Shown: positions 1 to 61,076 of the stretch, piece by piece
How the letters are laid out: each line of letters begins with the position of its first letter
Numbering within the stretch: position 1 is the stretch's first letter
Assembly (NCBI GenBank): GCA_038061695.1
Contig: JBBTYT010000005.1
Location: 1-61,076, forward strand
Length of the DNA stretch: 61,076 nucleotides
DNA from: Patescibacteria group bacterium
GTDB taxonomy: Bacteria > Patescibacteriota > Minisyncoccia > GWC2-36-17 > M10-OD1-4
Direction: 5' to 3'
Notes under the pieces: generated by a model
Databases searched by the model: none
Told to the model about the DNA's origin: nothing
The model's input: the letters and a program-made list of their open reading frames with translations, nothing else
Position numbers and translations under genes: made by a program

Positions 1-51
1 TAAAGGACTCGAGAGTAATAATGTTTTTTCAATGATCTTAATCTATTTTCT

Positions 52-1032
52 TTAAGTATAGTAATTTATAATTTTCTGTGTTAAGATAAGTTGAATTTGA
101 TTATTTATATTTGATATAACTGTATTTATATTGGTTCTACCTGTATTTACATTAGTTCTATATGTATCTATCGTAGTTGATGATAGTCCGGTAGCACTGT
201 CAATTGCGCTGTTTAAGTTTAATAAAAAGTCTCTGATAAGAATAAGACGAGTTTTTGAACTTAAGAGCAAATAGTCAAAATCAGATAATGATGTTAAGCC
301 TGCTATCTCCAACTTAAAAAGACTAACTTGATTTCCGACTATGAATCTATTTTGCTCTAAATTTGCTCTTAGAGAAGCATCAAGAATATTAAATGTTAAT
401 TTAAAATCATTAGGCACCTGCTCTGAGAATATTCCTGTTGTCTTATTATTAACAACGTCATACGCTTTTGTATAAGCATCATTTAAAATATCATCTACGC
501 TATCATAAAGATTTTTTATATCTAAATCTGATTTTTGTTTTATATTTTCTAAATTCGTACTTGCATTAGAGAGTGATTTTTTTGCGTTGGCAACCTTTGT
601 TTCTGAAATCTGTATTTCCTCTGCCCTTGTCCCTTTTTTCATCTCATCGAAAATAGACTCTTGCGTTTTGAACGCATATTCATACTGACTAAGTTGCGCT
701 TTTGCTGAATCCACCCCCGCCTCTGCTTGAGCAAGTTTAGCTAAAAGATCTCCTTTGTCTAAGGAAATTAAAACTTTCCCAGCCTCAACAACATCACCAA
801 TCTTTACATTTATATTAGATACTTTACCTCCTATCTCAAAAGCTAAATCAACACTCTCAACTGGCTTGATACTTCCAGTCACACTGACCTCCTCCACTAT
901 ATCTGACATCTTAATAATAAAAGATTCGTAAGTTAATTCTTTCTCGCCACCTAAGGAAATATAAGAAAAAATAATAATCGCTAAAATAGCAAAAGAAATT
1001 ACAATATATTTTTTTATTATAAAATTCATCAT
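52..1032 (-). CDS. HlyD-family membrane-fusion (periplasmic adaptor) protein, apparently lacking the C-terminal barrel half
   Basis: N-terminal TM (IVISFAILAIIIFSYI). Lipoyl-like motif VDLAFEIGGKVSNINVKIGDVVEAGKVLISLD is followed by a long coiled coil (LAKLAQAEAGVDSAKAQL...). The ORF stops while still helical, 51 nt from the window edge. Confidence 0.65.
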   Translation of the reverse strand: MMNFIIKKYIVISFAILAIIIFSYISLGGEKELTYESFIIKMSDIVEEVSVTGSIKPVESVDLAFEIGGKVSNINVKIGDVVEAGKVLISLDKGDLLAKLAQAEAGVDSAKAQLSQYEYAFKTQESIFDEMKKGTRAEEIQISETKVANAKKSLSNASTNLENIKQKSDLDIKNLYDSVDDILNDAYTKAYDVVNNKTTGIFSEQVPNDFKLTFNILDASLRANLEQNRFIVGNQVSLFKLEIAGLTSLSDFDYLLLSSKTRLILIRDFLLNLNSAIDSATGLSSTTIDTYRTNVNTGRTNINTVISNINNQIQLILTQKIINYYT

Positions 1033-1282
1033 ATTAATTTTATACGATCACCATTAAAAGCTTTCTGTATTTGTTTGCATAAAGATACCGCCAACTGATT
1101 TTCTGTTGTGCAAATATAAATAACTCCATCTCTTCATATATTTATAATGCTTAATACTCTTAATTGTAAGTATAGCTCTTTATAATAATCTATTCAATAT
1201 TTTATATTTTATGTGAAGGGTGGAATATTTCAAAATTTCTGTTATTATAATATAATATTAAAAAAAATAATCTATATTTATT

Positions 1283-2008
1283 ATGAGAGGAGTAATAATC
1301 GCCGGAGGAAAAGGCTCAAGGCTTTATCCATTAACAAAAACAATAAACAAAAGCTTACTGCCAATCTACGACAAACCAATGATTTATTATTCTATTCTAA
1401 TGCTTGCTAATGTCGGCATCAAAGAAATCTTAATAGTTACCGGCACAGAACATTCAGGACAATTTATAAATCTGCTTGGATCCGGAGATGCGTTTGGTGT
1501 AAAACTTCACTATGAAGTGCAAAGAGATCCTCTTGGACCGGCTGACGCCATCAATGTTGCAAAAGATTTTGCCAGAAAAGAAAAAATTATTGTCATCTTT
1601 GCAGACAACATATTTGAAGATGATATCAAAAAAGCTTGTCAGAATTTTAAAAATCAAAAATCAGGAGCAAAGATATTTTTAAAAGAAGTTTCTGATCCTG
1701 GAAGATTCGGCGTTGCAGAGGTGAAACATGGTAAAGTTGTTGCTATTGAAGAAAAGCCGAAAAAACCAAAAAGCAATTTAGCTGTTGTTGGACTTTACAT
1801 GTACGATGAAAAGGCATTTGATATTATAAGCGGACTCAAGCCTTCTAACAGAGGCGAGTATGAGGTTACGGATCTTAACAACCATTACATTAAAAATAAT
1901 AAAATGACATACGAAATTCTTAACGGTCACTGGACTGATGCCGGAACTTTTGATTCACTTCTTGCTGTTAATAATTGGATCGCAGAGAAAAGCAAAAAAG
2001 AAAAATAA
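1283..2008 (+). CDS. sugar-1-phosphate nucleotidyltransferase (short RmlA/glucose-1-phosphate thymidylyltransferase-like)
   Basis: N-terminal signature MRGVIIAGGKGSRLYPLT...KSLLPIYDKPMIYY, plus EKP..PKSNLAVVGLYMY, typical of the RmlA family. Confidence 0.8.
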   Translation: MRGVIIAGGKGSRLYPLTKTINKSLLPIYDKPMIYYSILMLANVGIKEILIVTGTEHSGQFINLLGSGDAFGVKLHYEVQRDPLGPADAINVAKDFARKEKIIVIFADNIFEDDIKKACQNFKNQKSGAKIFLKEVSDPGRFGVAEVKHGKVVAIEEKPKKPKSNLAVVGLYMYDEKAFDIISGLKPSNRGEYEVTDLNNHYIKNNKMTYEILNGHWTDAGTFDSLLAVNNWIAEKSKKEK

Positions 2009-2694
2009 TGACAGATATAGCAATTTTTCAAAAAATTTATGAATTTGTTATGGAAAACAAAGCATTGAGCTATTGGATTATTTTTTTATCCACACTTCTT
2101 GAAACAACCGTATTCATAGGACTTTTCATACCAGCAATCATACTTATAATAGTCTCTGGATTTATTGCGTATAATGGCTATCTTGATGGATCATTAATTA
2201 TATTTATCGCGATTCTTGGAGCAATAATTGGAGATACTCTGAATTATTTTCTTGGAAAATATTATAAAAATAAGAATAGATCCGGACAAACGACATTGAT
2301 AGAAAAAATATTTAAGCAGAAAAAATATTTAAATTATTCAAAAGAATTCTTTCAAAAACATGGTGGTAAAAGCATATTGCTTGGAAGATTTATAGGAATC
2401 ATAAGACCCTTCATATCATTTATAGCCGGTAGCTCAGAGATGCCATTAGGAAAATTTATGTACTTTAATATCATCGGGGCGATTATTTGTATTCTAATTT
2501 ATTTTGAAATAGGATATTTATTCGGCTCAAGCATTGAAATACTTATAAATTCACTTGAAAGAATAGAATATTTTCTTTTGATAGCACTACTTATTCTCTT
2601 ATCATTTTTATATTTAAGAAGTATATTTAAAAGAAAGATAAAATCTGAGATTTTAAAAAAGTCCAATGAATTATTGAAGAAAATAGAAGAATAA
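2008..2694 (+). CDS. DedA/SNARE-associated family membrane protein
   Basis: GDTLNYFLGKYY and FFQKHGGKSILLGRFIGIIRPFISFIAGSSEMP motifs with several TM helices. I chose the internal ATG at 2008, which overlaps the upstream stop as TAATG, over the ORF-track start at 1975. Confidence 0.75.
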   Translation: MTDIAIFQKIYEFVMENKALSYWIIFLSTLLETTVFIGLFIPAIILIIVSGFIAYNGYLDGSLIIFIAILGAIIGDTLNYFLGKYYKNKNRSGQTTLIEKIFKQKKYLNYSKEFFQKHGGKSILLGRFIGIIRPFISFIAGSSEMPLGKFMYFNIIGAIICILIYFEIGYLFGSSIEILINSLERIEYFLLIALLILLSFLYLRSIFKRKIKSEILKKSNELLKKIEE

Positions 2695-2717
2695 AAAATA
2701 ACGATGTATAACTATTT

Positions 2718-4112
2718 TTATTCTAGAGACTTCTTCAAATAATCCTTTAAAATATCTATCTTCACTCTTTCTTGCTTCATAGTATCTCTGTCACGAACAG
2801 TAACAGAATTATCATCAAGGGATTCAAAGTCAATCGTTATACAATAAGGAGTTCCTATTTCATCTTGTCTTCTATATCTCTTTCCTACATTTCCACTATC
2901 ATCAAATTCACACATAAAACTTTTTTTAAGTTCATCAAATATATCTCTGGCCTTATTTACAAGCTCTGGCTTATTTTTAAGAAGCGGAAAAACTGCCACT
3001 TTTACAGGAGCTATTTTTTTTGCAAATTTCATAACAACCCTCAACTCTCCATCAATTTCTTCTTCCGTATAAGCCTCTGTCAATATTGCAAGCATAGTTC
3101 TTCCTACGCCAACAGATGATTCTATTATATGTGGCACAAATTCCTCATTTGTCTTAGGGTCTCTATACAAAAGTTTTTCACCTGAATATTTTGAATGTTG
3201 AGAGAGATCATAATCACTCCTTGCATGAATACCCTCAAGCTCCTTAAAACCAAACGGAAAATTATATTCTATATCGTATGCCTCCTTCGCATAAAAAACA
3301 AAATTTTTATGTTTCTTCCACTTTAGATTTTCCTCTTTTATCCCAAGATATTTTACATAATAATCCCATCTATACTCCTTCAATTTTTCATATTCCAACA
3401 TCTCATCTTTTGGATTTACAAAATATTGCATTTCCATCTGTTCAAATTCGCGTGTTCTAAATATAAATTGCCTTGCGGTTATTTCATTACGAAAAGCCTT
3501 TCCGACTTGTGCTATGCCAAAAGGAACTTTTACTCTTGTGGAATCAAGAACATTTTTATAATTCACATAAATACCTTGACATGTTTCTCCTCTTAAGTAA
3601 GAAGGGTTTTCATTTGCGTTTCCTGTAAAATTTCCCAAATTTGACTTTACTAATAAATTAAACTTTTTTACATTCGTAAAATCAGAACCTCCGCATTTTT
3701 GACATTTTACCTTATTTTTATTTTCAAAAAATAATTTATTTATCTCATCCTCAGACATTTTTTCATCAGCCATTATCCCAGCCTCTTCAAGAAGATGATC
3801 AACTCTTAATCTGCTATTGCATTTCTTGCACTCGGTTAAAGGATCTGAAAATCCTGAAATATGTCCGCTTGCTTCCCAAATCTTCGGATGCATAAAAATA
3901 GATGAATCAAGCCCGATTATATCCTCTCTCAATTGAACCATATATCTCCACCATTCATTTTTCAAAGCATTCTCAAGCTCAACTCCATAAGGTCCATAAT
4001 CATACACTGCAGAAAAACCGCCATAAATTTCAGATGATGGATAAACAAAACCCCTCCTCTTGCAAAGAGATATTATTTTTTTCATTAAATCCTGCTCTAC
4101 TTCTTTCTCCAT
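2718..4112 (-). CDS. glyQS: glycine--tRNA ligase (dimeric class II type)
   Basis: RGFVYPSSEIYGGFSAVYDYGPYGVELENALKNEWW at the N-terminus, class II motifs, and an anticodon-binding C-terminal domain. Confidence 0.95.
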   Translation of the reverse strand: MEKEVEQDLMKKIISLCKRRGFVYPSSEIYGGFSAVYDYGPYGVELENALKNEWWRYMVQLREDIIGLDSSIFMHPKIWEASGHISGFSDPLTECKKCNSRLRVDHLLEEAGIMADEKMSEDEINKLFFENKNKVKCQKCGGSDFTNVKKFNLLVKSNLGNFTGNANENPSYLRGETCQGIYVNYKNVLDSTRVKVPFGIAQVGKAFRNEITARQFIFRTREFEQMEMQYFVNPKDEMLEYEKLKEYRWDYYVKYLGIKEENLKWKKHKNFVFYAKEAYDIEYNFPFGFKELEGIHARSDYDLSQHSKYSGEKLLYRDPKTNEEFVPHIIESSVGVGRTMLAILTEAYTEEEIDGELRVVMKFAKKIAPVKVAVFPLLKNKPELVNKARDIFDELKKSFMCEFDDSGNVGKRYRRQDEIGTPYCITIDFESLDDNSVTVRDRDTMKQERVKIDILKDYLKKSLE

Positions 4113-4216
4113 AATAAAAACATTCTACTTTATTCAAAGACAAAAATCAATTAAAGGATCTGCCTATTGAAAAAATCTAAAAATTATGTAAAATAAAGAT
4201 ACTAAAAAGAGAATAA

Positions 4217-4291
4217 GCGGGCATCGTATAATGGCTATTATCTCTGCCTTCCAAGCAGATGATCGGGGTTCGAATCCCCGTGCCCGCTCCA
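4217..4291 (+). tRNA. tRNA-Gly(UCC), CCA encoded
   Basis: Manual cloverleaf: acceptor GCGGGCA/TGCCCGC, anticodon stem TCTGC/GCAGA, loop CTTCCAA (anticodon TCC), T arm CGGGG-TTCGAAT-CCCCG, discriminator U, 3' CCA. Confidence 0.95.
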
Positions 4292-4405
4292 AAAAAATAA
4301 ATTTTGTTTCTCTGAAAATATAACATACAATCTTGACGAGATTGTTTTTATTTTGTATCATATAGTAAATAAAGTTGATCTTTTACAATCCATAGGAGGT
4401 GAAAA

Positions 4406-4939
4406 ATGGCTGAAAAAAATGTTTTGGTTGTTGTGCTTGGGTACGGGTGTCATCTCACCGAACCCATGAAGCATTATCTTGATCTAGTTATTGATTTCTC
4501 GGAAATCTCCGATGTCGTGGCTATCGTTACTACTGGCGGATATACGAACCGGAAAAATGCGCCTGGAGTTAGTGAGGCTGGAATGATGGCAGATTACCTG
4601 AAGGAGTGTGGTGTTGTTGTTCCTCTTATCTTGGAGGAATCCTCTGTAACGACGAACCAAAACCTGCAAAGTATTACTCGGGTCATCAGTGAGAGAAATT
4701 TTGACTACAAGCGATTGGTGATTTTTTGCGATGGTGCGAGAAGCATCAAAGTGAAAATTCTTGCACGACTCATTCTAGGCCATTGGCCCGAAGTGATGAC
4801 ATACGAGCTAACGAAAAGTTTTATCGCGAAACTCAAACAACTTTTCATTGCAACGCCGTTTGATGTTCTTGCTTCGAAGTTTCCATTTTTCGAAAAAATG
4901 GAACTTCGGAGAAAAGAACGCATTATGAATAGCAGTTGA
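4406..4939 (+). CDS. DUF218 / YdcF-ElyC-like domain protein
   Basis: VVVLGYGC...VAIVTTGGYTN...GVSEAGMMADYLKECGV...LEESSVTTNQNL matches the YdcF/DUF218 pattern (GG...SEA..M..YL..GV...E..S.nT.eN). SD AGGAGG lies 7 nt upstream. Confidence 0.65.
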   Translation: MAEKNVLVVVLGYGCHLTEPMKHYLDLVIDFSEISDVVAIVTTGGYTNRKNAPGVSEAGMMADYLKECGVVVPLILEESSVTTNQNLQSITRVISERNFDYKRLVIFCDGARSIKVKILARLILGHWPEVMTYELTKSFIAKLKQLFIATPFDVLASKFPFFEKMELRRKERIMNSS

Positions 4940-4961
4940 AATTGAAATATAAACAATAGTT

Positions 4962-4992
4962 GAGAGGAGACACCACGTGCTCCTCTCTTTTC
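4962..4992 (+). terminator. rho-independent terminator
   Basis: GAGAGGAG (4962-4969), 10-nt loop, CTCCTCTC (4980-4987), then TTTTC. Confidence 0.6.
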
Positions 4993-5036
4993 TTAAGCAG
5001 TAAAAATCGCTACAATCAATAAAAGAAAACGATACT

Positions 5037-6059
5037 ATGAGCAACAAAATAACCGAAAAATACTTTACTCAAGATGACTTCTCTCAACGGGAAGCTGACG
5101 TTTTAGCGCAAGTTACAAGCGAGACTGGATTCGTCGTGGAAAAGGAAATTTTTCGTGGCATGATTTACGACAAGACCAAAGTTGGTAGCCTAATTTACAA
5201 GGGCATGTTGAATGGCGAACCAGCCGTACTAAAACTTCAAGGACTGAAGCCGGAAGTTGATGAAGGCAAAATCGTCCGACACTTTACCGATCAAAATAAG
5301 AGTAACCTAATTCATGTTCCCATTATATACAGACATAAGCCGTGGAGCGAAGAACGTGGATATGGCTATCTCATCACCAAATATATTGACGCGCCGAAGA
5401 TTTTCGAGATGCCGTTCGCCAGCACGGAGCAAATGCTGGATTTCGCCCGTTTCTACCAAGAGTATCGAACTTCTGCGCTTACGCGTTCTTGGATTGAACC
5501 AGAGACAAAAGACAGCTTGGTATTTACAGTTCATAGGGTAGACCACTGGCGAAAAATATCCGAATATAAAAAGCGAATAAACTTGAAAGACTATGCACCG
5601 TATCTTGTCAGATATTATCCGCTGGCAGTCAAACATTTATCATCGATTCCAATGGTTTTCTGTCACGGTCATCTTACCGCGAACGACATCTACTGTTTGC
5701 CCGATGGTTCTTTTGTAGTTCTCTCAAATTTGTTCTGGTCATATCGTCCGCAGTGGTACGATCTCGCGTTCAACATCTGGAGTTGCCTGATGCATATTCG
5801 AGACACCGACTACACTTTTGAGCAACTATTGGAATATATCTCAAAGTGGCTTGCCGTCTATCACACAATTCCGGTCGTGCAACAAGACAAGGATTTTGAA
5901 CGCAAAATAAACGCTCTTCTCCTTGAACGAACAATAGGCGCAATATTGGTTGATTTGGGGGCAAATGACTTCTATGAAAAAGAAGAAAATAAACCTTACT
6001 TCAAACATCTTCTTAATCTGCACCAGCAGTTATTTGATCATCTGGTGAAAAAACTATAA
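5037..6059 (+). CDS. APH/choline-kinase-fold phosphotransferase-like protein with a non-canonical catalytic motif
   Basis: PAVLKLQG (beta3 Lys). VFCHGHLTANDIYCLPDGSFVVLSNLFWSYRPQWYDLA aligns by eye to the APH HGDxxxxN...IDxxxxxxxDxxxDLA region, but the catalytic positions are altered. Confidence 0.55.
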   Translation: MSNKITEKYFTQDDFSQREADVLAQVTSETGFVVEKEIFRGMIYDKTKVGSLIYKGMLNGEPAVLKLQGLKPEVDEGKIVRHFTDQNKSNLIHVPIIYRHKPWSEERGYGYLITKYIDAPKIFEMPFASTEQMLDFARFYQEYRTSALTRSWIEPETKDSLVFTVHRVDHWRKISEYKKRINLKDYAPYLVRYYPLAVKHLSSIPMVFCHGHLTANDIYCLPDGSFVVLSNLFWSYRPQWYDLAFNIWSCLMHIRDTDYTFEQLLEYISKWLAVYHTIPVVQQDKDFERKINALLLERTIGAILVDLGANDFYEKEENKPYFKHLLNLHQQLFDHLVKKL

Positions 6060-6075
6060 ACTGCATAACCACACA

Positions 6076-6110
6076 GCGCTTGCCGAAATTCGGTAAGCGC
6101 TTTTTTATTT
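6076..6110 (+). terminator. rho-independent terminator
   Basis: GCGCTTGCC (6076-6084), loop, GGTAAGCGC (6092-6100, one G-U pair), then TTTTTTATTTT. Confidence 0.65.
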
Positions 6111-6120
6111 TTGTTTTTTA

Positions 6121-7146
6121 TTAGTTTATCTTTCTTGATGAAGAGTTAATTATATTACCTAAAGCTTTTTTTCTTAAACTTATAAACTCATCTTTCTCAT
6201 CAATTATATCACCTACTAATTTCTCCAGAACATCCTCCAGCGTAACAATCCCTGCTGTCCCACCAAATCTATCTTTTACTATAGCCAAATGAAAACGTTT
6301 CTTTTGAAATAAAGGCAAAAGCTCATCCGCCTTAGTATCTTCATAAACAAAAATAGGCGGTGTTGAAAAATCCTTAACATTCACATTACCTCTACCTCTA
6401 TTTAATGCTACGAGCAAATCCTGTCTATGACAAACTCCAACAATATTATCTATACTTCCTGAATAAATTGGAAATCTAGAATTTGACAGATTATAAATTT
6501 CCTCTTTCACTTCATCTAAACTTCTTTCTGCCAATAAAGCGACTACCGACATTTTTGGTGTCATTATATCTTTTGCCTTTATATCATTTAAAGTAAAAAC
6601 TCTATTTATGATATTCATCTCATCCTCCTCTATCGAACCTTCAAGATATCCTAGCTTACTTAATATTTTAAGATCATCTTCTGAAACACTCTTTTTTATC
6701 CTTGAAAACTTACTCGTTATTTTTTCTAAAACCCAAATAATAGGATAGAAAATTCTTGCAGATAAAAGAAGTGGCTTTGCCGTGAAGAGAGAGATTTGTT
6801 CTGCATAATTTTCCCCTATTGTTTTTGGTATTATCTCACCAAAAATTATAATTAAAGATGTGACGATTGCAGATATATATCCAAGCCAAACGCTTCCGAG
6901 AGTTTCAATAGCCACAGCACCAACAAACATACTACCTATTATATTTATAGTATTGTTAAAAATAACCAAAACCGTAATTGGACGCCCCATCCTCTCCTTA
7001 ATCATAACGAGGGATTCGGCACCTCTCTTCTTTTGCTCTCTTAAAATTTGCGCTCTTCTTAAATTAACAGAAAAAAGAGCAGCTTCAATACATGAAAAAA
7101 AAGCAGAACCAATTATTATAACTACTATCAAAATAATAACGCTCAT
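6121..7146 (-). CDS. CNNM/DUF21 + CBS-pair domain membrane protein (HlyC/CorC-type transporter family)
   Basis: The N-terminal DUF21 region has 3-4 TM helices (FFSCIEAALFSVN...). It is followed by a CBS pair (IMTPK..., RFPIY..., HLAIVKDRFGGTAGIVTLEDVLE). Confidence 0.8.
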   Translation of the reverse strand: MSVIILIVVIIIGSAFFSCIEAALFSVNLRRAQILREQKKRGAESLVMIKERMGRPITVLVIFNNTINIIGSMFVGAVAIETLGSVWLGYISAIVTSLIIIFGEIIPKTIGENYAEQISLFTAKPLLLSARIFYPIIWVLEKITSKFSRIKKSVSEDDLKILSKLGYLEGSIEEDEMNIINRVFTLNDIKAKDIMTPKMSVVALLAERSLDEVKEEIYNLSNSRFPIYSGSIDNIVGVCHRQDLLVALNRGRGNVNVKDFSTPPIFVYEDTKADELLPLFQKKRFHLAIVKDRFGGTAGIVTLEDVLEKLVGDIIDEKDEFISLRKKALGNIINSSSRKIN

Positions 7147-7170
7147 TTATATAAAATTAAATTATAATCC

Positions 7171-7207
7171 TCTAAAAGAAAATCCCAAGATAACTCTTGG
7201 GATTTTC
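7171..7207 (-). terminator. rho-independent terminator after hup
   Basis: 12-bp perfect stem GAAAATCCCAAG / CTTGGGATTTTC (7178-7207) with T-rich runs on both sides. Confidence 0.7.
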
Positions 7208-7291
7208 TTTCTATTTAAACTGCCTCAAAATGTCTATCATAAGTGATAGAATCAAAACCATAATTATAGCAAGCGGTCTAAATTGAAGAAT

Positions 7292-7567
7292 CTATTTTAC
7301 CGCTTCTTTCAAAGCCTTCCCAGCCTTAAATTTAGGAACTGTCACAGCTGCGATTTGAATCTTTTCACCCGTCTTTGGATTTACACCCATTCTAGCTGCT
7401 CTATCAACAACTTTAAAAGCTCCGAATCCTGCAATAGAAACCTCCTCTTTCTTTGAAAGAGTTGCGGTAATTGTATCAAACACTGCATCAACAGCCTCTT
7501 GTGCTGCCTTTTTTGTATCTAATCCTGCCTTTAACTGTACAACCTCGGCTAAAGCATCTTTGTTCAT
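7292..7567 (-). CDS. hup: DNA-binding protein HU
   Basis: 91 aa. [29 protein letters not shown] is the classic HU arm signature. Confidence 0.95.
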
Positions 7568-7805
7568 ATTTTTAATATCATTTAATAATTATAAATAATT
7601 AAGCTTACTTCTAATAAGTTTATCTTAAAACTACTATTTAGTAAACTCTACGCATTGTGACCTTTTTTATTTTCAAATACCAATTAACATAATTCTACCA
7701 AAAACCTTTGATTTATGCAAGATTCTAGCTTCTCATAGCTTAACACGTGTTTATATGCCCTTGTCAATAGCAAACCGCCTATCAAACCAAATAAAAAATT
7801 TAATT

Positions 7806-9335
7806 TTATCTAGCATATTCAATTACCCTGTTCTCTCTTATTACATTCACTCTTATTTCTCCAGGGTATTTTAACTCTTCTTCTATTTTATCCGCTATAG
7901 ATCTTGCCATTTTTCTTGCTGCCAAATCATCAATTTTCTCTGGGGTAACAAAAACTCTTAACTCTCTACCGGCAGATATTGCATATGCTTTTTCAACGCC
8001 CTCATGCGACATTGCAATAGCTTCAAGCTCCTCTAATCTCCTAATATAAGTTTCTAATGTTCCTCTTCTTGCTCCTGGTCTAGATGCTGAAAGCGCCTCT
8101 ACTGTAGCAACTATCTTTGATTCTAAAGTTGCATATGGATATTCATCGTGGTGTGATCTCATAGCTAATATAACTCTTTCATCAACTCCGAATTTTTGAA
8201 GAATTTTGATTCCTATCTCAACATGTGTTCCTTGAACTTCATGATCAACTGCTTTCCCTATATCATGAAATAGCGCCCCCATTCTAGTAATCTTAACATC
8301 GCCTCCAAGCTCTTCCGCAAGCATTGCGCCAATATGTACGGCTTCCAAAGAATGTTCCAGAACATTCTGACCAAAAGATGTTCTATATTTTAATCTACCC
8401 AAAAGATTAACAAGCTTTGGATCAACACCTATAACCTTAGCCTCAATAACAGCATCTTCCCCGGCTTTTTGAATACTTTTTATTATCTCAACTTTTGCCT
8501 TTTCAACAGCTTCCTCTATCTTAGCCGGCTGAATTCTTCCATCACTTATAAGTATTTCCAAAGCAAGCCTGCAAACCTGTCTTCTTATGGGATCAAAGCA
8601 TGAGATTAATATAGATCCCGGAGTATCATCAACTATAATCTCTGCACCGGTTAATTTTTCAATAGCCTTTATATTCCTACCTTCTCTACCTATAATCTTC
8701 CCCTTTATCTCATCTGAAGGAATCTTAAGAGTTGTTATTGTGACCTCTCCAGCCTGAGAACCTGAAAATCTTTGCATTACATCACTCAACATCTCTTTCG
8801 CTTTTTTATCTATCTCATTGCTTGTTTCATTTTCAAGCTTCCTCATTCTCACAAGCAAGTCATCTTTATTTCTCTGCTCAACCATAGAGAAAACAACATC
8901 TTTTGCTTTTGCTTCATTATAACCTGATATCTCTTCCAGTTTTTCAATCTGTTTCTGTTGAATAATCTTGACTTCTTCCTGAACATTTTTTATCCTTTCC
9001 ACCTTTTCTTTAATCTCCTTTTCGTCTTTTTCCTGTCTTTCAAGCCTATTTTCCAATGCATCTTCACGTTTCAAAAGATGCTCCTCTAGTTTTGAAATCT
9101 GGGACTTTCTCTCCCTATCCTCTTTTCTAGCCTCATCCAAAATAGCTAAAGATTCTTCTTTGGCTTTTTCAATTAAAGACTTTGATTTTTCTTTAGCTTC
9201 CTCAGTGAGTCTTGAAATCTTAGACTCAACAGCATCTGCTTTTTGTTTAGCTATTACCTTTCTGATGAAGTAACCTGTAACAATACCGGCTACTACACCA
9301 AAAAGTCCAATGCCTAATGACAGTAAACTTTCCAT
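7806..9335 (-). CDS. rny: ribonuclease Y
   Basis: N-terminal TM, Lys/Glu-rich coiled coil, KH domain (GKIIGREGRNIKAIEKLTG) and HD domain (LFHDIGKAVDHE). Confidence 0.95.
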   Translation of the reverse strand: MESLLSLGIGLFGVVAGIVTGYFIRKVIAKQKADAVESKISRLTEEAKEKSKSLIEKAKEESLAILDEARKEDRERKSQISKLEEHLLKREDALENRLERQEKDEKEIKEKVERIKNVQEEVKIIQQKQIEKLEEISGYNEAKAKDVVFSMVEQRNKDDLLVRMRKLENETSNEIDKKAKEMLSDVMQRFSGSQAGEVTITTLKIPSDEIKGKIIGREGRNIKAIEKLTGAEIIVDDTPGSILISCFDPIRRQVCRLALEILISDGRIQPAKIEEAVEKAKVEIIKSIQKAGEDAVIEAKVIGVDPKLVNLLGRLKYRTSFGQNVLEHSLEAVHIGAMLAEELGGDVKITRMGALFHDIGKAVDHEVQGTHVEIGIKILQKFGVDERVILAMRSHHDEYPYATLESKIVATVEALSASRPGARRGTLETYIRRLEELEAIAMSHEGVEKAYAISAGRELRVFVTPEKIDDLAARKMARSIADKIEEELKYPGEIRVNVIRENRVIEYAR

Positions 9336-9646
9336 AAATATTAAATTGATAAATCGTTCATATCAAGATATCTCTGCGACACAGAATGGTTTACATAGAG
9401 TTACAACATAAATAGATCTATTTTAAAATGCATTTCTAAGATTTTTTATATTTTTGGCTATTTTAAATTCCATTTAAACAAATATAAGAATTAAAACTTA
9501 CATCTATAGACCCACCGCAGAAAATTCCGAAGAACTTATATCAAAAACAAATTAAATTTTAATATATTATATAATACTAAATAAACGTTTTTTTGTCAAA
9601 AACTTAGTGTATATAAAAATCTGACTTCTTACTTAGAATATTCTAA

Positions 9647-10369
9647 TCAATCCTTAATTATCGTTCCAATTTCCTTACCCTCAACCAACTTTAAGATAGA
9701 CTCTTTTTCTAAAAGATTAAAAACTATGATAGGCAGATTATTCTCCATAGCAAGCGTTATGGCAGGCATATCCATAATTTTAAGCTTCTTAATCACAACA
9801 TCATGATAGCTTATTTTTTTATACTTTTTTGCATCCTTGTTTTTAACTGGATCTTTATCATATACTCCTGAAACTTTTGTCGCTTTTGCTAGTATGTCGC
9901 AATGCATTTCAAGAGCCCTCAAAGTCGCCGCCGTATCAGTTGTAAAATATGGATTTCCCGTTCCAGCTGCAAAAATAATTACTCTGCCTTTTTCTAAATG
10001 TCTGATAGCTTTTCTTCTTATATACTGCTCGGCAACCTTAGGAACATCAATGGCACTCTGAACCCTTGTATGCATTCCTTTTTTCTCTAAGGCATCCTGC
10101 AAAGCAAGTGCATTCATAATAGTGGCGAGCATACCCATATAATCTGCTGTCGCTCTATCCATACTACGCGTTGAAGCTGTATATCCCCTAAAAATATTAC
10201 CTCCACCTATAACTATAGCTATATCAACGCCTTTCTCTACAACTTTTTTAATTTGTAAGGCTATATCATCTAAAACTTCAGGATCAATACCATATTGATG
10301 CGATCCCAAAAGCGCCTCCCCAGAAATTTTAAGTAATATTCTTTTATATTTTAACTTTGCTTTAGACAT
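9647..10369 (-). CDS. pyrH: UMP kinase
   Basis: [13 protein letters not shown]...[10 protein letters not shown]...[12 protein letters not shown]. The gene ends with TGA. Confidence 0.95.
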
Positions 10370-10491
10370 AAATTTAAATTAATTTTGATAATAGATCAAC
10401 GGCGTAATTTTCACAACGGAATTATTATGCATTAAGTCTATCATATCATTCAAGAAAGAAAATTGAAAATTTATGCTATAATTAGATTATT

Positions 10492-11394
10492 ATGATCCAA
10501 AAACTCACAATACAATTCTTAGAATACCTTGAAATAGAAAAAAATAGATCTCAAAAAACACTTGAGAATTATGACCATTATCTAAAAAGATTTTTAAATA
10601 CCACAAAAATAAAAAACCCCTCAGAGATAAGTCAGGATGTCATAAGACAATACAGAATATATTTAAACAGAGTAATGGATAAAAATAATAAAACATTAAA
10701 AAAAACTACTCAAAATTATCATATGATAGCCTTGCGGGCATTTTTAAAATATCTTGCCAAAATAGATATAAAAACCTTGAGTCCAGAAAAAATAGAACTT
10801 GGTAAAAACTCGGAAAGAGAAATAGTATTCCTAGACAATGAGGAGCTTAAAAGACTCCTCTATTCTCCGAAAGGAGATGATATTAGATCATTAAGAGATA
10901 AAGCAATATTAGAAACTCTTTTTTCTACAGGACTTCGTGTCTCTGAGCTTTGCTCTTTAAATAGAAACTCAATTAATATTAATAGCGGTGAATTTTCAGT
11001 TTTAGGAAAAGGCGGAAAAATAAGAATAGTATTTTTATCAGATTCTGCCAAGGATATTTTAAAAAAATATTTAACAAAAAGGGATGATATAGATAAAGCG
11101 CTTTTTGTAAGAGATACAAATCATAAAAAAAATAATCTAAGATTAACTGCAAGATCAATCCAAAGAATAATAAAAAAATATGCTATGCGAGCCGGAATAG
11201 TAAAAAATATATCACCCCATAAACTCCGCCATAGCTTTGCGACAGATCTACTGCAAAATGGCGCTGATATAAGATCCGTTCAATCTATGCTCGGACATTC
11301 AAGTATATCAACAACACAAATATACACCCACTATACAGATAGGCACCTGAAAGATATACATAAAAAATTCCACTCTAAAAATAAATTAAAATAA
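10492..11394 (+). CDS. xerC: tyrosine recombinase, XerC/XerD type
   Basis: SAM-like N-terminal domain. Catalytic region GLRVSEL...HKLRHSFATDLLQNGADIRSVQSMLGHSSISTTQIYTH carries the R-H-R-Y residues. Confidence 0.85.
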   Translation: MIQKLTIQFLEYLEIEKNRSQKTLENYDHYLKRFLNTTKIKNPSEISQDVIRQYRIYLNRVMDKNNKTLKKTTQNYHMIALRAFLKYLAKIDIKTLSPEKIELGKNSEREIVFLDNEELKRLLYSPKGDDIRSLRDKAILETLFSTGLRVSELCSLNRNSININSGEFSVLGKGGKIRIVFLSDSAKDILKKYLTKRDDIDKALFVRDTNHKKNNLRLTARSIQRIIKKYAMRAGIVKNISPHKLRHSFATDLLQNGADIRSVQSMLGHSSISTTQIYTHYTDRHLKDIHKKFHSKNKLK

Positions 11395-11403
11395 AAACCT
11401 ATT

Positions 11404-11787
11404 TTATTTTTCTTCTAAAGCACTCTCTATACTCTGAATTATATCTACAAGATGCACTTTAGTTTTAACAAAAAAAAGTGTCGCTCCCAACTGCATAACT
11501 CTCTCAATATCATCATCGCTTCCCTCATCAGAAATAACAAAGATTGGTATTCTTTTTAATCTCTCATCAGCCCTTAATTCTATAAGTGCTTCAAAACCAT
11601 TTTTTTTAGGTAAAGCAATCTCAAGCATAATAAGATCCGGGATCTCTGATTTTGCCATATCAATAAGATCTTCTCCATTAGAAGCGGAGATAACATTATA
11701 CCCTAAGGCACCCAACCTCTCCTTATAAACATTGCTGATTGCTAAATTATCCTCCGCTATTAATATTTTTTTTGAGTCATCTACCAT
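11404..11787 (-). CDS. stand-alone receiver-domain protein (CheY-like) with Glu at the phospho-acceptor position
   Basis: KILIAEDN...PDLIMLEIALPKKNG...IFVISDEG...FFVKT. The canonical acceptor Asp is E56 (codon GAG at 11620-11622, minus strand). Confidence 0.8.
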   Translation of the reverse strand: MVDDSKKILIAEDNLAISNVYKERLGALGYNVISASNGEDLIDMAKSEIPDLIMLEIALPKKNGFEALIELRADERLKRIPIFVISDEGSDDDIERVMQLGATLFFVKTKVHLVDIIQSIESALEEK

Positions 11788-11804
11788 ATTAATTTTTAGG
11801 TGGA

Positions 11805-12395
11805 TTATTTTTTCTTATTTTGCACTATTTTATCTATTATACCATAAGACTTAGCTTCTTGAGCTGACATAAAATAATCCCTGTCAGTATCTCCTTCTAT
11901 CTTTTTATACGACTGCCCTGTATGATTTACTAAAATATTATTTAACTTATCTTTTGTTTTTAATATATGTCTTGCAGTAATCTCTATGTCAGTTGCTTGT
12001 CCTTCCACTCCTCCCATAATCTGATGGATCATAACTTCTGAATTCGGCAAAATCAACCTTTTGCCCTTTTCTCCTGATGCAAGTAAAACCGCCCCCATAG
12101 AGGCCGCCATACCAACACATATAGTAGAAACATCGCTTTTTACATATTGCATGGTATCATAAATAGCAAGTCCAGCCGTAACAGAACCTCCAGGAGAATT
12201 TATATAAAGCTGAATATCTTTATCTGAGTCCAAAGAATCTAAAAATAAAAGCTGGGCAACAACTGTGTTTGCCATAGCATCATCAATGGGCCCGCTTAAA
12301 AATATTATCCTATCTTTTAAAAGTCTGGAATATATATCATAAGCCCTCTCTCCATAATTTGTTTTTTCTATAACTGTCGGTATTAAATAACTCAT
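11805..12395 (-). CDS. clpP: ATP-dependent Clp protease proteolytic subunit
   Basis: [18 protein letters not shown]...GMAASMGA...MIHQ gives the Ser-His-Asp triad context. Confidence 0.95.
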
Positions 12396-12411
12396 TTTTT
12401 TATTTTATAAT

Positions 12412-13689
12412 TTATTTCTGACTCTCTAAAAACTCAAAAACCTTTTCATTCGTTAAAACCATCCTTGCATATGACTTTAATCTTTCAGGATCCATAGTAT
12501 TTTCTTCTAATGAGGCCTCTTTATATCTTAATAAAAATTCATTTGCCTTTTTAACCACGCTCTCATCTTCCACTTCTATTTTTTCCTGTTTTGCCAATTC
12601 ATCAATAACCATAGATGCTTTTAATCTAATCTCCGCCTGAGGACGCATATCCTTTCTCAATTCGTCTCCGCTTTTTTTTAAATTTAAAAGATAAGATGCG
12701 AAATCTAACCCGTGCTGTTCAATACCAACCTTCATCTCTTCTGTCATCTTATCAAGTTCTTTTTCAATCATCACTTCCGGCAATTCAATTGTTGAATCCT
12801 TCGTAACTTTTTCTATTAGAGAATTCCTAAACTTCTCTTTTTCCTTCATCTCTTTTTCCTGTTTTATACCATCTCTTATACTATCTCTAAGTTCTTGAAA
12901 GGTTTGAAACTTTCCAAATGATTTTGCAAAATCATCATTAAGCTCTGGCAAAGAAACTTCAAAAACATTATTAGCCTTTACAAAAAATTCTAATTCTCTT
13001 CCTGCTAATTCCTTTTTAAAATAATCTTTCGGAAGAGTTATTTTAAAATTCTTTTTATCACCAACTTTCATTCCTATAATACTATCTTCAAAACCAGGAA
13101 TAAATTTTTTACCTCCAATCTTAACAGGATGATTTTTAGAATCTCCTCCTTCAATTTTAACACCCTCCAAACGAATTTCAAAATCAACTTCAGCCAAATC
13201 ACCTGTTTTTACCTCCCTATTTACTGATATCTCTTTTGCCCTTGAACCTTGTAAATTAAAGACGGCATCGTCAATTTCTTTTTCCTCCACCGTAACTTCC
13301 TTATCTCTATTTTTTACCAATTCCTTTGCAATTTTTTTATAATCCGAGAGCTTCACATCAGGATAAACAGATACTTCAACCTTAACAATAATAGGTTCTC
13401 CTTCTACAATTTTTTCAATTTGAAGATGTGGAAAATCTACCGACAATATATTATTCTCATTAACAAACTCATCATACTTTTTTTCAATAGCCATCTTTCC
13501 CGCCTTTTCAAATATCATTTGTTTGCCAACAACACCCTCTAAAACATCCCTAGGAGCTTTTCCTTTTCTAAATCCTTTTACCTCAACATCTTGTGATATT
13601 TCTTGTGCCGCATTATTAAGATATTTTGAAACCTCTACTGGTGATATTTCAAATTTAAATTCTACTTTTGACCCTTGTAATATTTTCAT
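12412..13689 (-). CDS. tig: trigger factor
   Basis: N-terminal ribosome-binding motif GFRKGKAPR, a central FKBP-like domain (GDLAEVDFE...FIPGFEDSIIGMKVGD) and a helical C-terminal domain. Confidence 0.9.
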   Translation of the reverse strand: MKILQGSKVEFKFEISPVEVSKYLNNAAQEISQDVEVKGFRKGKAPRDVLEGVVGKQMIFEKAGKMAIEKKYDEFVNENNILSVDFPHLQIEKIVEGEPIIVKVEVSVYPDVKLSDYKKIAKELVKNRDKEVTVEEKEIDDAVFNLQGSRAKEISVNREVKTGDLAEVDFEIRLEGVKIEGGDSKNHPVKIGGKKFIPGFEDSIIGMKVGDKKNFKITLPKDYFKKELAGRELEFFVKANNVFEVSLPELNDDFAKSFGKFQTFQELRDSIRDGIKQEKEMKEKEKFRNSLIEKVTKDSTIELPEVMIEKELDKMTEEMKVGIEQHGLDFASYLLNLKKSGDELRKDMRPQAEIRLKASMVIDELAKQEKIEVEDESVVKKANEFLLRYKEASLEENTMDPERLKSYARMVLTNEKVFEFLESQK

Positions 13690-13703
13690 CTTTTATCTTT
13701 CTT

Positions 13704-14234
13704 CTACTTTTTAAATTTTTCCTTATAGAGCTTGACGCCTTCCAAAATAACTTTCTTTGCTTCCAAGAGACCATCAATAGATGTAATTTTAACTTTCTTA
13801 TTTTGCAAATCCTTATAATGTTCGTAATAATGCTTTAACTCAGCCAAAATATGTTCCTCTATATCTGAAACATCTTTAATGCCATTAAACCTGGGATCAC
13901 CAGTAGGAACTGCTATAATCTTTTCATCTCTATCTCCGCTATCTATCATTCTCACAACAGCTACTGGTCTAACTTCAACTAAAATTCCTGGAAGAAGAGT
14001 GTATGTTGTCATTACGAGAACATCCAAAGGATCTCCATCATGCCAATAAGTTTGAGGTAAAAATCCGTAATCCATTGGAGAAAACATAGCAGAGTAAAGA
14101 ACTCTATCAAGTCTCATAAGTCCTGTTTCTTTATCTATTTCATATTTATTTGAAGATCCTTTAGGAATTTCAATTATTATGTTAAATTTTTCTGGTGATT
14201 CTTTTCCCAATGAAACATCATGCCAAGGATTCAT
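13704..14234 (-). CDS. ppa: inorganic pyrophosphatase (family I)
   Basis: IIEIPKGSSNKYEIDKETG...YGFLPQTYWHDGDPLDVLV. Confidence 0.95.
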   Translation of the reverse strand: MNPWHDVSLGKESPEKFNIIIEIPKGSSNKYEIDKETGLMRLDRVLYSAMFSPMDYGFLPQTYWHDGDPLDVLVMTTYTLLPGILVEVRPVAVVRMIDSGDRDEKIIAVPTGDPRFNGIKDVSDIEEHILAELKHYYEHYKDLQNKKVKITSIDGLLEAKKVILEGVKLYKEKFKK

Positions 14235-14346
14235 TAATTTATAAATAATAAATGACGAATTATGAATTAGATAATGCTAATCTAATTCTTTCTTCTTGAT
14301 TCATTATTTGAATTATTTAATTCTTCTAATATCATCCACATTTAAC

Positions 14347-15582
14347 TTATAGCATATCTTTCGGCTCTTTTGCTATATCATCATCCACAAAGTTAGGATC
14401 ATCCTCAATTTGAGTCTCTTCTACAACAGATGCCTTAACATCTATCTTCCAACCTGTCAACTTAGCGGCTAATCTAACATTTTGTCCACCCTTACCTATA
14501 GCAAGCGAAAGCTGGTCATTAGGAACTATAACTGACGCTATTCTTTCAACTTCATTTATCTCTATACCAACAACTTTAGATGGTGACAAGGAATTTGAAA
14601 TAAATTCTGATGGAATTTCTGACCACTCAATAATATCTATCTTCTCTCTATTTAACTCAGAAATAATTGTATTTATTCTACTTCCTTTTTGTCCAACACA
14701 TGAGCCTATTGGATCAATACCTTCTTTAATTGTATAAACAGCAACCTTTGATCTTGACCCTGCCTCCCTTGCTATTGACTTTATTTCTACAACACCTGAA
14801 GCAATTTCAGGAATTTCAAGCTCAAATAATCTTGCTATCATCTTAGGATGTGATCTTGAAACTAAAATAACAGGTCCCTTTGTGGTTGTTTCAACTTTTA
14901 CTATATAAACTCTCAATCTTTCTCCAATCCTATACTGTTCTCCTGAAACCTGCTCTTCCGGATACATAATTCCTGTTGTTTTCCCTAAATCAACAATAAC
15001 ATTTCTTCCTTCCAATCTCTGAACTTGAACATTGACAATTTCACCCTCTCTCTCTCTAAATTCCGAAAGCACAACTTCTCTCTCAACTTCGCGTAATCTT
15101 TGAACTATAACCTGTTTTGCTGTTTGAGCCGCTATTCTTCCAAAATCATCGTGTGATTCCAGAGGAAATACAACCTCCCCGTCAATCTCAACATCTTTTT
15201 TTATCTTTTTAGCATCTGCGATCATTATATGCCGATCTTCATTAAATCTAACTTTTCTTATATAGTTTTCATCCTCCTCAATATTCTTCTTTTCCTTATC
15301 TAAAAAAATCATCCTTTCTTCATCTGACATAACCTCCTCTTTATCTACATCTTCCTGACTCTTCACACGACTTTCATCAACAACAGTCTTAATCTGAAAA
15401 ATCTGCATTTGACCACTTTCCGGATCAAGTTTCACCCTAATAATTTGGCTCCTTGTGCCGTAATCTTTTTTATATGCCGCCGCTATAGCAATCTCAATAG
15501 TATCTATAATTCTCTCTTTTGGAATTCCCTTTTCTTCCGCTATTTGATTTATAGCAACCAAAAATTGTTTTGTATCTATCAT
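14347..15582 (-). CDS. nusA: transcription termination/antitermination factor NusA
   Basis: The N-terminal domain (LVAINQIAEEKGIP) is followed by S1 (GEIVNVQVQRLEGRNVIVDLG) and two KH domains (GSCVGQKGSRI, AIGKGGQNVRLA). I chose the start at M32 of the track ORF (ATG at 15582). Confidence 0.92.
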   Translation of the reverse strand: MIDTKQFLVAINQIAEEKGIPKERIIDTIEIAIAAAYKKDYGTRSQIIRVKLDPESGQMQIFQIKTVVDESRVKSQEDVDKEEVMSDEERMIFLDKEKKNIEEDENYIRKVRFNEDRHIMIADAKKIKKDVEIDGEVVFPLESHDDFGRIAAQTAKQVIVQRLREVEREVVLSEFREREGEIVNVQVQRLEGRNVIVDLGKTTGIMYPEEQVSGEQYRIGERLRVYIVKVETTTKGPVILVSRSHPKMIARLFELEIPEIASGVVEIKSIAREAGSRSKVAVYTIKEGIDPIGSCVGQKGSRINTIISELNREKIDIIEWSEIPSEFISNSLSPSKVVGIEINEVERIASVIVPNDQLSLAIGKGGQNVRLAAKLTGWKIDVKASVVEETQIEDDPNFVDDDIAKEPKDML

Positions 15583-15797
15583 AATATTTTTTAAATTAAT
15601 TATTGACTTTAAATTTTTATAATTATAATTTAAAGTATCTCTATGAAAAATGCCCGCCATTACTGACAGACACACCTAAGAATAATCATTACCAATATTT
15701 AATATATTATTCTAAATAAGAAGTTATGTCAATAGATTGCATCTTGCCTATTTTATCTATTAAATTTATTTAAATAATTTATTGAATAAGGAAATTG

Positions 15798-15859
15798 TGT
15801 GGATAGTTATTTCCCTTTCATTTCCTTATTATTTCCCTATTGCCCCCAAGTTATCCACA
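15798..15859. promoter_or_regulatory. inverted pair of DnaA-box-like 9-mers bracketing three 11-bp-phased ATTTCCYT repeats
   Basis: TGTGGATAG (15798-15806) and TTATCCACA (15851-15859, perfect consensus). ATTTCCCT, ATTTCCTT and ATTTCCCT start at 15809, 15820 and 15831. Confidence 0.4.
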
Positions 15860-15922
15860 GATGTCTAAATTACAAAATTTAGTTATACTTAAATAATACT
15901 AAATCATCTCTAAAATAATAAA

Positions 15923-16288
15923 ATGCCGAGTGAAAAAAGAAAATTTGGAGATATTGGGGAAGATATAGCAAATAAATATTTAAAAAATATTGGATATTCT
16001 ATAATAGAGAAAAATTACCAATTGAAATTTGGTGAGATTGATATTATAGCACAAAAAGGTAATGAGATGATATTTATTGAAGTTAAAACATCAAATATAC
16101 ACTCAACAATACAACCGGAAGAAAACCTCACTAAGTCTAAATTGCATAAATTAGCGAAAAGTATAGAGATTTACCTTATTTCTCACACGCTATCTGAAAG
16201 ATTCACTTGGAGATTAGATTTAATATCTGTAAAACTTAATGAAAAGACTAGAAAAGCTTCTTTGGAACATTTTAAAAATATATTTTAA
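15923..16288 (+). CDS. yraN: YraN-family (UPF0102) endonuclease-like protein
   Basis: [45 protein letters not shown]. Confidence 0.85.
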
Positions 16289-16358
16289 CTAATCACAAAG
16301 TTACTGCAATTTATAATTTAAAGTTATGTAACACCCGTAACACCCGAAACATCCGAGG

Positions 16359-17777
16359 TTACACCCTAAACTTTTTTTTCTCCTCCTTCTCTATAATCTC
16401 AATACTCTCTTCAGATTTTTTAACCATCCCTGATAAATCACTAATAGAAAATTCATTTAATTCTTTAACTCTTTTTTCGAGATATTCCTTATGATTTCTA
16501 TTAGAATCATCTAAAACATCTGATAAAAGAGCATTTAATATCAATCCAACTTTTGGTCCAGGTTTAATATCTAATAATTTCATAAGATCAGCCCCATTTA
16601 TCTTCAACATTTTAACTGATATAGGATCTTTAGAAACCTTATCTATCATATATTTAAAATGCCTCAATTTATAAGGCTCTGCTTTTGGCGTTCCTGAACC
16701 TATTCTATCTGCATATCTAACCTTAATTAAATCCTCCATATTTTCTAATCCAACCTTGCTCACCAATCTTCTTACTGATGACTCAGAGACCTCATCAACA
16801 TTATAATAGAATAAATGATACCTCACGAGCAAAACGACTTTATCTATTTCCTCATTTGAAAATTTTAGTCTTTTCATTATATTCCTAGTTATTTTAGCTC
16901 CAACTATATCATGATTATAGAAAGTTGAATTATAACCATCACCTTGTTTAGTTTGTGGTTTAGCGACATCATGAAATAAAGCCCCCAAACGCACCTCTAA
17001 AGAATATTTTTGCTCTGCTGTATATTGTAAAGCATTAATATTATGCTCATAAACATCGTAAATATGGTGTTTATTCTGCCCTACACCAACACCACTAAAT
17101 GTCTCAGGTATCACAAATTTCAATAAATTCAACTTCAACATTAGGTCAAAGCCATATTTTGGATTATCAGAGATAACTATCTTTACAATCTCATCTCTTA
17201 TTCTTTCTTTTGAAACAAATGCAATATTTCCTGATAATAGGGAAATTTCCCTTTCCGTATCTTCCTCAATCTTAAAATTTAATTGGGAAGCAAATCTCAC
17301 AGCCCTCATTAACCTCAAAGCATCCTCTTTGAATCTATCTTCTGGATTACCAACAGCACGAATTTCTTTATTTTTTAAATCTTTCTGGCCATCAAATGGA
17401 TCTATGATTTCGCCACTGGAGCCTAAGGCCATAGCATTTATAGTGAAATCTCTTCTTTTTAAATCTTCTTTAAGGTTTTTTGTATATTCTACAGAATCTG
17501 GATGCCTTTTATCTGAATAATCAGCATCAATCCTATAAGTAGTAACTTCTATTTGAAAAGTCTCAATAAAAACAGTTACTGTTCCGAATTTATTAATATA
17601 AATGGTTTTAGAAAATAGTCCTTGGATCTCTTCCGGTAAAGCGCTAGTTGCAATATCCCAATCTTTTGGCTCTTTGCCAATCAAAAAATCACGCACACAA
17701 CCGCCGACAGCATATGCTTCAAATCCAGCTTTATTAAGCTCTTCTATTACAAAAATAACTTCTTTTTTTAATTTCAT
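16359..17777 (-). CDS. cca: CCA-adding tRNA nucleotidyltransferase (poly(A) polymerase family with HD domain)
   Basis: GFEAYAVGGCVRDFLIGKEPKDWDIAT, RRDFTINAMA and a C-terminal HD region (LFHDVAKP). Confidence 0.9.
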   Translation of the reverse strand: MKLKKEVIFVIEELNKAGFEAYAVGGCVRDFLIGKEPKDWDIATSALPEEIQGLFSKTIYINKFGTVTVFIETFQIEVTTYRIDADYSDKRHPDSVEYTKNLKEDLKRRDFTINAMALGSSGEIIDPFDGQKDLKNKEIRAVGNPEDRFKEDALRLMRAVRFASQLNFKIEEDTEREISLLSGNIAFVSKERIRDEIVKIVISDNPKYGFDLMLKLNLLKFVIPETFSGVGVGQNKHHIYDVYEHNINALQYTAEQKYSLEVRLGALFHDVAKPQTKQGDGYNSTFYNHDIVGAKITRNIMKRLKFSNEEIDKVVLLVRYHLFYYNVDEVSESSVRRLVSKVGLENMEDLIKVRYADRIGSGTPKAEPYKLRHFKYMIDKVSKDPISVKMLKINGADLMKLLDIKPGPKVGLILNALLSDVLDDSNRNHKEYLEKRVKELNEFSISDLSGMVKKSEESIEIIEKEEKKKFRV

Positions 17778-17885
17778 AATTTAAATATACCATATAAGAT
17801 CGATTATTTACAATCGTGAAAAAAATATAAGTTGTATAAGTTTGATTTTAAATAAAATTTAATATATCATTCTTTTCATGCGCTT

Positions 17886-17960
17886 GCTCTCGTCGTTCAA
17901 TGGATAAGACACTCCCCTGCGAAGGGAGAAATGCAGGTTCGATTCCTGCCGAGAGCACCA
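17886..17960 (+). tRNA. tRNA-Arg(GCG), CCA encoded
   Basis: Manual cloverleaf: acceptor GCTCTCG/CGAGAGC, anticodon stem CTCCC/GGGAG, loop CTGCGAA (anticodon GCG), T arm GCAGG-TTCGATT-CCTGC, discriminator A, 3' CCA. Confidence 0.9.
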
Positions 17961-18050
17961 CGTAGGAAAAGTCAATTCGAACCATATTTTAGGAGAAAGA
18001 AGAAAAGAAAAATTTTTAATAATTGAATTCATAGGATTTTGAGCAAAAAA

Positions 18051-18072
18051 CAGCAGAAATGCTGATTTTTTT
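18051..18072 (+). terminator. short hairpin + T-run after tRNA-Arg
   Basis: CAGCA-GAAA-TGCTG followed by ATTTTTTT. An A-run upstream makes it potentially bidirectional. The stem is only 5 bp. Confidence 0.4.
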
Positions 18073-18200
18073 ATTTGGCTTGACAACAAACACCAGATAT
18101 GTTAACCTTTGCATAGAGAATCGGAATCGTCCGAAATCCCCTTACCATGAGGGAATCGTGGTAGTAGCACATTCCAAAAAACGAAAGGAGACATAGTAGT

Positions 18201-18701
18201 ATGAACATCAACAGGCTGTATCAGATCCTTCGGGAAACCACCGCTCAACTTCGGAAGGGCGGGGAAATCGAAGGCGACCCCAAGCTCGTGGACGCCGTCA
18301 AGAACTTCAAGGAAGGCGACAACATCGACAAGCTCCCCGGTGGCTCGGTGCACATCTACGCCATGCCACACGAATCGCAGACAAAGGACGGCATCGAGAA
18401 GGTGGACCTCCACTTCATCGTCGTGGGCGTGGACAAGGCCAAGGCGGAGCATTACAAGGACGAGCTCATCGCCATCCTCAAGACCTACCCGCAGCCGGAG
18501 CGCCTCGCTGGTGGTCCCTCCTACATCGAAGTCGGCAGTGAGATTGGCGACCAGGGGGTGGCGTTCCAGTTGTTTGCCCTCGGCAAGGTTCTCGGTCTCT
18601 GGGACATCATCACGCCGGAGAAATTTGGCTTAACCGGGTCCGAGGCAAACGAGATGGCGAGCATGGGCTTCGTGATGATAAGTGGTTTCAAAGCCGCCTA
18701 A
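18201..18701 (+). CDS. hypothetical protein (166 aa) with a high-GC, GC3-rich coding sequence; no family recognised
   Basis: SD AAAGGAG lies 8 nt upstream of the ATG. There is a strong third-position G/C bias (AAC ATC AAC AGG CTG ... GAC GCC GTC AAG AAC TTC AAG). A strong terminator follows immediately. Shadow ORFs on other frames are typical of high-GC coding DNA. Confidence 0.8.
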   Translation: MNINRLYQILRETTAQLRKGGEIEGDPKLVDAVKNFKEGDNIDKLPGGSVHIYAMPHESQTKDGIEKVDLHFIVVGVDKAKAEHYKDELIAILKTYPQPERLAGGPSYIEVGSEIGDQGVAFQLFALGKVLGLWDIITPEKFGLTGSEANEMASMGFVMISGFKAA

Positions 18702-18734
18702 CTCACGAGCAATCAGTTCCGTTTGTTTCATCAC

Positions 18735-18779
18735 GAGCCCCTTGCGAAACACGTTTTCGCTCGGGGCTCTATTTTTTTC
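18735..18779 (+). terminator. strong rho-independent terminator
   Basis: Interrupted stem GAGCCCC-tt-GCGAAA [cacgt] TTTCGC-tc-GGGGCTC, followed by TATTTTTTT. Confidence 0.8.
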
Positions 18780-19090
18780 TAAAATCATTGAAACTTTCAT
18801 AGAAATGTTTTATTATTTAAGTATTCGCTTCGCGAATTATTGGATTGAATGCCACCAAAAAAACTTGTTCCCGTTTTGTCTGAGCGAAGCGAAGTTACAA
18901 AATGCAATCCCGCCTATTTAAGTATAAGGCTAGGAAATTGTCACCCAGTAGGTGATTATGCTAAATCAGCGGTGCGGCTCCGCCGCCTTTTCGGATTGTT
19001 TTCGCGAGGGGACTTCCTCGCCACCGCAGGCGGCGAAATGCGTTCAGACTAATTCAAAAATTTTGGATTCTTTCAACGGGAGAACCTTCT

Positions 19091-19510
19091 TTAGAATAAA
19101 AATCTCATATACCAATGTTTGATTAGAGAATTAGTTTCATCAATATATTCTTTTTGTTTATCTGGTTTATGTGTCCATTGAGGGACGCTTGGTAGAATCA
19201 TCAAGAAGTAGAGTAGCGCATAAGGAAGATATCTCTTCTGAAGCTCTGCAGAAAGTGGATGAATAGATAAGTAGCCCTCTGAAAACTTTTCAATAAGATA
19301 TTTACTCATGGCACCCATAGTGCTCGTTGGACCTGGGCCACGATAAAGTACGTTTGCTAACTCTTCTTCACTATGTCCAAACTTTGCCATAAATTCAATT
19401 ATATTAATTGGCCTAGTTGTTCTATACACCTCTACGGTTCTATAAAAACGATTACCATATGCATTCAAACGACACTTTTGGCGTTTTAGATTAAAAAAAA
19501 GTATATTCAA
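19091..19510 (-). CDS. hypothetical protein (orphan; start uncertain, TTG at 19510 or ATG at 19390)
   Basis: Open frame of 139 codons with intermediate GC. No recognisable motifs and no SD. It lies inside the tRNA-Arg islet. Confidence 0.4.
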   Translation of the reverse strand: MNILFFNLKRQKCRLNAYGNRFYRTVEVYRTTRPINIIEFMAKFGHSEEELANVLYRGPGPTSTMGAMSKYLIEKFSEGYLSIHPLSAELQKRYLPYALLYFLMILPSVPQWTHKPDKQKEYIDETNSLIKHWYMRFLF

Positions 19511-19624
19511 CCGACCAGAAAAAGAAATTTTAAGAGTATAAAAAGATTATTTATTAACTCCTTGCATATTTTTTGAATATATGATATTGTGTTTAAATAT
19601 TAGTAAATTATCTTATAAAAGACT

Positions 19625-19891
19625 ATGTTAAGAACAGAAAAGAAAGCTGGAGCAATTAAACTAACCAGATTACATAAAAATGATACTGGTTCTCCTGAAG
19701 CTCAAATATCTTTATTTTCAGAAAAAATAAATGAATTAACCGATCATCTCAAGAAGCATCCTAAGGATAACCACTCCAGAAGAGGCTTAATTACTATGGT
19801 TACCAAGAGAAGAAGCTTATTAAATTACCTAGGGAGAGAAAGCGAGAAAAGGTATGATTCTTTAGTAAAAAAACTTGGTTTAAGAAAATAA
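19625..19891 (+). CDS. rpsO: 30S ribosomal protein S15
   Basis: [48 protein letters not shown]. Confidence 0.95.
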
Positions 19892-19897
19892 AAGAAA

Positions 19898-19930
19898 GAA
19901 AATTCTGTTTTAAAACGGAATTTTCTTTTA
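19898..19930 (+). terminator. hairpin terminator/attenuator after rpsO
   Basis: GAAAATTCTGTTTT / AAAACGGAATTTTC (one G-U pair), followed by TTTTAT. Confidence 0.6.
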
Positions 19931-19943
19931 TATCTTTATACAA

Positions 19944-20459
19944 ATGCCTGTCATAAAACATCCTAGTCAAAGAGTTGGTATATTTATAGATGTACAAAAT
20001 CTCTATCATTCTGCAAAAAATCTTTACAAAACAAAGGTAAATTTTAAAGAAGTCCTAAACACAGCGGTAGCCGGAAGACAACTTGTTAGAGCTATTGGTT
20101 ATGTCATCTCAACAGAGTCCGGAGAAGAAAGAATATTCTTTGATGCTTTAACAAAACTTGGAATTGAAACAAAGGAGAAAGAACTTCAGATATTTTTTGG
20201 TGGTCTTAAAAAGGCGGACTGGGATGTTGCTATAGCAGTTGACGCCTTACGCTTAGCACCATCTTTGGATACTGTCGTGCTTTGTTCTGGGGATGGAGAT
20301 TTCGCACCGCTTGTTGAACAGCTTCAAAGTATGGGAAAACAGGTTGAAATAATAGCATTTTCAAAAAGTGCCTCATCAAAACTACAGGAAGCATGTGATG
20401 ATTTCGTTGATCTTTGTGAAAAACCTGAAAAATATCTTTTCGGTAAAAAAAGAAGATAA
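19944..20459 (+). CDS. NYN-domain (LabA/DUF88-like) predicted ribonuclease
   Basis: VGIFIDVQNLYHSAK...WDVAIAVDAL...VVLCSGDGDFAPLVEQLQSMGKQVEIIAF. Confidence 0.8.
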   Translation: MPVIKHPSQRVGIFIDVQNLYHSAKNLYKTKVNFKEVLNTAVAGRQLVRAIGYVISTESGEERIFFDALTKLGIETKEKELQIFFGGLKKADWDVAIAVDALRLAPSLDTVVLCSGDGDFAPLVEQLQSMGKQVEIIAFSKSASSKLQEACDDFVDLCEKPEKYLFGKKRR

Positions 20460-20560
20460 TTAAAAAATAATCAATTTCGTCTGAATTATTGATACTCGGA
20501 TAGGTAGACTATATATGTAGTCTAAAATCTGGGTGTCAAAAAAAGGCGATATTTAAAATA

Positions 20561-22645
20561 ATGAAGACACAAGAATTCTCCATCAAAGTTGGAGATAAAA
20601 CTCTTAAGATTGAAAAAAATATACTGGCAGAACAGGCAAATGGAGCTATTTTGATAACCTCCGGTGAAACTACCGTACTCTGCACAGCTGTTATGGGCAG
20701 ACATCCTTCAAACCTAAATTACTTTCCACTCAATGTAGAATATCAGGAAAAATATTATGCATCAGGAAAAATTCCCGGATCATTCTTTAAAAGAGAAGGT
20801 AAATCATCCGATACGGCAGTATTAAAATCAAGACTTATAGACAGATGCCTAAGACCTTTATTTGATCATGGTGTTAAAAATAGTATTCAAATCATCGCCT
20901 CTGTACTCTCCTCAGATATTGAAAATGATGCTGATATATTAGCAATGAACGGGGCATCTTTAGCTCTCACGATTTCAGATATACCATTTATGGGTCCTCT
21001 TGGAGCTGTAAGAATAGGCAGAGTAAATGGAAATTTCGTTTTAAACCCAACCGAAGAAGAAAGAAAAAATTCTGACCTGGATCTCATCGTTGCAGGCACA
21101 AAAGATAGAATAAATATGGTGGAAGCCGGAGCAAATCAAGTTCCTGAATCTGAGCTTGTTAAAGCATTCCAACTTGCTCAAGATGAAATAACAAAAATAG
21201 TTATAGAACAAGAAAAAATTACTAAAAATATAGGGAAAAAGAAAGTAATCTTCAATTTGTCAAAACCATCTGAAGAGCTGATAAAAGACGTTAAATCTCA
21301 AGTTTCAGAAAAAATAGAAGATTTCTTATACAATCCGGACAAGCTAGAAAGGATGCATGAAATTAATGAGGTTAAAAATACACTACTAAAATATATCAAG
21401 GAAAAATATCCTGAAAATCCTGAAAATACAGAGATGTCGGAAAAAATATTTGAAGATGAAATTGATTATATAACTCATAAAAATATACTTGAAAAAGGAA
21501 GGAGATCTGATGGTAGAAAACCAGCAGAATTAAGAGCTATAGAAACGGAAGCTGGTTTATTAGCAAGAACTCATGGCTCAGGATTTTTCAAGAGAGGTTC
21601 AACTCAAGCCTTAACAATCCTAACTCTTGGTGATCCGCTAAGTGGTCAAATAATAGACACTATGGATGAGAGCTACAATAAGAAATTTATGCATCACTAT
21701 AATTTTCCACCATTTTCTGTCGGCGAGACTGGTCCGTTAAGAGGTCCCAGCAGAAGGGATATAGGACATGGGTCATTAGCAGAAAGAGCTTTAAAAGCTA
21801 TTCTTCCTAGCCAAGAAGAATTTCCTTACACAATAAGACTTGTTTCTGAAATATTATCATCAAATGGATCATCCTCTATGGCATCAGTTTGTGGTTCATC
21901 TCTTGCGCTTATGGACGGCGGTGTTCCTATTAAAAAGATAGCTGCTGGAATAGCAATGGGTCTCATGACTGGGAAAAATGGCGAATATGTAGTACTAACA
22001 GATATCCAAGGGCCTGAAGATCATCATGGAGATATGGATTTTAAAGCTGCCGGAACTGATGAAGGAATTACCGCCCTACAAATGGATGTTAAGATTGATG
22101 GCGTTACAATTAAAATGCTTGAAGATACTTTAAAACAGGCGAAGGAAGCAAGACTTGAAATTATAGAACATATTAAAAAGACAATATCAGAACCAAGAAG
22201 CTCTCTTTCAAAATATGCTCCAAAAATTGAAACGATAAAAATAGACCCTAAGAAAATTGGTTTAATTATTGGAAGCGGTGGGAAGACAATAAATGGTATT
22301 ATAGAAACAACTGGCGCTAAGATTTCTTTGGAAGATGATGGCTCAGTGTTTATAAGTTCAACTGATGTCGGAGCAATAGCAAAAGCCAAAAAAATCATTG
22401 AAGGATTAGTCAAGGAACCTAAGGAAGGTGAAATATATAGTGGCGTTGTAACAAAGACAACGGATTTTGGAGCTTTTGTTCAAATACTTCCAGGAAAAGA
22501 AGGCTTGATTCATATATCAAATCTCAAAAAAGAACGCGTTAAATCAGTAGAAGAAGTTGTAAGGAGAGGTGATACCGTGAAAGTAAAAATAATGAATGTG
22601 GATCCGTCAGGTAAAATTCAATTATCTATGAAAGATATTGAATAA
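20561..22645 (+). CDS. pnp: polyribonucleotide nucleotidyltransferase (PNPase)
   Basis: Two RNase PH domains (RSDGRKPAELR..., GPEDHHGDMDFKAAGT), a KH domain (IIGSGGKTINGI) and an S1 domain (GEIYSGVVTKTTDFGAFVQILPGKEGLIHIS). Confidence 0.97.
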   Translation: MKTQEFSIKVGDKTLKIEKNILAEQANGAILITSGETTVLCTAVMGRHPSNLNYFPLNVEYQEKYYASGKIPGSFFKREGKSSDTAVLKSRLIDRCLRPLFDHGVKNSIQIIASVLSSDIENDADILAMNGASLALTISDIPFMGPLGAVRIGRVNGNFVLNPTEEERKNSDLDLIVAGTKDRINMVEAGANQVPESELVKAFQLAQDEITKIVIEQEKITKNIGKKKVIFNLSKPSEELIKDVKSQVSEKIEDFLYNPDKLERMHEINEVKNTLLKYIKEKYPENPENTEMSEKIFEDEIDYITHKNILEKGRRSDGRKPAELRAIETEAGLLARTHGSGFFKRGSTQALTILTLGDPLSGQIIDTMDESYNKKFMHHYNFPPFSVGETGPLRGPSRRDIGHGSLAERALKAILPSQEEFPYTIRLVSEILSSNGSSSMASVCGSSLALMDGGVPIKKIAAGIAMGLMTGKNGEYVVLTDIQGPEDHHGDMDFKAAGTDEGITALQMDVKIDGVTIKMLEDTLKQAKEARLEIIEHIKKTISEPRSSLSKYAPKIETIKIDPKKIGLIIGSGGKTINGIIETTGAKISLEDDGSVFISSTDVGAIAKAKKIIEGLVKEPKEGEIYSGVVTKTTDFGAFVQILPGKEGLIHISNLKKERVKSVEEVVRRGDTVKVKIMNVDPSGKIQLSMKDIE

Positions 22646-22779
22646 ATACCTATCTTCTAAAAAACCGCGTATTTTATATATGCAGTTTTTTTCTTCTTAT
22701 CCATTATTTTCTTGTTAAGAAAATAAATATATTGTATAATACAAAGTAATAAAATAATTATTAGAATTGCTTATATATT

Positions 22780-24024
22780 ATGGACTCAAACACTACTCCT
22801 GCAAAAGAAGTTGTCACACCGAATAACTTACCAATCCTTGATGACAAAAAAATTGAAACTCATACCATGCAACAAGATTTGCAACATCCTAATTTAAAAA
22901 AATCTTCATCTTCATCAGATGTATTTGATGTGGCTACCCCTTCCGAAAAAACAAAAATACCAGAACCTCCGAAACCGCCAACATTCACATCTGATTTAGG
23001 AATTAAAAAACCATCTCCTTTTGATAGATTCAAAAAACCTCAAGATCTTGAAAAAGAAGGAGTTGATATGTCAAAGCTTAGAGAAATGATACCAAAAACT
23101 TCCGATCAGTCAAATATGATTAAACAGCCATCAATGGAGGTAACTAATTCTACTCTGCCACCGATGCCTTCGGAAATAAAACCAACTGATGTGAGGAAGT
23201 TAGCAATAGATATTCCTGGTGAAAAAAGCAAGGCTTCTTTAATAATAGCATTAGCACTAATTATAATTCTTGTTGCAGGTGGAGCTGGCTTTGGCTATTA
23301 TTGGTTTTTTATTAAAACGACTGTGCCACTAGAAATAACAATGGAAGAAGAAAAAGAAAATCCTGAAGTTGTAATAATCCCGGAACCAATTACTCAAGAA
23401 CCAATAATAAATACGGAAGAGGTGATACCACCTATCATTATAATAATTCCAGAACCAGCAACTCCGCAAACAGATCTCATCTTCAAACAAACAATGATTA
23501 CAACATCTAATCAAAAAGATCAGATTGAATTAATAAAAAGTCTAAAAGCAGATGCAAAGTCTATCGCGGGAGATGGGACGATAACAAGACATCTATTTAA
23601 AATTTCAAATGATACGGAAAAAAGATTTATAATAAATAGAGAGCTTCTGAATATGTTTGAAATATCTATACCGGAAACAATATTAGCATACATAGGCAAT
23701 ATTGAATTTGTAAGTTACAAAATAGATAATTCTATAAGATATGGAATAATAGCAAATATACAAAATAAAGATGCCGTAATGACAGCATTAAAAAATTGGA
23801 ATATTGACGCGATTAAAGAATTAAAGACCCTTTTTATGAGTGAGCCCATCACAATACCTGAAAGCCCTAAATTTTCAGAAAACATATATCTTAACTTCAG
23901 CAAAATATATATCAACCTAACAAGTACAGATATAAGTCTGGACTTCGGCATTTCCGACAAATACCTCATTATAGCAACATCAAAAGATATGATATTTGGA
24001 TCTATACTTCACACTCAACAATAG
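22780..24024 (+). CDS. hypothetical bitopic membrane protein (Pro/Lys-rich disordered N-terminus, one central TM, extracytoplasmic C-terminal domain)
   Basis: TM ASLIIALALIIILVAGGAGFGYYWFFI sits near residue 165. The N-terminal 160 aa is low complexity. No family recognised. Confidence 0.6.
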   Translation: MDSNTTPAKEVVTPNNLPILDDKKIETHTMQQDLQHPNLKKSSSSSDVFDVATPSEKTKIPEPPKPPTFTSDLGIKKPSPFDRFKKPQDLEKEGVDMSKLREMIPKTSDQSNMIKQPSMEVTNSTLPPMPSEIKPTDVRKLAIDIPGEKSKASLIIALALIIILVAGGAGFGYYWFFIKTTVPLEITMEEEKENPEVVIIPEPITQEPIINTEEVIPPIIIIIPEPATPQTDLIFKQTMITTSNQKDQIELIKSLKADAKSIAGDGTITRHLFKISNDTEKRFIINRELLNMFEISIPETILAYIGNIEFVSYKIDNSIRYGIIANIQNKDAVMTALKNWNIDAIKELKTLFMSEPITIPESPKFSENIYLNFSKIYINLTSTDISLDFGISDKYLIIATSKDMIFGSILHTQQ

Positions 24025-24027
24025 TAA

Positions 24028-24966
24028 ATGCAAAATTTAACGCTAAAACAATCAATATTATCAACTTTAGCGCATTATGAAGCAGAGAGAGGGCTACCTC
24101 TTTCTACTTTTGAGATTTATAAATATCTTCACAAAGGATCTTTTGATAGAATAATTCTCTCGCAAATCATAATAGAATTGCAGAAAATTATTAAGAATGA
24201 TGGTGTAATAAAAAATAAAAATGGATTTTTCTCCTTAAATGAAATAGAAGAGAAATGCCGAGATAGAATTTATAGAGATAAATTATCAATTAAAAAGTGG
24301 CGAAAAACAAAAAAAATAATTTCACTAATGCAATCAATTCCGTTTATTAAATCAATCTCGGTCTCAGGATCATTATCTATGAATAATATTTTTTTAAATA
24401 GCGACATAGATCTTTTTATCATAACAAAAAAAGGAAAAATATGGACAACAAGAACTCTAAGCATGCTTTTAATACAACTGATTGGACAGCGCAGACATAA
24501 TAAAAAAATAGATAATAAGATATGCCTTAATTATTATATATCCGAGAATAGCGATATACCAATAAAAAATATGGCGTCCGCAAATATTTTTCTTAGAATG
24601 ATCCCTATTTTTGAAATAAAATTATATCAATCATTCCTACAAGAAAATTATTTTTGGATAAAAAAATATTTCCAAAAATCAAAAGAAAGATTACCTTTGA
24701 AAAATTTCAGAGAAATTAAAAGAAATGGCTTTTTGTTATTCTTAAAAAAAATATCTGAATATATACTCTCAGGAAATATTGGAAATGGTATTGAGCTTAT
24801 GCTTTCAAGATGGCAGAAAAAAAGAATAGCAAAAAAAATATATGGCTTAAATAATGTTACAAATCTTATATTTACTAACGAAATACTTATGTTTCATTAT
24901 CCAAATCCAAGGAATGAAGCTATACTGATAGGTTATAAAAATATTATGGATAAAATCAAACAATAA
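24028..24966 (+). CDS. hypothetical protein with a Pol-beta-superfamily nucleotidyltransferase-like motif
   Basis: GSLSMNNIFLNSDIDLFI fits the G-S-x(n)-D-x-D minimal NTase signature. The start is 4 nt after the upstream stop (operonic). Confidence 0.5.
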   Translation: MQNLTLKQSILSTLAHYEAERGLPLSTFEIYKYLHKGSFDRIILSQIIIELQKIIKNDGVIKNKNGFFSLNEIEEKCRDRIYRDKLSIKKWRKTKKIISLMQSIPFIKSISVSGSLSMNNIFLNSDIDLFIITKKGKIWTTRTLSMLLIQLIGQRRHNKKIDNKICLNYYISENSDIPIKNMASANIFLRMIPIFEIKLYQSFLQENYFWIKKYFQKSKERLPLKNFREIKRNGFLLFLKKISEYILSGNIGNGIELMLSRWQKKRIAKKIYGLNNVTNLIFTNEILMFHYPNPRNEAILIGYKNIMDKIKQ

Positions 24967-25037
24967 AAAATTAAACTCCTTGTATTTAAATTAAAAAAAT
25001 ATTAAACTACAGTTAATATTAATTAAAATATCTAAAT

Positions 25038-25400
25038 ATGAATCAATCAAAAATAGATGAATTGAAAGAGAGACTCTTAGAAGAGAAAATGGAGACAGAA
25101 AGAGAGCTTTCAACATTTGCAGAAAAAGATAAAAAAGTTGATGGGAATTGGGATTCTAAATTTCCTCAATTTGGAGATACCACATCAGAACAAGATGAAA
25201 ATGAAGATGAGGTTGAAGAATACTTGGTAGAGCTTCCTTTGGAACGTGTATTGGAAGCAAAAATAAAAGATATAAATGAAGCATTAAAAAAAATTGAAAG
25301 AGGTGTTTATGGGAGATGTTCAGAATGCGGAGATGATATTCCTCTTGAAAGACTAACAGTAAATCCAGAAGCTAAAACATGCATAGAACATGCTGAATAA
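25038..25400 (+). CDS. DksA/TraR-family C4 zinc-finger protein
   Basis: Coiled-coil N-terminus, then CSECGDDIPLERLTVNPEAKTCIEH. Confidence 0.85.
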   Translation: MNQSKIDELKERLLEEKMETERELSTFAEKDKKVDGNWDSKFPQFGDTTSEQDENEDEVEEYLVELPLERVLEAKIKDINEALKKIERGVYGRCSECGDDIPLERLTVNPEAKTCIEHAE

Positions 25401-25461
25401 TATCTAAATTAGGAATGAATTTTAATTCATTAATCTTAACTCGCAGTTAATTCATAAAGCT

Positions 25462-26979
25462 ATGCCATCAAAAGTTTTCTCGGCTTCATTGCACGGCATA
25501 GACGCCAAAATAATAGAAGTGGAGGCCGACATATCACACGGTCTCCACTCTTTTTCTATTGTTGGACTTCCTGATAAATCCGTTGATGAGTCAAAAGATA
25601 GGGTAAACTCCGCAATTAAAAATTCCGGCTTTACTCCTCCAAAAAAAACAAATCAAAAAATAACGATAAACTTAGCGCCGGCAAATATAAAAAAAGAGGG
25701 TCCATCTTATGACCTGCCAATAGCATTAGCTTATCTACTAGCATCAAAACAAATTATCTTTGATTCTAAAGAAAAATTATTCATTGGTGAACTCGCTCTT
25801 GATGGCAAAATAAGATCAGTCTCTGGCGTTCTATCTATTGTAAACACAGCGAGAGATAAAAAATTTAAACAGGTAATCGTACCGAGAGAAAATTTTGAGG
25901 AAGCAAGTCTAATAAAAAACATTGATATTATTCCGGTTGGAAATTTATATGAATGTATAGACTATCTTAAAGGCAAAGAGATTAAAACACCTCAAGAAAT
26001 AAAAAAAGAGATTCAGAGAGATATAGATTTTGACGACTTTGATTTTTGTTTCATAAAAGGCCAGGAGCATGCTAAAAGAGCCCTAGAAGTAGCGGCATCT
26101 GGGGGACATAATTTATCTATGTCTGGACCACCGGGATCTGGAAAGACTATGCTTGCAAAAGCATTCTTAACAATCTTGCCAAGCTTAACAGAAACAGAAC
26201 AACTGGAAACAACTAAAATTTACAGTATTATGGGAAAATTAAAAGATGGGGAATATCTTATAACAAAAAGGCCATTTAGATCACCGCATCACTCATCATC
26301 ATTAATATCTTTAATAGGAGGCGGTCAATATGCAAAACCAGGAGAAATATCTCTCGCTCATAACGGAGTACTTTTTCTTGATGAATTCCCTGAGTTTCAA
26401 AAAAATGTGATTGAAGCATTAAGACAACCTCTTGAAGATAAAGAGATAACCATCTCAAGAGCATCAGGATCATTTTCATATCCCGCAAATATCATTTTAA
26501 TTACAACTCAAAATCCTTGTCCTTGCGGATACTACAACACCGGACAAAAAGAATGCATATGCAGTATGATTAGTATATTAAAATACCAAAAAAAGATATC
26601 TGGACCAATTCTAGATAGGATGGATATTCAAATAGAAGTTCCTATGGTTGAACATAAAAAACTTGTAGATAAAGAAATTTCTGAAAAAAGCTCTGCTATA
26701 AAAACTAGAATTGAGGAAGCAAGAATAATCCAAATAGAACGATTAAAGAAAGATAACATATCCAAAAATTCCGAAATGAGACAAAAAGATATTAAAAAAT
26801 ATTGCAAACTGGATAATGATTCTGAAATATTCTTAAAACAACTTGCTGAAAATAATAAAATATCCGCAAGATCTTATTATAAAATAATAAAGCTGGCTAG
26901 AACAATAGCAGACTTAGATAAGTCAGATGAAATAAAAATACGCCACTTGGCAGAAGCGGCGCAATATAGAATTAAGTAG
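25462..26979 (+). CDS. comM: YifB/ComM-family Mg-chelatase-like AAA+ ATPase
   Basis: Lon-protease-like N-terminal domain (GLPDKSVDESKDRV...YDLPIALAYL). Walker A GPPGSGKT, Walker B GVLFLDEFPEF, and a Cys cluster CPCGYY...CIC. Confidence 0.93.
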   Translation: MPSKVFSASLHGIDAKIIEVEADISHGLHSFSIVGLPDKSVDESKDRVNSAIKNSGFTPPKKTNQKITINLAPANIKKEGPSYDLPIALAYLLASKQIIFDSKEKLFIGELALDGKIRSVSGVLSIVNTARDKKFKQVIVPRENFEEASLIKNIDIIPVGNLYECIDYLKGKEIKTPQEIKKEIQRDIDFDDFDFCFIKGQEHAKRALEVAASGGHNLSMSGPPGSGKTMLAKAFLTILPSLTETEQLETTKIYSIMGKLKDGEYLITKRPFRSPHHSSSLISLIGGGQYAKPGEISLAHNGVLFLDEFPEFQKNVIEALRQPLEDKEITISRASGSFSYPANIILITTQNPCPCGYYNTGQKECICSMISILKYQKKISGPILDRMDIQIEVPMVEHKKLVDKEISEKSSAIKTRIEEARIIQIERLKKDNISKNSEMRQKDIKKYCKLDNDSEIFLKQLAENNKISARSYYKIIKLARTIADLDKSDEIKIRHLAEAAQYRIK

Positions 26980-26998
26980 TTGTTAGTTTATAGTTTTT

Positions 26999-27042
26999 AG
27001 TTTTTAGGTTATAAACACCCTAGCACCTATAACCTGAAAACT
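26999..27042. terminator. bidirectional hairpin between convergent comM and the M23 gene
   Basis: AGTTTTTAGGTTATA (26999-27013) pairs with TATAACCTGAAAACT (27028-27042): 15-bp stem, one mismatch. Confidence 0.55.
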
Positions 27043-27052
27043 AGAACCTACG

Positions 27053-28330
27053 TCAGTAGCTTCTATACTTAGCAAGGGGATTATTTGCGCCCCTAACCTC
27101 AAAGTGAAGATGGCATCCTGTTGATTTGCCTGATCCTTGCATTCTAAATAGCTTTCCATTAACATATTCAAACCCTCCACCCATACTCCCTATCTCTTGA
27201 CCCTTCTTGACAAATTGTCCAGATTCCACAGAAATATCCTTCATATGAGCATACAATGTTGCAGTTCCATTAGGATGTGTAATTTTTACATGATTTCCAT
27301 AACCGCCAAAAACAGTTGCTCCGAACTTTGATCTTGATTTTGTCGTTAATGCTGTTGCAACAAGACCGTCAGCAGCGGAATAAATAGGAGAGCCACACTT
27401 ATTTGCCACATCAACTCCATTATAACCATGGACTCCTTGAGACCTAACTCCTTTAGCTGGAAATATAAAATACGAATCTGCATTTACAGTAGATTTGGAA
27501 TAAGTTACTACCGTCTTTGTTTTTGCCACTGCATATACTATAGGCATCTCACCATCAGGAATAATTAAAATTTCACCTAATTGAAGCGCGCCATCTAGAG
27601 ACAAACTATTAAATGTTATAATATCCTCTTTTTTCACTTTATATTTTTTAGCTATCGCAACAATTGTGTCTCCTTTTTTTACATCATGTTGAATTCCTGT
27701 TACTGGTAAAATTTTTAATTCTTGACCCTCTTTAATATAACTTAAAGAATTTAAATTATTTGCCCATAAAACAGTATTTATTGTTACGCCAAACTCTGCG
27801 GCAATCTTTGAAATAGTATCGCCTTGTTCAACTTTATAGATTATGGTTTCTGATCTATCATTCTCAGAAGCAACCGTTGTTAAAGATGCTAATCCAGGAA
27901 TCAAAGAATCATCTCCAGTTGTTGAAATATCAGTATAATCTAAATCTCCCTGATCGTTAGGTCCGCCTTTTGCTTCTTGTATATCAGCATCAACTTCATT
28001 ATAACTCAATGAATCTTTATTATGAAAATTTTGTATATTAATCACACTCGTTCGTATAGCTGTATTCGGAAGATTTAAGGATTTTACATCTAAGTAATCT
28101 AAGGAGAAGATGGAATCAAAAGCAGAAACTCTGCCAGTGCTCTCCATTAGATTAAGAAGAAAGACTAAAATAAAAAGAGAAAAGACAAATGAATAGGTAA
28201 AGTTAACTCTAAAAAATCTATATATGCTTATTATATACCTTAAAGCCTTTCTTAACGAAAATAAAAATAAACTGCCAGTCCAAACTGTGAAGTTTTTCGC
28301 TCCAATACTATCTATTTTACCCTTTAACAA
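27053..28330 (-). CDS. LysM-repeat M23-family peptidoglycan endopeptidase
   Basis: Three LysM units (YKVEQGDTISKIAAEFGV, HDVKKGDTIVAIAKKYKV, and others). The C-terminal M23 region has GVDVA...HVKITHPNG..TLYAHM...TGCHLHFEVR. TTG start, so the start is uncertain. Confidence 0.9.
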   Translation of the reverse strand: MLKGKIDSIGAKNFTVWTGSLFLFSLRKALRYIISIYRFFRVNFTYSFVFSLFILVFLLNLMESTGRVSAFDSIFSLDYLDVKSLNLPNTAIRTSVINIQNFHNKDSLSYNEVDADIQEAKGGPNDQGDLDYTDISTTGDDSLIPGLASLTTVASENDRSETIIYKVEQGDTISKIAAEFGVTINTVLWANNLNSLSYIKEGQELKILPVTGIQHDVKKGDTIVAIAKKYKVKKEDIITFNSLSLDGALQLGEILIIPDGEMPIVYAVAKTKTVVTYSKSTVNADSYFIFPAKGVRSQGVHGYNGVDVANKCGSPIYSAADGLVATALTTKSRSKFGATVFGGYGNHVKITHPNGTATLYAHMKDISVESGQFVKKGQEIGSMGGGFEYVNGKLFRMQGSGKSTGCHLHFEVRGANNPLAKYRSY

Positions 28331-28482
28331 AGAGTAAAAATTTTGTTTTTCAGTAAAAATATTATCTAAATTAAGTATTAATAAGAATTAACCACCATAA
28401 TTAGACATTACTGCATTTTTTTGATACTTTATTATATATAGAATATCAAAAATTTCATAAAAAGTCAATTAACTTATTAAGA

Positions 28483-30402
28483 TTGTCAACCCTTTTAAAT
28501 AACTTAAATGAACCGCAAAAAGAGGCTGTCCAAACGATGAATGGACCGCTTTTAGTTATTGCTGGCGCAGGATCAGGCAAAACAAAACTCCTAACATGCA
28601 AAATAGCATATTTAATAGAAAAGGGTATAAAACCTTATAATATTCTTGCCGTAACTTTTACCAATAAAGCGGCTGGGGAAATGAAAGAACGCGTAAAAAA
28701 GCTAGCCCAAAATATAAAAATAAGCGTTGATGGTTTAAATATAGGAACATTCCATTCTATCTGTATGATAATCTTAAGAGAAAATACAGACTTAGTAGGA
28801 ATTAAGAAAAACTTCGTAATTTTTGATAGTGATGATCAAATATCTCTTATAAAAACTATATTAAAAGAAGAAAATCTTGATCCAGAAAAGTTTAAACCAA
28901 GGACATTTCAATCAAAAATATCCAATTTAAAAAGTAACTTAAAAAGTCCCTCCGCTTTTGAAAATGAGGCCTCTGACTATATATCCAAAATAACATCAAA
29001 AATTTATACAAAATATCAGCAATATATCAAAGAGTATAATGCTGTTGACTTTGATGATATTATTATGTTTTGTGTAAAATTATTCCAAAATAATCAAGAA
29101 ATACTCGAAAAATATCAAGAAAAATTCAAATATATACTAATAGATGAATATCAAGATACAAATTCCGCTCAATATAATCTGGTGAAACTCCTAGCTCAAA
29201 AACATCACAATATATGTGTGGTTGGTGATAATGATCAAGCTATTTATGGCTGGCGAGCGGCTGATTACAAAAATATTCTGAATTTTGAAAAGGATTATCC
29301 GAGCGTAAAAGAGATAATACTTGATGAGAACTACAGATCAACAAAAAACATTATAAATGCGGCTAATGGAATAATCGTAAAAAATAAAGCTAGGAAGGAA
29401 AAAAATCTGTTCACTTCAAATGAAAAAGGAGGAAAAATAAACCTTATTTTAGCATCTTCTGAGCGAAAAGAGTCAGAATTTATCACAAAAAAGATAAAAG
29501 AGTTAGCTAAAAAAGAGAATAGACCATTCTCAGACTTCGTTATTCTCTATAGGGCAAATGCTCAATCTCGCGCAGTGGAAGAGGAATTTATGAAAGCATC
29601 TCTGCCTTACAAGATAATAGGCGGATTTAAATTCTATCAAAGAAAAGAAGTGAAAGATATCATCGCCTATCTACGCTATATCCATAATGAAAGTGACAAA
29701 ACTAGCTTTCAAAGAGTTGTAAATACACCGGCAAGAGGAATTGGCAAAGTAACATTAGATAAATATTTACAAACAGGCGAGATATCAAAAAATCTTCAAT
29801 CATTCTTTCAGATGATAGCTTCATTGAAGGAAGATATGAAAAGTATCTCTCTTTCTAGACTAATACGAGAAATAGCAAAAAAAAGCAAAATAGAAGAAAA
29901 TCTAAAAGACGGAACAAAAGAAGGTGAATCAAAACTGGAAAATGTTTTAGAACTTATATCAGTCGCATCAATCTATGACAAAGAGGAAAACGCCATATCA
30001 AAATTCTTAGAGAATATAGCTTTAATATCGGATCAAGATGATGTAGATCAAGAAAAACCGCTTGTAAATTTAATGACTATTCATGCCTCAAAAGGACTTG
30101 AATTTGATGTAGTATTTATTTTGGGAATGGAAGATGGTATATTCCCTCATGAAAGAAGTAAAAACTCCACTGAAGAGCTTGAGGAGGAACGACGACTTTG
30201 TTATGTCGCATTAACAAGAGCCAAAAAAAATATTTATCTTCTTCATACTGAGAAAAGAAATATATTCGGAAGAACAGAAACAAACCCGCCATCAAGATTC
30301 CTTTATGACATACCTCAAGAGTTAATAGAATTTGAACAATATCCAACAGCTGAATTTAAATTCAGAGATGAAATGGAGGAGGGAATAATAGACTTTGAAT
30401 AA
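28483..30402 (+). CDS. pcrA: UvrD/PcrA-family ATP-dependent DNA helicase
   Basis: LNEPQKEAV, Walker A AGAGSGKT, ILAVTFTNKAAGEM, DEYQDTN, YRS, TIHASKGLEFDVVF, LCYVALTRAK. TTG start. Confidence 0.92.
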   Translation: MSTLLNNLNEPQKEAVQTMNGPLLVIAGAGSGKTKLLTCKIAYLIEKGIKPYNILAVTFTNKAAGEMKERVKKLAQNIKISVDGLNIGTFHSICMIILRENTDLVGIKKNFVIFDSDDQISLIKTILKEENLDPEKFKPRTFQSKISNLKSNLKSPSAFENEASDYISKITSKIYTKYQQYIKEYNAVDFDDIIMFCVKLFQNNQEILEKYQEKFKYILIDEYQDTNSAQYNLVKLLAQKHHNICVVGDNDQAIYGWRAADYKNILNFEKDYPSVKEIILDENYRSTKNIINAANGIIVKNKARKEKNLFTSNEKGGKINLILASSERKESEFITKKIKELAKKENRPFSDFVILYRANAQSRAVEEEFMKASLPYKIIGGFKFYQRKEVKDIIAYLRYIHNESDKTSFQRVVNTPARGIGKVTLDKYLQTGEISKNLQSFFQMIASLKEDMKSISLSRLIREIAKKSKIEENLKDGTKEGESKLENVLELISVASIYDKEENAISKFLENIALISDQDDVDQEKPLVNLMTIHASKGLEFDVVFILGMEDGIFPHERSKNSTEELEEERRLCYVALTRAKKNIYLLHTEKRNIFGRTETNPPSRFLYDIPQELIEFEQYPTAEFKFRDEMEEGIIDFE

Positions 30403-30489
30403 TAGTGTCGTATTCACTCTTTGTTAGTGTCGTATTTGCAAAAATCTCTTTATTTATGCTATACTTTTAAAGCATAAAAAGTGTCGTAA
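30403..30489 (+). promoter_or_regulatory. three operator-like repeats upstream of fic
   Basis: TAGTGTCGTATT occurs at 30403-30414 and identically at 30425-30436 (22-bp spacing). AGTGTCGTAA occurs at 30480-30489, 7 nt before the ATG. Inverted repeat TTATGCT/AGCATAA lies at 30454-30477. Confidence 0.4.
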
Positions 30490-30495
30490 ATAAGA

Positions 30496-31527
30496 ATGTA
30501 CAAACCAAATTTTGAAATAACTCCTAAAATATTAGACCTGATATCCAAGATATCTTCCGCTAGAGAGACGATTTTTTCCGCTCAATTAATCCCTCAATGG
30601 GAAGTTTCTTTGCGTCGTGATGCTATTCTTAATAACGCTCACGCTTCAACAAATATTGAGGGAAACACCCTTTCTAAAAATGAGGTTACAGAACTCTCTT
30701 TGGGAAGAGATGTTTTAAAAACAAAAAAGGAAAAACAGGAAGTTTTAAACTACTTGAGCGCTCTTTCTAATTTGGAAAAATTAACTAAAAATAAAAATAT
30801 CACAAAAAAAAATATCTTAAAAGCCCACAAATGGATAGTAAAAGAAACTTTAGAAAATAAAGAATGGGAGGGCGCCTGCAGAAATATTCAAGTATACATC
30901 GGCAACACAAAGACCGGTATCATCTCTTTTGTTCCGCCAAAACCGGAAGAGATAGAAGAACAATTAGATTCTTTTCTAAGCTGGCTTAACTCGGATCACA
31001 AAATACATCCCATACTTGAGGCCGGCATAACGCACTATGAGATTGCGCGTATTCATCCTTTCGCAGATGGCAATGGAAGATTAGCAAGATTTATTGCCAC
31101 ATGGATATTAGTAAACAGAGGGTTTGATATTAAAAGATTCTTTGCATTAGATGATTATTATAATAGTGATAGAAGAAACTATTATGAAGCTTTAAAAACA
31201 GTAGATAGAGAGACAATAAATATAACAAAATGGCTTGAATATTTTATAGATGGAGTTGCTGTCTCATCTGAAGCTACGAAGAAAAAAGTTCTAATGCTTT
31301 CTGGCGGAAAGAAAAAATCCGGCACCAAACAAATAACTCTCGCAGAAAGAGAGATAAAAATAATAGAATATATAAACCGCCATAGCCAAATAACAAATAG
31401 CGAGACACAAAGAATATTAAATGTAAAAAGACAAGTCGCAACAAAAGAACTTGCCAAGCTTGTGAAAAAAAATGTTATTAGAAAAATCGGCACATACAAA
31501 GATGCAAAATATATTTTAAAAGATTAA
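30496..31527 (+). CDS. Fic-family protein (class II, N-terminal inhibitory helix) with C-terminal winged-helix domain
   Basis: Canonical Fic motif HPFADGNGRLAR. The inhibitory-helix motif S-x-x-x-E-G is seen as STNIEG. C-terminal HTH: ITNSETQRILNVKRQVATKELAKLVKKNVI. Confidence 0.9.
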   Translation: MYKPNFEITPKILDLISKISSARETIFSAQLIPQWEVSLRRDAILNNAHASTNIEGNTLSKNEVTELSLGRDVLKTKKEKQEVLNYLSALSNLEKLTKNKNITKKNILKAHKWIVKETLENKEWEGACRNIQVYIGNTKTGIISFVPPKPEEIEEQLDSFLSWLNSDHKIHPILEAGITHYEIARIHPFADGNGRLARFIATWILVNRGFDIKRFFALDDYYNSDRRNYYEALKTVDRETINITKWLEYFIDGVAVSSEATKKKVLMLSGGKKKSGTKQITLAEREIKIIEYINRHSQITNSETQRILNVKRQVATKELAKLVKKNVIRKIGTYKDAKYILKD

Positions 31528-31554
31528 TTATTTTAAGTTAGGAATTCCTGAACA

Positions 31555-32418
31555 ATGAATTTAACATCTCAAACAGAAATAAAAAAACTACTAAATGAAA
31601 TTGGAGCAAACCCAAAAAAACACTATGGTCAAAATTTCCTTGTAAATAAAGGGATTTTGGAGAAAATTATTACATATTCAGATATTAATGAAGATGATAT
31701 TATTCTTGAAATAGGACCTGGACTTGGCACCTTGACAAAAGAGCTTTCAAAAAAAGCGAAAAAAGTCATTGTCATTGAAAAAGATTTTGATATGTTAAAT
31801 ATTTTAAAAAAAGTTTTAATATCAGAAAATATTAAAAATGTTGAAATTATAAATGGAGATGTTTTAAAATTAGATATAGCCAAACTCAAAATAAAAAAAT
31901 ACAAATTAATAGCAAATATTCCTTACTATTTAACATCTGCCTTGATAAGAAAATTTTTGGAAGAAAAACTCCGGCCGGAAAAAATAATCTTAATGATGCA
32001 AAAAGAAGTGGCTCAAAGAATTTGCGCAAAAGAAAAAATGAACTTACTCTCTTTGTCTGTTCTCTTTTACGCAACGCCGAAAATTCTTTTCTCTGTTTCC
32101 AAAGGATCATTCTGGCCTATTCCAAATGTAGATTCAGTTCTCATCAAAATAACTCCCAATGAAAAACCATTGATGGAGCCTTCTATATTTTTCAAATTTA
32201 TAAAAGCCGGCTTCTCCTCTCCAAGAAAACTGCTTATAAGCAACTTGTCAGAAAACTTAAAAATAGACAAGGAAAAAATGAAAGATATTTTTAAAAAAAC
32301 AAACTTAGACGAGAAAACAAGAGCTGAAGATCTAACTATACAAAACTGGCTAAAACTTATACACATAACAATCATAAAGATAAACTTGGAGAGTAGGACA
32401 CCAAATGATATTATATAA
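31555..32418 (+). CDS. rsmA: 16S rRNA (adenine1518/1519-N6)-dimethyltransferase
   Basis: KKHYGQNFLVNKGILEKI...ILEIGPGLGTLT...IANIPYYLTS. Confidence 0.95.
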   Translation: MNLTSQTEIKKLLNEIGANPKKHYGQNFLVNKGILEKIITYSDINEDDIILEIGPGLGTLTKELSKKAKKVIVIEKDFDMLNILKKVLISENIKNVEIINGDVLKLDIAKLKIKKYKLIANIPYYLTSALIRKFLEEKLRPEKIILMMQKEVAQRICAKEKMNLLSLSVLFYATPKILFSVSKGSFWPIPNVDSVLIKITPNEKPLMEPSIFFKFIKAGFSSPRKLLISNLSENLKIDKEKMKDIFKKTNLDEKTRAEDLTIQNWLKLIHITIIKINLESRTPNDII

Positions 32419-32443
32419 ATATACATAAAAAAACAGAAAGATA

Positions 32444-32923
32444 ATGGAAAATTTTGAAGAAAATTATACACAAAGATTGAATCAAGCAAGAGCCTCAGAG
32501 CGACTACAAGCAAATGCAGAATTATCTGATAATCTTGAAGACGAGGAAGATGAGGAAGATGATATGACCTTAGAATTAGAAAACCCGCCAAAACATCCAT
32601 CTTTTCCTTTTATTATAATGCTTTGCGCTGTTTTAAAAGATATGTCAGATGTTCTAACTGCCGGATTTTTAGGAATTATAACATCAGCTTTTTTTGGTCT
32701 TCTTATATTCTTTTGGATAATGCTTCAAGATACAGGCATTATAAGAAAGTTACTCATAAAAAAAGTCGTTTTGAGAATTGTATTGGCATTATTGATAGGA
32801 TTAATTCCTATAGCTGGAGCTATAATACCGGAAGCGACTATATTGGTTTTATTAATATATTTAAATCATTATAAGATAGTTAATAATTTTTATGCGACTT
32901 TGGAAAAAATTGAGATAGTTTAA
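32444..32923 (+). CDS. hypothetical small membrane protein (acidic N-terminus, about 3 TM helices)
   Basis: DNLEDEEDEEDD tract followed by hydrophobic helices. No family recognised. Confidence 0.55.
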   Translation: MENFEENYTQRLNQARASERLQANAELSDNLEDEEDEEDDMTLELENPPKHPSFPFIIMLCAVLKDMSDVLTAGFLGIITSAFFGLLIFFWIMLQDTGIIRKLLIKKVVLRIVLALLIGLIPIAGAIIPEATILVLLIYLNHYKIVNNFYATLEKIEIV

Positions 32924-32954
32924 CTTGATAAAATAACTATCCACAGTTAAAAAA

Positions 32955-32984
32955 TTCTTATTTTACCTTTCTTTATGGTATAAT
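32955..32984 (+). promoter_or_regulatory. extended -10 promoter for the T4SS-like operon
   Basis: TGGTATAAT (TGn + TATAAT at 32979-32984) with a weak -35 TTCTTA 18 nt upstream. A DnaA-box-like CTATCCACA (32937-32945) lies just upstream. Confidence 0.5.
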
Positions 32985-33016
32985 TTAAATTAAAGAAAAT
33001 TTAACTTTCAATATAA

Positions 33017-33988
33017 ATGATTGATGAAAAAAGAAAGTTTTCTATTCAGAAAGGGAATGTGATAATTCCTGTTGTTTTGATTTTAGGCGTATTCATTGGC
33101 GGAGTTGTTGTCTTGCAAACAAAAGGAATCGGGGCGAGCCTAATATCAGAGGGTAAGAAGATATTCATACCGGTAGCAGATGAACCAGATGCAGACCCTG
33201 ATAGCGATGGACTTAAAAATTGGGAGGAAACAACTTACAAAACAGATCCGAGAAAATTTGATACGGATGATGACGGCTACTCTGATGGCGAAGAAGTTTT
33301 ATCCGGATATAACCCGATAAAGCCAGCTCCAAATGATGCGCTAGAAGGAACAGATACAACAACGCCAAGACCAACTCCAAAAAATTTAACAGAATATCTA
33401 TCTCAACTAATAATAGATAAAGTGGCAACAGGAGAATTTAAGCCTGTTTCTGATGCAGATACAGCTCCTGACTCCGCACTAATTAACAACGAAGAGATCC
33501 TAAGCGAAGCTCTTGTCCATATCGCGGCAACAGCAGAGAGAGAGTTCGTTTTATCAAGAATAAATGACTCAGAAATTAAAATATCTACAAAGGATACAAA
33601 AAAAGAAGAAGTTTTTGCATATATCGCTTCTATCTCTGCTGTTTTGGAAGATGAAAAAGTCATTACAGATATAGGACTTTCTGAAGCCGAAATAATAGAA
33701 AAAACCGTAGCTACAAAAGATAAAAAAAATATAGAAAAATTAATAGATTTTTATCAGGTTGGCATAGATAAGATTAGAAAGATTACAACACCTAAAGATT
33801 TTGCGGATATTCATAAAGAACAACTGGCAATATTTGAGCTGACAAAGAAGATATTAATTGCGATAAAAAACTTTGAAGAAGATCCTGCGACAGCGGCGGC
33901 GGCGGCAGAGAAATATCCTGATATGAAAAACATATTGGAAAATTTTACAAAAAAACTTGTTGAAAGAATGGGAAGGTATAACGAATAG
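33017..33988 (+). CDS. membrane-anchored protein with thrombospondin type-3-like Ca-binding repeats
   Basis: N-terminal TM (VIIPVVLILGVFIGGVVVL). DPDSDGLKNWEE and DTDDDGYSDGEE are DxDxDG-type repeats at about 33190-33320. Confidence 0.6.
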   Translation: MIDEKRKFSIQKGNVIIPVVLILGVFIGGVVVLQTKGIGASLISEGKKIFIPVADEPDADPDSDGLKNWEETTYKTDPRKFDTDDDGYSDGEEVLSGYNPIKPAPNDALEGTDTTTPRPTPKNLTEYLSQLIIDKVATGEFKPVSDADTAPDSALINNEEILSEALVHIAATAEREFVLSRINDSEIKISTKDTKKEEVFAYIASISAVLEDEKVITDIGLSEAEIIEKTVATKDKKNIEKLIDFYQVGIDKIRKITTPKDFADIHKEQLAIFELTKKILIAIKNFEEDPATAAAAAEKYPDMKNILENFTKKLVERMGRYNE

Positions 33989-34020
33989 GATTTATACGCT
34001 TAAACGCAATTAAAAACTTA

Positions 34021-37000
34021 ATGGGAACATTTGAGAGAATATTTAAGCCAATATCAACGCTCTTAGTTGCGATACTCATCGTCAACTCTTTTCTCTTTGC
34101 TATACTCTACTCTCCGAATCCAGCACGAGCGATATTAGGAGCAGGTGATATCGTTTCCGATCCTATCCAGACCGCATTAACAACGGTTTGGAAAGCTATA
34201 AAAACAGCTTTTGATGCCGCAAAAGCCGCCGCAGACAAAATTTGGCAAGCGTCAGTTACTTTTTTTAATACTTGGGAAAAAAGCGAAAATATAATGGCGC
34301 AAGTCTCCTATGCGCTTCTTTATGCAACAATAGAGCTAATGCTGGCAAAGATGACTACTGATATTGTAAATTGGATTAACGGCGGAGCAAAAGGATCACC
34401 GAAAGTAGCTCTGGATTTTGAAGAAATCTTTGAAGATTCGCTTGATCAAGCGGCTGGCTCTGTCATAGGTGATATTTTAGGTTTGCCAAATGGCGAGCTT
34501 TGCGACCCTAATTTCTTAAAGGTTAATCTCCCTATCTCTCTAGATACCATCCAAGCACCAACATTTCAAGAGAAGTTAAAATGTTCCTTTTCTGAAATTG
34601 GAACAAATATAAAAGATTTTGAAAAAGATTTCTCTAAAGGCGGTTGGATAGGTTGGATTAGATATGGCAAGGGCGCAAACAACCAAATTGGGGCTATGAT
34701 GATAGCAAAAGATGAGCTAGCTAAGAGAGCGGAGAAGGCTGAAAAGGCGGCAGAGCTAAAAATAACTACAGGAGACGGATTTTTACCTCAAGAAGATTGT
34801 GTAGTTACGAGAGATATAAATAAAGAGATAGAAGCTTCATTTGCGTCCTCCGGAGATGGAGATATAGTTGGTGGAATAGCAGAATTTGGAGGAAGATCTC
34901 TTATTGGCAAAAAACTTAAAAATATATTAAGCGCATATGGATATTCCAACGAAGATGATTTTAAATCTTTCTGGAATAGCTCCGGCGGAGCATTTACTTG
35001 CAAAATTAAAACTCCTGCAAAAATTATAGCTGATATAACATCTCAAACTATAACAGCTCCGTTAAAAAAATTAAATGATCAGATGCAAGCGGCGGCTAGC
35101 GAGTTAGGCTCAAAAGCACCTGCAATTCTACGGCCTTACCTCAACGCTATCTCCACCGCCGCCATCAATCTTATCATTAAAAAAGAGCAAGGCATTATCT
35201 CAGGAGTTATACGCCAAAATAAACCAAGAACTAACAAAAGACAAAATACCGATGCTTTCAGAGATTCCTCCAATACTCTCTTTGCTAGCGAGAGCTTATC
35301 AAGCTCAGCAACAGATTTACGCTCCCTTCTTATGAGAACTACTCTGGATTTTTCTCTCTTTGCAGGAGTGCTTAAAGAAGTAGTAGAAAATAAAAATATT
35401 TTATTTGAATCTCCGATTCTAGTATCAGAGCTTATTCATAGCGGGTATATTTGGTCGTCTGGATTTGGATATGGAGCAAAAGCTTCCGTTATTTGGCTTC
35501 CAAATCCTCCATACTCTGACAATCCTACTTCCGTAAACGACCCAAGTATGGATGAATTAATCTCGACTAGAACAAAAGAGGTAATAGACAAAAAAACAGC
35601 TATAGGCTATCCTACACTTCCAATTGCCGGAACTATTAATCTGGCTGGTAAAACTTGCGGAGCATTTACTCAAGAAATTACTCCTACAGTAACGACAACA
35701 TCTAACGAAACCATATCTCCACGTATAGGATATGTGAGTCTTGTAAGTATTACAAATGCTGATGGTAGTATAAGTCCTGCTGGTAGCATAATTTATAATA
35801 ACACTGTATCCGGCAACACTGGTTTTTTTAATGGTCCTCTTGGTCAAACAAGAATAATAGCTTTCAATGACAAAGGATTTATAAATCCAGATAGCCTCCC
35901 TATTCCTACCCCTATTCCTGATAGATTCGTCAGACAAATAGTTAGTCCAAGTAATCCTAATGACCTATTATCAAATACGGTAACATTCATAGATGTTGGG
36001 GGTTTTAATAGTATAGTTGTTGGAACGCCTCTTAATACTACTGATCCTAATTATGATACTACTATTTTATACACAAGCGAACTCTTTTCAGTTGGTTCAA
36101 CAGACCTTAGAGTAAGCACTTCCGGAGCAGGAGATATATATTATATAACAGGCAATAAAAATCCAGGCAACTTAATCTCCAGTGGCAATATTACTTATAC
36201 CTCAGTAGGCATAACTAGCGACTATAACTACCGTTACGCTGTCCAGCTTGGAAATGGAACTAGTGGTTCTGGACAATTTGTAAGACTACCAGAGTATAGC
36301 TCGCTAAGCTTAGCGATAACACCTGCCTATACTGATCCTGATACTTTCGCCTACATTCCTGCTATATATACAGACCCAGCCACAGAGGTTCTATTTAAAG
36401 ATATTTTCGTTGGTGGTACTATTAATTATAGTAATACTGCAAACGGACAAGCTTCATATATAAACTGTAGGAATGATAATGGGTGGTATATAAATCTTTC
36501 TACTTGTCGTTACTGGGATGGAGGTACTTCCAATGAAGTACCCGCTGAAGTAATACCACCGCTCTATACTGGTGGTAATTGCACATGGATAGACTCAGAT
36601 TTTGCAGAGCTGTCTCAAGTTCAATGCGAAAAAAATATACCTATACTAGGGTATTCTTCTCAACCGGACTTAAACCTGATCGGCATTCCAGCATACAGAA
36701 GCGACGAAAATTATAATTTAAAATATTTCTCGCCATCATTCCCTGGAGCAACTACATCAATAGAAAATAAAAGATTGATTGTCAGATATGACGACATCCT
36801 TATTGATCCATCTCAACCTGCTAGCGATACTAACCCGCCTACAACATTAAAAGATGGCGAGGATAAAGTAACTATTAACAATAGTAATCCTTTTAAGATG
36901 ACTCTGCTTGATTTCTTTCCTGAGGTAGATGAGCTACAAAATGAATTTATGGTAAAGATAAGAGTGCTTCTGGGATATACTCAAAGAACCAAAAAGAAAA

Positions 37001-39090
37001 CACATTTCTCCTCTTTAGCCGATCAAATAGGAGCTATACCAGATGACGGAAATATATCTGTGTTAGAATCTTCACCAGGAATAAATTTGCCGTATATCTC
37101 TGTCAGCGATGTTCTGACAAAATATAATAATCTTTCTAAGCTATATCAAGAACTCTTCCTTGGCGTATCAAATGAAGATTCTCTTGAAGGACTTGATCCT
37201 CTATTTAACACCTTAAATGCAACGGAAATAAATATAAAACGCGCCTTGATAGGTCAAAGATGTCCGACGATACCTCCAACTCTCCTTTCGTCACAAAACC
37301 TCATTGATGGTTGCGGTAGATTTGGCGCAACAACGATAAATCCAACCACTACCGGCGAATATAATATGGCAAAGAAATTCATCTTTGAGAGAGAAAGAGT
37401 AGAAGCTCCTAATAGCGGATTTGCGACAAACCCATTTAATGGCACAAATAGTAATGTTATTGCCGGCGTTTTAAACTTGGATGAAATGACTCAACAATTA
37501 GCGACTTTAGCTCCTGATAAAAACATCATAAAGCTCATCAGATTAAGACAGATATTGGAACAACTTCAAATCAATTCTCAACCAATAACATTTTACGGTG
37601 AAACAACAAGCAAAGATAAGGTTATTACGCCAACAATATTAAGCGGAGTTGACACTATCCAACTATCTTTAAGAAACTATCCTGAGATTGAAAACTTTTT
37701 GAATGATATAACAACAGATAATAAACCTATAACTGATCTGATAACAGCTTATGCATTCGCCGTCACAAATACAAAAGAAGCATATCCTGTAATAAGCGAT
37801 GATCTTGATAATATTCTTCCTGATATAACAACTCAGATCCAAGACCAATTAAAAGAAGTCTTCCTAAAAAGGGTTGAGCTTGAGCTTGAACAAGCAAAAA
37901 AAGAAGCTCAAATAAGATTACTTGACTTTATATACTTTGCTGAAGATCTTTCTCCTGCTGTTCAAGTTGAAGTACCGAAAGGCTTCATAAATAGTTCGGA
38001 TGCGATCATTATGGGATTGGATGCTCTTGCAAGTAGGATAATACGAGTTGGCACATCTACATTTAATACTCAGATGGGAATGACACTATCAACGCCATTA
38101 GCGCCTGGAGTAGAAAATAACTGTTTATCTCTATCTGGAGATAAAATATTAGCTATAGCACCATCTACTAACTGCTCGGAAAATCCTGAATTTAAATTAC
38201 GCGGGATGAAAGTTTTACCATGGAATCTTTTTTCAGCTGACCCAGATATGACAATAATCCAAACTAATACTCCTACTTCTCAAGAGATGGAAAAAGCATT
38301 AAAAGCAGTCGGTATAAGAAAAGCATTGATGGCTGGCATAAGAGAAAAAATGAAACATTTTGGAAGAGCTATTGGAGTAAATGTGGACTCGGTAGAATTT
38401 GAAGCTTTTCTATCTCAATATGTCCTTCCTTTGACAAAGAAAGGCGACATACTCCCCGATGGCACCACTGATCTAACAGGCGGGAAAATACCTATTAATG
38501 ATTGGGATGGTAGAATCGCAAGAGGATTAGCGGATGTGGATATTATGTTTACAGGAATATATAGCACAAAGATCAATCATCTAAATAATCCCGGAATAAT
38601 ACTCTCAAATGGAGAGTCTATATATACTGACATACAAACAAAAATGACAGATATCTCAAATAATTTCTCCCTATTACAAGTGGAATTTGAAAAAATAAAG
38701 GAGATTTACACATCTTCTGGAAGCTCATCCATAGCATCATCCAAAGCCTCTCTAGAAGAAATGATTAAACTCTTAAAAACTATGGATGACGCTTTCTCAG
38801 AAGCCCTTGCTTGTACGGATACTGCCCTAAGAATTAATAGCAATGCTAACCAACTTCAACTTGCTCTAGCAACTGGTGGATTAAGTATTCTTACAGACGG
38901 ATTGGGGATAGCTTTTGGCGGTCCTGTAGGGCTAGCTACGGGTATGATAATCGGCGCTTGGCTTACAAGCAGAGCAAAGAAAAAAGCGAAGAAAAAAGCA
39001 AGACAGATAGCGGATACCTGTGCCTCTAAAGCAACGGACTTCAATAATGCCGCTATTGAACTTGTAGATAATTTTATTTGCGGAAAATAA
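34021..39090 (+). CDS. giant (1689 aa) surface protein anchored by N- and C-terminal TM segments
   Basis: Uninterrupted 5 kb ORF. N-terminal TM ISTLLVAILIVNSFLFAILY. C-terminal TM GLATGMIIGAWL followed by the basic stretch SRAKKKAKKKARQ. The central Thr/Ser/Asn/Gly/Pro-rich region suggests beta structure. No family recognised. Confidence 0.85.
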   Translation: MGTFERIFKPISTLLVAILIVNSFLFAILYSPNPARAILGAGDIVSDPIQTALTTVWKAIKTAFDAAKAAADKIWQASVTFFNTWEKSENIMAQVSYALLYATIELMLAKMTTDIVNWINGGAKGSPKVALDFEEIFEDSLDQAAGSVIGDILGLPNGELCDPNFLKVNLPISLDTIQAPTFQEKLKCSFSEIGTNIKDFEKDFSKGGWIGWIRYGKGANNQIGAMMIAKDELAKRAEKAEKAAELKITTGDGFLPQEDCVVTRDINKEIEASFASSGDGDIVGGIAEFGGRSLIGKKLKNILSAYGYSNEDDFKSFWNSSGGAFTCKIKTPAKIIADITSQTITAPLKKLNDQMQAAASELGSKAPAILRPYLNAISTAAINLIIKKEQGIISGVIRQNKPRTNKRQNTDAFRDSSNTLFASESLSSSATDLRSLLMRTTLDFSLFAGVLKEVVENKNILFESPILVSELIHSGYIWSSGFGYGAKASVIWLPNPPYSDNPTSVNDPSMDELISTRTKEVIDKKTAIGYPTLPIAGTINLAGKTCGAFTQEITPTVTTTSNETISPRIGYVSLVSITNADGSISPAGSIIYNNTVSGNTGFFNGPLGQTRIIAFNDKGFINPDSLPIPTPIPDRFVRQIVSPSNPNDLLSNTVTFIDVGGFNSIVVGTPLNTTDPNYDTTILYTSELFSVGSTDLRVSTSGAGDIYYITGNKNPGNLISSGNITYTSVGITSDYNYRYAVQLGNGTSGSGQFVRLPEYSSLSLAITPAYTDPDTFAYIPAIYTDPATEVLFKDIFVGGTINYSNTANGQASYINCRNDNGWYINLSTCRYWDGGTSNEVPAEVIPPLYTGGNCTWIDSDFAELSQVQCEKNIPILGYSSQPDLNLIGIPAYRSDENYNLKYFSPSFPGATTSIENKRLIVRYDDILIDPSQPASDTNPPTTLKDGEDKVTINNSNPFKMTLLDFFPEVDELQNEFMVKIRVLLGYTQRTKKKTHFSSLADQIGAIPDDGNISVLESSPGINLPYISVSDVLTKYNNLSKLYQELFLGVSNEDSLEGLDPLFNTLNATEINIKRALIGQRCPTIPPTLLSSQNLIDGCGRFGATTINPTTTGEYNMAKKFIFERERVEAPNSGFATNPFNGTNSNVIAGVLNLDEMTQQLATLAPDKNIIKLIRLRQILEQLQINSQPITFYGETTSKDKVITPTILSGVDTIQLSLRNYPEIENFLNDITTDNKPITDLITAYAFAVTNTKEAYPVISDDLDNILPDITTQIQDQLKEVFLKRVELELEQAKKEAQIRLLDFIYFAEDLSPAVQVEVPKGFINSSDAIIMGLDALASRIIRVGTSTFNTQMGMTLSTPLAPGVENNCLSLSGDKILAIAPSTNCSENPEFKLRGMKVLPWNLFSADPDMTIIQTNTPTSQEMEKALKAVGIRKALMAGIREKMKHFGRAIGVNVDSVEFEAFLSQYVLPLTKKGDILPDGTTDLTGGKIPINDWDGRIARGLADVDIMFTGIYSTKINHLNNPGIILSNGESIYTDIQTKMTDISNNFSLLQVEFEKIKEIYTSSGSSSIASSKASLEEMIKLLKTMDDAFSEALACTDTALRINSNANQLQLALATGGLSILTDGLGIAFGGPVGLATGMIIGAWLTSRAKKKAKKKARQIADTCASKATDFNNAAIELVDNFICGK

Positions 39091-39094
39091 AAAA

Positions 39095-41104
39095 ATGAAT
39101 TTCAAAAAGAAACAATTTATTCTCATCTTATCACTGCTTTTAATAGTATTTTTTGGTTTTTTTCTTACACCAAATCCAGCATATGCTGGGCTGGGAGATA
39201 ATGTTATGACTGGATTCCTAAGATTAATAAACTGGGTACTTAGAATGATAATGGATCTTGAATCTCTTATTTTAGCCCTTATCGGATCATTCGCTGACTC
39301 TGTAATGCAACCGGAACCAATAACAAAGTCTTTTATAGTAGAAAACGGCTGGAATATAGCAAGAGATTTTGCAAATATGTTCTTTATCTTAATACTTCTT
39401 GCTATTGCGTTATCTTTTATCTTATTTCCTCGTTTTCAAATAAAGCAGGCTTTACCAAGACTTCTAGCCATTGCTCTCTTGATAAATTTCTCATTACCTA
39501 TAGCCGGTCTCTTCATAGATTTTGCAAATATTTTTTCCGCTACCTTTTTTAAATTAGCCTCTGCAGGAACTGCAGGCATATCTGAAACAGTAGCTGGGGG
39601 CTTAGGCATTACCAATATATATACTTTCAATGCCAGTGGACAATTTGGAGGCGATACATTGGATAGTGAACAAAAACTTTTCAAAATTCTTTTACTTGGA
39701 ATATTTTTTATGGGTATTTTAATATTCATATTCTTAGCACTTGGTATGATGTTTTTAATTAGAAATATGTATCTATATATATTATTAATATTACTTCCTC
39801 TCGCTCTTGTGGCTTCTATCCTGCCTCAAGGAAAATCTTACTTTTCTAGCTGGACAGGCAAATTTTTTCAATGGACATTTTTTGCTCCAGTAGCGCTCTT
39901 TTTCATATATCTTGCAATAGCTTCCTTTCAGAGCATCATTGGTTCTAAAGCTCAAGATTTTGCGGCTAAAGCTACCATGGAAGATGGTATTCCTCTATTA
40001 GCACAAACTTATAATTATATAGCAATTCTTGGACTTCTAATCGGTTCGCTTGTAGCCGCAAACTCCTTAGGCATAAGAGCTGCTGGAGCATCTTTAACTA
40101 TGCTTAAAAAAGGCGGGAAGATTATGAGAAATGGAATTGGCAGAGGAGTAAGAGGTGTCGGCAGATATGCCAAGAGAGAGGCAGTATATAACGCTGAGAG
40201 ATTATCAGCTTCTAAGGGAATTGAGAATGTCTCTTCATTTCTATCAGGAATACCTTTAGTAGGAGCTTACGCCGGCAGAACAGGACTAAGAGCCGCAACA
40301 AGATTCAAATTGTCCGCTGAAAGTAGAGGTAAAATATCTGATAAGGAGAAAAAGCTTTTAGATAGTATGTCAGATAAACAACAGCTGAAATATTATGAGG
40401 ATATGAAAAGAACAAATTCATCAAGAGCCACAACTCTTGCTGGCATACTCGCTGAAAAAGGTACTCTCACAAAATTTGATCCTAAAAAATCAGTTGACGA
40501 AAATAATGTTGCAACGAAGAAACTCAAAGATGATGCTTATGCGGATGCTGTTAAAGTTGGAAATAAAAATGCTCAGAAGGCTATAGAAAGATCAGCACCT
40601 CAAATATTTGAGGACAATTTAAATAAAAGAAAATTTGTTGTACAAAGGCAAGGCGAAGAAGCAAAAGATAGTGAAACTGGTCTGACAAAAAATGAAATGA
40701 CTCAAGCATATTATAGAGGATTTCGGCCTAGTGATGTGGAAAAAATGGATAAAGGAATGCTTAGTAGCGAGGAAGGTAAAAAATTCTTAAAGAATCTCCA
40801 AATATATGGAAATATGTCCGGTGAACATTTAAAATCAGCTTTAAGAACTGGTTCTCATGACTTCTTGAAAGCATTTGAGGATTCTATAAAAAGTATGAGT
40901 GCCCCAGAAATACGACAGATATCAGAAAACAATAAAAACTTTGTAAACTTCGTAGGTAGCACAGCCGCTAGAGGACTCTCTGGCGCAAAAGAGCTGTCTG
41001 AAAAGATAAAATTATCACAGGGTATTATGCAAACGATATCGACAGTAAGACAGGATACCGCGCAAGCGCTAAAAAATCCTAGAGCCACCGCAAAAACACC
41101 TTAA
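39095..41104 (+). CDS. VirB6/TrbL-like polytopic membrane protein with a long hydrophilic C-terminal extension
   Basis: Signal/TM, at least 6 hydrophobic helices over residues about 80-330, then about 330 hydrophilic residues. It starts 4 nt after the giant gene. Assignment rests on topology, context and gestalt. Confidence 0.6.
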   Translation: MNFKKKQFILILSLLLIVFFGFFLTPNPAYAGLGDNVMTGFLRLINWVLRMIMDLESLILALIGSFADSVMQPEPITKSFIVENGWNIARDFANMFFILILLAIALSFILFPRFQIKQALPRLLAIALLINFSLPIAGLFIDFANIFSATFFKLASAGTAGISETVAGGLGITNIYTFNASGQFGGDTLDSEQKLFKILLLGIFFMGILIFIFLALGMMFLIRNMYLYILLILLPLALVASILPQGKSYFSSWTGKFFQWTFFAPVALFFIYLAIASFQSIIGSKAQDFAAKATMEDGIPLLAQTYNYIAILGLLIGSLVAANSLGIRAAGASLTMLKKGGKIMRNGIGRGVRGVGRYAKREAVYNAERLSASKGIENVSSFLSGIPLVGAYAGRTGLRAATRFKLSAESRGKISDKEKKLLDSMSDKQQLKYYEDMKRTNSSRATTLAGILAEKGTLTKFDPKKSVDENNVATKKLKDDAYADAVKVGNKNAQKAIERSAPQIFEDNLNKRKFVVQRQGEEAKDSETGLTKNEMTQAYYRGFRPSDVEKMDKGMLSSEEGKKFLKNLQIYGNMSGEHLKSALRTGSHDFLKAFEDSIKSMSAPEIRQISENNKNFVNFVGSTAARGLSGAKELSEKIKLSQGIMQTISTVRQDTAQALKNPRATAKTP

Positions 41105-41148
41105 AAAAGCAGTTTAGAGATTTAATATAATAAAATTATATTTAAAAA

Positions 41149-42033
41149 ATGCAAGATATACCAAAAGAACAATTAATAAAGAGATTTCAAATATTATCCG
41201 ACTCTTTGCAGGATATTATTTTTTCCGAAACAACCGCAGATTCAATCAGAAAGGCATCTGTGCTTGGTGGTGTTGAAGAAAATCAAGGCTTGCTTGCTGA
41301 ACTAACAGGTAGAGTCTTATTAGGATATTTAAATCCAATTCATTTTGCTGAAGAATTGGTAAACGAGCTTGGGATATCAGAAGAAACGGCTCAACAAATA
41401 ACAACCATTCTTGATGCAGAGATATTCTCTCTTGTAAACACCGATTTAAGAAAGCTATATCCGCCAACTATAAAAACTCCGACAGCGATGTCAAAAGGAT
41501 TTTCTCATGAGGAGGCAAAAAAATATGAGAAGAAAGATGAAAAGAGAGTAAGTGAGTTTGAAAAAAGATTTTTAGGCAAACGGGATGAAGCATCTGAAAA
41601 AATATTTTCACAAAAAATGGGAAGCAAAGTGCTGGATACTGAAGAAGAAACGAAAAGCTATACTACACCTATTTCGGAAAAAGAGAAAATTATTGAACAA
41701 GCTATCGTTATTCCAAAAGCTCCGGAGATCCCAAAAAAAATAGAAACTATAAGAAATATAAACTCAAATAAAAAACCTGTTGAAGAAAGAAAACCAGAAC
41801 CGATATTAGCAGAAAGAGAGATAAAAACAACAGAACCGCAATTAAGAGCGCAAAAAGAAACGCCTCATATAAAACCTGTGGTTCCTTTGCCGACATTTTT
41901 ACAATCCCAGTTTCAGCCAAGAAAGAAAATGGCGAGCGCATACAATGAAGATCTACCTAAAGAAGATACAAAAAATGAGACAAAACCAACACCAAAGATA
42001 TCTGGAAATGTGATAGATCTTCGTGACCTTTAA
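41149..42033 (+). CDS. hypothetical soluble protein (about 100-aa N-terminal domain + Lys/Glu/Pro-rich tail)
   Basis: No TM helices and a low-complexity C-terminal half. It lies inside the operon. Confidence 0.55.
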   Translation: MQDIPKEQLIKRFQILSDSLQDIIFSETTADSIRKASVLGGVEENQGLLAELTGRVLLGYLNPIHFAEELVNELGISEETAQQITTILDAEIFSLVNTDLRKLYPPTIKTPTAMSKGFSHEEAKKYEKKDEKRVSEFEKRFLGKRDEASEKIFSQKMGSKVLDTEEETKSYTTPISEKEKIIEQAIVIPKAPEIPKKIETIRNINSNKKPVEERKPEPILAEREIKTTEPQLRAQKETPHIKPVVPLPTFLQSQFQPRKKMASAYNEDLPKEDTKNETKPTPKISGNVIDLRDL

Positions 42034-42114
42034 TCAGCTTATAACTCTTAGATTTATAATTCATAAAAATGTTTTCCTAAAAAACTAAAAGCCACTAAAG
42101 ATAAAAGCTAGCCT

Positions 42115-42471
42115 ATGAAACAATTTCAAGTTCCACAATTTATAGATATAGAAGATAAGATTCTTGGATTTGTAACTATGCGTCAGTTTTTTACTATGCT
42201 CATTCCGCTAACCGTAGCTATTGTATTATATTTCATATTGGATTTTTTTCTTATGATAATTATTTCTGTGCCAACTACGATTATCTCAGCAATATTTGCT
42301 TTTTATAGACCTAATGGAATGAAGTTTTCAAAATTTATAAGATCATTTTTAAGCTATACATTTAAACCAAGATTATATGTTTGGAAAAGAGAAGAAAAAT
42401 CAATGTCATCTCAAGAAATGGAAATAACGGAATCCGAGAGAATAAAGAAGTTAGATGGATTGAAAAAATAA
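42115..42471 (+). CDS. PrgI-family / VirB3-like small membrane protein
   Basis: N-terminus VPQFIDIEDKILGFVTMRQFF followed by two TM helices. This is the typical PrgI pattern, and the gene sits just upstream of VirB4. Confidence 0.7.
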   Translation: MKQFQVPQFIDIEDKILGFVTMRQFFTMLIPLTVAIVLYFILDFFLMIIISVPTTIISAIFAFYRPNGMKFSKFIRSFLSYTFKPRLYVWKREEKSMSSQEMEITESERIKKLDGLKK

Positions 42472-42516
42472 AAAAGGAATTTTTGAATTTAACACTTTTA
42501 ATTTTTAATTTGAAAG

Positions 42517-43155
42517 ATGGCAAAATTAAACGCGCAAGCAACACAACAGCTGGTAGATATAGATTCTATAAGAGAAAATGTGGTCATATTGAAAGGCGGG
42601 GCATTACGCTCTATCTTGCTGTGTTCATCTGTAAACTTGGCGTTAAAATCTCAAGATGAACAGGATGCTTTAATATATCAATATCAAAATTTTTTAAACG
42701 GATTGGATTTTTCAATAGAATTTGTTGTACATTCAAGAAAGCTTGATATCTCAGAATATATAACCAATGTAAAAGAAAATTTAGAAAGTCAAAAAAATGA
42801 ACTTCTAAGAATCCAGACGGAGGAGTATATAGAATTCATAGAAAACTTCGTCTCTATGCAAAATATTATGGCAAAATCATTTTATGCTATAATACCATTT
42901 TCACTGACAGAAGATTCAAAACAAGGATTTTTCAGTAAGATGTTATCACCAAAAACAACATCATTCAAAAAAATGTCTGATGACGAATTTATCAAGTACA
43001 AAAACCAACTCTGGCAAAGAGTGGAAAATGTAATATCAGGACTAAGAACTGTCGGCGTAATATCTGAACCACTGAACGACTCTGAATTAAAAGAATTATT
43101 TTTTAATATTTATAACCCAGGCGAAACAGGAAAAGAGATCTTAAACAAATCTTAA
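42517..43155 (+). CDS. VirB4 N-terminal-domain-like protein (no ATPase domain)
   Basis: VDIDSIRENVVILKGGALRSILLCSSVNLALKSQDEQDALIYQYQNFLNGLDFSIEFVVHSRKLD resembles the N-terminal region of Gram-positive VirB4/TraE-type proteins. No Walker motifs. Confidence 0.45.
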   Translation: MAKLNAQATQQLVDIDSIRENVVILKGGALRSILLCSSVNLALKSQDEQDALIYQYQNFLNGLDFSIEFVVHSRKLDISEYITNVKENLESQKNELLRIQTEEYIEFIENFVSMQNIMAKSFYAIIPFSLTEDSKQGFFSKMLSPKTTSFKKMSDDEFIKYKNQLWQRVENVISGLRTVGVISEPLNDSELKELFFNIYNPGETGKEILNKS

Positions 43156-43161
43156 ATTATT

Positions 43162-44952
43162 ATGTCATCACAAAAATACCAAGAAAATATCAATATACCT
43201 CAAATATCTGATCCTGCCGGATTTAAAGATATCGTTGCGCCATCAGCCATCCAGATAGAAAGCAGGTATATTCAACTTGGTGATAAATTTTTACGAACTC
43301 TATTTTTATACTCTTATCCGAGATTTTTAAATACAAATTGGTTTGCTCCCGTGATTAATCTAGATAGATTTTTTGACATCTCCATACACTTTCATCCTGT
43401 AGATACTGCCATAATAATGAAAAAACTCAATAGAAAAGTTACTTCTGTTGAGGCGCAACTTAATGAGAGATCAGAGAAGGGACTTATAAGAGATCCCATA
43501 CTTGAAACAGCTCTGCAAGATTTGGAGGGGCTAAGAAATTCCTTGCTTCAAGCTACCCAAAAACTTTTCAGAGTTGGTGTCTATATAACCATAATAGAAG
43601 ATACCCTTGATGACCTCAATAAAGCGGAGAGTGAAATCCGTGGAATCTTAGATGCCAGAATGATCTTAACAAAAAACGCGAACTTCCAGCAGGATATTGG
43701 ATTTATGTCCACTCTTCCGCTAGGCAGAGATATACTGGACATTCACTCAAACCTAAATACAGGACCGGCATCAACTATTTTTCCGTTTGTATCCGCTGAT
43801 CTTACATCAAATAAAGGCATCTTATATGGAATAAATAGACACAACAATGGTCTTATTCTATTTGATAGATTCTCTCTTGAAAATGCTAACTCTGTCATCT
43901 TTGCAAAGTCCGGATCAGGAAAAAGCTATACTGCAAAGCTTGAGATATTAAGATCTTTGATGATGGGAACAGAAGTTATTATTATAGATCCTGAAAATGA
44001 ATATAAATATCTTACAGAAACTGTTGGTGGCTCTTTTTTCAAAGTCTCACTAAACTCTTCAAGCCATATCAATCCGTTTGATCTGCCAAAACCGATTGAA
44101 GGAGAATCTCAAGCTGATGTCTTAAGATCAAATATTATAAATCTTGTTGGTATGATGCGTTTAATGCTAGGTCAAATGTCTCCGGAAGAAGACTCTATAG
44201 TAGATAGAGCTCTTGCTGAAACTTATGCATCAAGAGACATAACTCCGGATGTAGATTTCTCAGATACAATACCGCCGACACTTTCTGATTTTCAATCTAT
44301 ATTGGAAAATATGGATGGTGGTTCATCGCTAGCAAAGAGGCTTGAAAAATATACCGAGGGTTCTTATGCCGGATTTTTAAATAATCAAACAAATATAGAT
44401 ATGCAAAATAAGCTCGTTGTATTTTCTATTAGAGATATGGAAACTGAGCTTAGACCGATTGCTATGTATCTTATTATAAGATATGTATGGAATATCATCA
44501 GGGCAAAATTAAAAAAGAGGATACTCCTTGTTGATGAGGCTTGGGTTATGATGCAACATGAAGATGCGGCATCATTTCTATACGGCATCGCAAAAAGATG
44601 TAGAAAATATTATTTAGGACTTACAACGATTACTCAAGATGTTAATGATTTCTTGAGCTCAAAATACGGAAAAGCAATATTAACAAATTCATCATTACAG
44701 CTTTTACTCAAACAATCTCCGGCTACCATAGGAATGGTTAAGGAGGCTTTCAATCTTTCTGAAGAAGAAAAATACTTGCTTCTTGAATGTGGTGTTGGTG
44801 AGGGCATATTCTTTGCTGGACTCAAACATGCCGCCATTAAAGTTATTGCATCATATACCGAAGATCAGATAATAACATCCAATCCAGAACAACTACTTGA
44901 AAGAGAGAAAGAAAGGGCTGACCTTGAGAGAGCAGGAGATAGCGTGGTATAA
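43162..44952 (+). CDS. virB4: VirB4/TraC-family type IV secretion ATPase
   Basis: Walker A KSGSGKSYT (about 43903-43929), Walker B RILLVDEAW (about 44518-44545), and the N-terminal domain IQLGDKFLRTLFLYSYPRFLNTNWF. Confidence 0.9.
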   Translation: MSSQKYQENINIPQISDPAGFKDIVAPSAIQIESRYIQLGDKFLRTLFLYSYPRFLNTNWFAPVINLDRFFDISIHFHPVDTAIIMKKLNRKVTSVEAQLNERSEKGLIRDPILETALQDLEGLRNSLLQATQKLFRVGVYITIIEDTLDDLNKAESEIRGILDARMILTKNANFQQDIGFMSTLPLGRDILDIHSNLNTGPASTIFPFVSADLTSNKGILYGINRHNNGLILFDRFSLENANSVIFAKSGSGKSYTAKLEILRSLMMGTEVIIIDPENEYKYLTETVGGSFFKVSLNSSSHINPFDLPKPIEGESQADVLRSNIINLVGMMRLMLGQMSPEEDSIVDRALAETYASRDITPDVDFSDTIPPTLSDFQSILENMDGGSSLAKRLEKYTEGSYAGFLNNQTNIDMQNKLVVFSIRDMETELRPIAMYLIIRYVWNIIRAKLKKRILLVDEAWVMMQHEDAASFLYGIAKRCRKYYLGLTTITQDVNDFLSSKYGKAILTNSSLQLLLKQSPATIGMVKEAFNLSEEEKYLLLECGVGEGIFFAGLKHAAIKVIASYTEDQIITSNPEQLLEREKERADLERAGDSVV

Positions 44953-45017
44953 TAGATGTGACTTACAAACTTAATAAAGCTTATCCTGTTTGAGTGTGTA
45001 AATTCTAATAAAAAAGA

Positions 45018-46067
45018 ATGGGTTACAAATTTAAAATTATAAATATAAAATCTTTAAGCTCTTTATCCTTAATAGCTCTTTTTCTTTTTTCACCAATTTT
45101 ATCTAACGCCCAACAAGCTTATGATTATGATAAAGAAATTCAAGATCAAATATCAAGTGCAGAAGATGAATTCTCTGCTCCTTCTGTTGAATTAAATACA
45201 TCATCAAGCGGCAGAATTGGTCAAACCGCCAATATCTCGGCTACTTTAAATAATATAAATCCAAATACGACTGAATTTTTATGGTATTTGGACGATGTAT
45301 CAGATCAAAAACAATCAGGAAAGGCAAAGAGCGAGTTTTCATTTACAACTTCAAAAGAAAATCATGTCGTCAGATTGACTATTTTGGAGAATAACAAAAA
45401 AGTGGCTGAGAATGCGGTATTAATAAGCTCCTATAATATCTCTCTGATCTGGAAAGCTGAAACTTATGTTCCACCTGAATATGAAGGAAAGGCTATGCCA
45501 ACAAGAGGAAGTAAAGTTACTGTTACAGCAATACCGGACATTAAAGATGTTGACTCTAAAGAACTTCTGTACACATGGTATCTTAATTCTGAATCACAGG
45601 TGAGAGGTGTATTAGGAGAAGATGCATTTTCATTTATAGTATCAAAGAGTGTTGATTTTATACCAGTATTTGTAGAAGTTTCAAATCTCTCAGGGTCAAT
45701 AACAGTAAGCCAAGCTATATCAATACCTGTAGTAAGACCTTCTGTCTTGCTATATCATAAAACATCTGAAAAAAGATCTGAGCTCGCCTTAAATAATATA
45801 GATATCTCTCCCGGAAAATCAATATCAGTGATAGCAAGGCCATTTAATTTTCAAGCAAACAATCTGACAGATTTTGATTATATTTGGGAGTTTATAGGTA
45901 ATAAGGCATTCGGAGATAATATAGATCCGAGCCTATTAACATTACAAATATCTGAAAATTCTGCTTTGGGAAGTAAAAATTTAACCTTACTAGCAACTAG
46001 CCGTAAATCATATAAAGAACGAGCCGTCTCAAACCTGACTGTTAATATAATAAAACAGCAAGAATAA
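45018..46067 (+). CDS. secreted protein with three roughly 100-aa beta-sandwich-like repeats
   Basis: Signal peptide ending SNAQQ. A motif recurs at about 100-aa spacing: TEFLWYLDD, ELLYTWYLNSE, DFDYIWEFIGN. Confidence 0.6.
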   Translation: MGYKFKIINIKSLSSLSLIALFLFSPILSNAQQAYDYDKEIQDQISSAEDEFSAPSVELNTSSSGRIGQTANISATLNNINPNTTEFLWYLDDVSDQKQSGKAKSEFSFTTSKENHVVRLTILENNKKVAENAVLISSYNISLIWKAETYVPPEYEGKAMPTRGSKVTVTAIPDIKDVDSKELLYTWYLNSESQVRGVLGEDAFSFIVSKSVDFIPVFVEVSNLSGSITVSQAISIPVVRPSVLLYHKTSEKRSELALNNIDISPGKSISVIARPFNFQANNLTDFDYIWEFIGNKAFGDNIDPSLLTLQISENSALGSKNLTLLATSRKSYKERAVSNLTVNIIKQQE

Positions 46068-46702
46068 TGAAATACAAAAAGATCATCTTAATATTATTTT
46101 TTACCGTAGTGCTTGTCGTTATTTCAGATACGGCTAGCGCTGTTATATTGGAATCAGGGATCCCTGGAAAAGATGGATATGCTCCTGGCGTCGAAGCTCC
46201 TGACATCAAAGAATATCTGGAGTTAATTTATAAATTTATGATAGGCCTTATCGGTATTGCCGGTTTCGCCTCACTAGTTTGGTATGGAATAGTTTGGATA
46301 TACTCAGGAATATCAGAGAAAAAATCAGAAGCACTGGAGGGCATAAAAAATACTCTCATTGGCATAGCTCTTGCCCTATCTTCTTATGCAATATTATATA
46401 CAATAAACCCTAATCTTCTAACACTCACAATACCAACACCTCCAAAAAATATAATTACTACACAGCCTATGACCCACCCTCAAATGGTTTATAGTACTAG
46501 AGAATTTGGAAATTGGTATTATGACTACTACTCTACTCTAAATGGAACAATACGGAACAGCTTAGGATATACTGGACCTACAGCCGAACTTAATTGCCAA
46601 AAAACTGTATTAGCATTTCAAAATACATTATATGTCAACTCAACATTGCCTGACAAACTAATAATAGTCAATCCATGTTATGAATATTCTGGGTACAGAT
46701 AA
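46067..46702 (+). CDS. VirB2/TrbC-like T4SS pilin with an extra C-terminal domain
   Basis: Signal peptide (...SDTASA), then two hydrophobic helices separated by a short polar loop (MIGLIGIAGFASLVWYGIVWIYSG...KSEALEGIKNTLIGIALALSSYAILY). The start overlaps the upstream stop as TAATG. No type IV prepilin G/FTLxE motif. Confidence 0.6.
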   Translation: MKYKKIILILFFTVVLVVISDTASAVILESGIPGKDGYAPGVEAPDIKEYLELIYKFMIGLIGIAGFASLVWYGIVWIYSGISEKKSEALEGIKNTLIGIALALSSYAILYTINPNLLTLTIPTPPKNIITTQPMTHPQMVYSTREFGNWYYDYYSTLNGTIRNSLGYTGPTAELNCQKTVLAFQNTLYVNSTLPDKLIIVNPCYEYSGYR

Positions 46703-46761
46703 AAATGTTGCATCGTCGGCAATCCTATCATCTATAATTACTTGCCAAATAATAAAAAAAT

Positions 46762-47892
46762 ATGACAAAAAAAAGTAAAATTTCATTAGTTATCATAATT
46801 ATAATCCTTATCGTTGGGTCTGTTTTTGCTTACTACCTCCTTGTAGTCGGTAAAAAACCAACTATCATAAAGGAGAAGGATACTCCTAATAAAGAAATCA
46901 TAATATCAACAACAGAAAAATCAAGCAAATTAGTTCAAATAACTGATGAAAATGTTGTATCACCGGCAATAAATGAGGAAAAAAAGAGAATAAGATATAT
47001 AACAAAAAATGATGGTGTTTTGTATCAATCCGACTTGAAAGGGGAGAATAAAATAAAAATACCATTCGTAAGCTTAGGCGGTATTATAAAAATTATCTGG
47101 ACGGAAGATCAAGAAAAATTCATCAATATCTATTCAGATTCTTTTGGTGTCAAAAGCTTCTTTTATGATTTAGCGTCAAAACAAGCCGTGCCTTTAAATA
47201 AAAATATAACTTGGCTTGATTATTCAAAAAATACAGATAAAATATTTTATCACTACTACGACTCCTCGCAAAGCATAAATTCAATTGCTACTTCAAATTC
47301 AGATGGTTCTCTTTCAAAAAGTATAATCAATACAAGATTACAGGATGTTAGACTTCAATGGATAACAGATAAAAAAATTGCAATATCCACAGCGCCTTCA
47401 GGACTTGCGCAAAATATACTTTATACCTTAAATCCTGAATCTCCAAAATTTATTAAAATATTAAGTGGCATTTACGGATTAACACATAAGTGGTCTTCCG
47501 ACGGCTCCAAGTTCGCCTTCTCTCAAACAGATAAAGATGGCGCTAGTCTAACATTAAATATATCAAACGAAAGTGGACTTGAGATATCAAACACTAGAAT
47601 AATAACATTGCCTGAAAAATGCGTATTTATGAAAGATAATATATCTCTTTTATGCGCAGAAATGTTAAGTGTGCCGGAAAATGCAATAATGCCTGATGAT
47701 TATTACAAAAAAACATTCATCGCAAATAATAGACTATGGAAATTAAATACCGAAACAAATAAAAAAGATATCATCTACGATTTTAATGAAGACATTAATT
47801 TTGATCTTGACAATCTCACCCTCACAAACGACGAAAAATACTTATATTTTACAAATAGAGCAAATGGATTTCTTTATAGATTAGAACTCTAG
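46762..47892 (+). CDS. membrane-anchored TolB-like beta-propeller protein
   Basis: N-terminal TM, then repeated PD40-like segments (NDGVLYQSDLKGEN, SNSDGSLSKSI, SSDGSKFAFSQTDKDG). Confidence 0.5.
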   Translation: MTKKSKISLVIIIIILIVGSVFAYYLLVVGKKPTIIKEKDTPNKEIIISTTEKSSKLVQITDENVVSPAINEEKKRIRYITKNDGVLYQSDLKGENKIKIPFVSLGGIIKIIWTEDQEKFINIYSDSFGVKSFFYDLASKQAVPLNKNITWLDYSKNTDKIFYHYYDSSQSINSIATSNSDGSLSKSIINTRLQDVRLQWITDKKIAISTAPSGLAQNILYTLNPESPKFIKILSGIYGLTHKWSSDGSKFAFSQTDKDGASLTLNISNESGLEISNTRIITLPEKCVFMKDNISLLCAEMLSVPENAIMPDDYYKKTFIANNRLWKLNTETNKKDIIYDFNEDINFDLDNLTLTNDEKYLYFTNRANGFLYRLEL

Positions 47893-49151
47893 AATTTACT
47901 TGACCTGCTGTTTAATAACTCTGATTTAAGAATTAAAACTACTCCTAAAAACAGGAAGAATGTTAATGCAAGATCATTTTTCCAAAATGGCGTATCAACG
48001 ATACCGTGAATAGAAAAATATATAAAAAATGAAGAGACAAACAATCCTACGCTTGCCGTGAAAGATGGTTGACTCCGCCTGACAAGCTTTATAGAATCAG
48101 AAAATACAGATATTAATATAATTAAAAAACCCGCTAACCCAAATATTCCGTTTTGGATCCAAAACGCAAGAAATATATTGTGAGGATAAGGAACAGCCCA
48201 CTCAAGATATGGCTCTTTAAATTTATTCTGATAATTAAGATAATATTCCTGAAACATTCCCGGACCAATACCAAAGATATAATTATCCTTGAGTATCAAG
48301 AGAGATGATTCAAAAATCATCTCTCTTGAAGCAATCGATGATCTTTGATCATTAAAAATAATATCTTGTGTTTTTTTATCTCCTAATTGAAAATAAAATA
48401 TTATTAAAGATAATATTAAAATCATCAAAGAGAGCATTATCTTAAATTTAGTGGACTTTAAACTTAAAGAGATTGAGAAGAAAATAGCGATAAAAAGCCC
48501 TAAAATTGCACCGTAAGAATATGTCAAGATAAAAGGAATAAATACAATAATTAAAGAACCAAGGAGAAATAAGTTGAGCCTCTTATATTTTTTACTATTA
48601 AGAAGAATGGAAATGATAGCTAAAATAACTGGAGCGAGTGTCATCGCTAGAAAATTAGGAGAGTTAAAGAAGGACTCCAGGCGATTATCATAAGTTACTT
48701 TTCCTAATAAAAGATAAACTATTGAGATAATTGAAATAAAAATACCTGAGAATACGAATGATAAAATAAAATATTTTATCCTATTTTCTGAAACAATAGA
48801 TATAAAAATAATAAATAATAATAGAGGATCTATAAAATAGGCTTTAAATATTCCAAAAGAAATTCTTGTATCGCTGGAAAACATAGATGAAACGAAAGCT
48901 CCTATAATAAAAATTGAAATCCCAAAGAACAGAGGCTTATTCTGATAAAAGATTTCTCTTATTTTCCCTAACTTTTCTTTTTTATTATCAATGAATATTA
49001 AAATAATATATAAAGATAAAGTAAAGTAGATGCAAAGCTCTATAAAAGTCGTTGGTATATTAAAAATTTCAAACCTCAATAAATAAGTTTGGAAAATAAA
49101 AACTATCATAAGAAGCAAAAAATATATAATTTTATCTAAAAAATTTATCAT
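47889..49151 (-). CDS. O-antigen ligase (Wzy_C/WaaL-like) family membrane protein
   Basis: At least 10 TM helices. Loop motif PYPHNIFLAFWIQNGIFGLAGFLI. Confidence 0.75.
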   Translation of the reverse strand: MINFLDKIIYFLLLMIVFIFQTYLLRFEIFNIPTTFIELCIYFTLSLYIILIFIDNKKEKLGKIREIFYQNKPLFFGISIFIIGAFVSSMFSSDTRISFGIFKAYFIDPLLLFIIFISIVSENRIKYFILSFVFSGIFISIISIVYLLLGKVTYDNRLESFFNSPNFLAMTLAPVILAIISILLNSKKYKRLNLFLLGSLIIVFIPFILTYSYGAILGLFIAIFFSISLSLKSTKFKIMLSLMILILSLIIFYFQLGDKKTQDIIFNDQRSSIASREMIFESSLLILKDNYIFGIGPGMFQEYYLNYQNKFKEPYLEWAVPYPHNIFLAFWIQNGIFGLAGFLIILISVFSDSIKLVRRSQPSFTASVGLFVSSFFIYFSIHGIVDTPFWKNDLALTFFLFLGVVLILKSELLNSRSSKF

Positions 49152-49168
49152 AGTTTTGCAGTCATATT

Positions 49169-50479
49169 CTACTTAATAACTTGCCCATTTATTTTGTCTT
49201 TTAAAATTAAAGATAGGGCAAGAACAAAACAGAGCGATGTAAAAACCTGAAGAGAAAATATTGATGTCTCAAAAAAAGAATGTATCAAAAACCAAACTAA
49301 AGACCAGATAATCCCAAATCTTAAAAAATTAAAATGATCTTTTTTGTAAGATAGAAAAATAAAGGAATATATAAAAAATCCTATGAAAAGCAAAAACCCA
49401 ATCAATCCGAGCTCTGATAAAATATCAAGATAAGTATTGTGCGCGTTGATAGGAGACTTAACTGATGTCGTAGGATCAAAAAATATTGGCAGATTTCCTA
49501 ACCCAACACCAAAAATAGGGTTATCTAAAAATATATCTATGGAAGTTTTCCAGATTTGAATTCTTCCTGTATTTGATATATCTGACAATGAGAATGATGA
49601 TGAAAATCTCTCTCCAAAAACAGAGTTTGAAAATGATAAAAGGAGCATTACAACAACTACTGGCGTAAAAAGAAAAAATTTCTTATTTAATTTAATCTTA
49701 AAATAAAAAAAATATAAACCAATAATAAATATCAGGGAAAGAATAAGACCGAAATAAGCGCCTCGTGAAAAAGTAAATAATAAAGCAAGCAACATTACCA
49801 ATATACTTAAAATATAAAAAAACTTTTTCTTTCTATTATTGTAGAAAAAAAATCCTATAGTAAATGGTATAAGAATTCCGAGATAAAGTGCGAATGTATG
49901 GGGATCAGGAAATAAAGAAATTGCCCTAAAATAATCTTTCCCTCCAATATTTACAAACCAACTTTGATTCTGCACTACAACAGAGCCAAAATTCTGACCA
50001 TATATAAACATAGCAACATTATAAGTCCAGAAGTTATATATACTATCTAACTTAAAGATAAATTGGCTTAAAAACTGAAAAATCCCTATTAGAGAGGCTA
50101 AAAAGCCTCCGAGTATGAAAAATTTTGATGCTTTATTCAGCTTTTCTTTTGAATTTATGAAAAAAATGATAAGGAAATAAATGGGAAATAATGTTGCAAA
50201 AAATAAGAATTTCCTTATACTCCACACTGGATTAATCGCCCAGAAAGATGACATAAGTGTGAATAAGAAAAACGCTATAAAAAATAATACCTGCTTATTT
50301 TTAAACTTATTTAAAGATACTGGAATATTGTTATATAAGACATAAAAGATAAAAAAAATAAATATAAAAGATATGAGGACTCTTAAAAAAGCTATATCCA
50401 CATCCATCTGCGGATTAAGAGCAAACGAGAATGGAATAAAAAATAATATAAAATATATAATCTTCTCAAAATATATCAT
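49169..50479 (-). CDS. O-antigen ligase (Wzy_C/WaaL-like) family membrane protein, paralog
   Basis: TFSRGAY...NAHNTYLDILSELGLIGFLLFIGFF, polytopic. Confidence 0.8.
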   Translation of the reverse strand: MIYFEKIIYFILFFIPFSFALNPQMDVDIAFLRVLISFIFIFFIFYVLYNNIPVSLNKFKNKQVLFFIAFFLFTLMSSFWAINPVWSIRKFLFFATLFPIYFLIIFFINSKEKLNKASKFFILGGFLASLIGIFQFLSQFIFKLDSIYNFWTYNVAMFIYGQNFGSVVVQNQSWFVNIGGKDYFRAISLFPDPHTFALYLGILIPFTIGFFFYNNRKKKFFYILSILVMLLALLFTFSRGAYFGLILSLIFIIGLYFFYFKIKLNKKFFLFTPVVVVMLLLSFSNSVFGERFSSSFSLSDISNTGRIQIWKTSIDIFLDNPIFGVGLGNLPIFFDPTTSVKSPINAHNTYLDILSELGLIGFLLFIGFFIYSFIFLSYKKDHFNFLRFGIIWSLVWFLIHSFFETSIFSLQVFTSLCFVLALSLILKDKINGQVIK

Positions 50480-50507
50480 AGGAATATTTAGGCTATCGCC
50501 TTACTAT

Positions 50508-51992
50508 CTATTTTTTAAAAAATAGGAGAAAATCATCTTTCGATATTCCCCTCACAATGTACATCACGCTAAAATAAACAAAAAGACCGACAAAAAATAG
50601 AATAATAATATTTTGAACCGGGAACAAAAACAAAGCAAGCGTCATAAGTAGAGAGGAGATAGTGGCTTTAAATAAGACCATAACTTTTGGAATATATTTT
50701 ATAGACCTGTAAATTATAAAAAACATCAGGATTGTTGCCAGAAACTCTGTTATAACATTAACAAATGATGCTCCAATATATGAATATTTATTAATAAAAT
50801 ATATATTTGCGGAGATATTGAAAATAGCAGAAATTCCATAAGCAAACATAACTTGTTTTTGTTTATTTATAGCTATAATTGTACTGCCGAACAATGCTCC
50901 TAGAAATATAAAGAAAATTGAAAAAATTAATACTCTTAACGTTAAAACAGACTCTTCAAAACCACTTCCCCCTATAATATTTATAATCTCCGGCGCAAGA
51001 TAAAAAGCTCCGCATATTATCGGTATAGAAATAATATTTAAAAAATCAAATGCTTTTTGAAATACTTTTTTGAAATTATCTGTGTTCAAGATAAAGTAAT
51101 TTGACAAAAGAGGCATCACTAGACCAACAAACATCGCCGGAAAAAATATAATATTTTCTATCACCTTATAAGCTATATTATAAATTCCGACATCCTTAGC
51201 ATCTTTTAAAAAAGAGATGATTAGCGTATCGCCTTTAAAATATATGAGAACTAAAATGGATGATACCGCAAGCGGCCAACTCTCTCTTAGAATATTATAA
51301 ATAGCTAATCTATTAAATAAAAAAGAGAAGGAAACATACCGCTTTGTAAAAATATAAACAAATATAAAATTGACGAATGCGCCAATGACAAAAATCAATA
51401 AAAAATCTAAAAAGCTTGATTCTCTCTGGTATAAATAGACAACCAAAACAAGTTGAATGATTCTTGCAGAGATATCGGCGATTGCCGGCAAAAGCGTTTT
51501 TAAATACTTTTGAAATATACCCATCAATACCTGCGACAAAGACAAAAAAACAAAACCAAGAGAAGCTGTCATGATTCCTAATTTTATCTGATTAGGATAA
51601 ACCGGTATAAAATAAACTACAATAAAAGATATTGTATAAAAGAAGAAAAGTAATAAGACTCTTGTTGTAAATATATACGAAACAATCCTATGCTCAGCGA
51701 CATCATCTTTTGATATTTCTCTGGTTAATATTTGATATAAACCAAAATCAGCAAAAACAGAGAATATATATAAAAAGGCTATTGCTGTATTATAACTACC
51801 AAATCCATCCGGACCAAGCTCTCTTGCAATAAAGGCAATTGAGATAAGACCTATTAAGCTTGATATTATTTTGCCTAAAAAAGAAATTATCGTGTTTTTC
51901 GCGACCTGTTGTTTGAGGATACTCTGTTCAGATATACTTTTGGAATAAGTTCTAAACATTTTCTGTTCTGTAAATAATATTCTCGGATCCAA
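50508..51992 (-). CDS. Wzx-like polysaccharide/oligosaccharide flippase (MOP superfamily)
   Basis: About 14 TM helices. The N-terminal KNTIISFLGKIISSLIGLISIAFIAR.LGPDGFG pattern is typical of Wzx. The start may be M12 (ATG at 51959). Confidence 0.8.
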   Translation of the reverse strand: MDPRILFTEQKMFRTYSKSISEQSILKQQVAKNTIISFLGKIISSLIGLISIAFIARELGPDGFGSYNTAIAFLYIFSVFADFGLYQILTREISKDDVAEHRIVSYIFTTRVLLLFFFYTISFIVVYFIPVYPNQIKLGIMTASLGFVFLSLSQVLMGIFQKYLKTLLPAIADISARIIQLVLVVYLYQRESSFLDFLLIFVIGAFVNFIFVYIFTKRYVSFSFLFNRLAIYNILRESWPLAVSSILVLIYFKGDTLIISFLKDAKDVGIYNIAYKVIENIIFFPAMFVGLVMPLLSNYFILNTDNFKKVFQKAFDFLNIISIPIICGAFYLAPEIINIIGGSGFEESVLTLRVLIFSIFFIFLGALFGSTIIAINKQKQVMFAYGISAIFNISANIYFINKYSYIGASFVNVITEFLATILMFFIIYRSIKYIPKVMVLFKATISSLLMTLALFLFPVQNIIILFFVGLFVYFSVMYIVRGISKDDFLLFFKK

Positions 51993-52233
51993 TATTGATA
52001 GATGTTTCAGAAACTATAATTTTCTTATTTTCTATTCTTAAGATTTGAGATTTATCTATGATAAGAGATTTGCCAAAAAAAATAAATAAAAATCTTCTTC
52101 TAACGTAAATTTTTTTAAACTCGCCATTGTTTTCGTCTTTTTCAACAAATGAAACAACTCCGAGACCATAACCGCTCTCTGTATAAACAGATAATCCTAT
52201 TAAACTATTTTTCCTCTTTTTTTGAAAATACAT
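51952..52233 (-). CDS. small PRC-barrel-like hypothetical protein
   Basis: LIGLSVYTESGYGLGVVSFVEKDENNGEFKKIYV resembles the PRC-barrel/YlmC pattern. I chose the start at M21 of the track ORF. It still overlaps the yidC 3' end by 29 nt. Confidence 0.4.
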   Translation of the reverse strand: MYFQKKRKNSLIGLSVYTESGYGLGVVSFVEKDENNGEFKKIYVRRRFLFIFFGKSLIIDKSQILRIENKKIIVSETSINIGSENIIYRTENV

Positions 52234-52936
52234 ACCATTGTTGGAAGATAGAAAATAAAGTCGTCGTAATCCAATAAAGGGCAAGTCCCGCATGCAATGA
52301 TGAAGCTATTATAACTGTCATTACAGGCATAACATAAGTCATCTGCTTTGAAATTGATATTGATATATCATCCATTGGATTTTTTGACTTATTCTTAATG
52401 CCAATTCTTGCCTTTAACTGTTGCTTTAAGACCATCTTTGATTGATAAAATTGAAATATACCGGCAATTAAAGCAATATAAAAATTCTTTTCGGATATAT
52501 TTATAAATCCAAGAAATGTATAATTTATCTCTCCAGGGTTTTTAATAAAAGAATAAAGATTGTTGAGATTTTCAGAATCAAAACCAGACATAAAAACCCA
52601 ATAAAGCGCTATTAATATCGGTAGTTGAACAAGGATTGGTAAACATCCAGAAAATGGATTTACCTTTTTCTCTTTATACAATGCCATAACCATCTTTACT
52701 TGCTCCTCTTTTTTATCCTTATACTTTTCTTGTATTGCTTTAATTTCGGGTTGTATCGCAAACATCTCCTTCTGAGACCTTATCGCTTTCTGTGATAGGG
52801 GATATAAAGCAAATCTTATTATTATGGTAAGAATTATTATGGCAAGCCCCAAATCAAAAAAGGCCACTGTTTCATAAAGAAAAATCAGGATATTGAATAG
52901 CGGTTTGAATAAAATTTCATGAAAAAATGAAGTCAT
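52205..52936 (-). CDS. yidC: membrane protein insertase YidC (short Oxa1-type)
   Basis: IIRFALYPLSQKAIRSQKEM...NPFSGCLPILVQLPILIALYWV. Confidence 0.93.
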   Translation of the reverse strand: MTSFFHEILFKPLFNILIFLYETVAFFDLGLAIIILTIIIRFALYPLSQKAIRSQKEMFAIQPEIKAIQEKYKDKKEEQVKMVMALYKEKKVNPFSGCLPILVQLPILIALYWVFMSGFDSENLNNLYSFIKNPGEINYTFLGFINISEKNFYIALIAGIFQFYQSKMVLKQQLKARIGIKNKSKNPMDDISISISKQMTYVMPVMTVIIASSLHAGLALYWITTTLFSIFQQWYVFSKKEEK

Positions 52937-52938
52937 TA

Positions 52939-53172
52939 CTATTTTAGAGGATCATAGCCACCCTCATTCCAAGGATGACACCTTTTAATCCTATTTAAGC
53001 CGAATATTAAACCTTTTAAAAAACCATACTTCTTAATAGCATAATAACAATATCCTGAGCAAGTCGGATAAAATCTACACTTGTAAAATGTTAGATAATT
53101 TTTCAATATACCGTGGTCAGGAGATAGCGTTTTTTGATATGCTCTTATCAAAAATAAAGCTAAGTATTTCAT
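52939..53172 (-). CDS. yidD: membrane protein insertion efficiency factor YidD
   Basis: [44 protein letters not shown]. Confidence 0.9.
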
Positions 53173-53173
53173 A

Positions 53174-53512
53174 TTATAGCAGATTTCTCTCCTTAAGAGA
53201 ATTTAATATATTATTTTCTAATTCAGAGTACTCTACACCACACGCCTCTTTTTTTATAACAAAAATAATATCAAACCCTGATCTTATATTGTCAATATTA
53301 AGCCTTATAATCTCACTCGCTCTTCTTCTAATCTTATTTCTATCAACAGCCTTTTTTGACACTTTAGCACTAATAACAAAGCCAAATCTGCTGTTTGTTA
53401 GATTATTTTTTTTATACCTAAGCAAAAAGAGTTGATTTCTTAAAAACCCACTCTTTTTGAAAATAATTTCAAAGTCCTTATTTTTTATTATTCTGTAAGA
53501 CTTTTTAAGCAA
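53174..53512 (-). CDS. rnpA: ribonuclease P protein component
   Basis: [13 protein letters not shown]...[23 protein letters not shown]. Canonical position between rpmH and yidD. TTG start. Confidence 0.88.
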
Positions 53513-53542
53513 GTTAAAGAAATTACATAGGACTATACTGGG

Positions 53543-53692
53543 CTACTTTTTGTAAGCTTTTACAGCAACCTCTAATCTACCCTTCCTTCTTCTTTGGGTT
53601 AGAACTTTCTTGCCACTCTTACTCTTTGATCTGATTAAGAATCCGTGAGTTTTAGCTCTTTTCCTTCTTTTTGGCTTATATGTGATTGACAT
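53543..53692 (-). CDS. rpmH: 50S ribosomal protein L34 (49 aa, below the ORF-track cutoff)
   Basis: My manual translation is [49 protein letters not shown]. The K.KRKR..HGF..R....G.KVL..RR.KGR signature is present. Confidence 0.9.
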
Positions 53693-53845
53693 TTTTCTAT
53701 CTTTATTAATTAGTAAGCATTTAATGATACTTTACCTCTAAATGTATATAAAGTCAATTGTAAAAGCTTTCTTATAATAAAAATGGTATTTTCTAACCTG
53801 TAAAGAGGCTCGATTGAAAAATGTTTTATACAGCTTATAAACAAG

Positions 53846-53916
53846 TTATCAACACAGCTTCTATTCTATTAGTTTTATTGTGGATACTTTGTTTATATTT
53901 ACGACTATGATATACT
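53846..53916. promoter_or_regulatory. DnaA-box-like sites and candidate dnaA promoter
   Basis: TTATCAACA (53846-53854, 8/9) and TGTGGATAC (53879-53887, 8/9, reverse orientation). The second abuts a TTGTTT-16 nt-TATACT promoter-like element (53889-53916). Confidence 0.45.
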
Positions 53917-53954
53917 TTTTAAAGCTTAATCCTTAATTCGAAAATATAAAAATT

Positions 53955-55328
53955 ATGGATCATCAAGAACTATGGCAGTGTGTATTGTCGGAAATAGAAA
54001 TTTCTGTTTCTAAGGCGAATTTTAATACATGGTTTCGTAATACTAGTATTTACGATAGGGATGGAAACACTATCATAGTTTCTGTTCCAAGTTCATTCAC
54101 CAAAGAATGGCTCGAAAGCAAATTTAATAAATTTATATTAAAATCATTGCGAGATTTAAACTCCGAAATAAGGGAGGTTAAATTCATAGTATCAACTAAT
54201 AAAAGTAAACCGAGCCAAAATGACCACGCGACAGCAAAGAGAAAGAAAGAGGCGCCAAAAAACACAGAAAGCCAACTTAAATTAAATGGCTTAAATAAAG
54301 ACTCTGATAATAATTTAAACCAAAAATATACCTTTGATACATTTGTCGTTGGCTCTTCTAATGAACTTGCTCACGCAGCAGCAAAATCAATCACAAAAAA
54401 TCTGGGAATAGTATATAACCCCCTATTCATCTATGGCGGATCAGGGCTTGGCAAAACACATCTAATACAGTCAATTGGCAATGAAGTTTTAAAACAAACT
54501 CCCAATGCTCGCGTTAAATATCTCTCTGCTGAAAAATTTGCCAGTGAACTAGTATCCTCTATTCAATGCGGTGAGATGGAGAAGTTTAAGAACAAATACC
54601 GCCAAATAGATCTTCTCATTATAGATGATATTCAATTTTTATCAGGAAAAGAGAAGACTCAAGAAGAGTTTTTTTATACATTTAATTCATTGTATGAAAA
54701 AAATAAGCAGATAATAATAAGCTCTGATAGACCCCCTAAAGCAATAAAAACTCTTGAGGAAAGATTGAGATCAAGATTTGAAGGTGGGATGATAGCCGAC
54801 ATAAGCTACCCGGATTTTGAAACAAGACTCGCTATTCTAAAATCTAAAATAGCCATTAATAACACATCCCTACCAGAAAATGTAATAAATTATATCGCAG
54901 AAAACTTTAAAAGAAATATAAGAGAGTTGGAAGGAGCTTTAAATAAAGTCATTATACAAGCAACTCTTTTAAATAACACTGAAATTTCTCTTGATTCCAT
55001 TAAAAAAACTCTTTCTCCTGACTCTGATATGCCTAAAAAAATAATAAGTATTAAACAAATAATCAAGGTTGTCTCTGATTTTTATGATGTTGAAGAAAAA
55101 TTACTACTCCAAAGAACAAGAAGACAAGAAATAGTTAAGCCAAGACAAGTAGCTATGTTTTTATTAAGAAACGAATATAAGGCATCTTTCCCAACTATTG
55201 GAAGCAAAATAGGTGGGAGAGACCACACAACAGTAATACATGCTTGTGAAAAAATAGGTAATGAGCTTAAAAATAATAATATGCTAGTTGAAGAAATTAA
55301 TCTTATAAAACAGCGACTATATACTTAG
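53955..55328 (+). CDS. dnaA: chromosomal replication initiator protein DnaA
   Basis: YTFDTFVVGSSNELAHAAA, Walker A GGSGLGKTHL, IDLLIIDDIQFL, and the C-terminal DNA-binding domain (RQVAMFLLR...IGSKIGGRDHTTVIHA). Confidence 0.97.
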   Translation: MDHQELWQCVLSEIEISVSKANFNTWFRNTSIYDRDGNTIIVSVPSSFTKEWLESKFNKFILKSLRDLNSEIREVKFIVSTNKSKPSQNDHATAKRKKEAPKNTESQLKLNGLNKDSDNNLNQKYTFDTFVVGSSNELAHAAAKSITKNLGIVYNPLFIYGGSGLGKTHLIQSIGNEVLKQTPNARVKYLSAEKFASELVSSIQCGEMEKFKNKYRQIDLLIIDDIQFLSGKEKTQEEFFYTFNSLYEKNKQIIISSDRPPKAIKTLEERLRSRFEGGMIADISYPDFETRLAILKSKIAINNTSLPENVINYIAENFKRNIRELEGALNKVIIQATLLNNTEISLDSIKKTLSPDSDMPKKIISIKQIIKVVSDFYDVEEKLLLQRTRRQEIVKPRQVAMFLLRNEYKASFPTIGSKIGGRDHTTVIHACEKIGNELKNNNMLVEEINLIKQRLYT

Positions 55329-55606
55329 GTGTTTACATCTTGTTGATAAACTATTTATATATTCTTAGTAATTTGTTTTTCTACTTGTTTATAAATTATT
55401 ACTAATGTATTTATAAAAAAAGTGTTATTTTAATATAACTTACAGCTAAGTTTAAATTAACAACTTATTTAAGTATTTATACACAATCTTATCCAGATAT
55501 TAAAAAGCTTAAAAATCACTATTTAAAAAGGTAATACACTCTTATCCACAAGAAATTAAGTCTCTAATAATAATAATAAATTATATATTATATAAATAAA
55601 AATATT
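55329..55606. other. candidate oriC (dnaA-dnaN spacer): DnaA boxes plus an AT-rich unwinding tract
   Basis: Perfect TTATCCACA at 55542-55550 and TTATCCAGA at 55489-55497. An almost pure A/T run lies at 55565-55606. Confidence 0.6.
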
Positions 55607-56734
55607 ATGTCTAATACTGAAAATTTGTTAAAAATAATTTGTCTTCAAGAAAATATTAAAAGTGGTCTTGCTATCTCTGAAAGAATATCTAGTAAAAACT
55701 CATCTTTACCGATTTTAGCTAATACACTTCTAAAAGCAGAAAAAGGATTTTTAAAAATATCCTCAACAGATCTTGAAATTGGTGTTGAAATATTAATACC
55801 ATGTAAAGTTGAGGGAAATGGAAGTTTAATTATACCTACTAAATTAGTCTTAAATTTTATAAATAATTTACCAAACACAAAAATTTACATAGAAGAACAA
55901 GATGGGAAGCTTTTAATAAGCGCAGATAATTTTAAAACAAGTATACCAATATTAAATAAAGATGAATTTCCAATAATACCAAAAATAAAAGACGGTTCGG
56001 AGGTGATTATTAATTCTCAGATATTAAAAAATGCAATAGGGTGTGTTTTAAATTCTGTTTCTTTATCAGATTTAAAACCAGAAATATCAGGTATTTTATT
56101 TGATTTTAAAAAAGAATCTTTGAATATTGTTGCTACTGATGGGTTTAGATTATCAGAAAAAGTGATTTTAAATAAGAATATATATCAATTAGATGATAAT
56201 AAAAGTTTTATATTACCTCAAAAATCAGCTCAAGAGTTGGTTAAGATTATAGATTCAAATAATGATATTAAGATTATTATAGGAGAAAATCAAGTGGCAT
56301 TTTTGTTTGATAAGATAAATTTAATATCAAGAATTATAAATGGAGAATATCCAAATTATAAACAAATAATACCAAAAACAAATAAGACAAGGATATCTTT
56401 AAATAAGGAAGAGTTTGTTTTAAAATTAAAGCTGGCAAGTATATTTTCATCAAATATTAACGATATTAAATTTTTAATTAATGTTGATAGTGGAGAATTT
56501 AATATAAAATCACAAGATAAAATTAAGGGTGAGTTAAATTCTAGTATTGATTTTGATGACTTAAGCGGTGAGAGTGTAGAAGTTGTCTTTAATTGGAGGT
56601 ATTTATTAGATGGTTTATCTAATATTAATAATGATAAAGTTGTTTTTGAATTAAATAGTCATACCTCCTCAGCTTTATTAAAAGCAAAAGATGATGATCA
56701 TTATTTATATATTATAATGCCTATTAAACAATAA
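55607..56734 (+). CDS. dnaN: DNA polymerase III beta sliding clamp
   Basis: 375 aa with a three-domain repeat pattern (LPILANTLLKAE...FKTSIPILNKDEFP...ATDGFRLSEK...GEYPNYKQIIP). Confidence 0.95.
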   Translation: MSNTENLLKIICLQENIKSGLAISERISSKNSSLPILANTLLKAEKGFLKISSTDLEIGVEILIPCKVEGNGSLIIPTKLVLNFINNLPNTKIYIEEQDGKLLISADNFKTSIPILNKDEFPIIPKIKDGSEVIINSQILKNAIGCVLNSVSLSDLKPEISGILFDFKKESLNIVATDGFRLSEKVILNKNIYQLDDNKSFILPQKSAQELVKIIDSNNDIKIIIGENQVAFLFDKINLISRIINGEYPNYKQIIPKTNKTRISLNKEEFVLKLKLASIFSSNINDIKFLINVDSGEFNIKSQDKIKGELNSSIDFDDLSGESVEVVFNWRYLLDGLSNINNDKVVFELNSHTSSALLKAKDDDHYLYIIMPIKQ

Positions 56735-56762
56735 TATAATCTAATTAAATGTGTAATCATCA

Positions 56763-57044
56763 ATGTTTACTTCTATAAAATCAATTCTATTAAATAAAAC
56801 CAAAAGATTAGGTATAAAAAATCAAGTTAAGGTTATTGATGATTGTAGGAGAATAGAGTGTGTTATAAATGGAAAAATTAATCAAAACTTTAAGATTAAA
56901 GTTTTAAAATACAAAAACAATACAGTATATATTAAAACAAATAATTTTCAATTATCTAATGAAATAAAATTAATAGAATTCTCTATTAAAAATGATCTTA
57001 AAAAATATAATATAAGCATCAAGGAAATAAAGTATGTTGTCTGA
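56763..57044 (+). CDS. DUF721-domain protein (DciA-like candidate helicase-loader family)
   Basis: Small size and position after dnaN. The KVLKYKNNTVYIKTNNFQLSNEIKLIEFSIKNDL pattern resembles DUF721 (L.v.v.s..w..EL......i...l). Confidence 0.55.
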   Translation: MFTSIKSILLNKTKRLGIKNQVKVIDDCRRIECVINGKINQNFKIKVLKYKNNTVYIKTNNFQLSNEIKLIEFSIKNDLKKYNISIKEIKYVV

Positions 57045-59514
57045 TGATTTTTATAAATTCTGAGCTTGAGTTTTGATATTCATCATAAGCTTTCACAGAA
57101 ATGATATTCTCTCCATAATTAGCATCTAACAAGTCTATTTGTGCTTTGTATGGAGGATAAAAATCGGAAGATAAGAAAGAGTCGTTTATGTAAAAATTAA
57201 CTTCCTTTATTTTAAATTTTGATTCTATGTCCGCAATAATATTCGTGTAGTTTGTTTCGGAATTTGGGTCAGATATATTTTTTATTGTTATTTTTGGTTC
57301 ATTTTCTTTTGTGTGTATGTCATCGTATTCTATAGGGGGATATTCATTAAGGTATAAAAATCCTGGATTTGTCTTTATCCATCCAATAACTCCATCTTCC
57401 CAATTTTTATATTGAGGATCATTTTCTGGATTTTTAGGATACTCTCCTAAAATATCATTTTTATCTATGTAATGAAGAATGTTATGGGTTTTTTTGTAAA
57501 TTTTTTCTATAATCATACTTTGGGGGGTTAGCTCTGTAATTAGTTTTTCAGATGCTTTATCTATTTTAACCTTCATTTTATTCATATAACCGCCATTTAG
57601 AATCTCTTTCTCTCTTATTAATGGTTTCGGCGCATCAAAATTTCCAAAAACAATTATATCAGAAAGGCTTTTAATGAATTTATTGAAGATTGGCCCCGCA
57701 ACTGTGGCACTGCTATTTTTCATTGAGCTATTATCGTTATTTCCGACCCACACAGCGACAGAAACGTTAGTTGTGTAACCAACTATCCAAGCATCTTTAA
57801 ACTCTTGTGTGGTGCCTGATTTGGCGGCCACAGCTATATTCGGAAAAGTGAGGTAGTTGTTTTGTCCGAATATCGGCGCCCGCAAATCATTATTTGATAA
57901 TATATTTGTTATTGTTTTTGCTATATTTTCATCCAATATCCTTTTTGATGATTCACTCCATTTTTCCAGGATTTTCCCCTTAGAATCCTCAATTTTTAAT
58001 ATAGAAGCAATAGGATTTCCAATTCCATTATTTGAGAAGACAGAATAAGCAGATGCCATTTCAATCGGCTTTACTTCGGCTCCGCCAAGAGCTAATGATA
58101 GTCCGATTCTACTTCTATTGTTAATTGTTGTTATGCCCATTTTTCTGACAAGAGCTAATGTGTCATCTATCCCGGCTATATAAAGAGCTTTTACAGCAGG
58201 AATATTTAATGATTGAGCTAGCGCTGATTTTAATGAAACAGGCCCTCTAAACTTACCATCGTAATTTCCAGGCTTATAAGACTCTTTTTGGTCAATTGAT
58301 GTTGAAAATTCTGTCTCGGAATCAAAAAACATTGTTTCTGGTGTAAATCCTTTTTCAAGTAATTTTGCATAAGTAAATGGCTTAAATGCAGAGCCAGGCT
58401 GTCTTGTCGCTGTGGTGACATTGAAGTTTCCATTATTTTTTAAATCAAAATAATCTTTAGATCCAACCATAGTTAAAATTTGTCCAGTTTTGGAGTCAAG
58501 CGCTATGATTGCCACATTTGATGCGCCATATTTTTTTAAATGATCATCTATTCCAAATAGAGAGTCTTCAGCTAATTTTTGAGCATTATAATCTAATGTA
58601 GTGTAGACTTTAAGTCCAGCTTTTTGAATATACTCATAACCATATTTTTCTTCCAGATATTCTTTTATATAGGCAACAAAATGAGGAGCTTTAATTCCTT
58701 TAGATTCTTGCGAAAAAGTAAGAGTCTCATTTTTAGCTGAGTTTATATTATTTTCATCCGCATAGCCGAGTTTATACATTCTATCTAAAACATAATCTTT
58801 TCTTATCAGTAGGTTATCTAAATGTTTGCCATAAGGAGAGTAATAGCTGGGAGCTTTTGGAAGAGATGCTAATAAAGCTGACTCTGCCAAGGATAATTCA
58901 GAAGCTTTTTTATTAAAGAATGTCTGAGATGCTGATTCTATTCCATAAGAATTTGAGCCATAAGGTATCTGGTTTAAATATAATGTTAATATTTCATCTT
59001 TTGTGTGTGTTCTTTCAATTTGCACTGAAAGCAGAGCTTCTTTTAATTTTCTTGTTATCGTTTTTTCAGATGTTAAAAATGAATTTTTTACCAGTTGTTG
59101 TGTTATTGTTGATCCGCCTTGAAGATCATCCGGATGAAGTATGTCATTTATTAAAGCTCTAAGGATAGCTTTAAAATCTACGCCTTTATGAATGTAAAAT
59201 TCGTCATCTTCGGCCGCCAAGGTGGCATCTTTTAGGTATTGAGAAATTTGTTCAGATGCAACAACCGTTCTTTTTTCTTCACCATGAATATCGTATAAAA
59301 GAATATCACCGGTTCTGTCGTAGATTTTCGTAGATTCAATAGTATTTTTATTTGAGATTGCAGTCGGGTCAGGCAGATTATTAGATATTTTAAAAAATAC
59401 TATAATGGCGATAGGTATTAATATCGCAATAAATATTAAACTTGTTTTAAATAGAAATTTAAAAACGGTCATTTTTTTTCGTTGTTTGTATTTGTAATTT
59501 TTTTTGCTTGGCAT
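57019..59514 (-). CDS. class A penicillin-binding protein (PBP1A: glycosyltransferase + transpeptidase) with an extra C-terminal domain
   Basis: GT51 motifs (AAEDDEFYIHKGVD, GGSTITQQLVKN, RKLKE), TPase motifs SAFKP, SLN and KSGTT, and an N-terminal TM. Confidence 0.93.
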   Translation of the reverse strand: MPSKKNYKYKQRKKMTVFKFLFKTSLIFIAILIPIAIIVFFKISNNLPDPTAISNKNTIESTKIYDRTGDILLYDIHGEEKRTVVASEQISQYLKDATLAAEDDEFYIHKGVDFKAILRALINDILHPDDLQGGSTITQQLVKNSFLTSEKTITRKLKEALLSVQIERTHTKDEILTLYLNQIPYGSNSYGIESASQTFFNKKASELSLAESALLASLPKAPSYYSPYGKHLDNLLIRKDYVLDRMYKLGYADENNINSAKNETLTFSQESKGIKAPHFVAYIKEYLEEKYGYEYIQKAGLKVYTTLDYNAQKLAEDSLFGIDDHLKKYGASNVAIIALDSKTGQILTMVGSKDYFDLKNNGNFNVTTATRQPGSAFKPFTYAKLLEKGFTPETMFFDSETEFSTSIDQKESYKPGNYDGKFRGPVSLKSALAQSLNIPAVKALYIAGIDDTLALVRKMGITTINNRSRIGLSLALGGAEVKPIEMASAYSVFSNNGIGNPIASILKIEDSKGKILEKWSESSKRILDENIAKTITNILSNNDLRAPIFGQNNYLTFPNIAVAAKSGTTQEFKDAWIVGYTTNVSVAVWVGNNDNSSMKNSSATVAGPIFNKFIKSLSDIIVFGNFDAPKPLIREKEILNGGYMNKMKVKIDKASEKLITELTPQSMIIEKIYKKTHNILHYIDKNDILGEYPKNPENDPQYKNWEDGVIGWIKTNPGFLYLNEYPPIEYDDIHTKENEPKITIKNISDPNSETNYTNIIADIESKFKIKEVNFYINDSFLSSDFYPPYKAQIDLLDANYGENIISVKAYDEYQNSSSEFIKIIRQHTLFP

Positions 59515-59653
59515 TTTAATTTTGAGAAGTGATTTTATACTTCCAATGCTTTTTTTAAAAATAAGAACCCATTATTGAGATCGGTTTTATTGTAAGATTT
59601 AATTTAACAACAAGATTTTATATTTATAACATATTTTTTTAAAAAATCAAGAG

Positions 59654-59681
59654 TTGACATATGGATAATAATTGATAAAAT
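59654..59681 (+). promoter_or_regulatory. near-consensus sigma70-type promoter
   Basis: TTGACA (59654-59659), 16-nt spacer, TAAAAT (59676-59681), about 40 nt upstream of the acidic micro-ORF. Confidence 0.45.
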
Positions 59682-59722
59682 TGTCAAAGAAAATATTATT
59701 AATAATTTTTTTATTAAATTAT

Positions 59723-59851
59723 ATGATCGAAAAAGATGATGATTTAGGATTTGCTGTAGAAGCGGAGGACGAGTTGGTTGTTAGCGAGGAGTGGGATGAT
59801 TTAGACGATGAAAGTCTAAGTGAGGTTGAGCTTGATAAGGAGGATTTCTAG
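59723..59851 (+). CDS. possible 42-aa highly acidic micro-protein
   Basis: My manual translation is MIEKDDDLGFAVEAEDELVVSEEWDDLDDESLSEVELDKEDF. About half the residues are Asp/Glu. No SD. It is below the ORF-track cutoff. Confidence 0.3.
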   Translation: MIEKDDDLGFAVEAEDELVVSEEWDDLDDESLSEVELDKEDF

Positions 59852-59853
59852 CG

Positions 59854-60336
59854 CTATTTTATCAGTATTTCGCTTGTATTTGCCGTACATATAGCAATTG
59901 CGAGGGCATCAGCAGCATCGTCCTGTTTAGGGATTTCAGTAAGCTTTAAAATGGTTTTAACCATCGCCTGAATTTGTTTTTTATCAGCTCTGCCGTAGCA
60001 AGCTACGGCACGCTTAACTTGGAGAGGTGTAAATTCTAAAATTTTTAAATTGTACTTTTGACATGTAAAAAGCAGTACGCCTCTTGCTTGAGCCACACGT
60101 ATAGCTGTTTTTCTGTTTTTAGAAAAGAATAACTCTTCAATACCCACAATATCAGGCTTATATTTTTCTAAAACAATAGAGAGTCTTTCATTTATTTCCA
60201 AGAGTTTCTCAGATGGTTTTTTGACAGGATTTATAATTATAGATTCATGGTGAATATGTTCTAGTTTGAAGCCTTCTTTTATTATAATTCCAATCCCAAC
60301 AATCGTCTCACCAGGATCAATTCCTAAGACCACCAT
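59854..60336 (-). CDS. ruvC: crossover junction endodeoxyribonuclease RuvC
   Basis: VLGIDPGETIVGIGII...VGIEELFFSKN...ADKKQIQAMV...DDAADALAIAIC. Confidence 0.93.
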   Translation of the reverse strand: MVVLGIDPGETIVGIGIIIKEGFKLEHIHHESIIINPVKKPSEKLLEINERLSIVLEKYKPDIVGIEELFFSKNRKTAIRVAQARGVLLFTCQKYNLKILEFTPLQVKRAVACYGRADKKQIQAMVKTILKLTEIPKQDDAADALAIAICTANTSEILIK

Positions 60337-60548
60337 AGTTTTTAATATTAATATGTAGGATTATTTACCTGTCATTATTTTATATTTTAGCTTTTTATTT
60401 AAAATAAGACAAATTAAAATTATTTTTTTTGATAGTTATAGTTTAGTAAGTCTTGCGTTAACTTAAAGTAAGGTGATATAATATATTTATTGATTTAATA
60501 TTGATGTATAATATTAGATATTAATTTATCTATAATATAAGTTTATTT

Positions 60549-61076
60549 ATGAAAAAAATTATTTTTGTAATACTCGTTGTTGTTGTTGGCGGAGCGATAT
60601 TTTTTATTTTTAATCAAAATCAGAAAAATACAAAACAGGAAAATATTCGCACATATAAAATAGGTCTTATTTATCAAGGAGATTCTTTTGAAAGTGTAGT
60701 AAATGGATTTAAGGAGGAGTTAGATTTAATTGCTAAATCTGTGAGCGGGCGTGTTATAGAGTATGTTGCCAAGAGAGTGGAGAGCAGTAATCAAGTTGAT
60801 TTTGATATCGCGGCAAAGGATCTTGTGGATCAAAAAGTTGATCTTATTTTTGCTACCTCAGTTGAGCCAATAGTTGCGGCAAAGAAAGCTACTGAAGTAA
60901 ATAAGATTCCTGTGGTGCTTGCTCTTGGCGGTAATCCGGTCTCCATCGGTCTTGTTGAGAGTACTCAAAAGCCAGGAAATAATTTGACTGGTATGACATG
61001 GTTAGCGTGGGAGCTCTCTGGAAAGCGTCTTGAGTTATTGCTTAAGATAGATCCGCGAATAAAAAGAATAATAGTA
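60549..61076 (+). CDS. ABC transporter substrate-binding protein (ABC_sub_bind-like), 5' partial, runs off the window
   Basis: My manual translation is MKKIIFVILVVVVGGAIFF...YKIGLIYQGDSFESVVNGFKEEL...VDLIFATSVEPIVAAKKAT...IPVVLALGGNPVSIGLVES. The frame stays open to the window end. Confidence 0.7.
   Translation, partial: MKKIIFVILVVVVGGAIFFIFNQNQKNTKQENIRTYKIGLIYQGDSFESVVNGFKEELDLIAKSVSGRVIEYVAKRVESSNQVDFDIAAKDLVDQKVDLIFATSVEPIVAAKKATEVNKIPVVLALGGNPVSIGLVESTQKPGNNLTGMTWLAWELSGKRLELLLKIDPRIKRIIV

What the first reader, a model, noticed from the sequence alone, without database searches (positions are those of the whole stretch)
17961..19560. Abrupt high-GC islet next to tRNA-Arg carrying an orphan 166-aa gene
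Seen:
- Directly downstream of tRNA-Arg(GCG), the composition switches from about 20-30% GC to about 55-60% GC (hand counts on sample stretches) between about 18100 and 19060.
- ORF 18201-18701 has a strong GC3 bias, a good SD (AAAGGAG) and a strong GC-rich terminator (18735-18779). It therefore looks like an intact, expressible gene from a high-GC donor.
- It is followed by a GC-rich non-coding tail and a second orphan ORF (19091-19510, minus strand) of intermediate GC.
- No integrase, transposase or direct repeat of the tRNA 3' end was found.

Established knowledge: tRNA 3' ends are classic integration sites, and such a compositional contrast means recent transfer or misassembly. Inference: this is a recent acquisition from a high-GC organism, conceivably the host or partner of a symbiotic small-genome bacterium. 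I cannot place the protein in any family.
Basis: partly seen in the sequence, partly recalled or inferred. Interest (0 to 1): 0.78.

Follow-up and report, generated by a model that had tools for sequence, protein, structure and literature searches.

The report
Phage-derived gene cassette in a Patescibacteria genome
The GC-rich islet is real: a self-contained promoter–gene–terminator cassette, related to genes of uncultivated temperate phages, was acquired horizontally by a 32%-GC Azambacteria-like bacterium and its GC is now decaying; this is an ordinary kind of event, but the protein family it carries is widespread and uncharacterised.

Summary
The compositional anomaly is genuine. ORF 18201-18701 has GC 0.58 and GC3 0.81, against 0.325 and 0.25 for 35 native ORFs (z = 12).

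- **Not a chimera.** An independent 162-kb assembly is collinear across both junctions.
- **Not ancient.** A syntenic sister genome has tRNA-Arg, then an MFS transporter, then rpsO. It has no such gene and no GC peak.
- **Not an orphan.** The protein has 676 close homologues, and relatives in 546 clusters at 50% identity. It has no Pfam, PHROG, NCBIfam or PADLOC match. The AlphaFold model is confident (pLDDT 92) and has no structural neighbour.
- **Relatives.** In 55-68%-GC contigs, relatives sit in accessory regions of temperate phages, and their GC matches their surroundings. A tight clade, including the window's copy, sits in at least nine different Patescibacteria contexts (flank GC 0.32-0.48). 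This clade shares its promoter, 5'UTR, terminator and often a structured tail.
- **Selection and decay.** dN/dS is 0.11-0.24. Third-position changes on terminal branches run mostly GC→AT.
- **The second "orphan" ORF** is a 5'-truncated remnant of a native kinase gene.
- **No integration machinery.** I found no integrase, no att repeat and no target-site duplication.

Verdict: this is a moron-like horizontally acquired cassette. The protein's function and the transfer mechanism are unresolved. Interest is moderate.

The parts
17886..17960 (+). tRNA-Arg(GCG). It is native and marks the left border. It is conserved at the same syntenic position in the sister genome.
   Evidence: ARAGORN; Rfam tRNA, 60.9 bits; sister L223 7835-7907.
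17965..18079 (+). Left non-coding module of the acquired segment. It is AT-rich and contains a bidirectional terminator-like hairpin at 18051-18064 with flanking T/A runs.
   Evidence: 86-90% nucleotide identity to L037 and L051 upstream of their cassette genes, in other contexts. Hairpin found on both strands.
18080..18108 (+). Cassette promoter: TTGACA, 17 nt, TGtTAACCT (extended -10).
   Evidence: CTTGAC and TATGCTA-type boxes are invariant or nearly invariant in 11 cassette copies from different contexts. Homology between contexts begins here. Read directly from the sequence. Not flagged by the simple scan, because the -10 box matches only 3 of 6 positions.
18115..18200 (+). 5'UTR. Hairpins at 18121-18134 and 18145-18161; conserved GCACATTCCAAA at 18167-18178; Shine-Dalgarno AAAGGAG at 18184-18190.
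   Evidence: Alignments. One compensatory change in hairpin 2 (in L001). Folding is not significant on its own (z = -1.3).
18201..18701 (+). 166-aa protein-coding gene of an uncharacterised phage/MGE-associated family. It is acidic (pI 5.2).
   Evidence: dN/dS 0.11-0.24.
18735..18779 (+). Intrinsic terminator of the cassette gene.
   Evidence: -23.2 kcal/mol, z = -6.1. Conserved in L009, L029, L051, L001, L014 and L037.
18788..18816 (+). Promoter-like site (TTGAAA, 17 nt, TATTAT) in front of the tail module.
   Evidence: 10 of 12 matches, the best in the 2-kb scan. A similar TTGTAA...TATTCT motif, read by eye, is present in L009, L029 and L051.
18817..19066 (+). Structured non-coding tail module. 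It has a 5' hairpin TATTCGCTTCGCGAAT, a long-range closing helix, a variable GC-rich core, and the conserved end GCGAAATGCGTTCAGACTAATTCAAAAAT. It may be a small RNA or a recombination/repeat module.
   Evidence: The covariance model finds it only next to the cassette gene. No Rfam match. It is present as a 115-nt inverted repeat on both sides of the gene in L051.
19091..19510 (-). 5'-truncated remnant of a native APH/fructosamine-kinase-family gene. Only about the last 100 codons are homologous. It is not part of the cassette, but it lies in the variable interval between tRNA-Arg and rpsO.
   Evidence: GC 0.343, GC3 0.271.

Best explanation
The islet is a horizontally acquired, self-contained expression cassette. 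It consists of an upstream insulating terminator, a sigma-70 promoter, a 5'UTR, a 166-aa gene and an intrinsic terminator, plus an associated structured non-coding tail. The whole spans about 17965-19066. It lies in a variable interval between a conserved tRNA-Arg and rpsO in an Azambacteria-like (Patescibacteria) genome of 32% GC.

The gene belongs to a large uncharacterised family. In genomes and contigs of 55-68% GC, its members sit in the early/accessory regions of temperate phages and have the local GC content. One tight clade of the family circulates among Patescibacteria as a promoter-to-terminator unit and has landed in many unrelated chromosomal sites. The high GC (ancestral GC3 about 0.85) is a legacy of a pool at about 60% GC. 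It is now being eroded by the host's AT-biased mutation, while the protein stays under purifying selection.

Shown: foreign origin, absence from the sister genome, integrity of the assembly, the extent of the unit, its spread across contexts, selective constraint, and the direction of decay.

Inferred: entry was by illegitimate or recombinase-assisted recombination rather than by tRNA-specific integration. The protein acts in phage-host conflict (anti-defence or exclusion), possibly through a winged-helix-like C-terminal half. I give that functional guess no more than about 0.25.
For: - **Composition.**
- **Assembly.** L100, an independent 162-kb contig, is 99.98% identical over 20.3 kb and collinear across the islet.
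- **Sister genome.** L223 has the synteny pnp-NYN-rpsO-[MFS]-tRNA-Arg(GCG)-CCA-UPF0102-NusA-PPase-Tig-ClpP-Xer-RNaseY. It has no cassette and GC of at most 0.41.
- **Family size.** 676 homologues and 546 clusters at 50% identity.
- **Phage link.** Ten IMG/VR viral contigs carry a relative. Phage-type neighbourhoods contain integrase, Mom, Lar, Acb3, P4 cII, amidase and, repeatedly, DUF5131.
- **GC tracking.** Gene GC tracks flank GC across most of the family (0.33/0.34 up to 0.675/0.68). In the tight clade it does not: gene GC is 0.55-0.615 and GC3 0.65-0.84, against flanks of 0.32-0.48.
- **Different contexts.** rplS-tRNA-Leu; RNase R/SMC; EF-P/ABC-3; DsbA; P-type ATPase; YchF/CCA; a GmrSD-MTase island; a serine recombinase.
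- **Extent of the unit.** Nucleotide homology between contexts starts at the promoter. It ends after the terminator or after the tail.
- **Constraint.** dN/dS is 0.11-0.24.
- **Decay.**
  - Changes unique to one copy at third positions: 45 S>W against 3 W>S (S = G/C, W = A/T).
  - Parsimony, terminal branches: 104 S>W against 22 W>S; internal branches: 19 against 13.
  - Clade consensus GC3 is 0.855.
Against: - No mobility machinery, att site, terminal inverted repeats or target-site duplication is present in the window. The route of entry is therefore unknown.
- dS to the closest copies is 0.29-0.44, so "recent" is only relative. The parsimony counts are small and biased, and long residence with slow decay is not fully excluded.
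- The sister genome carries a different gene (MFS) in the interval rather than an empty site. This shows replacement, not a clean insertion.
- No hit in 50,697 GenBank phage genomes or 72,556 plasmids. The phage link rests on metagenomic viral contigs and prophage-like neighbourhoods.
- The protein's function is entirely unproven. Foldseek best E is 0.17-0.27.
Confidence: 0.7

Rival explanations
1. The cassette is a non-autonomous transposable or invertible element. Its ends are the structured tail module used as terminal inverted repeats, and a recombinase encoded elsewhere moves it in trans. The window's copy would be a left-truncated, immobilised relic. This is a mechanism for the transfer and is compatible with the best explanation.
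For: - In L051 the gene is bracketed by 115-nt inverted copies of the tail (95% complementary, 895 nt apart). A 497-aa large serine recombinase and a LAGLIDADG/HTH ORF lie directly beside them.
- The 926-nt contig L037 starts inside the left arm and ends just before the right arm.
- The covariance model finds the tail only next to this gene.
- L038 has a transposon-type HTH ORF upstream. L003 has TnpB nearby.
- Two Logan contigs stop at exactly window position 19016, inside the tail.
Against: - Only one lineage (L051/L049/L050/L098) shows both arms.
- The window, L009 and L029 have only the right copy. L001, L046, L052 and L039 have none.
- Homology breakpoints differ between contexts. No target-site duplication was seen.
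- No recombinase lies near the window's copy. The only tyrosine recombinase (10492-11394) is syntenic in the sister genome and Xer-like.
Confidence: 0.25
2. It is the remnant of a classical integrase-mediated genomic island that integrated into the 3' end of tRNA-Arg. The integrase and the distal att repeat were later deleted.
For: - The foreign DNA begins within 5 nt of the encoded CCA end.
- In L001 another copy starts 6 nt after tRNA-Leu.
- The interval downstream of this tRNA differs between sister genomes.
- The adjacent kinase gene is truncated, which indicates past rearrangement.
Against: - No integrase, and no direct repeat of the tRNA 3' end, even with 3 mismatches.
- About 8 of 10 contexts have no tRNA.
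- The two tRNA-adjacent copies join the tRNA at different cassette positions: 115 nt upstream of the promoter in the window, and at the promoter in L001.
Confidence: 0.12
3. The gene is a long-standing resident of Patescibacteria. Its high GC is actively maintained, by selection on the mRNA/DNA or by GC-biased gene conversion through frequent recombination between cells.
For: - The clade keeps GC3 0.65-0.84 despite dS of 0.3-1.2 between copies in hosts of 32-48% GC.
- Internal branches look compositionally stationary (19 S>W against 13 W>S).
- All 4 differences between two near-identical strains lie in the islet. Three of the variant alleles also occur in other cassette variants, which is compatible with gene conversion.
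Against: - Terminal branches are strongly GC→AT.
- Some copies have clearly ameliorated: L012 has GC3 0.42 in a 35%-GC host, and L052 has GC3 0.65 with 38 S>W changes.
- The sister genome lacks the gene.
- Contexts all differ, and the rest of the family equilibrates with its hosts.
Confidence: 0.08
4. The donor was the physical host or partner cell of this episymbiont.
For: The composition of about 60% GC fits many soil and groundwater Proteobacteria or Actinobacteria. High-GC relatives occur in Reyranella, Isosphaeraceae and Ardenticatenales MAGs.
Against: - These relatives are only 51-66% identical.
- The closest copies (83-89%) are in other Patescibacteria and share the non-coding flanks.
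- The closest high-GC copy (L003, 76%) is in a phage-like block, and its own GC is below that of its surroundings.
- No host is known.
Confidence: 0.07
5. It is an assembly chimera that joins reads of a high-GC organism into a low-GC contig.
For: The GC change is abrupt. Two Logan contigs end at 19016, inside the tail.
Against: - An independent 162-kb contig from another sample (coverage 17) crosses both junctions with 4 mismatches in 20.3 kb.
- The same cassette with the same flanks is embedded in low-GC DNA in many other MAGs and assemblies.
Confidence: 0.02

Closest known systems
Phage 'morons' (autonomous promoter-gene-terminator units of deviating composition inserted between genes; concept of Hendrix and colleagues, cited from memory)
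   Same: - Single gene with its own sigma-70 promoter and intrinsic terminator.
- Composition sharply different from the neighbours.
- Homologues sit in accessory regions of temperate phages.
- Found at different positions in different genomes.
   Different: - It sits in a cellular chromosome with no prophage around it.
- It has an extra upstream terminator and a structured non-coding tail.
- It circulates among Patescibacteria rather than among phages.
- No benefit to the host has been shown.
tRNA-associated genomic islands/islets
   Same: - It abuts the 3' end of a tRNA gene.
- Its composition is foreign.
- It is absent from a syntenic sister genome.
   Different: - No integrase and no att duplication of the tRNA end.
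- Only about 1.1 kb long.
- Most other copies are not at tRNAs.
Cargo-carrying MITE-like or inverted-repeat-flanked non-autonomous elements, and recombinase-associated invertible segments
   Same: In one relative (L051), 115-nt inverted repeats bracket the gene next to a large serine recombinase. Repeat modules are shared between copies.
   Different: - The window's copy has only one arm.
- There is no target-site duplication.
- The termini are not recurrent across contexts.
Uncharacterised small acidic proteins of phage early regions (anti-defence/Acr-like accessory genes)
   Same: - About 165 aa and acidic (median pI 5.0).
- Located among Lar, Mom, Acb3 and HTH genes in temperate-phage contigs.
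- Patchy distribution across phyla.
   Different: - No sequence or structural match to any known anti-defence, defence or regulator family.
- In Patescibacteria it is a stand-alone chromosomal gene under purifying selection.

Membership tests
Integrase-mediated tRNA genomic island | Located at the 3' end of a tRNA gene | tested here: met
   Foreign homology starts at about 17965; the tRNA ends at 17960.
Integrase-mediated tRNA genomic island | Direct repeat of the tRNA 3' end (attL/attR) at the distal border | tested here: not met
   No second copy of the last 15 or 23 nt in 61 kb, with up to 3 mismatches allowed.
Integrase-mediated tRNA genomic island | Island-encoded integrase | tested here: not met
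   Only two ORFs lie in the interval, and neither is a recombinase. The Xer-like gene at 10492-11394 is syntenic in the sister genome.
Phage moron | Own promoter and own terminator flanking a single gene | tested here: met
   Conserved TTGACA/extended -10 boxes. Terminator z = -6.1. This is sequence-level evidence only.
Phage moron | Composition deviating from the neighbours | tested here: met
   GC3 0.81 against 0.25, z about 12.
Phage moron | Resides in a phage or prophage genome | tested here: not met
   The flanks are housekeeping genes (CCA, tRNA, rpsO, pnp) that are syntenic with the sister genome.
TIR transposon / MITE | Terminal inverted repeats at both ends | tested here: not met
   The window has only the right-hand module. 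Both arms occur only in L051.
TIR transposon / MITE | Target-site duplication | tested here: not met
   None at the window or L051 borders.
Integron gene cassette | Promoterless ORF followed by attC with RYYYAAC/GTTRRRY cores, near intI | tested here: not met
   The cassette has its own promoter. The tail's conserved end reads GTTCAGA/GTTCGGG, which does not fit GTTRRRY. No integron integrase is present.
Known RNA families (Rfam 15) for the 5'UTR and tail | Match to a covariance model | tested here: not met
   Only the tRNA matched at E up to 1 over 17000-20500.
Known protein families (Pfam-A, PHROGs, NCBIfam, PADLOC, PDB, BFVD) | Significant sequence or structure match | tested here: not met
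   - No hit for the query or for 10 distant members.
- PDB sequence searches: best E 0.29 for the single protein and 0.095 for the profile.
- Foldseek best E 0.27 against PDB and 0.17 against BFVD.
APH/fructosamine-kinase family (ORF 19091-19510) | Full kinase domain with the catalytic HGN/D motif region | tested here: not met
   Only the C-terminal ~100 residues align to homologues that carry PF01636/PF03881. The LLHGNYVFGN region is missing. It is a remnant.

The most novel reading that the evidence does not exclude
The unit is a new type of small mobile 'gene capsule' specific to Patescibacteria. It combines a promoter-gene-terminator cassette with a dedicated structured RNA/repeat module, which serves as a recombination end or as a co-transferred small RNA. 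It moves between very different episymbiont genomes, for example through a large serine recombinase in trans or DNA uptake. It carries a protein with a previously unseen fold that acts in phage-host or symbiont-host conflict.
Probability: 0.15. Interest if true: 0.65.

Novelty: new member of a known kind. Interest (0 to 1): 0.42.

Why it matters
This is a clean, datable example of gene flow into an ultra-small, AT-rich CPR genome. The same expression-ready cassette sits in at least nine unrelated chromosomal sites of different Patescibacteria, and its GC is eroding on the terminal branches. That gives a natural marker for the rates and routes of transfer in organisms that cannot be cultured.

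It also flags a widespread protein family (546 clusters at 50% identity). The family has a confident predicted structure, no annotation, and no relative among sequenced phage isolates or plasmids. This makes it a reasonable candidate for functional screening, for example as an anti-defence or exclusion protein.

The event itself, acquisition of an accessory gene from mobile DNA, is ordinary.

Tried and rejected
- **Replication origin at the islet.** The GC-skew sign change and the divergent gene blocks at about 18 kb suggested it. I rejected it because there are no DnaA boxes there. dnaA-dnaN, with four box matches at 55341-55550, lies elsewhere.
- **GC-rich region as a known ncRNA.** Rfam gave only the tRNA.
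- **5'UTR as a riboswitch or leader.** The folding z-score is -1.3, and the consensus fold has 3 pairs with no covariation.
- **Tail motif in viral contigs.**
That is in the range I estimate for chance matches.
  - None of those hits extended in BLAST.
  - The UTR motif gave 0 hits.
- **Isolate phages and plasmids.** tblastn with three family members found nothing.
- **Domain fusions in longer family members.** The extensions are uninformative.
- **Polarising the four strain SNPs as de novo mutations.** This holds only in part. The window carries the majority allele at all four sites, but three of the L100 alleles also occur in other cassette variants.
- **Look-up of the exact 166-aa protein.** It failed, and one look-up was lost.
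- **Literature searches.** Five of six failed technically. The one that ran showed only that DUF5131 is listed on RadicalSAM.org as part of the radical SAM superfamily.
Full report
**Observation**

The window is a genome segment of about 32% GC. It carries NusA, a CCA-adding enzyme, S15, PNPase and dnaA-dnaN. The best named relatives of its CCA enzyme are Candidatus Azambacteria, in Patescibacteria.

- tRNA-Arg(GCG) lies at 17886-17960.
- Downstream of the tRNA, from about 18100, 200-nt windows rise to GC 0.50-0.62 over 18100-18700. The tail to about 19100 has GC 0.39-0.47.
- ORF 18201-18701 has GC 0.581 and GC3 0.808. Thirty-five native ORFs average 0.325 and 0.249, with a maximum GC3 of 0.452, so z is about 12.
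The terminator folds at -23.2 kcal/mol, z = -6.1.
- No integrase or transposase is present, and no repeat of the tRNA end was found.

Three points differ from the finding. The true high-GC stretch ends at the stop codon. The minus-strand ORF has native composition (0.343/0.271). Neither ORF is an orphan.

**Not an artefact, not ancient**

A 162-kb contig from another Hainich aquifer sample (L100, coverage 17) is collinear with the window over 20.3 kb, including the islet. It differs at four positions.

A sister genome (GCA_003056085.1; CCA enzyme 79% identical) keeps the whole neighbourhood: pnp, NYN, rpsO, then the variable interval, then tRNA-Arg(GCG), CCA, UPF0102, NusA, PPase, trigger factor, ClpP, Xer and RNase Y. 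Between rpsO and the tRNA it carries an MFS transporter gene instead. It has no relative of the 166-aa gene, no kinase remnant and no GC peak. The interval downstream of this tRNA is therefore a replacement hot spot, and the islet is specific to the window's lineage.

**The protein**

It has 676 homologues at E below 1e-3 in the 90%-identity database. It has relatives in 546 clusters of the 50%-identity library. The core is highly conserved: GGPSYIEVGxEIGDQGxAFQLFALGKVLGLWDVITP.

Pfam, PHROGs, NCBIfam and PADLOC give nothing, either for the query or for ten distant members. AlphaFold2 run on a 27-sequence alignment gives pLDDT 92 and pTM 0.81. Foldseek finds no match below E = 0.1 in PDB or BFVD. 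The weak top hits are winged-helix regulators aligned over about 80 residues.

The family is acidic, with a median pI of 5.0. It is absent from 50,697 GenBank phages and 72,556 plasmids.

**Where relatives live**

Ten IMG/VR viral contigs carry a relative. Several prophage-like contigs do too, including one binned as Reyranella. In these, the gene sits among small early/accessory genes with integrase, Mom, Lar, Acb3, P4 cII and an amidase. DUF5131 recurs in these neighbourhoods.

Only 10 of 185,579 species-representative genomes have the gene. They are spread over Patescibacteria, CPR2, Planctomycetota, Chloroflexota and a gammaproteobacterial MAG.

Across the family, gene GC follows flank GC, from 0.33/0.34 up to 0.675/0.68. 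The exception is the clade closest to the window. There the gene GC is 0.55-0.615 and GC3 0.65-0.84, against flanks of 0.32-0.48. A neighbour-joining tree places a 65%-GC phage-like copy (L003) as sister to this clade, or inside it.

**The transferred unit**

Nucleotide homology between copies in unrelated contexts begins at a conserved promoter (CTTGACA, 17 nt, TGnTAT..T). It continues through a 5'UTR (hairpin, GCACATTCCAAA, AAAGGAG), the ORF and the terminator.

In the window, L009, L029 and L051 it then continues into a second module (window 18817-19066). This module is preceded by a promoter-like site. It has a 5' hairpin with one compensatory change, a closing helix, a variable GC-rich core and a conserved 3' end.

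A covariance model of this tail finds it only beside the cassette gene. Rfam has no match.

The window and L037/L051 also share about 115 nt upstream of the promoter, including a bidirectional terminator hairpin.

The contexts all differ:
- rplS and tRNA-Leu
- RNase R and SMC
- EF-P and ABC-3
- DsbA
- a P-type ATPase
- YchF and CCA
- a GmrSD/methyltransferase island
- a large serine recombinase

In L051, 115-nt inverted copies of the tail bracket the gene next to that recombinase. This is a lead on mobility, but it is seen in one lineage only.

**Evolutionary state**

dN/dS is 0.11-0.24, and dS to the nearest copies is 0.29-0.44. Below, S means G or C and W means A or T.

- The clade consensus has GC3 0.855.
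- Changes unique to single copies at third positions are 45 S>W against 3 W>S.
- Parsimony gives 104 S>W against 22 W>S on terminal branches, and 19 against 13 on internal branches.
- Some copies are clearly ameliorated, for example L012 and L052.

This fits diversification in a GC-rich pool, followed by separate entries into AT-rich hosts and decay there. The counts are small, and long residence is not rigorously excluded.

All four differences between the two strain-level assemblies fall inside about 950 bp of islet, out of 20.3 kb. By my own calculation, the chance of that under a uniform spread is (950/20300)^4, about 5e-6. Three of the four variant alleles exist in other cassette variants. 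I cannot distinguish between faster mutation, gene conversion and assembly cross-talk.

**The second ORF**

ORF 19091-19510(-) aligns only over its last ~100 residues to proteins with APH/fructosamine-kinase domains. It lacks the catalytic region. It is a native, 5'-truncated remnant. Its stop codon lies about 25 nt from the end of the cassette tail.

**Interpretation**

The best explanation (0.7) is a moron-like, horizontally acquired expression cassette of phage/MGE ancestry, now decaying in GC while kept by selection. The mechanism of entry is open. A recombinase-mobilised element flanked by inverted repeats (0.25) is compatible with this. So is a degraded tRNA island (0.12). Maintenance of GC by selection or biased gene conversion (0.08), a host/partner donor (0.07) and a chimera (0.02) are unlikely.

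The protein's role in phage-host conflict is a guess from genomic context. It resembles known small acidic accessory proteins in setting only, and it fails every membership test I could run.

**Novelty and score**

This is a new member of a known kind: a horizontally acquired accessory cassette. Interest is moderate (0.42). What lifts it is the unannotated widespread family, the confident but unmatched predicted fold, the unusually clean multi-context spread in Patescibacteria, and the unexplained structured tail.

Noticed in passing
window 17886-17960; L223 7835-7907: The tRNA-Arg carries anticodon GCG rather than the usual bacterial ACG. It is conserved in the sister genome at the same syntenic site.
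   Followed up: partly
window 53955-56734: dnaA (53955-55328) and dnaN (55607-56734) lie here, with four DnaA-box matches at 55341-55550 in a very AT-rich stretch. This is probably oriC. The GC-skew sign change at about 18 kb coincides with divergent gene blocks, not with DnaA boxes.
   Followed up: partly
window 18407, 18471, 18731, 18904 vs L100: All four differences between two independent assemblies of this organism over 20.3 kb lie inside the islet. Three of the alternative alleles also occur in other cassette variants.
   Followed up: partly
window 19016; L101, L102: Two Logan contigs from different runs, both 100% identical to the window, end at exactly position 19016, inside the GC-rich hairpin region of the tail. 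This could reflect an assembly-graph branch, a coverage drop or heterogeneity.
   Followed up: no
L051 35-3947: A relative's cassette is bracketed by 115-nt inverted repeats. It lies next to a 497-aa large serine recombinase, a LAGLIDADG/HTH ORF and a beta-lactamase-family fragment. Further nested inverted copies lie at 841-966 and 2144-2345.
   Followed up: partly
L001 7804-7886; L057 5735-7324; window 16359-17960: Three of about ten cassette contexts are next to a tRNA gene or the CCA-adding enzyme gene. Others are next to RNase R or EF-P. This may just reflect the gene content of tiny genomes.
   Followed up: no
L003, L040, L042, L044, L045: In phage-like contigs the family gene recurs within a few genes of DUF5131 (PF07505), which RadicalSAM.org lists as part of the radical SAM superfamily (PMC9477430). 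A functional link is possible.
   Followed up: no
window 5037-6059: A 340-aa ORF with no Pfam match lies in the second most GC-rich kilobase of the window (GC 0.418).
   Followed up: no
L029 1-4734: In the Yanofskybacteria copy, the cassette sits at the end of a defence-type cluster: HTH, a 280-aa ORF, an N6/N4 methyltransferase and GmrSD.
   Followed up: no

Follow-up and report, generated by a model that had tools for sequence, protein, structure and literature searches.

What kind of T4SS is encoded by the run of co-directional genes at 33017-47892, and does it belong to a mobile element or to the chromosome of its host, a groundwater Parcubacteria/Azambacteria-like bacterium? The initial annotation, made from the window (the whole 61,076-nucleotide stretch analysed), had proposed a monoderm-type T4SS that is chromosomal and non-conjugative and belongs to an episymbiotic bacterium with a small genome. 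The ORF list gives ten non-nested plus-strand ORFs in the T4SS gene set (O1 to O10), and not the eleven originally counted; the ORF coordinates agree with those given before, as do the 4 nt gap at 39090/39095 and the TAATG stop/start overlap reported at 46067, which occupies 46065-46069. An eleventh gene of the system, U159, lies just 5′ of the ten-ORF run at 32444-32923.

The ORF that defines the system is O7 (43162..44952, + strand), a VirB4 ATPase of the monoderm MPF-FATA CD1110-like type. It matches positions 186-728 of 752 of the NCBIfam CD1110-family VirB4 model (387.5 bits against a cut-off of 325), P-loop_TraG in Pfam (9e-27) and PDB entry 4ag5 (1e-45), and its translation contains intact Walker A (AKSGSGKS) and Walker B (LLVDEAW) motifs, bearing out the earlier VirB4 call. 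Its best plasmid relatives are conjugative VirB4s of Bacillota and Actinomycetota (29-35% identity), and it shares 59-94% identity with proteins from Patescibacteria MAGs. O7 is without the first ~185 positions of the CD1110 model, and the preceding, previously unassigned 212 aa ORF O6 (42517..43155, +) matches positions 2-147 of this model (E 2.4e-3), such that the two ORFs tile it. O6 also matches positions 101-273 of NCBIfam VirB4_plasma (E 5.4e-10) and 156 of the 201 positions of TrsD/TraD (E 4.9e-7; 29.8 bits, far under the cut-off of 200). A profile of the O6 family aligned with residues 23-199 of a full-length, 797 aa C. botulinum plasmid VirB4 (hhalign 92.6%, E 4.5e-7), with the O7 match beginning near residue 215 of the same chain, and the O6 family adjoins virB4 in 74 of 80 loci. 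As judged from these alignments and from synteny, VirB4 is encoded here as two pieces, a TrsD-like, split-off N-terminal domain (O6) and the ATPase (O7). A separate TrsD-type protein likewise adjoins VirB4 in the staphylococcal pGO1/pSK41 trs operon (TrsC-TrsD-TrsE), pGO1 being a conjugative plasmid with a T4CP and a relaxase. The pGO1 subclass is without a VirB6 homologue (PMC12102498).

A VirB4 split over two ORFs, together with the missing canonical T4CP, hydrolase and VirB8, could be taken as a sign of decay, the locus then being the non-functional remains of an ancient conjugative element. However, the split is ancient and universal, as the 74 loci with O6 adjoining O7 attest, every ORF is intact and tightly spaced, the Walker motifs are preserved, gene order has been kept across deep divergence, and the homologous Saccharibacteria system is essential (PMC10633639), making decay extremely improbable.

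The inner-membrane partners of VirB4 lie immediately upstream. O5 (42115..42471, +), a 118 aa PrgI/VirB3-like protein with two TM segments, scores 44 bits with Pfam PrgI (gathering score 27; 2.9e-11), in line with its first description, and its family is present in 69 of 80 loci. It also weakly matches the mycoplasma ICE VirB4 model over the VirB3-like N-terminus (positions 22-107), with O6 (101-273) and O7 (292-893) following consecutively on that model; in the mycoplasma system (Mbov_0397 VirB4, Mbov_0395 pilin-like) VirB4 is a single fused chain encoded on a mobile ICE, and all scores obtained here are under the equivalog cut-offs. O3 (39095..41104, +) is an extended VirB6/TrbL-like polytopic channel protein with at least six hydrophobic segments and a C-terminal hydrophilic domain of ~340 aa. 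The VirB6/TrbL assignment holds at the level of the family, with 7 of 20 syntenic orthologues matching TrbL (best 3.8e-8), whereas this copy falls just under the Pfam cut-off (7.4e-5; 23 bits against 25.9); the family is found upstream of virB4 in 33 loci.

Two more conserved components are orphans, with no match in Pfam, NCBIfam or PDB. O4 (41149..42033, +; 294 aa) is a soluble protein in which no TM segment was found. A disordered, P/K/E-rich linker joins its conserved helical N-terminal domain (~95 aa) to a C-terminal peptide that is also conserved, GNVIDLRDL; the O4 family sits between virB6 and prgI in 29-31 loci and ends in either G[NK][VI][IV]DL or NPF[RH]I[RH]PVS motifs. U159 (32444..32923, +), which starts 25 nt after ksgA, is a small polytopic membrane protein of 159 aa with an acidic N-terminus and a conserved LKDxLD...P motif. 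Relatives were detected by phmmer at two other T4SS loci (L036, E 1.9e-13; L022, E 1.5e-6), an iterated profile placed the family 3′ of virB4, on the same strand and with a median spacing of 39 nt, in 55 of 80 loci, and 232 representatives were found at E<=1e-3 in a library of 1.84 billion proteins. By this homology and position, U159 is assigned as the eleventh component, lying directly after virB4 in most relatives and moved upstream here.

The core of VirB6-like channel, PrgI/VirB3 anchor and VirB4 is collinear with that of Firmicute CD1110/CTn2-type MPF-FATA conjugation modules, whose VirB4 family is the top-scoring one for O7. On Clostridium botulinum pCDC3875 the order is VirD4, VirB6, PrgI, x, VirB4, small ORF, SLT hydrolase, and VirB4 is a single chain instead of O6 and O7; neither U159 nor O4 has a detectable counterpart in this module. 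The coupling protein (VirD4, CD1115) upstream and the SLT hydrolase downstream that flank the core in conjugative elements, and the MOBP relaxase on the plasmid, are all missing here. Pfam and NCBIfam scans of the ORFs of 100 aa or more that lie in the window but not in the operon found no T4CP, relaxase or VirB11, nor were any present among called genes in the 10 kb beyond either window end, so the absences first noted extend over ~81 kb. Monoderm T4SSs are normally without VirB11. Genes resembling VirB8 or VirB1 were likewise not found in the operon.

The homology of the core to conjugative modules would also fit the mating-pair-formation module of an integrative conjugative element with its coupling protein, relaxase and integrase elsewhere in the genome. 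According to the 2025 survey, most Patescibacteria genomes have VirD4-like genes well away from virB4, with relaxases present in a minority (PMC12102498), and the remainder of this genome could encode a VirD4-like protein. Against this, the locus is flanked on both sides by housekeeping genes, uvrD and ksgA upstream and wzy, yidC, dnaA and dnaN downstream (dnaA at 6 kb), and this arrangement and the gene order of the locus itself recur at the same chromosomal position across Parcubacteria species with VirB4 identities of 59-94%. No flanking direct repeats and no adjoining tRNA were found, no ICE integrase was detected in the window or the 10 kb past each end, and the sole recombinase in the window is XerC/D-like and 22 kb away, in keeping with the lack of ICE borders noted from the start. 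Transfer of VirB4 between classes is also rare (PMC12102498). A mobile element of this kind is thus very improbable.

In place of the coupling protein and hydrolase, the locus has predicted extracellular or membrane-anchored proteins. O1 (33017..33988, +) has an N-terminal membrane anchor (hydrophobic segment 8-40), a Ca-binding TSP3 repeat, as originally recognised (TSP3_bac 9.8e-8; 32 bits against 25), and an uncharacterised extracellular region, and has homologues at the same position in 9 loci. O2 (34021..39090, +), directly upstream of virB6, is an orphan giant of 1689 aa. Its N-terminus carries a signal/TM segment, its centre is rich in S/T/N/G, and its C-terminal part has a TM segment and a basic tail. 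O2 had no match in Pfam, NCBIfam or PDB and only 10 relatives among 5.8 billion clusters; its N-terminal module (60-270) is shared with a 626 aa protein at the same position in another locus (L007, E 4e-23).

Downstream of virB4, O8 (45018..46067, +) is a secreted protein that starts with a signal peptide and has one helix followed by three Ig-like beta-sandwich domains in tandem (AF2 pLDDT 86); Foldseek matches were to Hoc, SiiE, GhpA and Ig/FnIII strings (E 1e-9 to 1e-6), agreeing with the triple beta-sandwich initially proposed. The family lies 3′ of virB4 in 42 loci, and in those that are Moranbacteria-like it has expanded to about 900 aa. O9 (46067..46702, +) is a VirB2-like T4SS pilin with a signal peptide, a hydrophobic hairpin and an added Cys-containing C-terminal domain of ~100 aa. 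Its own T4SS_pilin match (1.2e-5, 25.7 bits) misses the Pfam cut-off of 26.6, but the pilin call stands for the family, in which 16 of 20 syntenic members match (best 2.5e-19); a weak match to the mycoplasma ICE pilin-like family was also seen (2e-3). The final gene, O10 (46762..47892, +), is convergent with the Wzy-like gene and encodes an N-terminally membrane-anchored extracellular beta-propeller (AF2 pLDDT 88.6; helix 3-29, propeller 57-375) with Foldseek matches to tricorn, oligogalacturonate lyase, WD40 and TolB, and its homologues carry PD40 and other propeller Pfams, as expected of the TolB-like propeller first described. The estimate that more than half of the components belong to no recognisable family is reduced by these assignments, although O2, O4, U159 and the C-terminal part of O1 are still without family or fold.

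A putative promoter, the extended -10 motif TGGTATAAT, was confirmed at 32976..32984 (+), 33 nt before the first ORF. A second copy at 44945..44953 (+), between virB4 and O8, overlaps the virB4 stop codon 65 nt 5′ of O8 with TTGAGA 18 nt upstream, and is conserved in position in two related loci (L002 and L003) and with one mismatch in a third (L001), marking a candidate internal promoter. TGnTATAAT is enriched in the window (16 occurrences versus 6.9 +/- 2.5 in shuffles); a generic -35/-10 scan gave nothing above chance. From these consensus motifs there are probably at least two transcription units, starting at about 32976 and about 44945.

With no coupling protein or relaxase nearby and a VirB2-like pilin present, the locus could alternatively be a competence-type T4SS like H. 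pylori ComB or archaeal Ced, taking in DNA from the host or the environment to supply nucleotides. Both of these DNA importers have VirB4-like, VirB6-like and pilin-like parts and are without a relaxase, ComB also without a dedicated T4CP but, unlike this locus, with diderm VirB7-10 components; the 8 kb upstream include YifB/ComM-like and UvrD genes, and PMC12102498 favours import of DNA or other macromolecules as its hypothesis. However, O7 fits the conjugative CD1110 family at 1e-115 and CedB/CedD only at about 1e-6 to 1e-7, no ComEC, DprA or ComF is adjacent in the window, and uvrD and ksgA are merely origin-proximal housekeeping neighbours at many loci. In S. epibionticum, deletion of comEC abolishes competence and not viability while the T4SS is essential, so that ComEC-coupled DNA uptake is not what makes the T4SS essential (PMC10633639, PMC12857230). 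DNA uptake is accordingly considered rather unlikely.

The locus is instead, with good probability, the chromosomal, origin-proximal T4SS characteristic of Patescibacteria, descended from monoderm conjugation machinery (MPF-FATA, CD1110/CTn2-like), with O7 placed in the Patescibacteria clade by best hits and synteny. Quinonero-Coronel et al. (2025) described this VirB4 clade as nested in MPF-FATA, with TrsD, PrgI, VirB6 and VirB2 as partners, no relaxase and, in Paceibacteria, a position close to dnaA, dnaN and ksgA (PMC12102498). Epibiotic growth was shown by Wang et al. (2023) to require the homologous cluster SEML1_0006-0019, comEC being dispensable (PMC10633639); the Patescibacteria T4SS has also been reviewed (PMC12857230). 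The clade system, including Southlakia epibionticum ML1 SEML1_0005-0019, and this locus share VirB4 with an adjacent TrsD-like protein, PrgI/VirB3, VirB6-like and VirB2-like pilin genes, an exported Ig-like protein and a large orphan adjoining virB4, a chromosomal position close to dnaA/dnaN/ksgA, and the lack of a nearby relaxase or coupling protein. They differ in that this locus has one pilin gene with a C-terminal extension rather than a six-gene array, one VirB6-like gene rather than two, a PrgI of 118 aa rather than 300 aa in ML1, no NTF2/VirB8-like gene, no lysozyme/peptidase genes 3′ of virB4, and the TSP3 protein, giant and beta-propeller as extras. The architecture, missing relaxase and dnaA/ksgA proximity match the published clade, and the chromosomal, non-conjugative reading is therefore supported and is already the published conclusion for the class (PMC12102498; PMC10633639; PMC12857230).

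The machine is real and well conserved, and since its class was published in 2023-2025 it is not a new discovery; the new details are O6 as split VirB4 N-terminal domain, the relocated U159 and the second extended -10 after virB4. A VirB4 hexamer would dock on PrgI and VirB6 and power assembly of a pilin-based filament or conduit across the monoderm envelope, the envelope-spanning part being conjectural. By extrapolation from one Saccharibacteria Tn-seq study, the surface proteins would contact the host cell, and macromolecules may be moved between epibiont and host, as protein export or host-material import rather than DNA conjugation, by what would be a vertically inherited housekeeping machine.

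The cluster at 33017-47892 on the + strand was resolved into ten closely spaced ORFs (O1 to O10, in order), encoding proteins of 323, 1689, 669, 294, 118, 212, 596, 349, 211 and 376 aa. The close packing described in the initial annotation was confirmed, whereas its count of eleven ORFs was one too high. The gap at 39090/39095 is 4 nt, reading of the sequence placed the TAATG stop/start overlap at 46065-46069, and the extended -10 element TGGTATAAT is present at 32976-32984, all as had been reported. At the end of the cluster O10 is convergent with a Wzy-like gene on the minus strand.

The VirB4 ATPase proposed for the cluster is O7, which keeps both Walker motifs (A and B) intact and for which matches from three sources agree: Pfam P-loop_TraG (9e-27), the NCBIfam family 'VirB4-like conjugal transfer ATPase, CD1110 family' as the best curated family (387.5 bits, above the curated cut-off of 325), and VirB4 of the monoderm Thermoanaerobacter (4ag5, 1e-45) as the best PDB match. 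O5, the PrgI/VirB3 protein, exceeds the Pfam cut-off. O6 (212 aa), whose gene lies 6 nt upstream of virB4, is no orphan: it matches VirB4 models in their N-terminal region (mycoplasma ICE VirB4 in NCBIfam, positions 101-273, 5.4e-10) and also NCBIfam TrsD (4.9e-7), while sequence and profile searches of the PDB returned no match for O6. On the CD1110 model, O6 covers positions 2-147 and O7 positions 186-728. On the full-length 797-aa VirB4 of the Clostridium botulinum conjugative plasmid pCDC3875, the O6 family profile aligned to residues 23-199 (hhalign 92.6%, E 4.5e-7) and the O7 match begins near residue 215. O6 and O7 thus cover successive stretches of both the VirB4 models and the pCDC3875 protein, which shows that VirB4 is encoded here in two pieces, and PrgI, O6 and O7 together tile the fused VirB3-VirB4 of mycoplasma. 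A reading of O6 and O7 as overlapping paralogues was also considered; an hhalign comparison of the O6 family with the first 235 residues of O7 yielded an E-value of 0.23, and the reading was rejected because the two proteins tile different parts of full-length VirB4.

The VirB6 and pilin assignments were supported through syntenic orthologues, although the copies in the window fall slightly under the Pfam cut-offs. The TrbL/VirB6-like protein O3 is just below the cut-off in this copy, and 7/20 syntenic orthologues match TrbL (best 3.8e-8); the pilin O9 scores 1.2e-5 against T4SS_pilin, also just below, and 16 of its 20 syntenic orthologues match that family (best 2.5e-19). O9 (46067-46702) carries an extra Cys-containing C-terminal domain of ~100 aa, and pilin-family ORFs elsewhere range from ~140 to >800 aa (for example 7551-12530 of the related locus L075), the pilin hairpins being fused with large extracellular domains. 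O1 has a membrane anchor followed by a bacterial TSP3 repeat. The triple beta-sandwich and TolB-like propeller anticipated for O8 and O10 were borne out by predicted models and Foldseek searches: O8 (pLDDT 86) combines a signal peptide and a helix with three Ig-like sandwiches in tandem, which match strings of Ig, FnIII and BIg domains such as those of Hoc, SiiE and GhpA, and O10 (pLDDT 88.6) has an N-terminal membrane helix followed by a beta-propeller with matches including tricorn, WD40 and TolB, its homologues carrying PD40 and other propeller Pfam domains. The 1689-aa giant O2 (34021-39090) has no relative in Pfam, NCBIfam or the PDB by sequence and profile searches, and a set of 5.8 billion protein clusters yielded just ten, each in a similar context; its N-terminal module recurs in a 626-aa protein encoded at the corresponding position of the related locus L007, and the giant is a lineage-specific expansion. 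A Pfam scan of all nine aligned O2 homologues returned nothing but one stray match, in a single homologue, to DUF4141 (3e-4), a domain that occurs in Bacteroidota conjugative-transposon TraI-type proteins. The cluster encodes a monoderm-type inner-membrane core with a split VirB4, one pilin and a further five proteins predicted to be extracellular or anchored at the surface.

Components of a conjugative apparatus were searched for in and around the cluster. No coupling protein (T4CP) of the T4SS-DNA_transf, TraG or TrwB type was found in the window or in 10 kb on either side, no relaxase family matched the window ORFs or the 10 kb past each end, and a repeat search around the cluster gave only low-identity, AT-rich chance matches and no flanking direct repeats. 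The absence of coupling protein, relaxase and ICE borders noted initially holds across the window and, for T4CP and relaxase, also across 10 kb beyond each end. The sole tyrosine recombinase in the window (10492-11394) is XerC/D-like and lies 22 kb away from the cluster. The locus does share with the pCDC3875 module the collinear order of VirB6, PrgI and VirB4, but the VirD4 upstream and the SLT hydrolase downstream in that module are lost here, and the locus differs from conjugative MPF-FATA systems of plasmids and ICEs in that neither T4CP nor relaxase was found in the window and 10 kb on either side, nor integrase and borders around the cluster; that it is an ICE module is unlikely. Among the operon proteins there was also no match to a VirB1-like hydrolase or a VirB8-like (NTF2) protein, using Pfam and NCBIfam profiles; a cryptic VirB8 fold may lie within O1, O2 or the soluble protein O4. 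An M23 peptidase with two LysM domains is encoded on the - strand at 27053-28330, 5 kb upstream of the cluster. VirB1-like proteins with M23 and LysM domains were noted in a 2025 survey (PMC12102498), and by analogy this peptidase could supply the cell-wall hydrolase that the cluster lacks.

The window is part of a 162-kb contig from a Hainich groundwater metagenome. Upstream, the cluster is flanked by genes for PNPase, a YifB/ComM-like ATPase, the M23-LysM peptidase, UvrD/PcrA, a Fic protein and KsgA, and downstream by two Wzy-like genes, a flippase gene and yidC, then dnaA, dnaN and genes for a class A PBP and RuvC, with the dnaA start 6 kb downstream of the cluster; the remainder of the window is likewise housekeeping. 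The nearest VirB4s come from Parcubacteria/Azambacteria MAGs (79-94% identity), and the best 80 species-level VirB4 relatives (59-94% identity) are mostly Patescibacteria-group MAGs by title, the others having generic or probably wrong titles ('uncultured Bdellovibrionales') yet the same synteny. Many public MAGs with this VirB4, including those of L016, L017, L027 and L028, show Moranbacteria-like synteny under the titles 'uncultured Bdellovibrionales' or 'Candidatus Saccharibacteria', which are probably mislabelled third-party assembly names. Comparison across Patescibacteria loci showed conserved gene order and fixed flanks. L001, L002 and L005 carry the full set of ten genes in identical order between the same flanks, and L004 is without O1 only, the O1 position being past its contig end; the order uvrD, ksgA, VirB6, O4, PrgI, TrsD, VirB4, (U159), Ig-protein, pilin, propeller, yidC, dnaA, dnaN, where U159 is a small membrane protein, is kept even at ~60% VirB4 identity. 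The locus has been conserved by vertical descent at one fixed chromosomal site near the origin, with no conjugative DNA-processing genes nearby, and is unlikely to be a relic.

Several flanking genes have features of their own. Between uvrD and ksgA, at 30496-31527, lies a gene whose product joins a Fic/DOC domain to a winged helix at the C-terminus; in L007, L012 and L019 uvrD and ksgA are adjacent. Some pathogens use Fic proteins as T4SS effectors, but the combination with a winged helix is more suggestive of a regulator or toxin module. Further upstream, 25038-26979 encodes a DksA/TraR-type zinc-finger protein (120 aa) and the YifB/ComM-like Mg-chelatase-family ATPase (505 aa); ComM is tied to transformation in other bacteria. 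An extended view past the 3' end of the window (L081, positions 1-1263, ~10 kb beyond it) contains a T2SSE/PilB-type ATPase gene, which presumably belongs to the type IV pilus machinery on which Patescibacteria also depend.

This architecture matches that published for Patescibacteria. Quinonero-Coronel et al. (2025) found VirB4 in 2,417 of 3,035 Patescibacteria genomes, nearly all in one clade nested in MPF-FATA, with TrsD, PrgI/VirB3, VirB6 and VirB2-like pilins as partners, relaxases nearly absent, VirD4-like genes usually distant, and the Paceibacteria locus close to dnaA, dnaN and ksgA (PMC12102498). The window locus is alike in having the TrsD-like O6 adjoining virB4, PrgI/VirB3, VirB6 and a VirB2-like pilin near it, and a chromosomal position with ksgA and dnaA nearby and no relaxase or T4CP in the vicinity. 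The titles and synteny of its relatives, the MPF-FATA-type CD1110 match and the monoderm 4ag5 match lend strong indirect support to a predicted place for O7 in the Patescibacteria VirB4 clade. In Tn-seq of Southlakia epibionticum ML1, the only strain for which such a requirement is shown, the homologous cluster was essential for epibiotic growth, lacked coupling and relaxase proteins and included an essential pilin array, and comEC was dispensable (Wang et al. 2023, PMC10633639); these Patescibacteria findings are summarised in a 2025 FEMS review (PMC12857230). A DNA-uptake system of the ComB or Ced kind would be a different reading of the same core, and we consider it improbable: O7 is far closer to CD1110 (1e-115) than to CedB (1.2e-6) or CedD (1.7e-7), and no Pfam matches to VirB7, VirB9 or VirB10 were found among the operon proteins, in which the locus differs from ComB. 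The chromosomal, non-conjugative T4SS proposed in the initial annotation is supported.

Two conserved families without annotated relatives accompany this core. U159, a 159-aa membrane protein encoded at 32444-32923, begins 25 nt past ksgA. In 55 of the 80 related loci a member of its family directly follows virB4 on the same strand, and U159 is an eleventh component, moved upstream behind ksgA in this lineage. At E<=1e-3 the family counts 232 representatives among 1.84 billion proteins and carries no annotation, and PDB sequence and profile searches gave no match for U159, nor for O4. The family of O4 (41149-42033) sits between virB6 and prgI in 29-31 of the related loci examined, and its members start with a helical domain, continue through a disordered linker that varies in length and end in either of two conserved peptides. 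The first, G[NK][VI][IV]DL, is present in 11/31 locus orthologues and in the window copy (GNVIDLRDL), and the second, NPF[RH]I[RH]PVS, in 12/31; the peptide looks like a candidate docking or recognition motif. When the U159, O4, pilin and VirB6 families were aligned by hhalign with VirB6 and the small unannotated ORFs of pCDC3875, nothing significant emerged. U159 and O4 constitute a conserved accessory layer of Paceibacteria-type loci, previously undescribed beyond the published core. It is a long shot that O4 would take the place of the missing coupling protein as a tethered adaptor, its C-terminal peptide docking on the split VirB4 and recruiting substrates, and that the orphan giant beside VirB6 would form a host-contacting stalk or tip with a VirB5-like role.

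A second extended -10 element TGGTATAAT, with TTGAGA 18 nt upstream, lies at 44945-44953, overlapping the virB4 stop codon, and is kept at the same position in the close relatives L002 and L003. It suggests that the three surface-protein genes downstream are transcribed separately, and its recurrence in close relatives makes two transcription units as likely as one. The motif TGnTATAAT is enriched more than twofold in the window (16 observed, 6.9 +/- 2.5 expected). Several of its sites (for example 10474-10482) are only 10-35 nt ahead of start codons, a hint that leaders in this genome are short or missing. A generic sigma-70 -35/-10 scan of the window (97 sites vs 79 +/- 9) and a terminator scan (7 vs 11 +/- 3) showed no excess over chance, and the single-operon claim therefore has no support from sequence.

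In the proposed mechanism, VirB4 docked via PrgI and VirB6 would power the building of a pilin-based structure, and the same VirB4 machine would drive macromolecule transport at host-cell contact; U159, O4 and the set of surface proteins are candidates for substrate recruitment and host contact. The system is already described in the literature and the locus re-finds a known architecture, to which an explicit mapping of the split VirB4, the relocated U159, the O4 family together with its C-terminal peptides, and a candidate internal promoter are added here. It establishes no new principle and provides a clean, complete Parcubacteria example of a class that matters as the only T4SS shown to be essential for growth of its bearer, and that probably forms the interface through which ultrasmall epibionts meet their hosts.

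Follow-up and report, generated by a model that had tools for sequence, protein, structure and literature searches.

A giant gene beside virB6 in a patescibacterial T4SS cluster: long form of a probably exported family with a VirB5-like N-terminal motif

What is a 1689-aa protein doing directly in front of the VirB6-like gene of a patescibacterial T4SS cluster? The gene lies in the window, by which we mean the whole 61,076-nucleotide stretch of DNA that was analyzed (features in Table 1). An original prediction had described its product as an uninterrupted giant protein, anchored in the membrane at both ends, that heads the operon and could either replace VirB8, VirB9, and VirB10 or contact the host. 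The gene is genuine. The ORF listing gives a single ORF with an ATG start, and its translation has no internal stop. It is also intact, at 1613 to 1785 aa, in 8 further clusters (at least 9 full-length homologues) from independent assemblies, all on Candidatus Azambacteria/Parcubacteria-type contigs. The statement that no known domain can be recognized was right for curated libraries, in that searches with the whole protein and its profile against Pfam, NCBIfam, PHROGs, and PDB sequences gave low-complexity C-terminal matches only. It did not hold for residues 1 to ~400, which belong to a huge uncharacterized family, nor for the leader and first mature residues of that family, which resemble VirB5/TrbJ/DUF4141.

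Table 1. Features of the giant gene and of the surrounding cluster, in window coordinates
Feature	Coordinates	Strand	Basis
Long-form member of T4SS-linked family, whole gene	34021..39090	+	ORF, translation, full-length homologues 42-50% identity
Residues 1-37, probable Sec leader with NPARA/I at its end	34021..34131	+	Hydropathy; Ala37 invariant in alignments A1, A3, A8
Mature N-terminus, residues 38-75, ILGAGDIVSDP... plus amphipathic helix; VirB5/TrbJ/DUF4141-like motif region	34132..34245	+	HMM matches of family N-termini, hhalign
Conserved N module, residues 38 to ~400, mostly helical, conserved Cys161/188/260/327	34132..35220	+	hmmsearch, hhalign, AF2
Linker plus conserved S/T/N/G/P-rich region, residues 401-690, long forms only	35221..36090	+	Alignment A1, conservation profile; aligned to Kelch-bearing long forms
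Hypervariable insert, residues 691-880	36091..36660	+	Column identity 0.30-0.36 vs flanks 0.6-0.8
C module, residues 881-1613, mainly helical	36661..38859	+	Alignment A4; all long forms, absent from short forms
Gly-rich hydrophobic segment, residues 1614-1649, membrane anchor or hairpin	38860..38967	+	Hydropathy; weak phrog_339, 7qog_M, Romo1 similarity
Polybasic stretch plus conserved tail C-x19-C (…CASKATDFNNAAIELVDNFICGK)	38968..39087	+	C1667, F1685, C1687, G1688 invariant
Conserved M23+LysM peptidase gene nearby	27053-28330
159-aa membrane-protein gene upstream of TSP3 gene	32444-32923
Upstream partner: 323-aa TSP3 (calcium-binding repeat) protein, N-terminal TM	33017..33988	+	Pfam TSP3_bac 9.8e-8
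VirB6/TrbL-like polytopic membrane protein, 4 nt downstream	39095..41104	+	PF04610 7.4e-5, below cut-off; ~7 hydrophobic segments
PrgI (VirB3-like)	42115..42471	+	PF12666 2.9e-11
TrsD/TraC-like, corresponds to VirB4 N-terminal part	42517..43155	+	NCBIfam TrsD 4.9e-7; VirB4_plasma residues 101-273
VirB4 ATPase	43162..44952	+	NCBIfam CD1110-family VirB4 1.2e-115; PF19044
VirB2-like T4SS pilin candidate	46067..46702	+	PF18895 1.2e-5, just below cut-off; NCBIfam Mbov_0395 pilin-like 0.0023
Other bitopic cluster proteins	45018-46067, 46762-47892

Rather than an anchor, the N-terminal hydrophobic segment of the giant protein (about residues 10 to 32, Kyte-Doolittle up to 2.57) most likely represents a Sec leader that is cleaved off. 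An AxA site is found in 85 of the 86 N-complete family members, and in the alignments the Ala at -1 of P-x-A-x-A is invariant; since this site ends the hydrophobic segment, the leader is probably cleaved, and an anchor is therefore possible only at the C-terminus. There, a hydrophobic stretch (Kyte-Doolittle 1.3 to 1.6) is followed by the polybasic SRAKKKAKKKARQ, as had been predicted. Thus, the mostly extracytoplasmic location is supported by hydropathy, AxA conservation, and the positive-inside rule, and the conserved Cys pairs in the N module are consistent with it, but anchoring at both ends is not. The helical stretch noted after the leader, DPIQTALTTVWKAIKTAFDAAKAAADKIW at residues 47 to 75, is a helix in the AF2 model. 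The Thr/Ser/Asn/Gly/Pro/Tyr-rich center was likewise found where it had been placed (nt 35460 to 36720), with 49 to 55% S/T/N/G/P/Y over residues 501 to 900, compared to 28 to 42% elsewhere.

The giant protein is a lineage-specific elaboration, and the wider value of the locus is in the family that it reveals, which is widespread, unnamed, and not previously described. An hmmsearch with the N-module alignment (A3) recovered 3597 representative clusters at an E value of ≤1e-3, 1881 of them at ≤1e-10. Most members are 450 to 900 aa long; long forms, of 1300 to 1950 aa, are rare. Homology between long and short forms spans residues 1 to 397 (hhalign, probability 100%, E value of 3.5e-54), and the short forms have neither the C module nor a membrane or wall anchor. 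Across 38 sequences, the invariant positions of the N module are Cys, Gly, Trp, and Phe. An AF2 model of residues 37 to 500, built from 38 sequences (pLDDT 62, pTM 0.35), consists of helices and one hairpin; with Foldseek its best PDB match had an E value of 1.7, and the VirB5/TraC and R388 chains were unmatched. The N-module profile had no match among PDB sequences, and a word-indexed search with a diverse N-module alignment was unproductive (2 matches). Searches by tblastn came back empty both for the N module (72,556 plasmids) and for the C-terminus (50,697 phages), which argues that the family is neither a plasmid-borne conjugation part nor a phage protein at BLAST sensitivity.

Resemblance to VirB5 is seen at the very front of the family. 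Among 40 family N-termini compared with profile libraries, 14 matched DUF4141 (best E value of 7.8e-8, for which the bit score may be near or above the gathering cutoff), 7 matched TrbJ PRK13874 (7.2e-5), 3 matched "pilin minor subunit VirB5" PRK13860 (7.3e-4), 2 matched TIGR02791 VirB5, and 1 or 2 matched PF07996; these matches span only the end of the leader and ~30 to 40 mature residues, most are under the curated cutoffs, and the signal peptide may supply part of the scores. Beyond these models and two weak PmrR matches (E value of 0.042), other families were each reached by one of the 40. The orthologue P0007 scored 25.1 bits against DUF4141 (E value of 1.1e-5), for which the Pfam gathering score is 30 bits. 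The giant protein's own N-terminus had no HMM match, falling below the reporting thresholds; it neither reached the gathering score of DUF4141 (PF13605) nor matched the VirB5/TrbJ models (PF07996, TIGR02791) at the curated cutoff over the helical bundle. When VirB5 was aligned to the family N-termini with hhalign, PVFD of R388 (reference NC_028464) fell over IVSDP of the query, at an E value of 7.6e-4 and a probability of 25%. The query carries the hydrophobic-V-x-D motif (as DIVSDP), and so do 33 of the 86 family members, about 40%. Past ~40 residues no resemblance to VirB5 was found; a full-length VirB5 profile against the family profile was empty, and a single TrwJ sequence had no match in the family.

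The neighborhood of the gene is fixed. The invariant order is TSP3 gene, family gene, VirB6-like gene, one unknown gene, PrgI, TrsD, and VirB4, and it recurs in Azambacteria/Parcubacteria MAGs, on the homologue contigs, around distant members of 988, 648, and 1914 aa, and in all 23 metagenome loci that extend 9 kb or more downstream, in 21 of which VirB6 could be detected. The proposed linkage to VirB4 clusters is thus universal in the close homologues, a distant one, and every testable metagenome locus. The junction with the VirB6-like gene is also as first described, with a gap of 4 nt between the stop (TAA, 39088 to 39090) and the next ATG (39095); orthologues of the VirB6-like gene carry precomputed TrbL_3 matches. 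The giant gene does not, however, stand at the head of the operon. Two genes come first: the conserved TSP3-repeat gene, which most related loci have ~1.05 kb ahead of the family gene, and, among close relatives, a gene for a small membrane protein; a gene-by-gene reading of four related loci showed a small gene of similar size in front of the TSP3 gene. The cluster genes scanned include no relaxase or coupling protein gene.

The same set of PrgI, TrsD, VirB4, VirB6-like protein, and VirB2-like pilin, also chromosomal, makes up the patescibacterial T4SS already described (Quinonero-Coronel et al. 2025; Wang et al. 2023). Neither study reported a VirB5 or an adhesin in the Patescibacteria-clade system, and the N-module family and its giant members are unmentioned in both. 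The Saccharibacteria T4SS, the sole one genetically tested, has a pilin array before VirB6 instead of the family gene, which counts against the VirB5 reading given below.

Family membership, synteny, modular variability, and N-terminal motif similarity are established by these results. We put at roughly 50% the reading that the giant gene encodes an elongated version of an extracytoplasmic subunit conserved in the Parcubacteria/Paceibacteria-type (monoderm, MPF-FATA-like) T4SS, in which a stalk or pilus-associated subunit at the VirB5 position is joined to a variable region for host contact. Like VirB5/TrbJ (PF07996, TIGR02791; R388 TrwJ), the family has a probable Sec signal peptide with an AxA site, in about 40% of members a mature N-terminus in which a hydrophobic-V-x-D(P/G) motif is followed by a long amphipathic helix, and a gene that adjoins virB6; the cluster also encodes a VirB2-like pilin. 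VirB5 docks on the VirB6 pentamer and is located at the pilus tip (PMC12857230). The giant protein would be exported by Sec, and its signal peptide would be removed after Ala37. The N-terminus freed in this way and the helical N module, up to residue ~400, are the universal part of the family and would most likely dock on the VirB6 platform; the proposal stems from the position directly upstream of virB6, the export route, the helical character, and the VirB5/TrbJ/TraI-like N-terminal motif. The module might serve as a stalk or as a pilus-nucleating, tip-type subunit for the VirB2-like pilin of the same cluster, as TrwJ and TrwI of R388 suggest. Since the front end resembles pilus-tip VirB5, the giant protein probably helps the T4SS to touch the host cell.

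VirB5 is ~220 aa long, compared to 1689 aa for the giant protein and a family norm of 450 to 900 aa. Unlike VirB5, the giant protein has a C-terminal membrane segment and belongs to a monoderm host. Its size, about 7 times that of VirB5, speaks against the VirB5 reading, and a C-terminal membrane anchor is hard to square with travel to the pilus tip. To our knowledge, a pilus has so far not been demonstrated for the organisms that carry the giant protein.

In Bacteroides conjugative transposons, we take TraJ to be the counterpart of VirB6, TraG that of VirB4, and DUF4141 to be TraI-like. DUF4141 proteins are small, about 200 aa. They are encoded beside traJ in these elements, near the TraG ATPase gene (PMC10434189). 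DUF4141 (PF13605), the best-scoring known model for the family leader and mature N-terminus, thus likewise adjoins a VirB6-like gene; it differs in that the model spans only 53 positions and comes from diderm Bacteroidetes systems of MPF-B type.

The ~1290 residues beyond the N module are a lineage-specific extension, consisting of the hypervariable center, the C module, and the Gly-rich hydrophobic segment with its polybasic, Cys-containing tail. At the position of the hypervariable insert, the sister-clade members P0020, P0021, P0023, and P0024 carry a Kelch beta-propeller. The hypervariable beta-rich center fits a role in host contact, in line with that half of the original prediction, and the beta-rich region may present a host- or ligand-binding surface. 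A diversity-generating retroelement was considered for the center; template/variable-type repeats are absent from the window. The conserved helical C module would form a further part of the extension. An AF2 model of residues 885 to 1689 (9 sequences) reached a pLDDT of 44, which is unusable, and this part was therefore not used for a structure search. The C module shows no homology to the short forms or to the 446-aa gene that follows a distant homologue. The Gly-rich hydrophobic segment and the polybasic Cys tail would anchor the protein in the membrane of the producing cell, where the tail, whose motif is shared with distant long forms, may contact cytoplasmic parts of the T4SS.

The variable center can also be read without a part for the protein in the machine. 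The product might share a transcript with the T4SS but lie outside it, as an adhesin on the surface or a protein of the envelope, tethered by the C-terminal TM and binding the host through the center, with the N module used for folding or wall attachment. The hypervariable or Kelch-bearing center and the C-terminal hydrophobic segment with its basic stop-transfer agree with such a protein, the N-module model matches no T4SS part in structure, and an adhesin has so far not been detected in patescibacterial T4SS clusters (PMC12102498). However, it is the N module, and not the variable part, that is most conserved, and its fixed place beside virB6 across thousands of divergent clusters is the behavior of a core subunit rather than of an accessory adhesin. 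The short forms would have nothing to hold them, the giant protein lacks an LPXTG motif, and it matches no adhesin Pfam family. We consider an adhesin outside the machine unlikely.

The other half of the original prediction, an envelope-spanning scaffold in place of VirB8, VirB9, and VirB10, would make the giant protein one polypeptide that surrounds the channel and links the membrane to the wall and the surface layer. Its size, its mostly extracytoplasmic topology, its C-terminal membrane segment, and its tight coupling to virB6 would suit this role, and in Patescibacteria a VirB8 homologue can seldom be detected (PMC12102498). Most family members, however, are of the short form, without C module and TM, and a scaffold role therefore cannot be the core function of the family. 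Monoderm T4SSs do without VirB7, VirB9, and VirB10 anyway (PMC12102498). As for VirB8 itself, the giant protein matches no VirB8-like family (PrgL/TraM/TcpC), and the medium-quality model of the N module is helical with one hairpin, not NTF2-like; the two other bitopic proteins of the cluster are equally good VirB8 candidates. VirB5 is a better fit than VirB8, VirB9, or VirB10 to the gene's place beside VirB6 and to the N-terminal motif, and we regard the scaffold as rather improbable.

The C-terminus of the giant protein allows a different reading of the long form, in which it penetrates the host membrane: a Gly-zipper-like hairpin at the C-terminus would insert there, and the protein would act as a translocon, a conduit for the uptake of host material. 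The last ~100 residues (1573 to 1674) match the tape-measure family phrog_339 at 4.9e-6, and the same region weakly matches the crAss-like phage cargo protein gp45 (7qog_M, E value of 0.1) and Romo1 (0.036). Phage tape-measure and ejection proteins have been proposed to insert into the host membrane in this way, and these, like the giant protein, are very long, largely helical proteins in which a Gly/Ala-rich hydrophobic stretch is followed by a Lys-rich helix. This stretch, at 35 to 45 aa, is too long for one TM, and the two conserved Cys of the tail would suit an extracellular disulfide. On the other side, the likeness covers ~100 residues of low complexity (Gly-rich plus Lys-rich), the context is that of a T4SS, and the C-terminus found nothing in the phage genomes. 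An ordinary N-out/C-in stop-transfer would account for the polybasic stretch that follows the hydrophobic segment, and a translocon of this kind has no experimental precedent among T4SSs; we think that there is little chance of it. A VirB1-type hydrolase that opens the cell wall for the machine is still harder to credit: monoderm VirB1 analogues are large, with an N-terminal TM or signal, and most Patescibacteria have few VirB1 homologues in the vicinity of virB4 (PMC12102498), but the giant protein matches no hydrolase family (SLT, CHAP, NlpC/P60, M23), the N module has no invariant acidic residue or Asp/Glu/His/Cys-His set in 38 sequences, and the nearby M23+LysM peptidase gene is a better candidate.

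The VirB5-position subunit with a host-contact extension can be taken one step further, tentatively. The family might fill the place of VirB5, so far missing from the patescibacterial T4SS, sitting on VirB6, nucleating the VirB2-like pilus, and carrying a module for host recognition; the giant forms would add a binding domain, either a propeller or a hypervariable one, and a Gly-zipper segment long enough to reach the host envelope or insert into it. If this is true, the family would form the physical link between epibiont and host and would set the host range.

Among T4SSs, only that of Patescibacteria is known to be indispensable to the growth of the cell that carries it, as shown in Saccharibacteria, and it is unusual among monoderm systems in that VirB2-like pilins are encoded (PMC10633639, PMC12857230). 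The analysis points to a conserved, probably exported subunit, so far unreported, that is encoded directly before virB6, begins with a VirB5-type N-terminus, and varies strongly in its distal part. The N-module family is thereby a specific candidate for the component that nucleates the pilus and contacts the host, and the variable center or Kelch insert offers a sequence handle for predicting host specificity.

The original prediction described a single long open reading frame with several distinctive features, and its frame and all of those features were recovered by translation and by hydropathy, composition and junction analyses. Residues ~10 to 32 of the giant protein form a strongly hydrophobic N-terminal segment, S/T/N/G/P/Y account for 49 to 55% of residues 501 to 900 versus 28 to 42% elsewhere, and a Gly-rich, moderately hydrophobic stretch at 1614 to 1649 (Kyte-Doolittle 1.3 to 1.6) is followed by SRAKKKAKKKARQ. 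The TAA stop is separated by 4 nt from the ATG of the VirB6/TrbL-like gene. As a whole, the protein has no match among curated families or PDB sequences. Because full-length homologues in eight further clusters (1613 to 1785 aa, 42 to 50% identical), all from independent assemblies, give no sign of frameshifts, we take the gene to be real. In genome collections it matches MAGs that carry the labels Candidatus Azambacteria and Parcubacteria group.

The surrounding cluster (see table) is a chromosomal, relaxase-free, MPF-FATA-like T4SS, as described for Patescibacteria (PMC12102498). Close homologues share the gene order TSP3, family gene, VirB6-like gene, and the same placement was seen for a 988-aa distant homologue, a 648-aa short form and a 1914-aa long form. 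A metagenome scan returned 80 loci, each of which was searched with the window's neighbouring proteins. PrgI, TrsD and VirB4 follow in the same order in 23/23 loci that extend 9 kb or more downstream, and VirB6 is detectable in 21 of these 23. Linkage of the family to the T4SS is thus essentially absolute, and the homologues are not scattered away from VirB4, in line with the association first proposed. In most of the 80 loci, the TSP3 gene lies ~1.05 kb upstream of the family gene, with KsgA/UvrD further upstream; that the housekeeping flanks are shared speaks for vertical inheritance on the chromosome. The giant gene lies inside the cluster and not, as had been thought, at its head, since the genes for the TSP3 protein and a 159-aa membrane protein precede it. 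The TSP3 protein is probably another undescribed part of this T4SS.

Giant protein gene, its parts and its surroundings
Feature	Position	Strand	Remarks
tRNA-Gly(TCC)	4217-4291		
tRNA-Arg(GCG)	17886-17960		
M23 peptidase, two LysM domains	27053-28330	-	upstream of giant gene; recurs in related loci L005, L008
Fic-domain protein	30496-31527		C-terminal winged helix; between UvrD and KsgA; kept there in close relatives (L003, L005)
KsgA, UvrD genes			with Fic gene, further upstream than TSP3 and 159-aa genes
TSP3 protein, 323 aa	33017-33988		upstream of giant gene; N-terminal TM, thrombospondin-type-3 calcium-binding repeats
159-aa membrane protein			upstream of giant gene, beside TSP3 gene
Giant protein gene	34021-39090	+	lone ORF, 1689 aa, ATG start, no internal stop
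Conserved beta-rich region	residues 400 to ~690		motifs CGAFTQE, PDRFVR, TFID
Hypervariable stretch	residues 691-880		column identity 0.30-0.36 vs 0.6-0.8 in flanks
Conserved C module	residues 881-1613		mainly helical
Coil, Gly-rich hydrophobic stretch, Lys-rich helix	38737-39042 (residues 1573-1674)		
Tail after polybasic stretch	39019-39087 (residues 1667-1689)		two invariant cysteines, C-x19-C; F-x-C-G end
VirB6/TrbL-like gene			next downstream; PF04610 7.4e-5; TrbL_3 in its orthologues
294-aa protein			after VirB6-like gene; no TM segments
PrgI (VirB3-like)			after 294-aa protein gene
TrsD/TraC-like, 212 aa	42517-43155		after PrgI; corresponds to N-terminal part of VirB4
VirB4 ATPase, 596 aa	43162-44952		after TrsD/TraC-like gene; NCBIfam CD1110 family, 1.2e-115
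349-aa exported protein	45018-46067		after VirB4 ATPase gene; signal sequence
VirB2-type pilin candidate			after 349-aa protein gene; PF18895, 1.2e-5
376-aa bitopic protein	46762-47892		after pilin candidate gene; N-terminal TM
Two tandem Wzy_C (O-antigen-ligase-like) membrane protein genes	47889-49151, 49169-50479	-, -	end of cluster; Wzy_C gene at equivalent place in related loci L005, L007, L010

VirB4 is split into two adjacent genes here and in all related loci, and the smaller product matches the N-terminal part of Mycoplasma-type VirB4. The M23/LysM peptidase is a candidate for the wall-opening VirB1-type enzyme of this T4SS, in line with VirB1 homologues bearing M23/LysM reported near virB4 in Paceibacteria (PMC12102498). 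Many related loci also keep the two proteins of 349 and 376 aa downstream of VirB4, and these are candidates for an undetected VirB8-like part. Bins of 2 kb with raised G+C (~0.40), at 4 to 6 kb and 18 to 20 kb, lie at or adjoining the two tRNA genes. The cluster of the long form P0002 has a 111-aa bAvd/23S_rRNA_IVP gene between a 309-aa gene and PrgI, and a Y1 (IS200-like) transposase gene upstream (L005/L006 17905-18240 and 7642-8334); bAvd is an accessory protein of diversity-generating retroelements. Neither gene is present in the window, and a search of the window for DGR-type repeats found none.

The N module (residues ~38 to 400) defines a very large family. When 1.84 billion representative proteins were searched exhaustively by HMMER, using a profile of residues 1 to 690, 3597 clusters passed E<=1e-3 and 1881 passed E<=1e-10. 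Nearly all are short forms of 450 to 900 aa that cover only the first 265 to 400 profile positions; leaving out truncated fragments, ~15 further representative clusters are long forms (1300 to 1950 aa) extending further along the profile. The two forms are homologous over query residues 1 to 397 (profile-profile probability 100%, E 3.5e-54), and comparison of the C part of the long forms with the short forms found no homology. The module is marked by the motifs NDIVNWINGG-KG-P, DF--GGW-GW---NN, G-GF, C--TP and PY--AI--A-N and by conserved cysteines C161, C188, C260 and C327. Short forms have a signal sequence and lack the C-terminal membrane segment.

How the giant protein is held in the envelope needs revision. 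Ala37, invariant in every alignment made, is the -1 residue of a conserved motif, P-(K/Q/N)-x-A-x-A, that abuts the hydrophobic core, and of the 86 members with a complete N terminus, 85 have such an A-x-A site. Since this is a signal peptidase I signature, the N-terminal segment is in all likelihood a signal peptide that is cleaved off. If so, the double anchor that had been suggested does not hold; ~1575 residues of the protein would be external to the membrane, and any tether would have to be the C-terminal segment. The basic cluster after this segment fits an N-out/C-in stop-transfer; a hairpin is also possible, because the hydrophobic stretch is long and the tail has two invariant cysteines, a conserved pair that would be unusual on the cytoplasmic side.

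Past residue 400, long forms consist of a beta-rich region, a hypervariable stretch, the C module and a membrane segment with tail. The C module, a 35- to 45-residue Gly/Ala-rich hydrophobic stretch, the basic cluster and the cysteine tail are found in all of them, the tail even in distant Kelch-bearing members. Those of 1800 to 1950 aa are homologous to the query across ~1500 columns (E 1e-199). These forms (P0020, P0021, P0023 and P0024; e.g., L011 10001-15745) carry a Kelch beta-propeller at residues ~760 to 1065, in precisely the place taken by the hypervariable stretch in the query. A fast-evolving, module-swapping exposed region is what would be expected of a ligand- or host-binding surface, and it lends support to the adhesin part of the original prediction. 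A relation of the C terminus to phage tape-measure proteins, suggested by a match of its last ~100 residues to phrog_339 (4.9e-6) and weaker ones to the crAss-like phage cargo protein 7qog_M (E 0.1) and to Romo1, finds no support from phage genomes, and this low-complexity similarity probably reflects a shared glycine-zipper-type membrane segment, not homology; a phage-like role is therefore a minor alternative.

What, then, does the N module resemble? Among 30 full-length short forms, DUF4141 (PF13605) matched 3 and TrbJ 2, at the leader end and first 30 to 40 mature residues. A sharper scan, of the first 75 residues of 40 members, gave matches that are short, below curated cut-offs where scores are listed and perhaps owed in part to the leader: DUF4141, 14/40 (best E 7.8e-8); TrbJ PRK13874, 7/40 (7.2e-5); "pilin minor subunit VirB5" PRK13860, 3/40 (7.3e-4); TIGR02791 VirB5, 2/40 (0.015); TrbJ PRK13879, 2/40 (0.032); and PF07996, 1/40 (0.15). 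PmrR had two weak matches (E 0.042), and any other family matched one member. Long forms P0007, P0021 and P0002 scored 1.1e-5, 0.021 and 0.064 with DUF4141, and P0014 touches PF07996; the query N terminus matched no model of these types. Mature R388 TrwJ/VirB5 begins QGIPVFDG, the query ILGAGDIVSDP, and many relatives have GDIVFDP or QFVVFDA; against a VirB5 profile of 37 sequences, the query's IVSDP falls in register with PVFD, but the alignment is weak (E 7.6e-4, probability 25%).

TraJ and TraG of Bacteroides conjugative transposons are the counterparts of VirB6 and VirB4. DUF4141 genes there adjoin traJ, near the TraG ATPase gene (PMC10434189). VirB5, a Sec-exported protein, binds the VirB6 platform as a pentamer, initiates the growing pilus and finishes at its tip, where it serves as an adhesin (PMC12857230). 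The family resembles VirB5 in five respects: its probable route of export, the N-terminal motif of some members, its modelled helical character, the gene that it adjoins and its occurrence alongside a VirB2-like pilin. We propose that it acts in the manner of a VirB5-type subunit, from which it may also derive. We call it VirB5-like and do not assign it to the VirB5 family, because the matches are short and, where scores are listed, below cut-off, the motif is kept in only ~40% of members, the full-length VirB5 profile did not match the family profile and a medium-quality AF2 model of the N module had no PDB match.

Neither a survey (PMC12102498) nor a 2025 nomenclature review lists an adhesin or VirB5-like component for the Patescibacteria-clade system, and the survey does not mention the giant protein. 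The T4SS itself was already known; the N-module family, for which Pfam and NCBIfam hold no model, is a new component. Southlakia epibionticum differs, with a pilin array before VirB6 and an NTF2-like protein after it (Table S2, PMC10633639), so the family may be specific to Parcubacteria/Paceibacteria-type clusters. Of the original picture, an extracytoplasmic, T4SS-linked and probably host-contacting protein stands; its role as a substitute for VirB8/9/10 falls away, as do the double anchor and the place at the cluster head. With a probability of roughly one half, the giant protein is a stalk- or pilus-associated T4SS subunit in the VirB5 position that carries a giant, variable, membrane-tethered extension. 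Its main value is that it brings to light a large conserved family and a VirB5-like lead.
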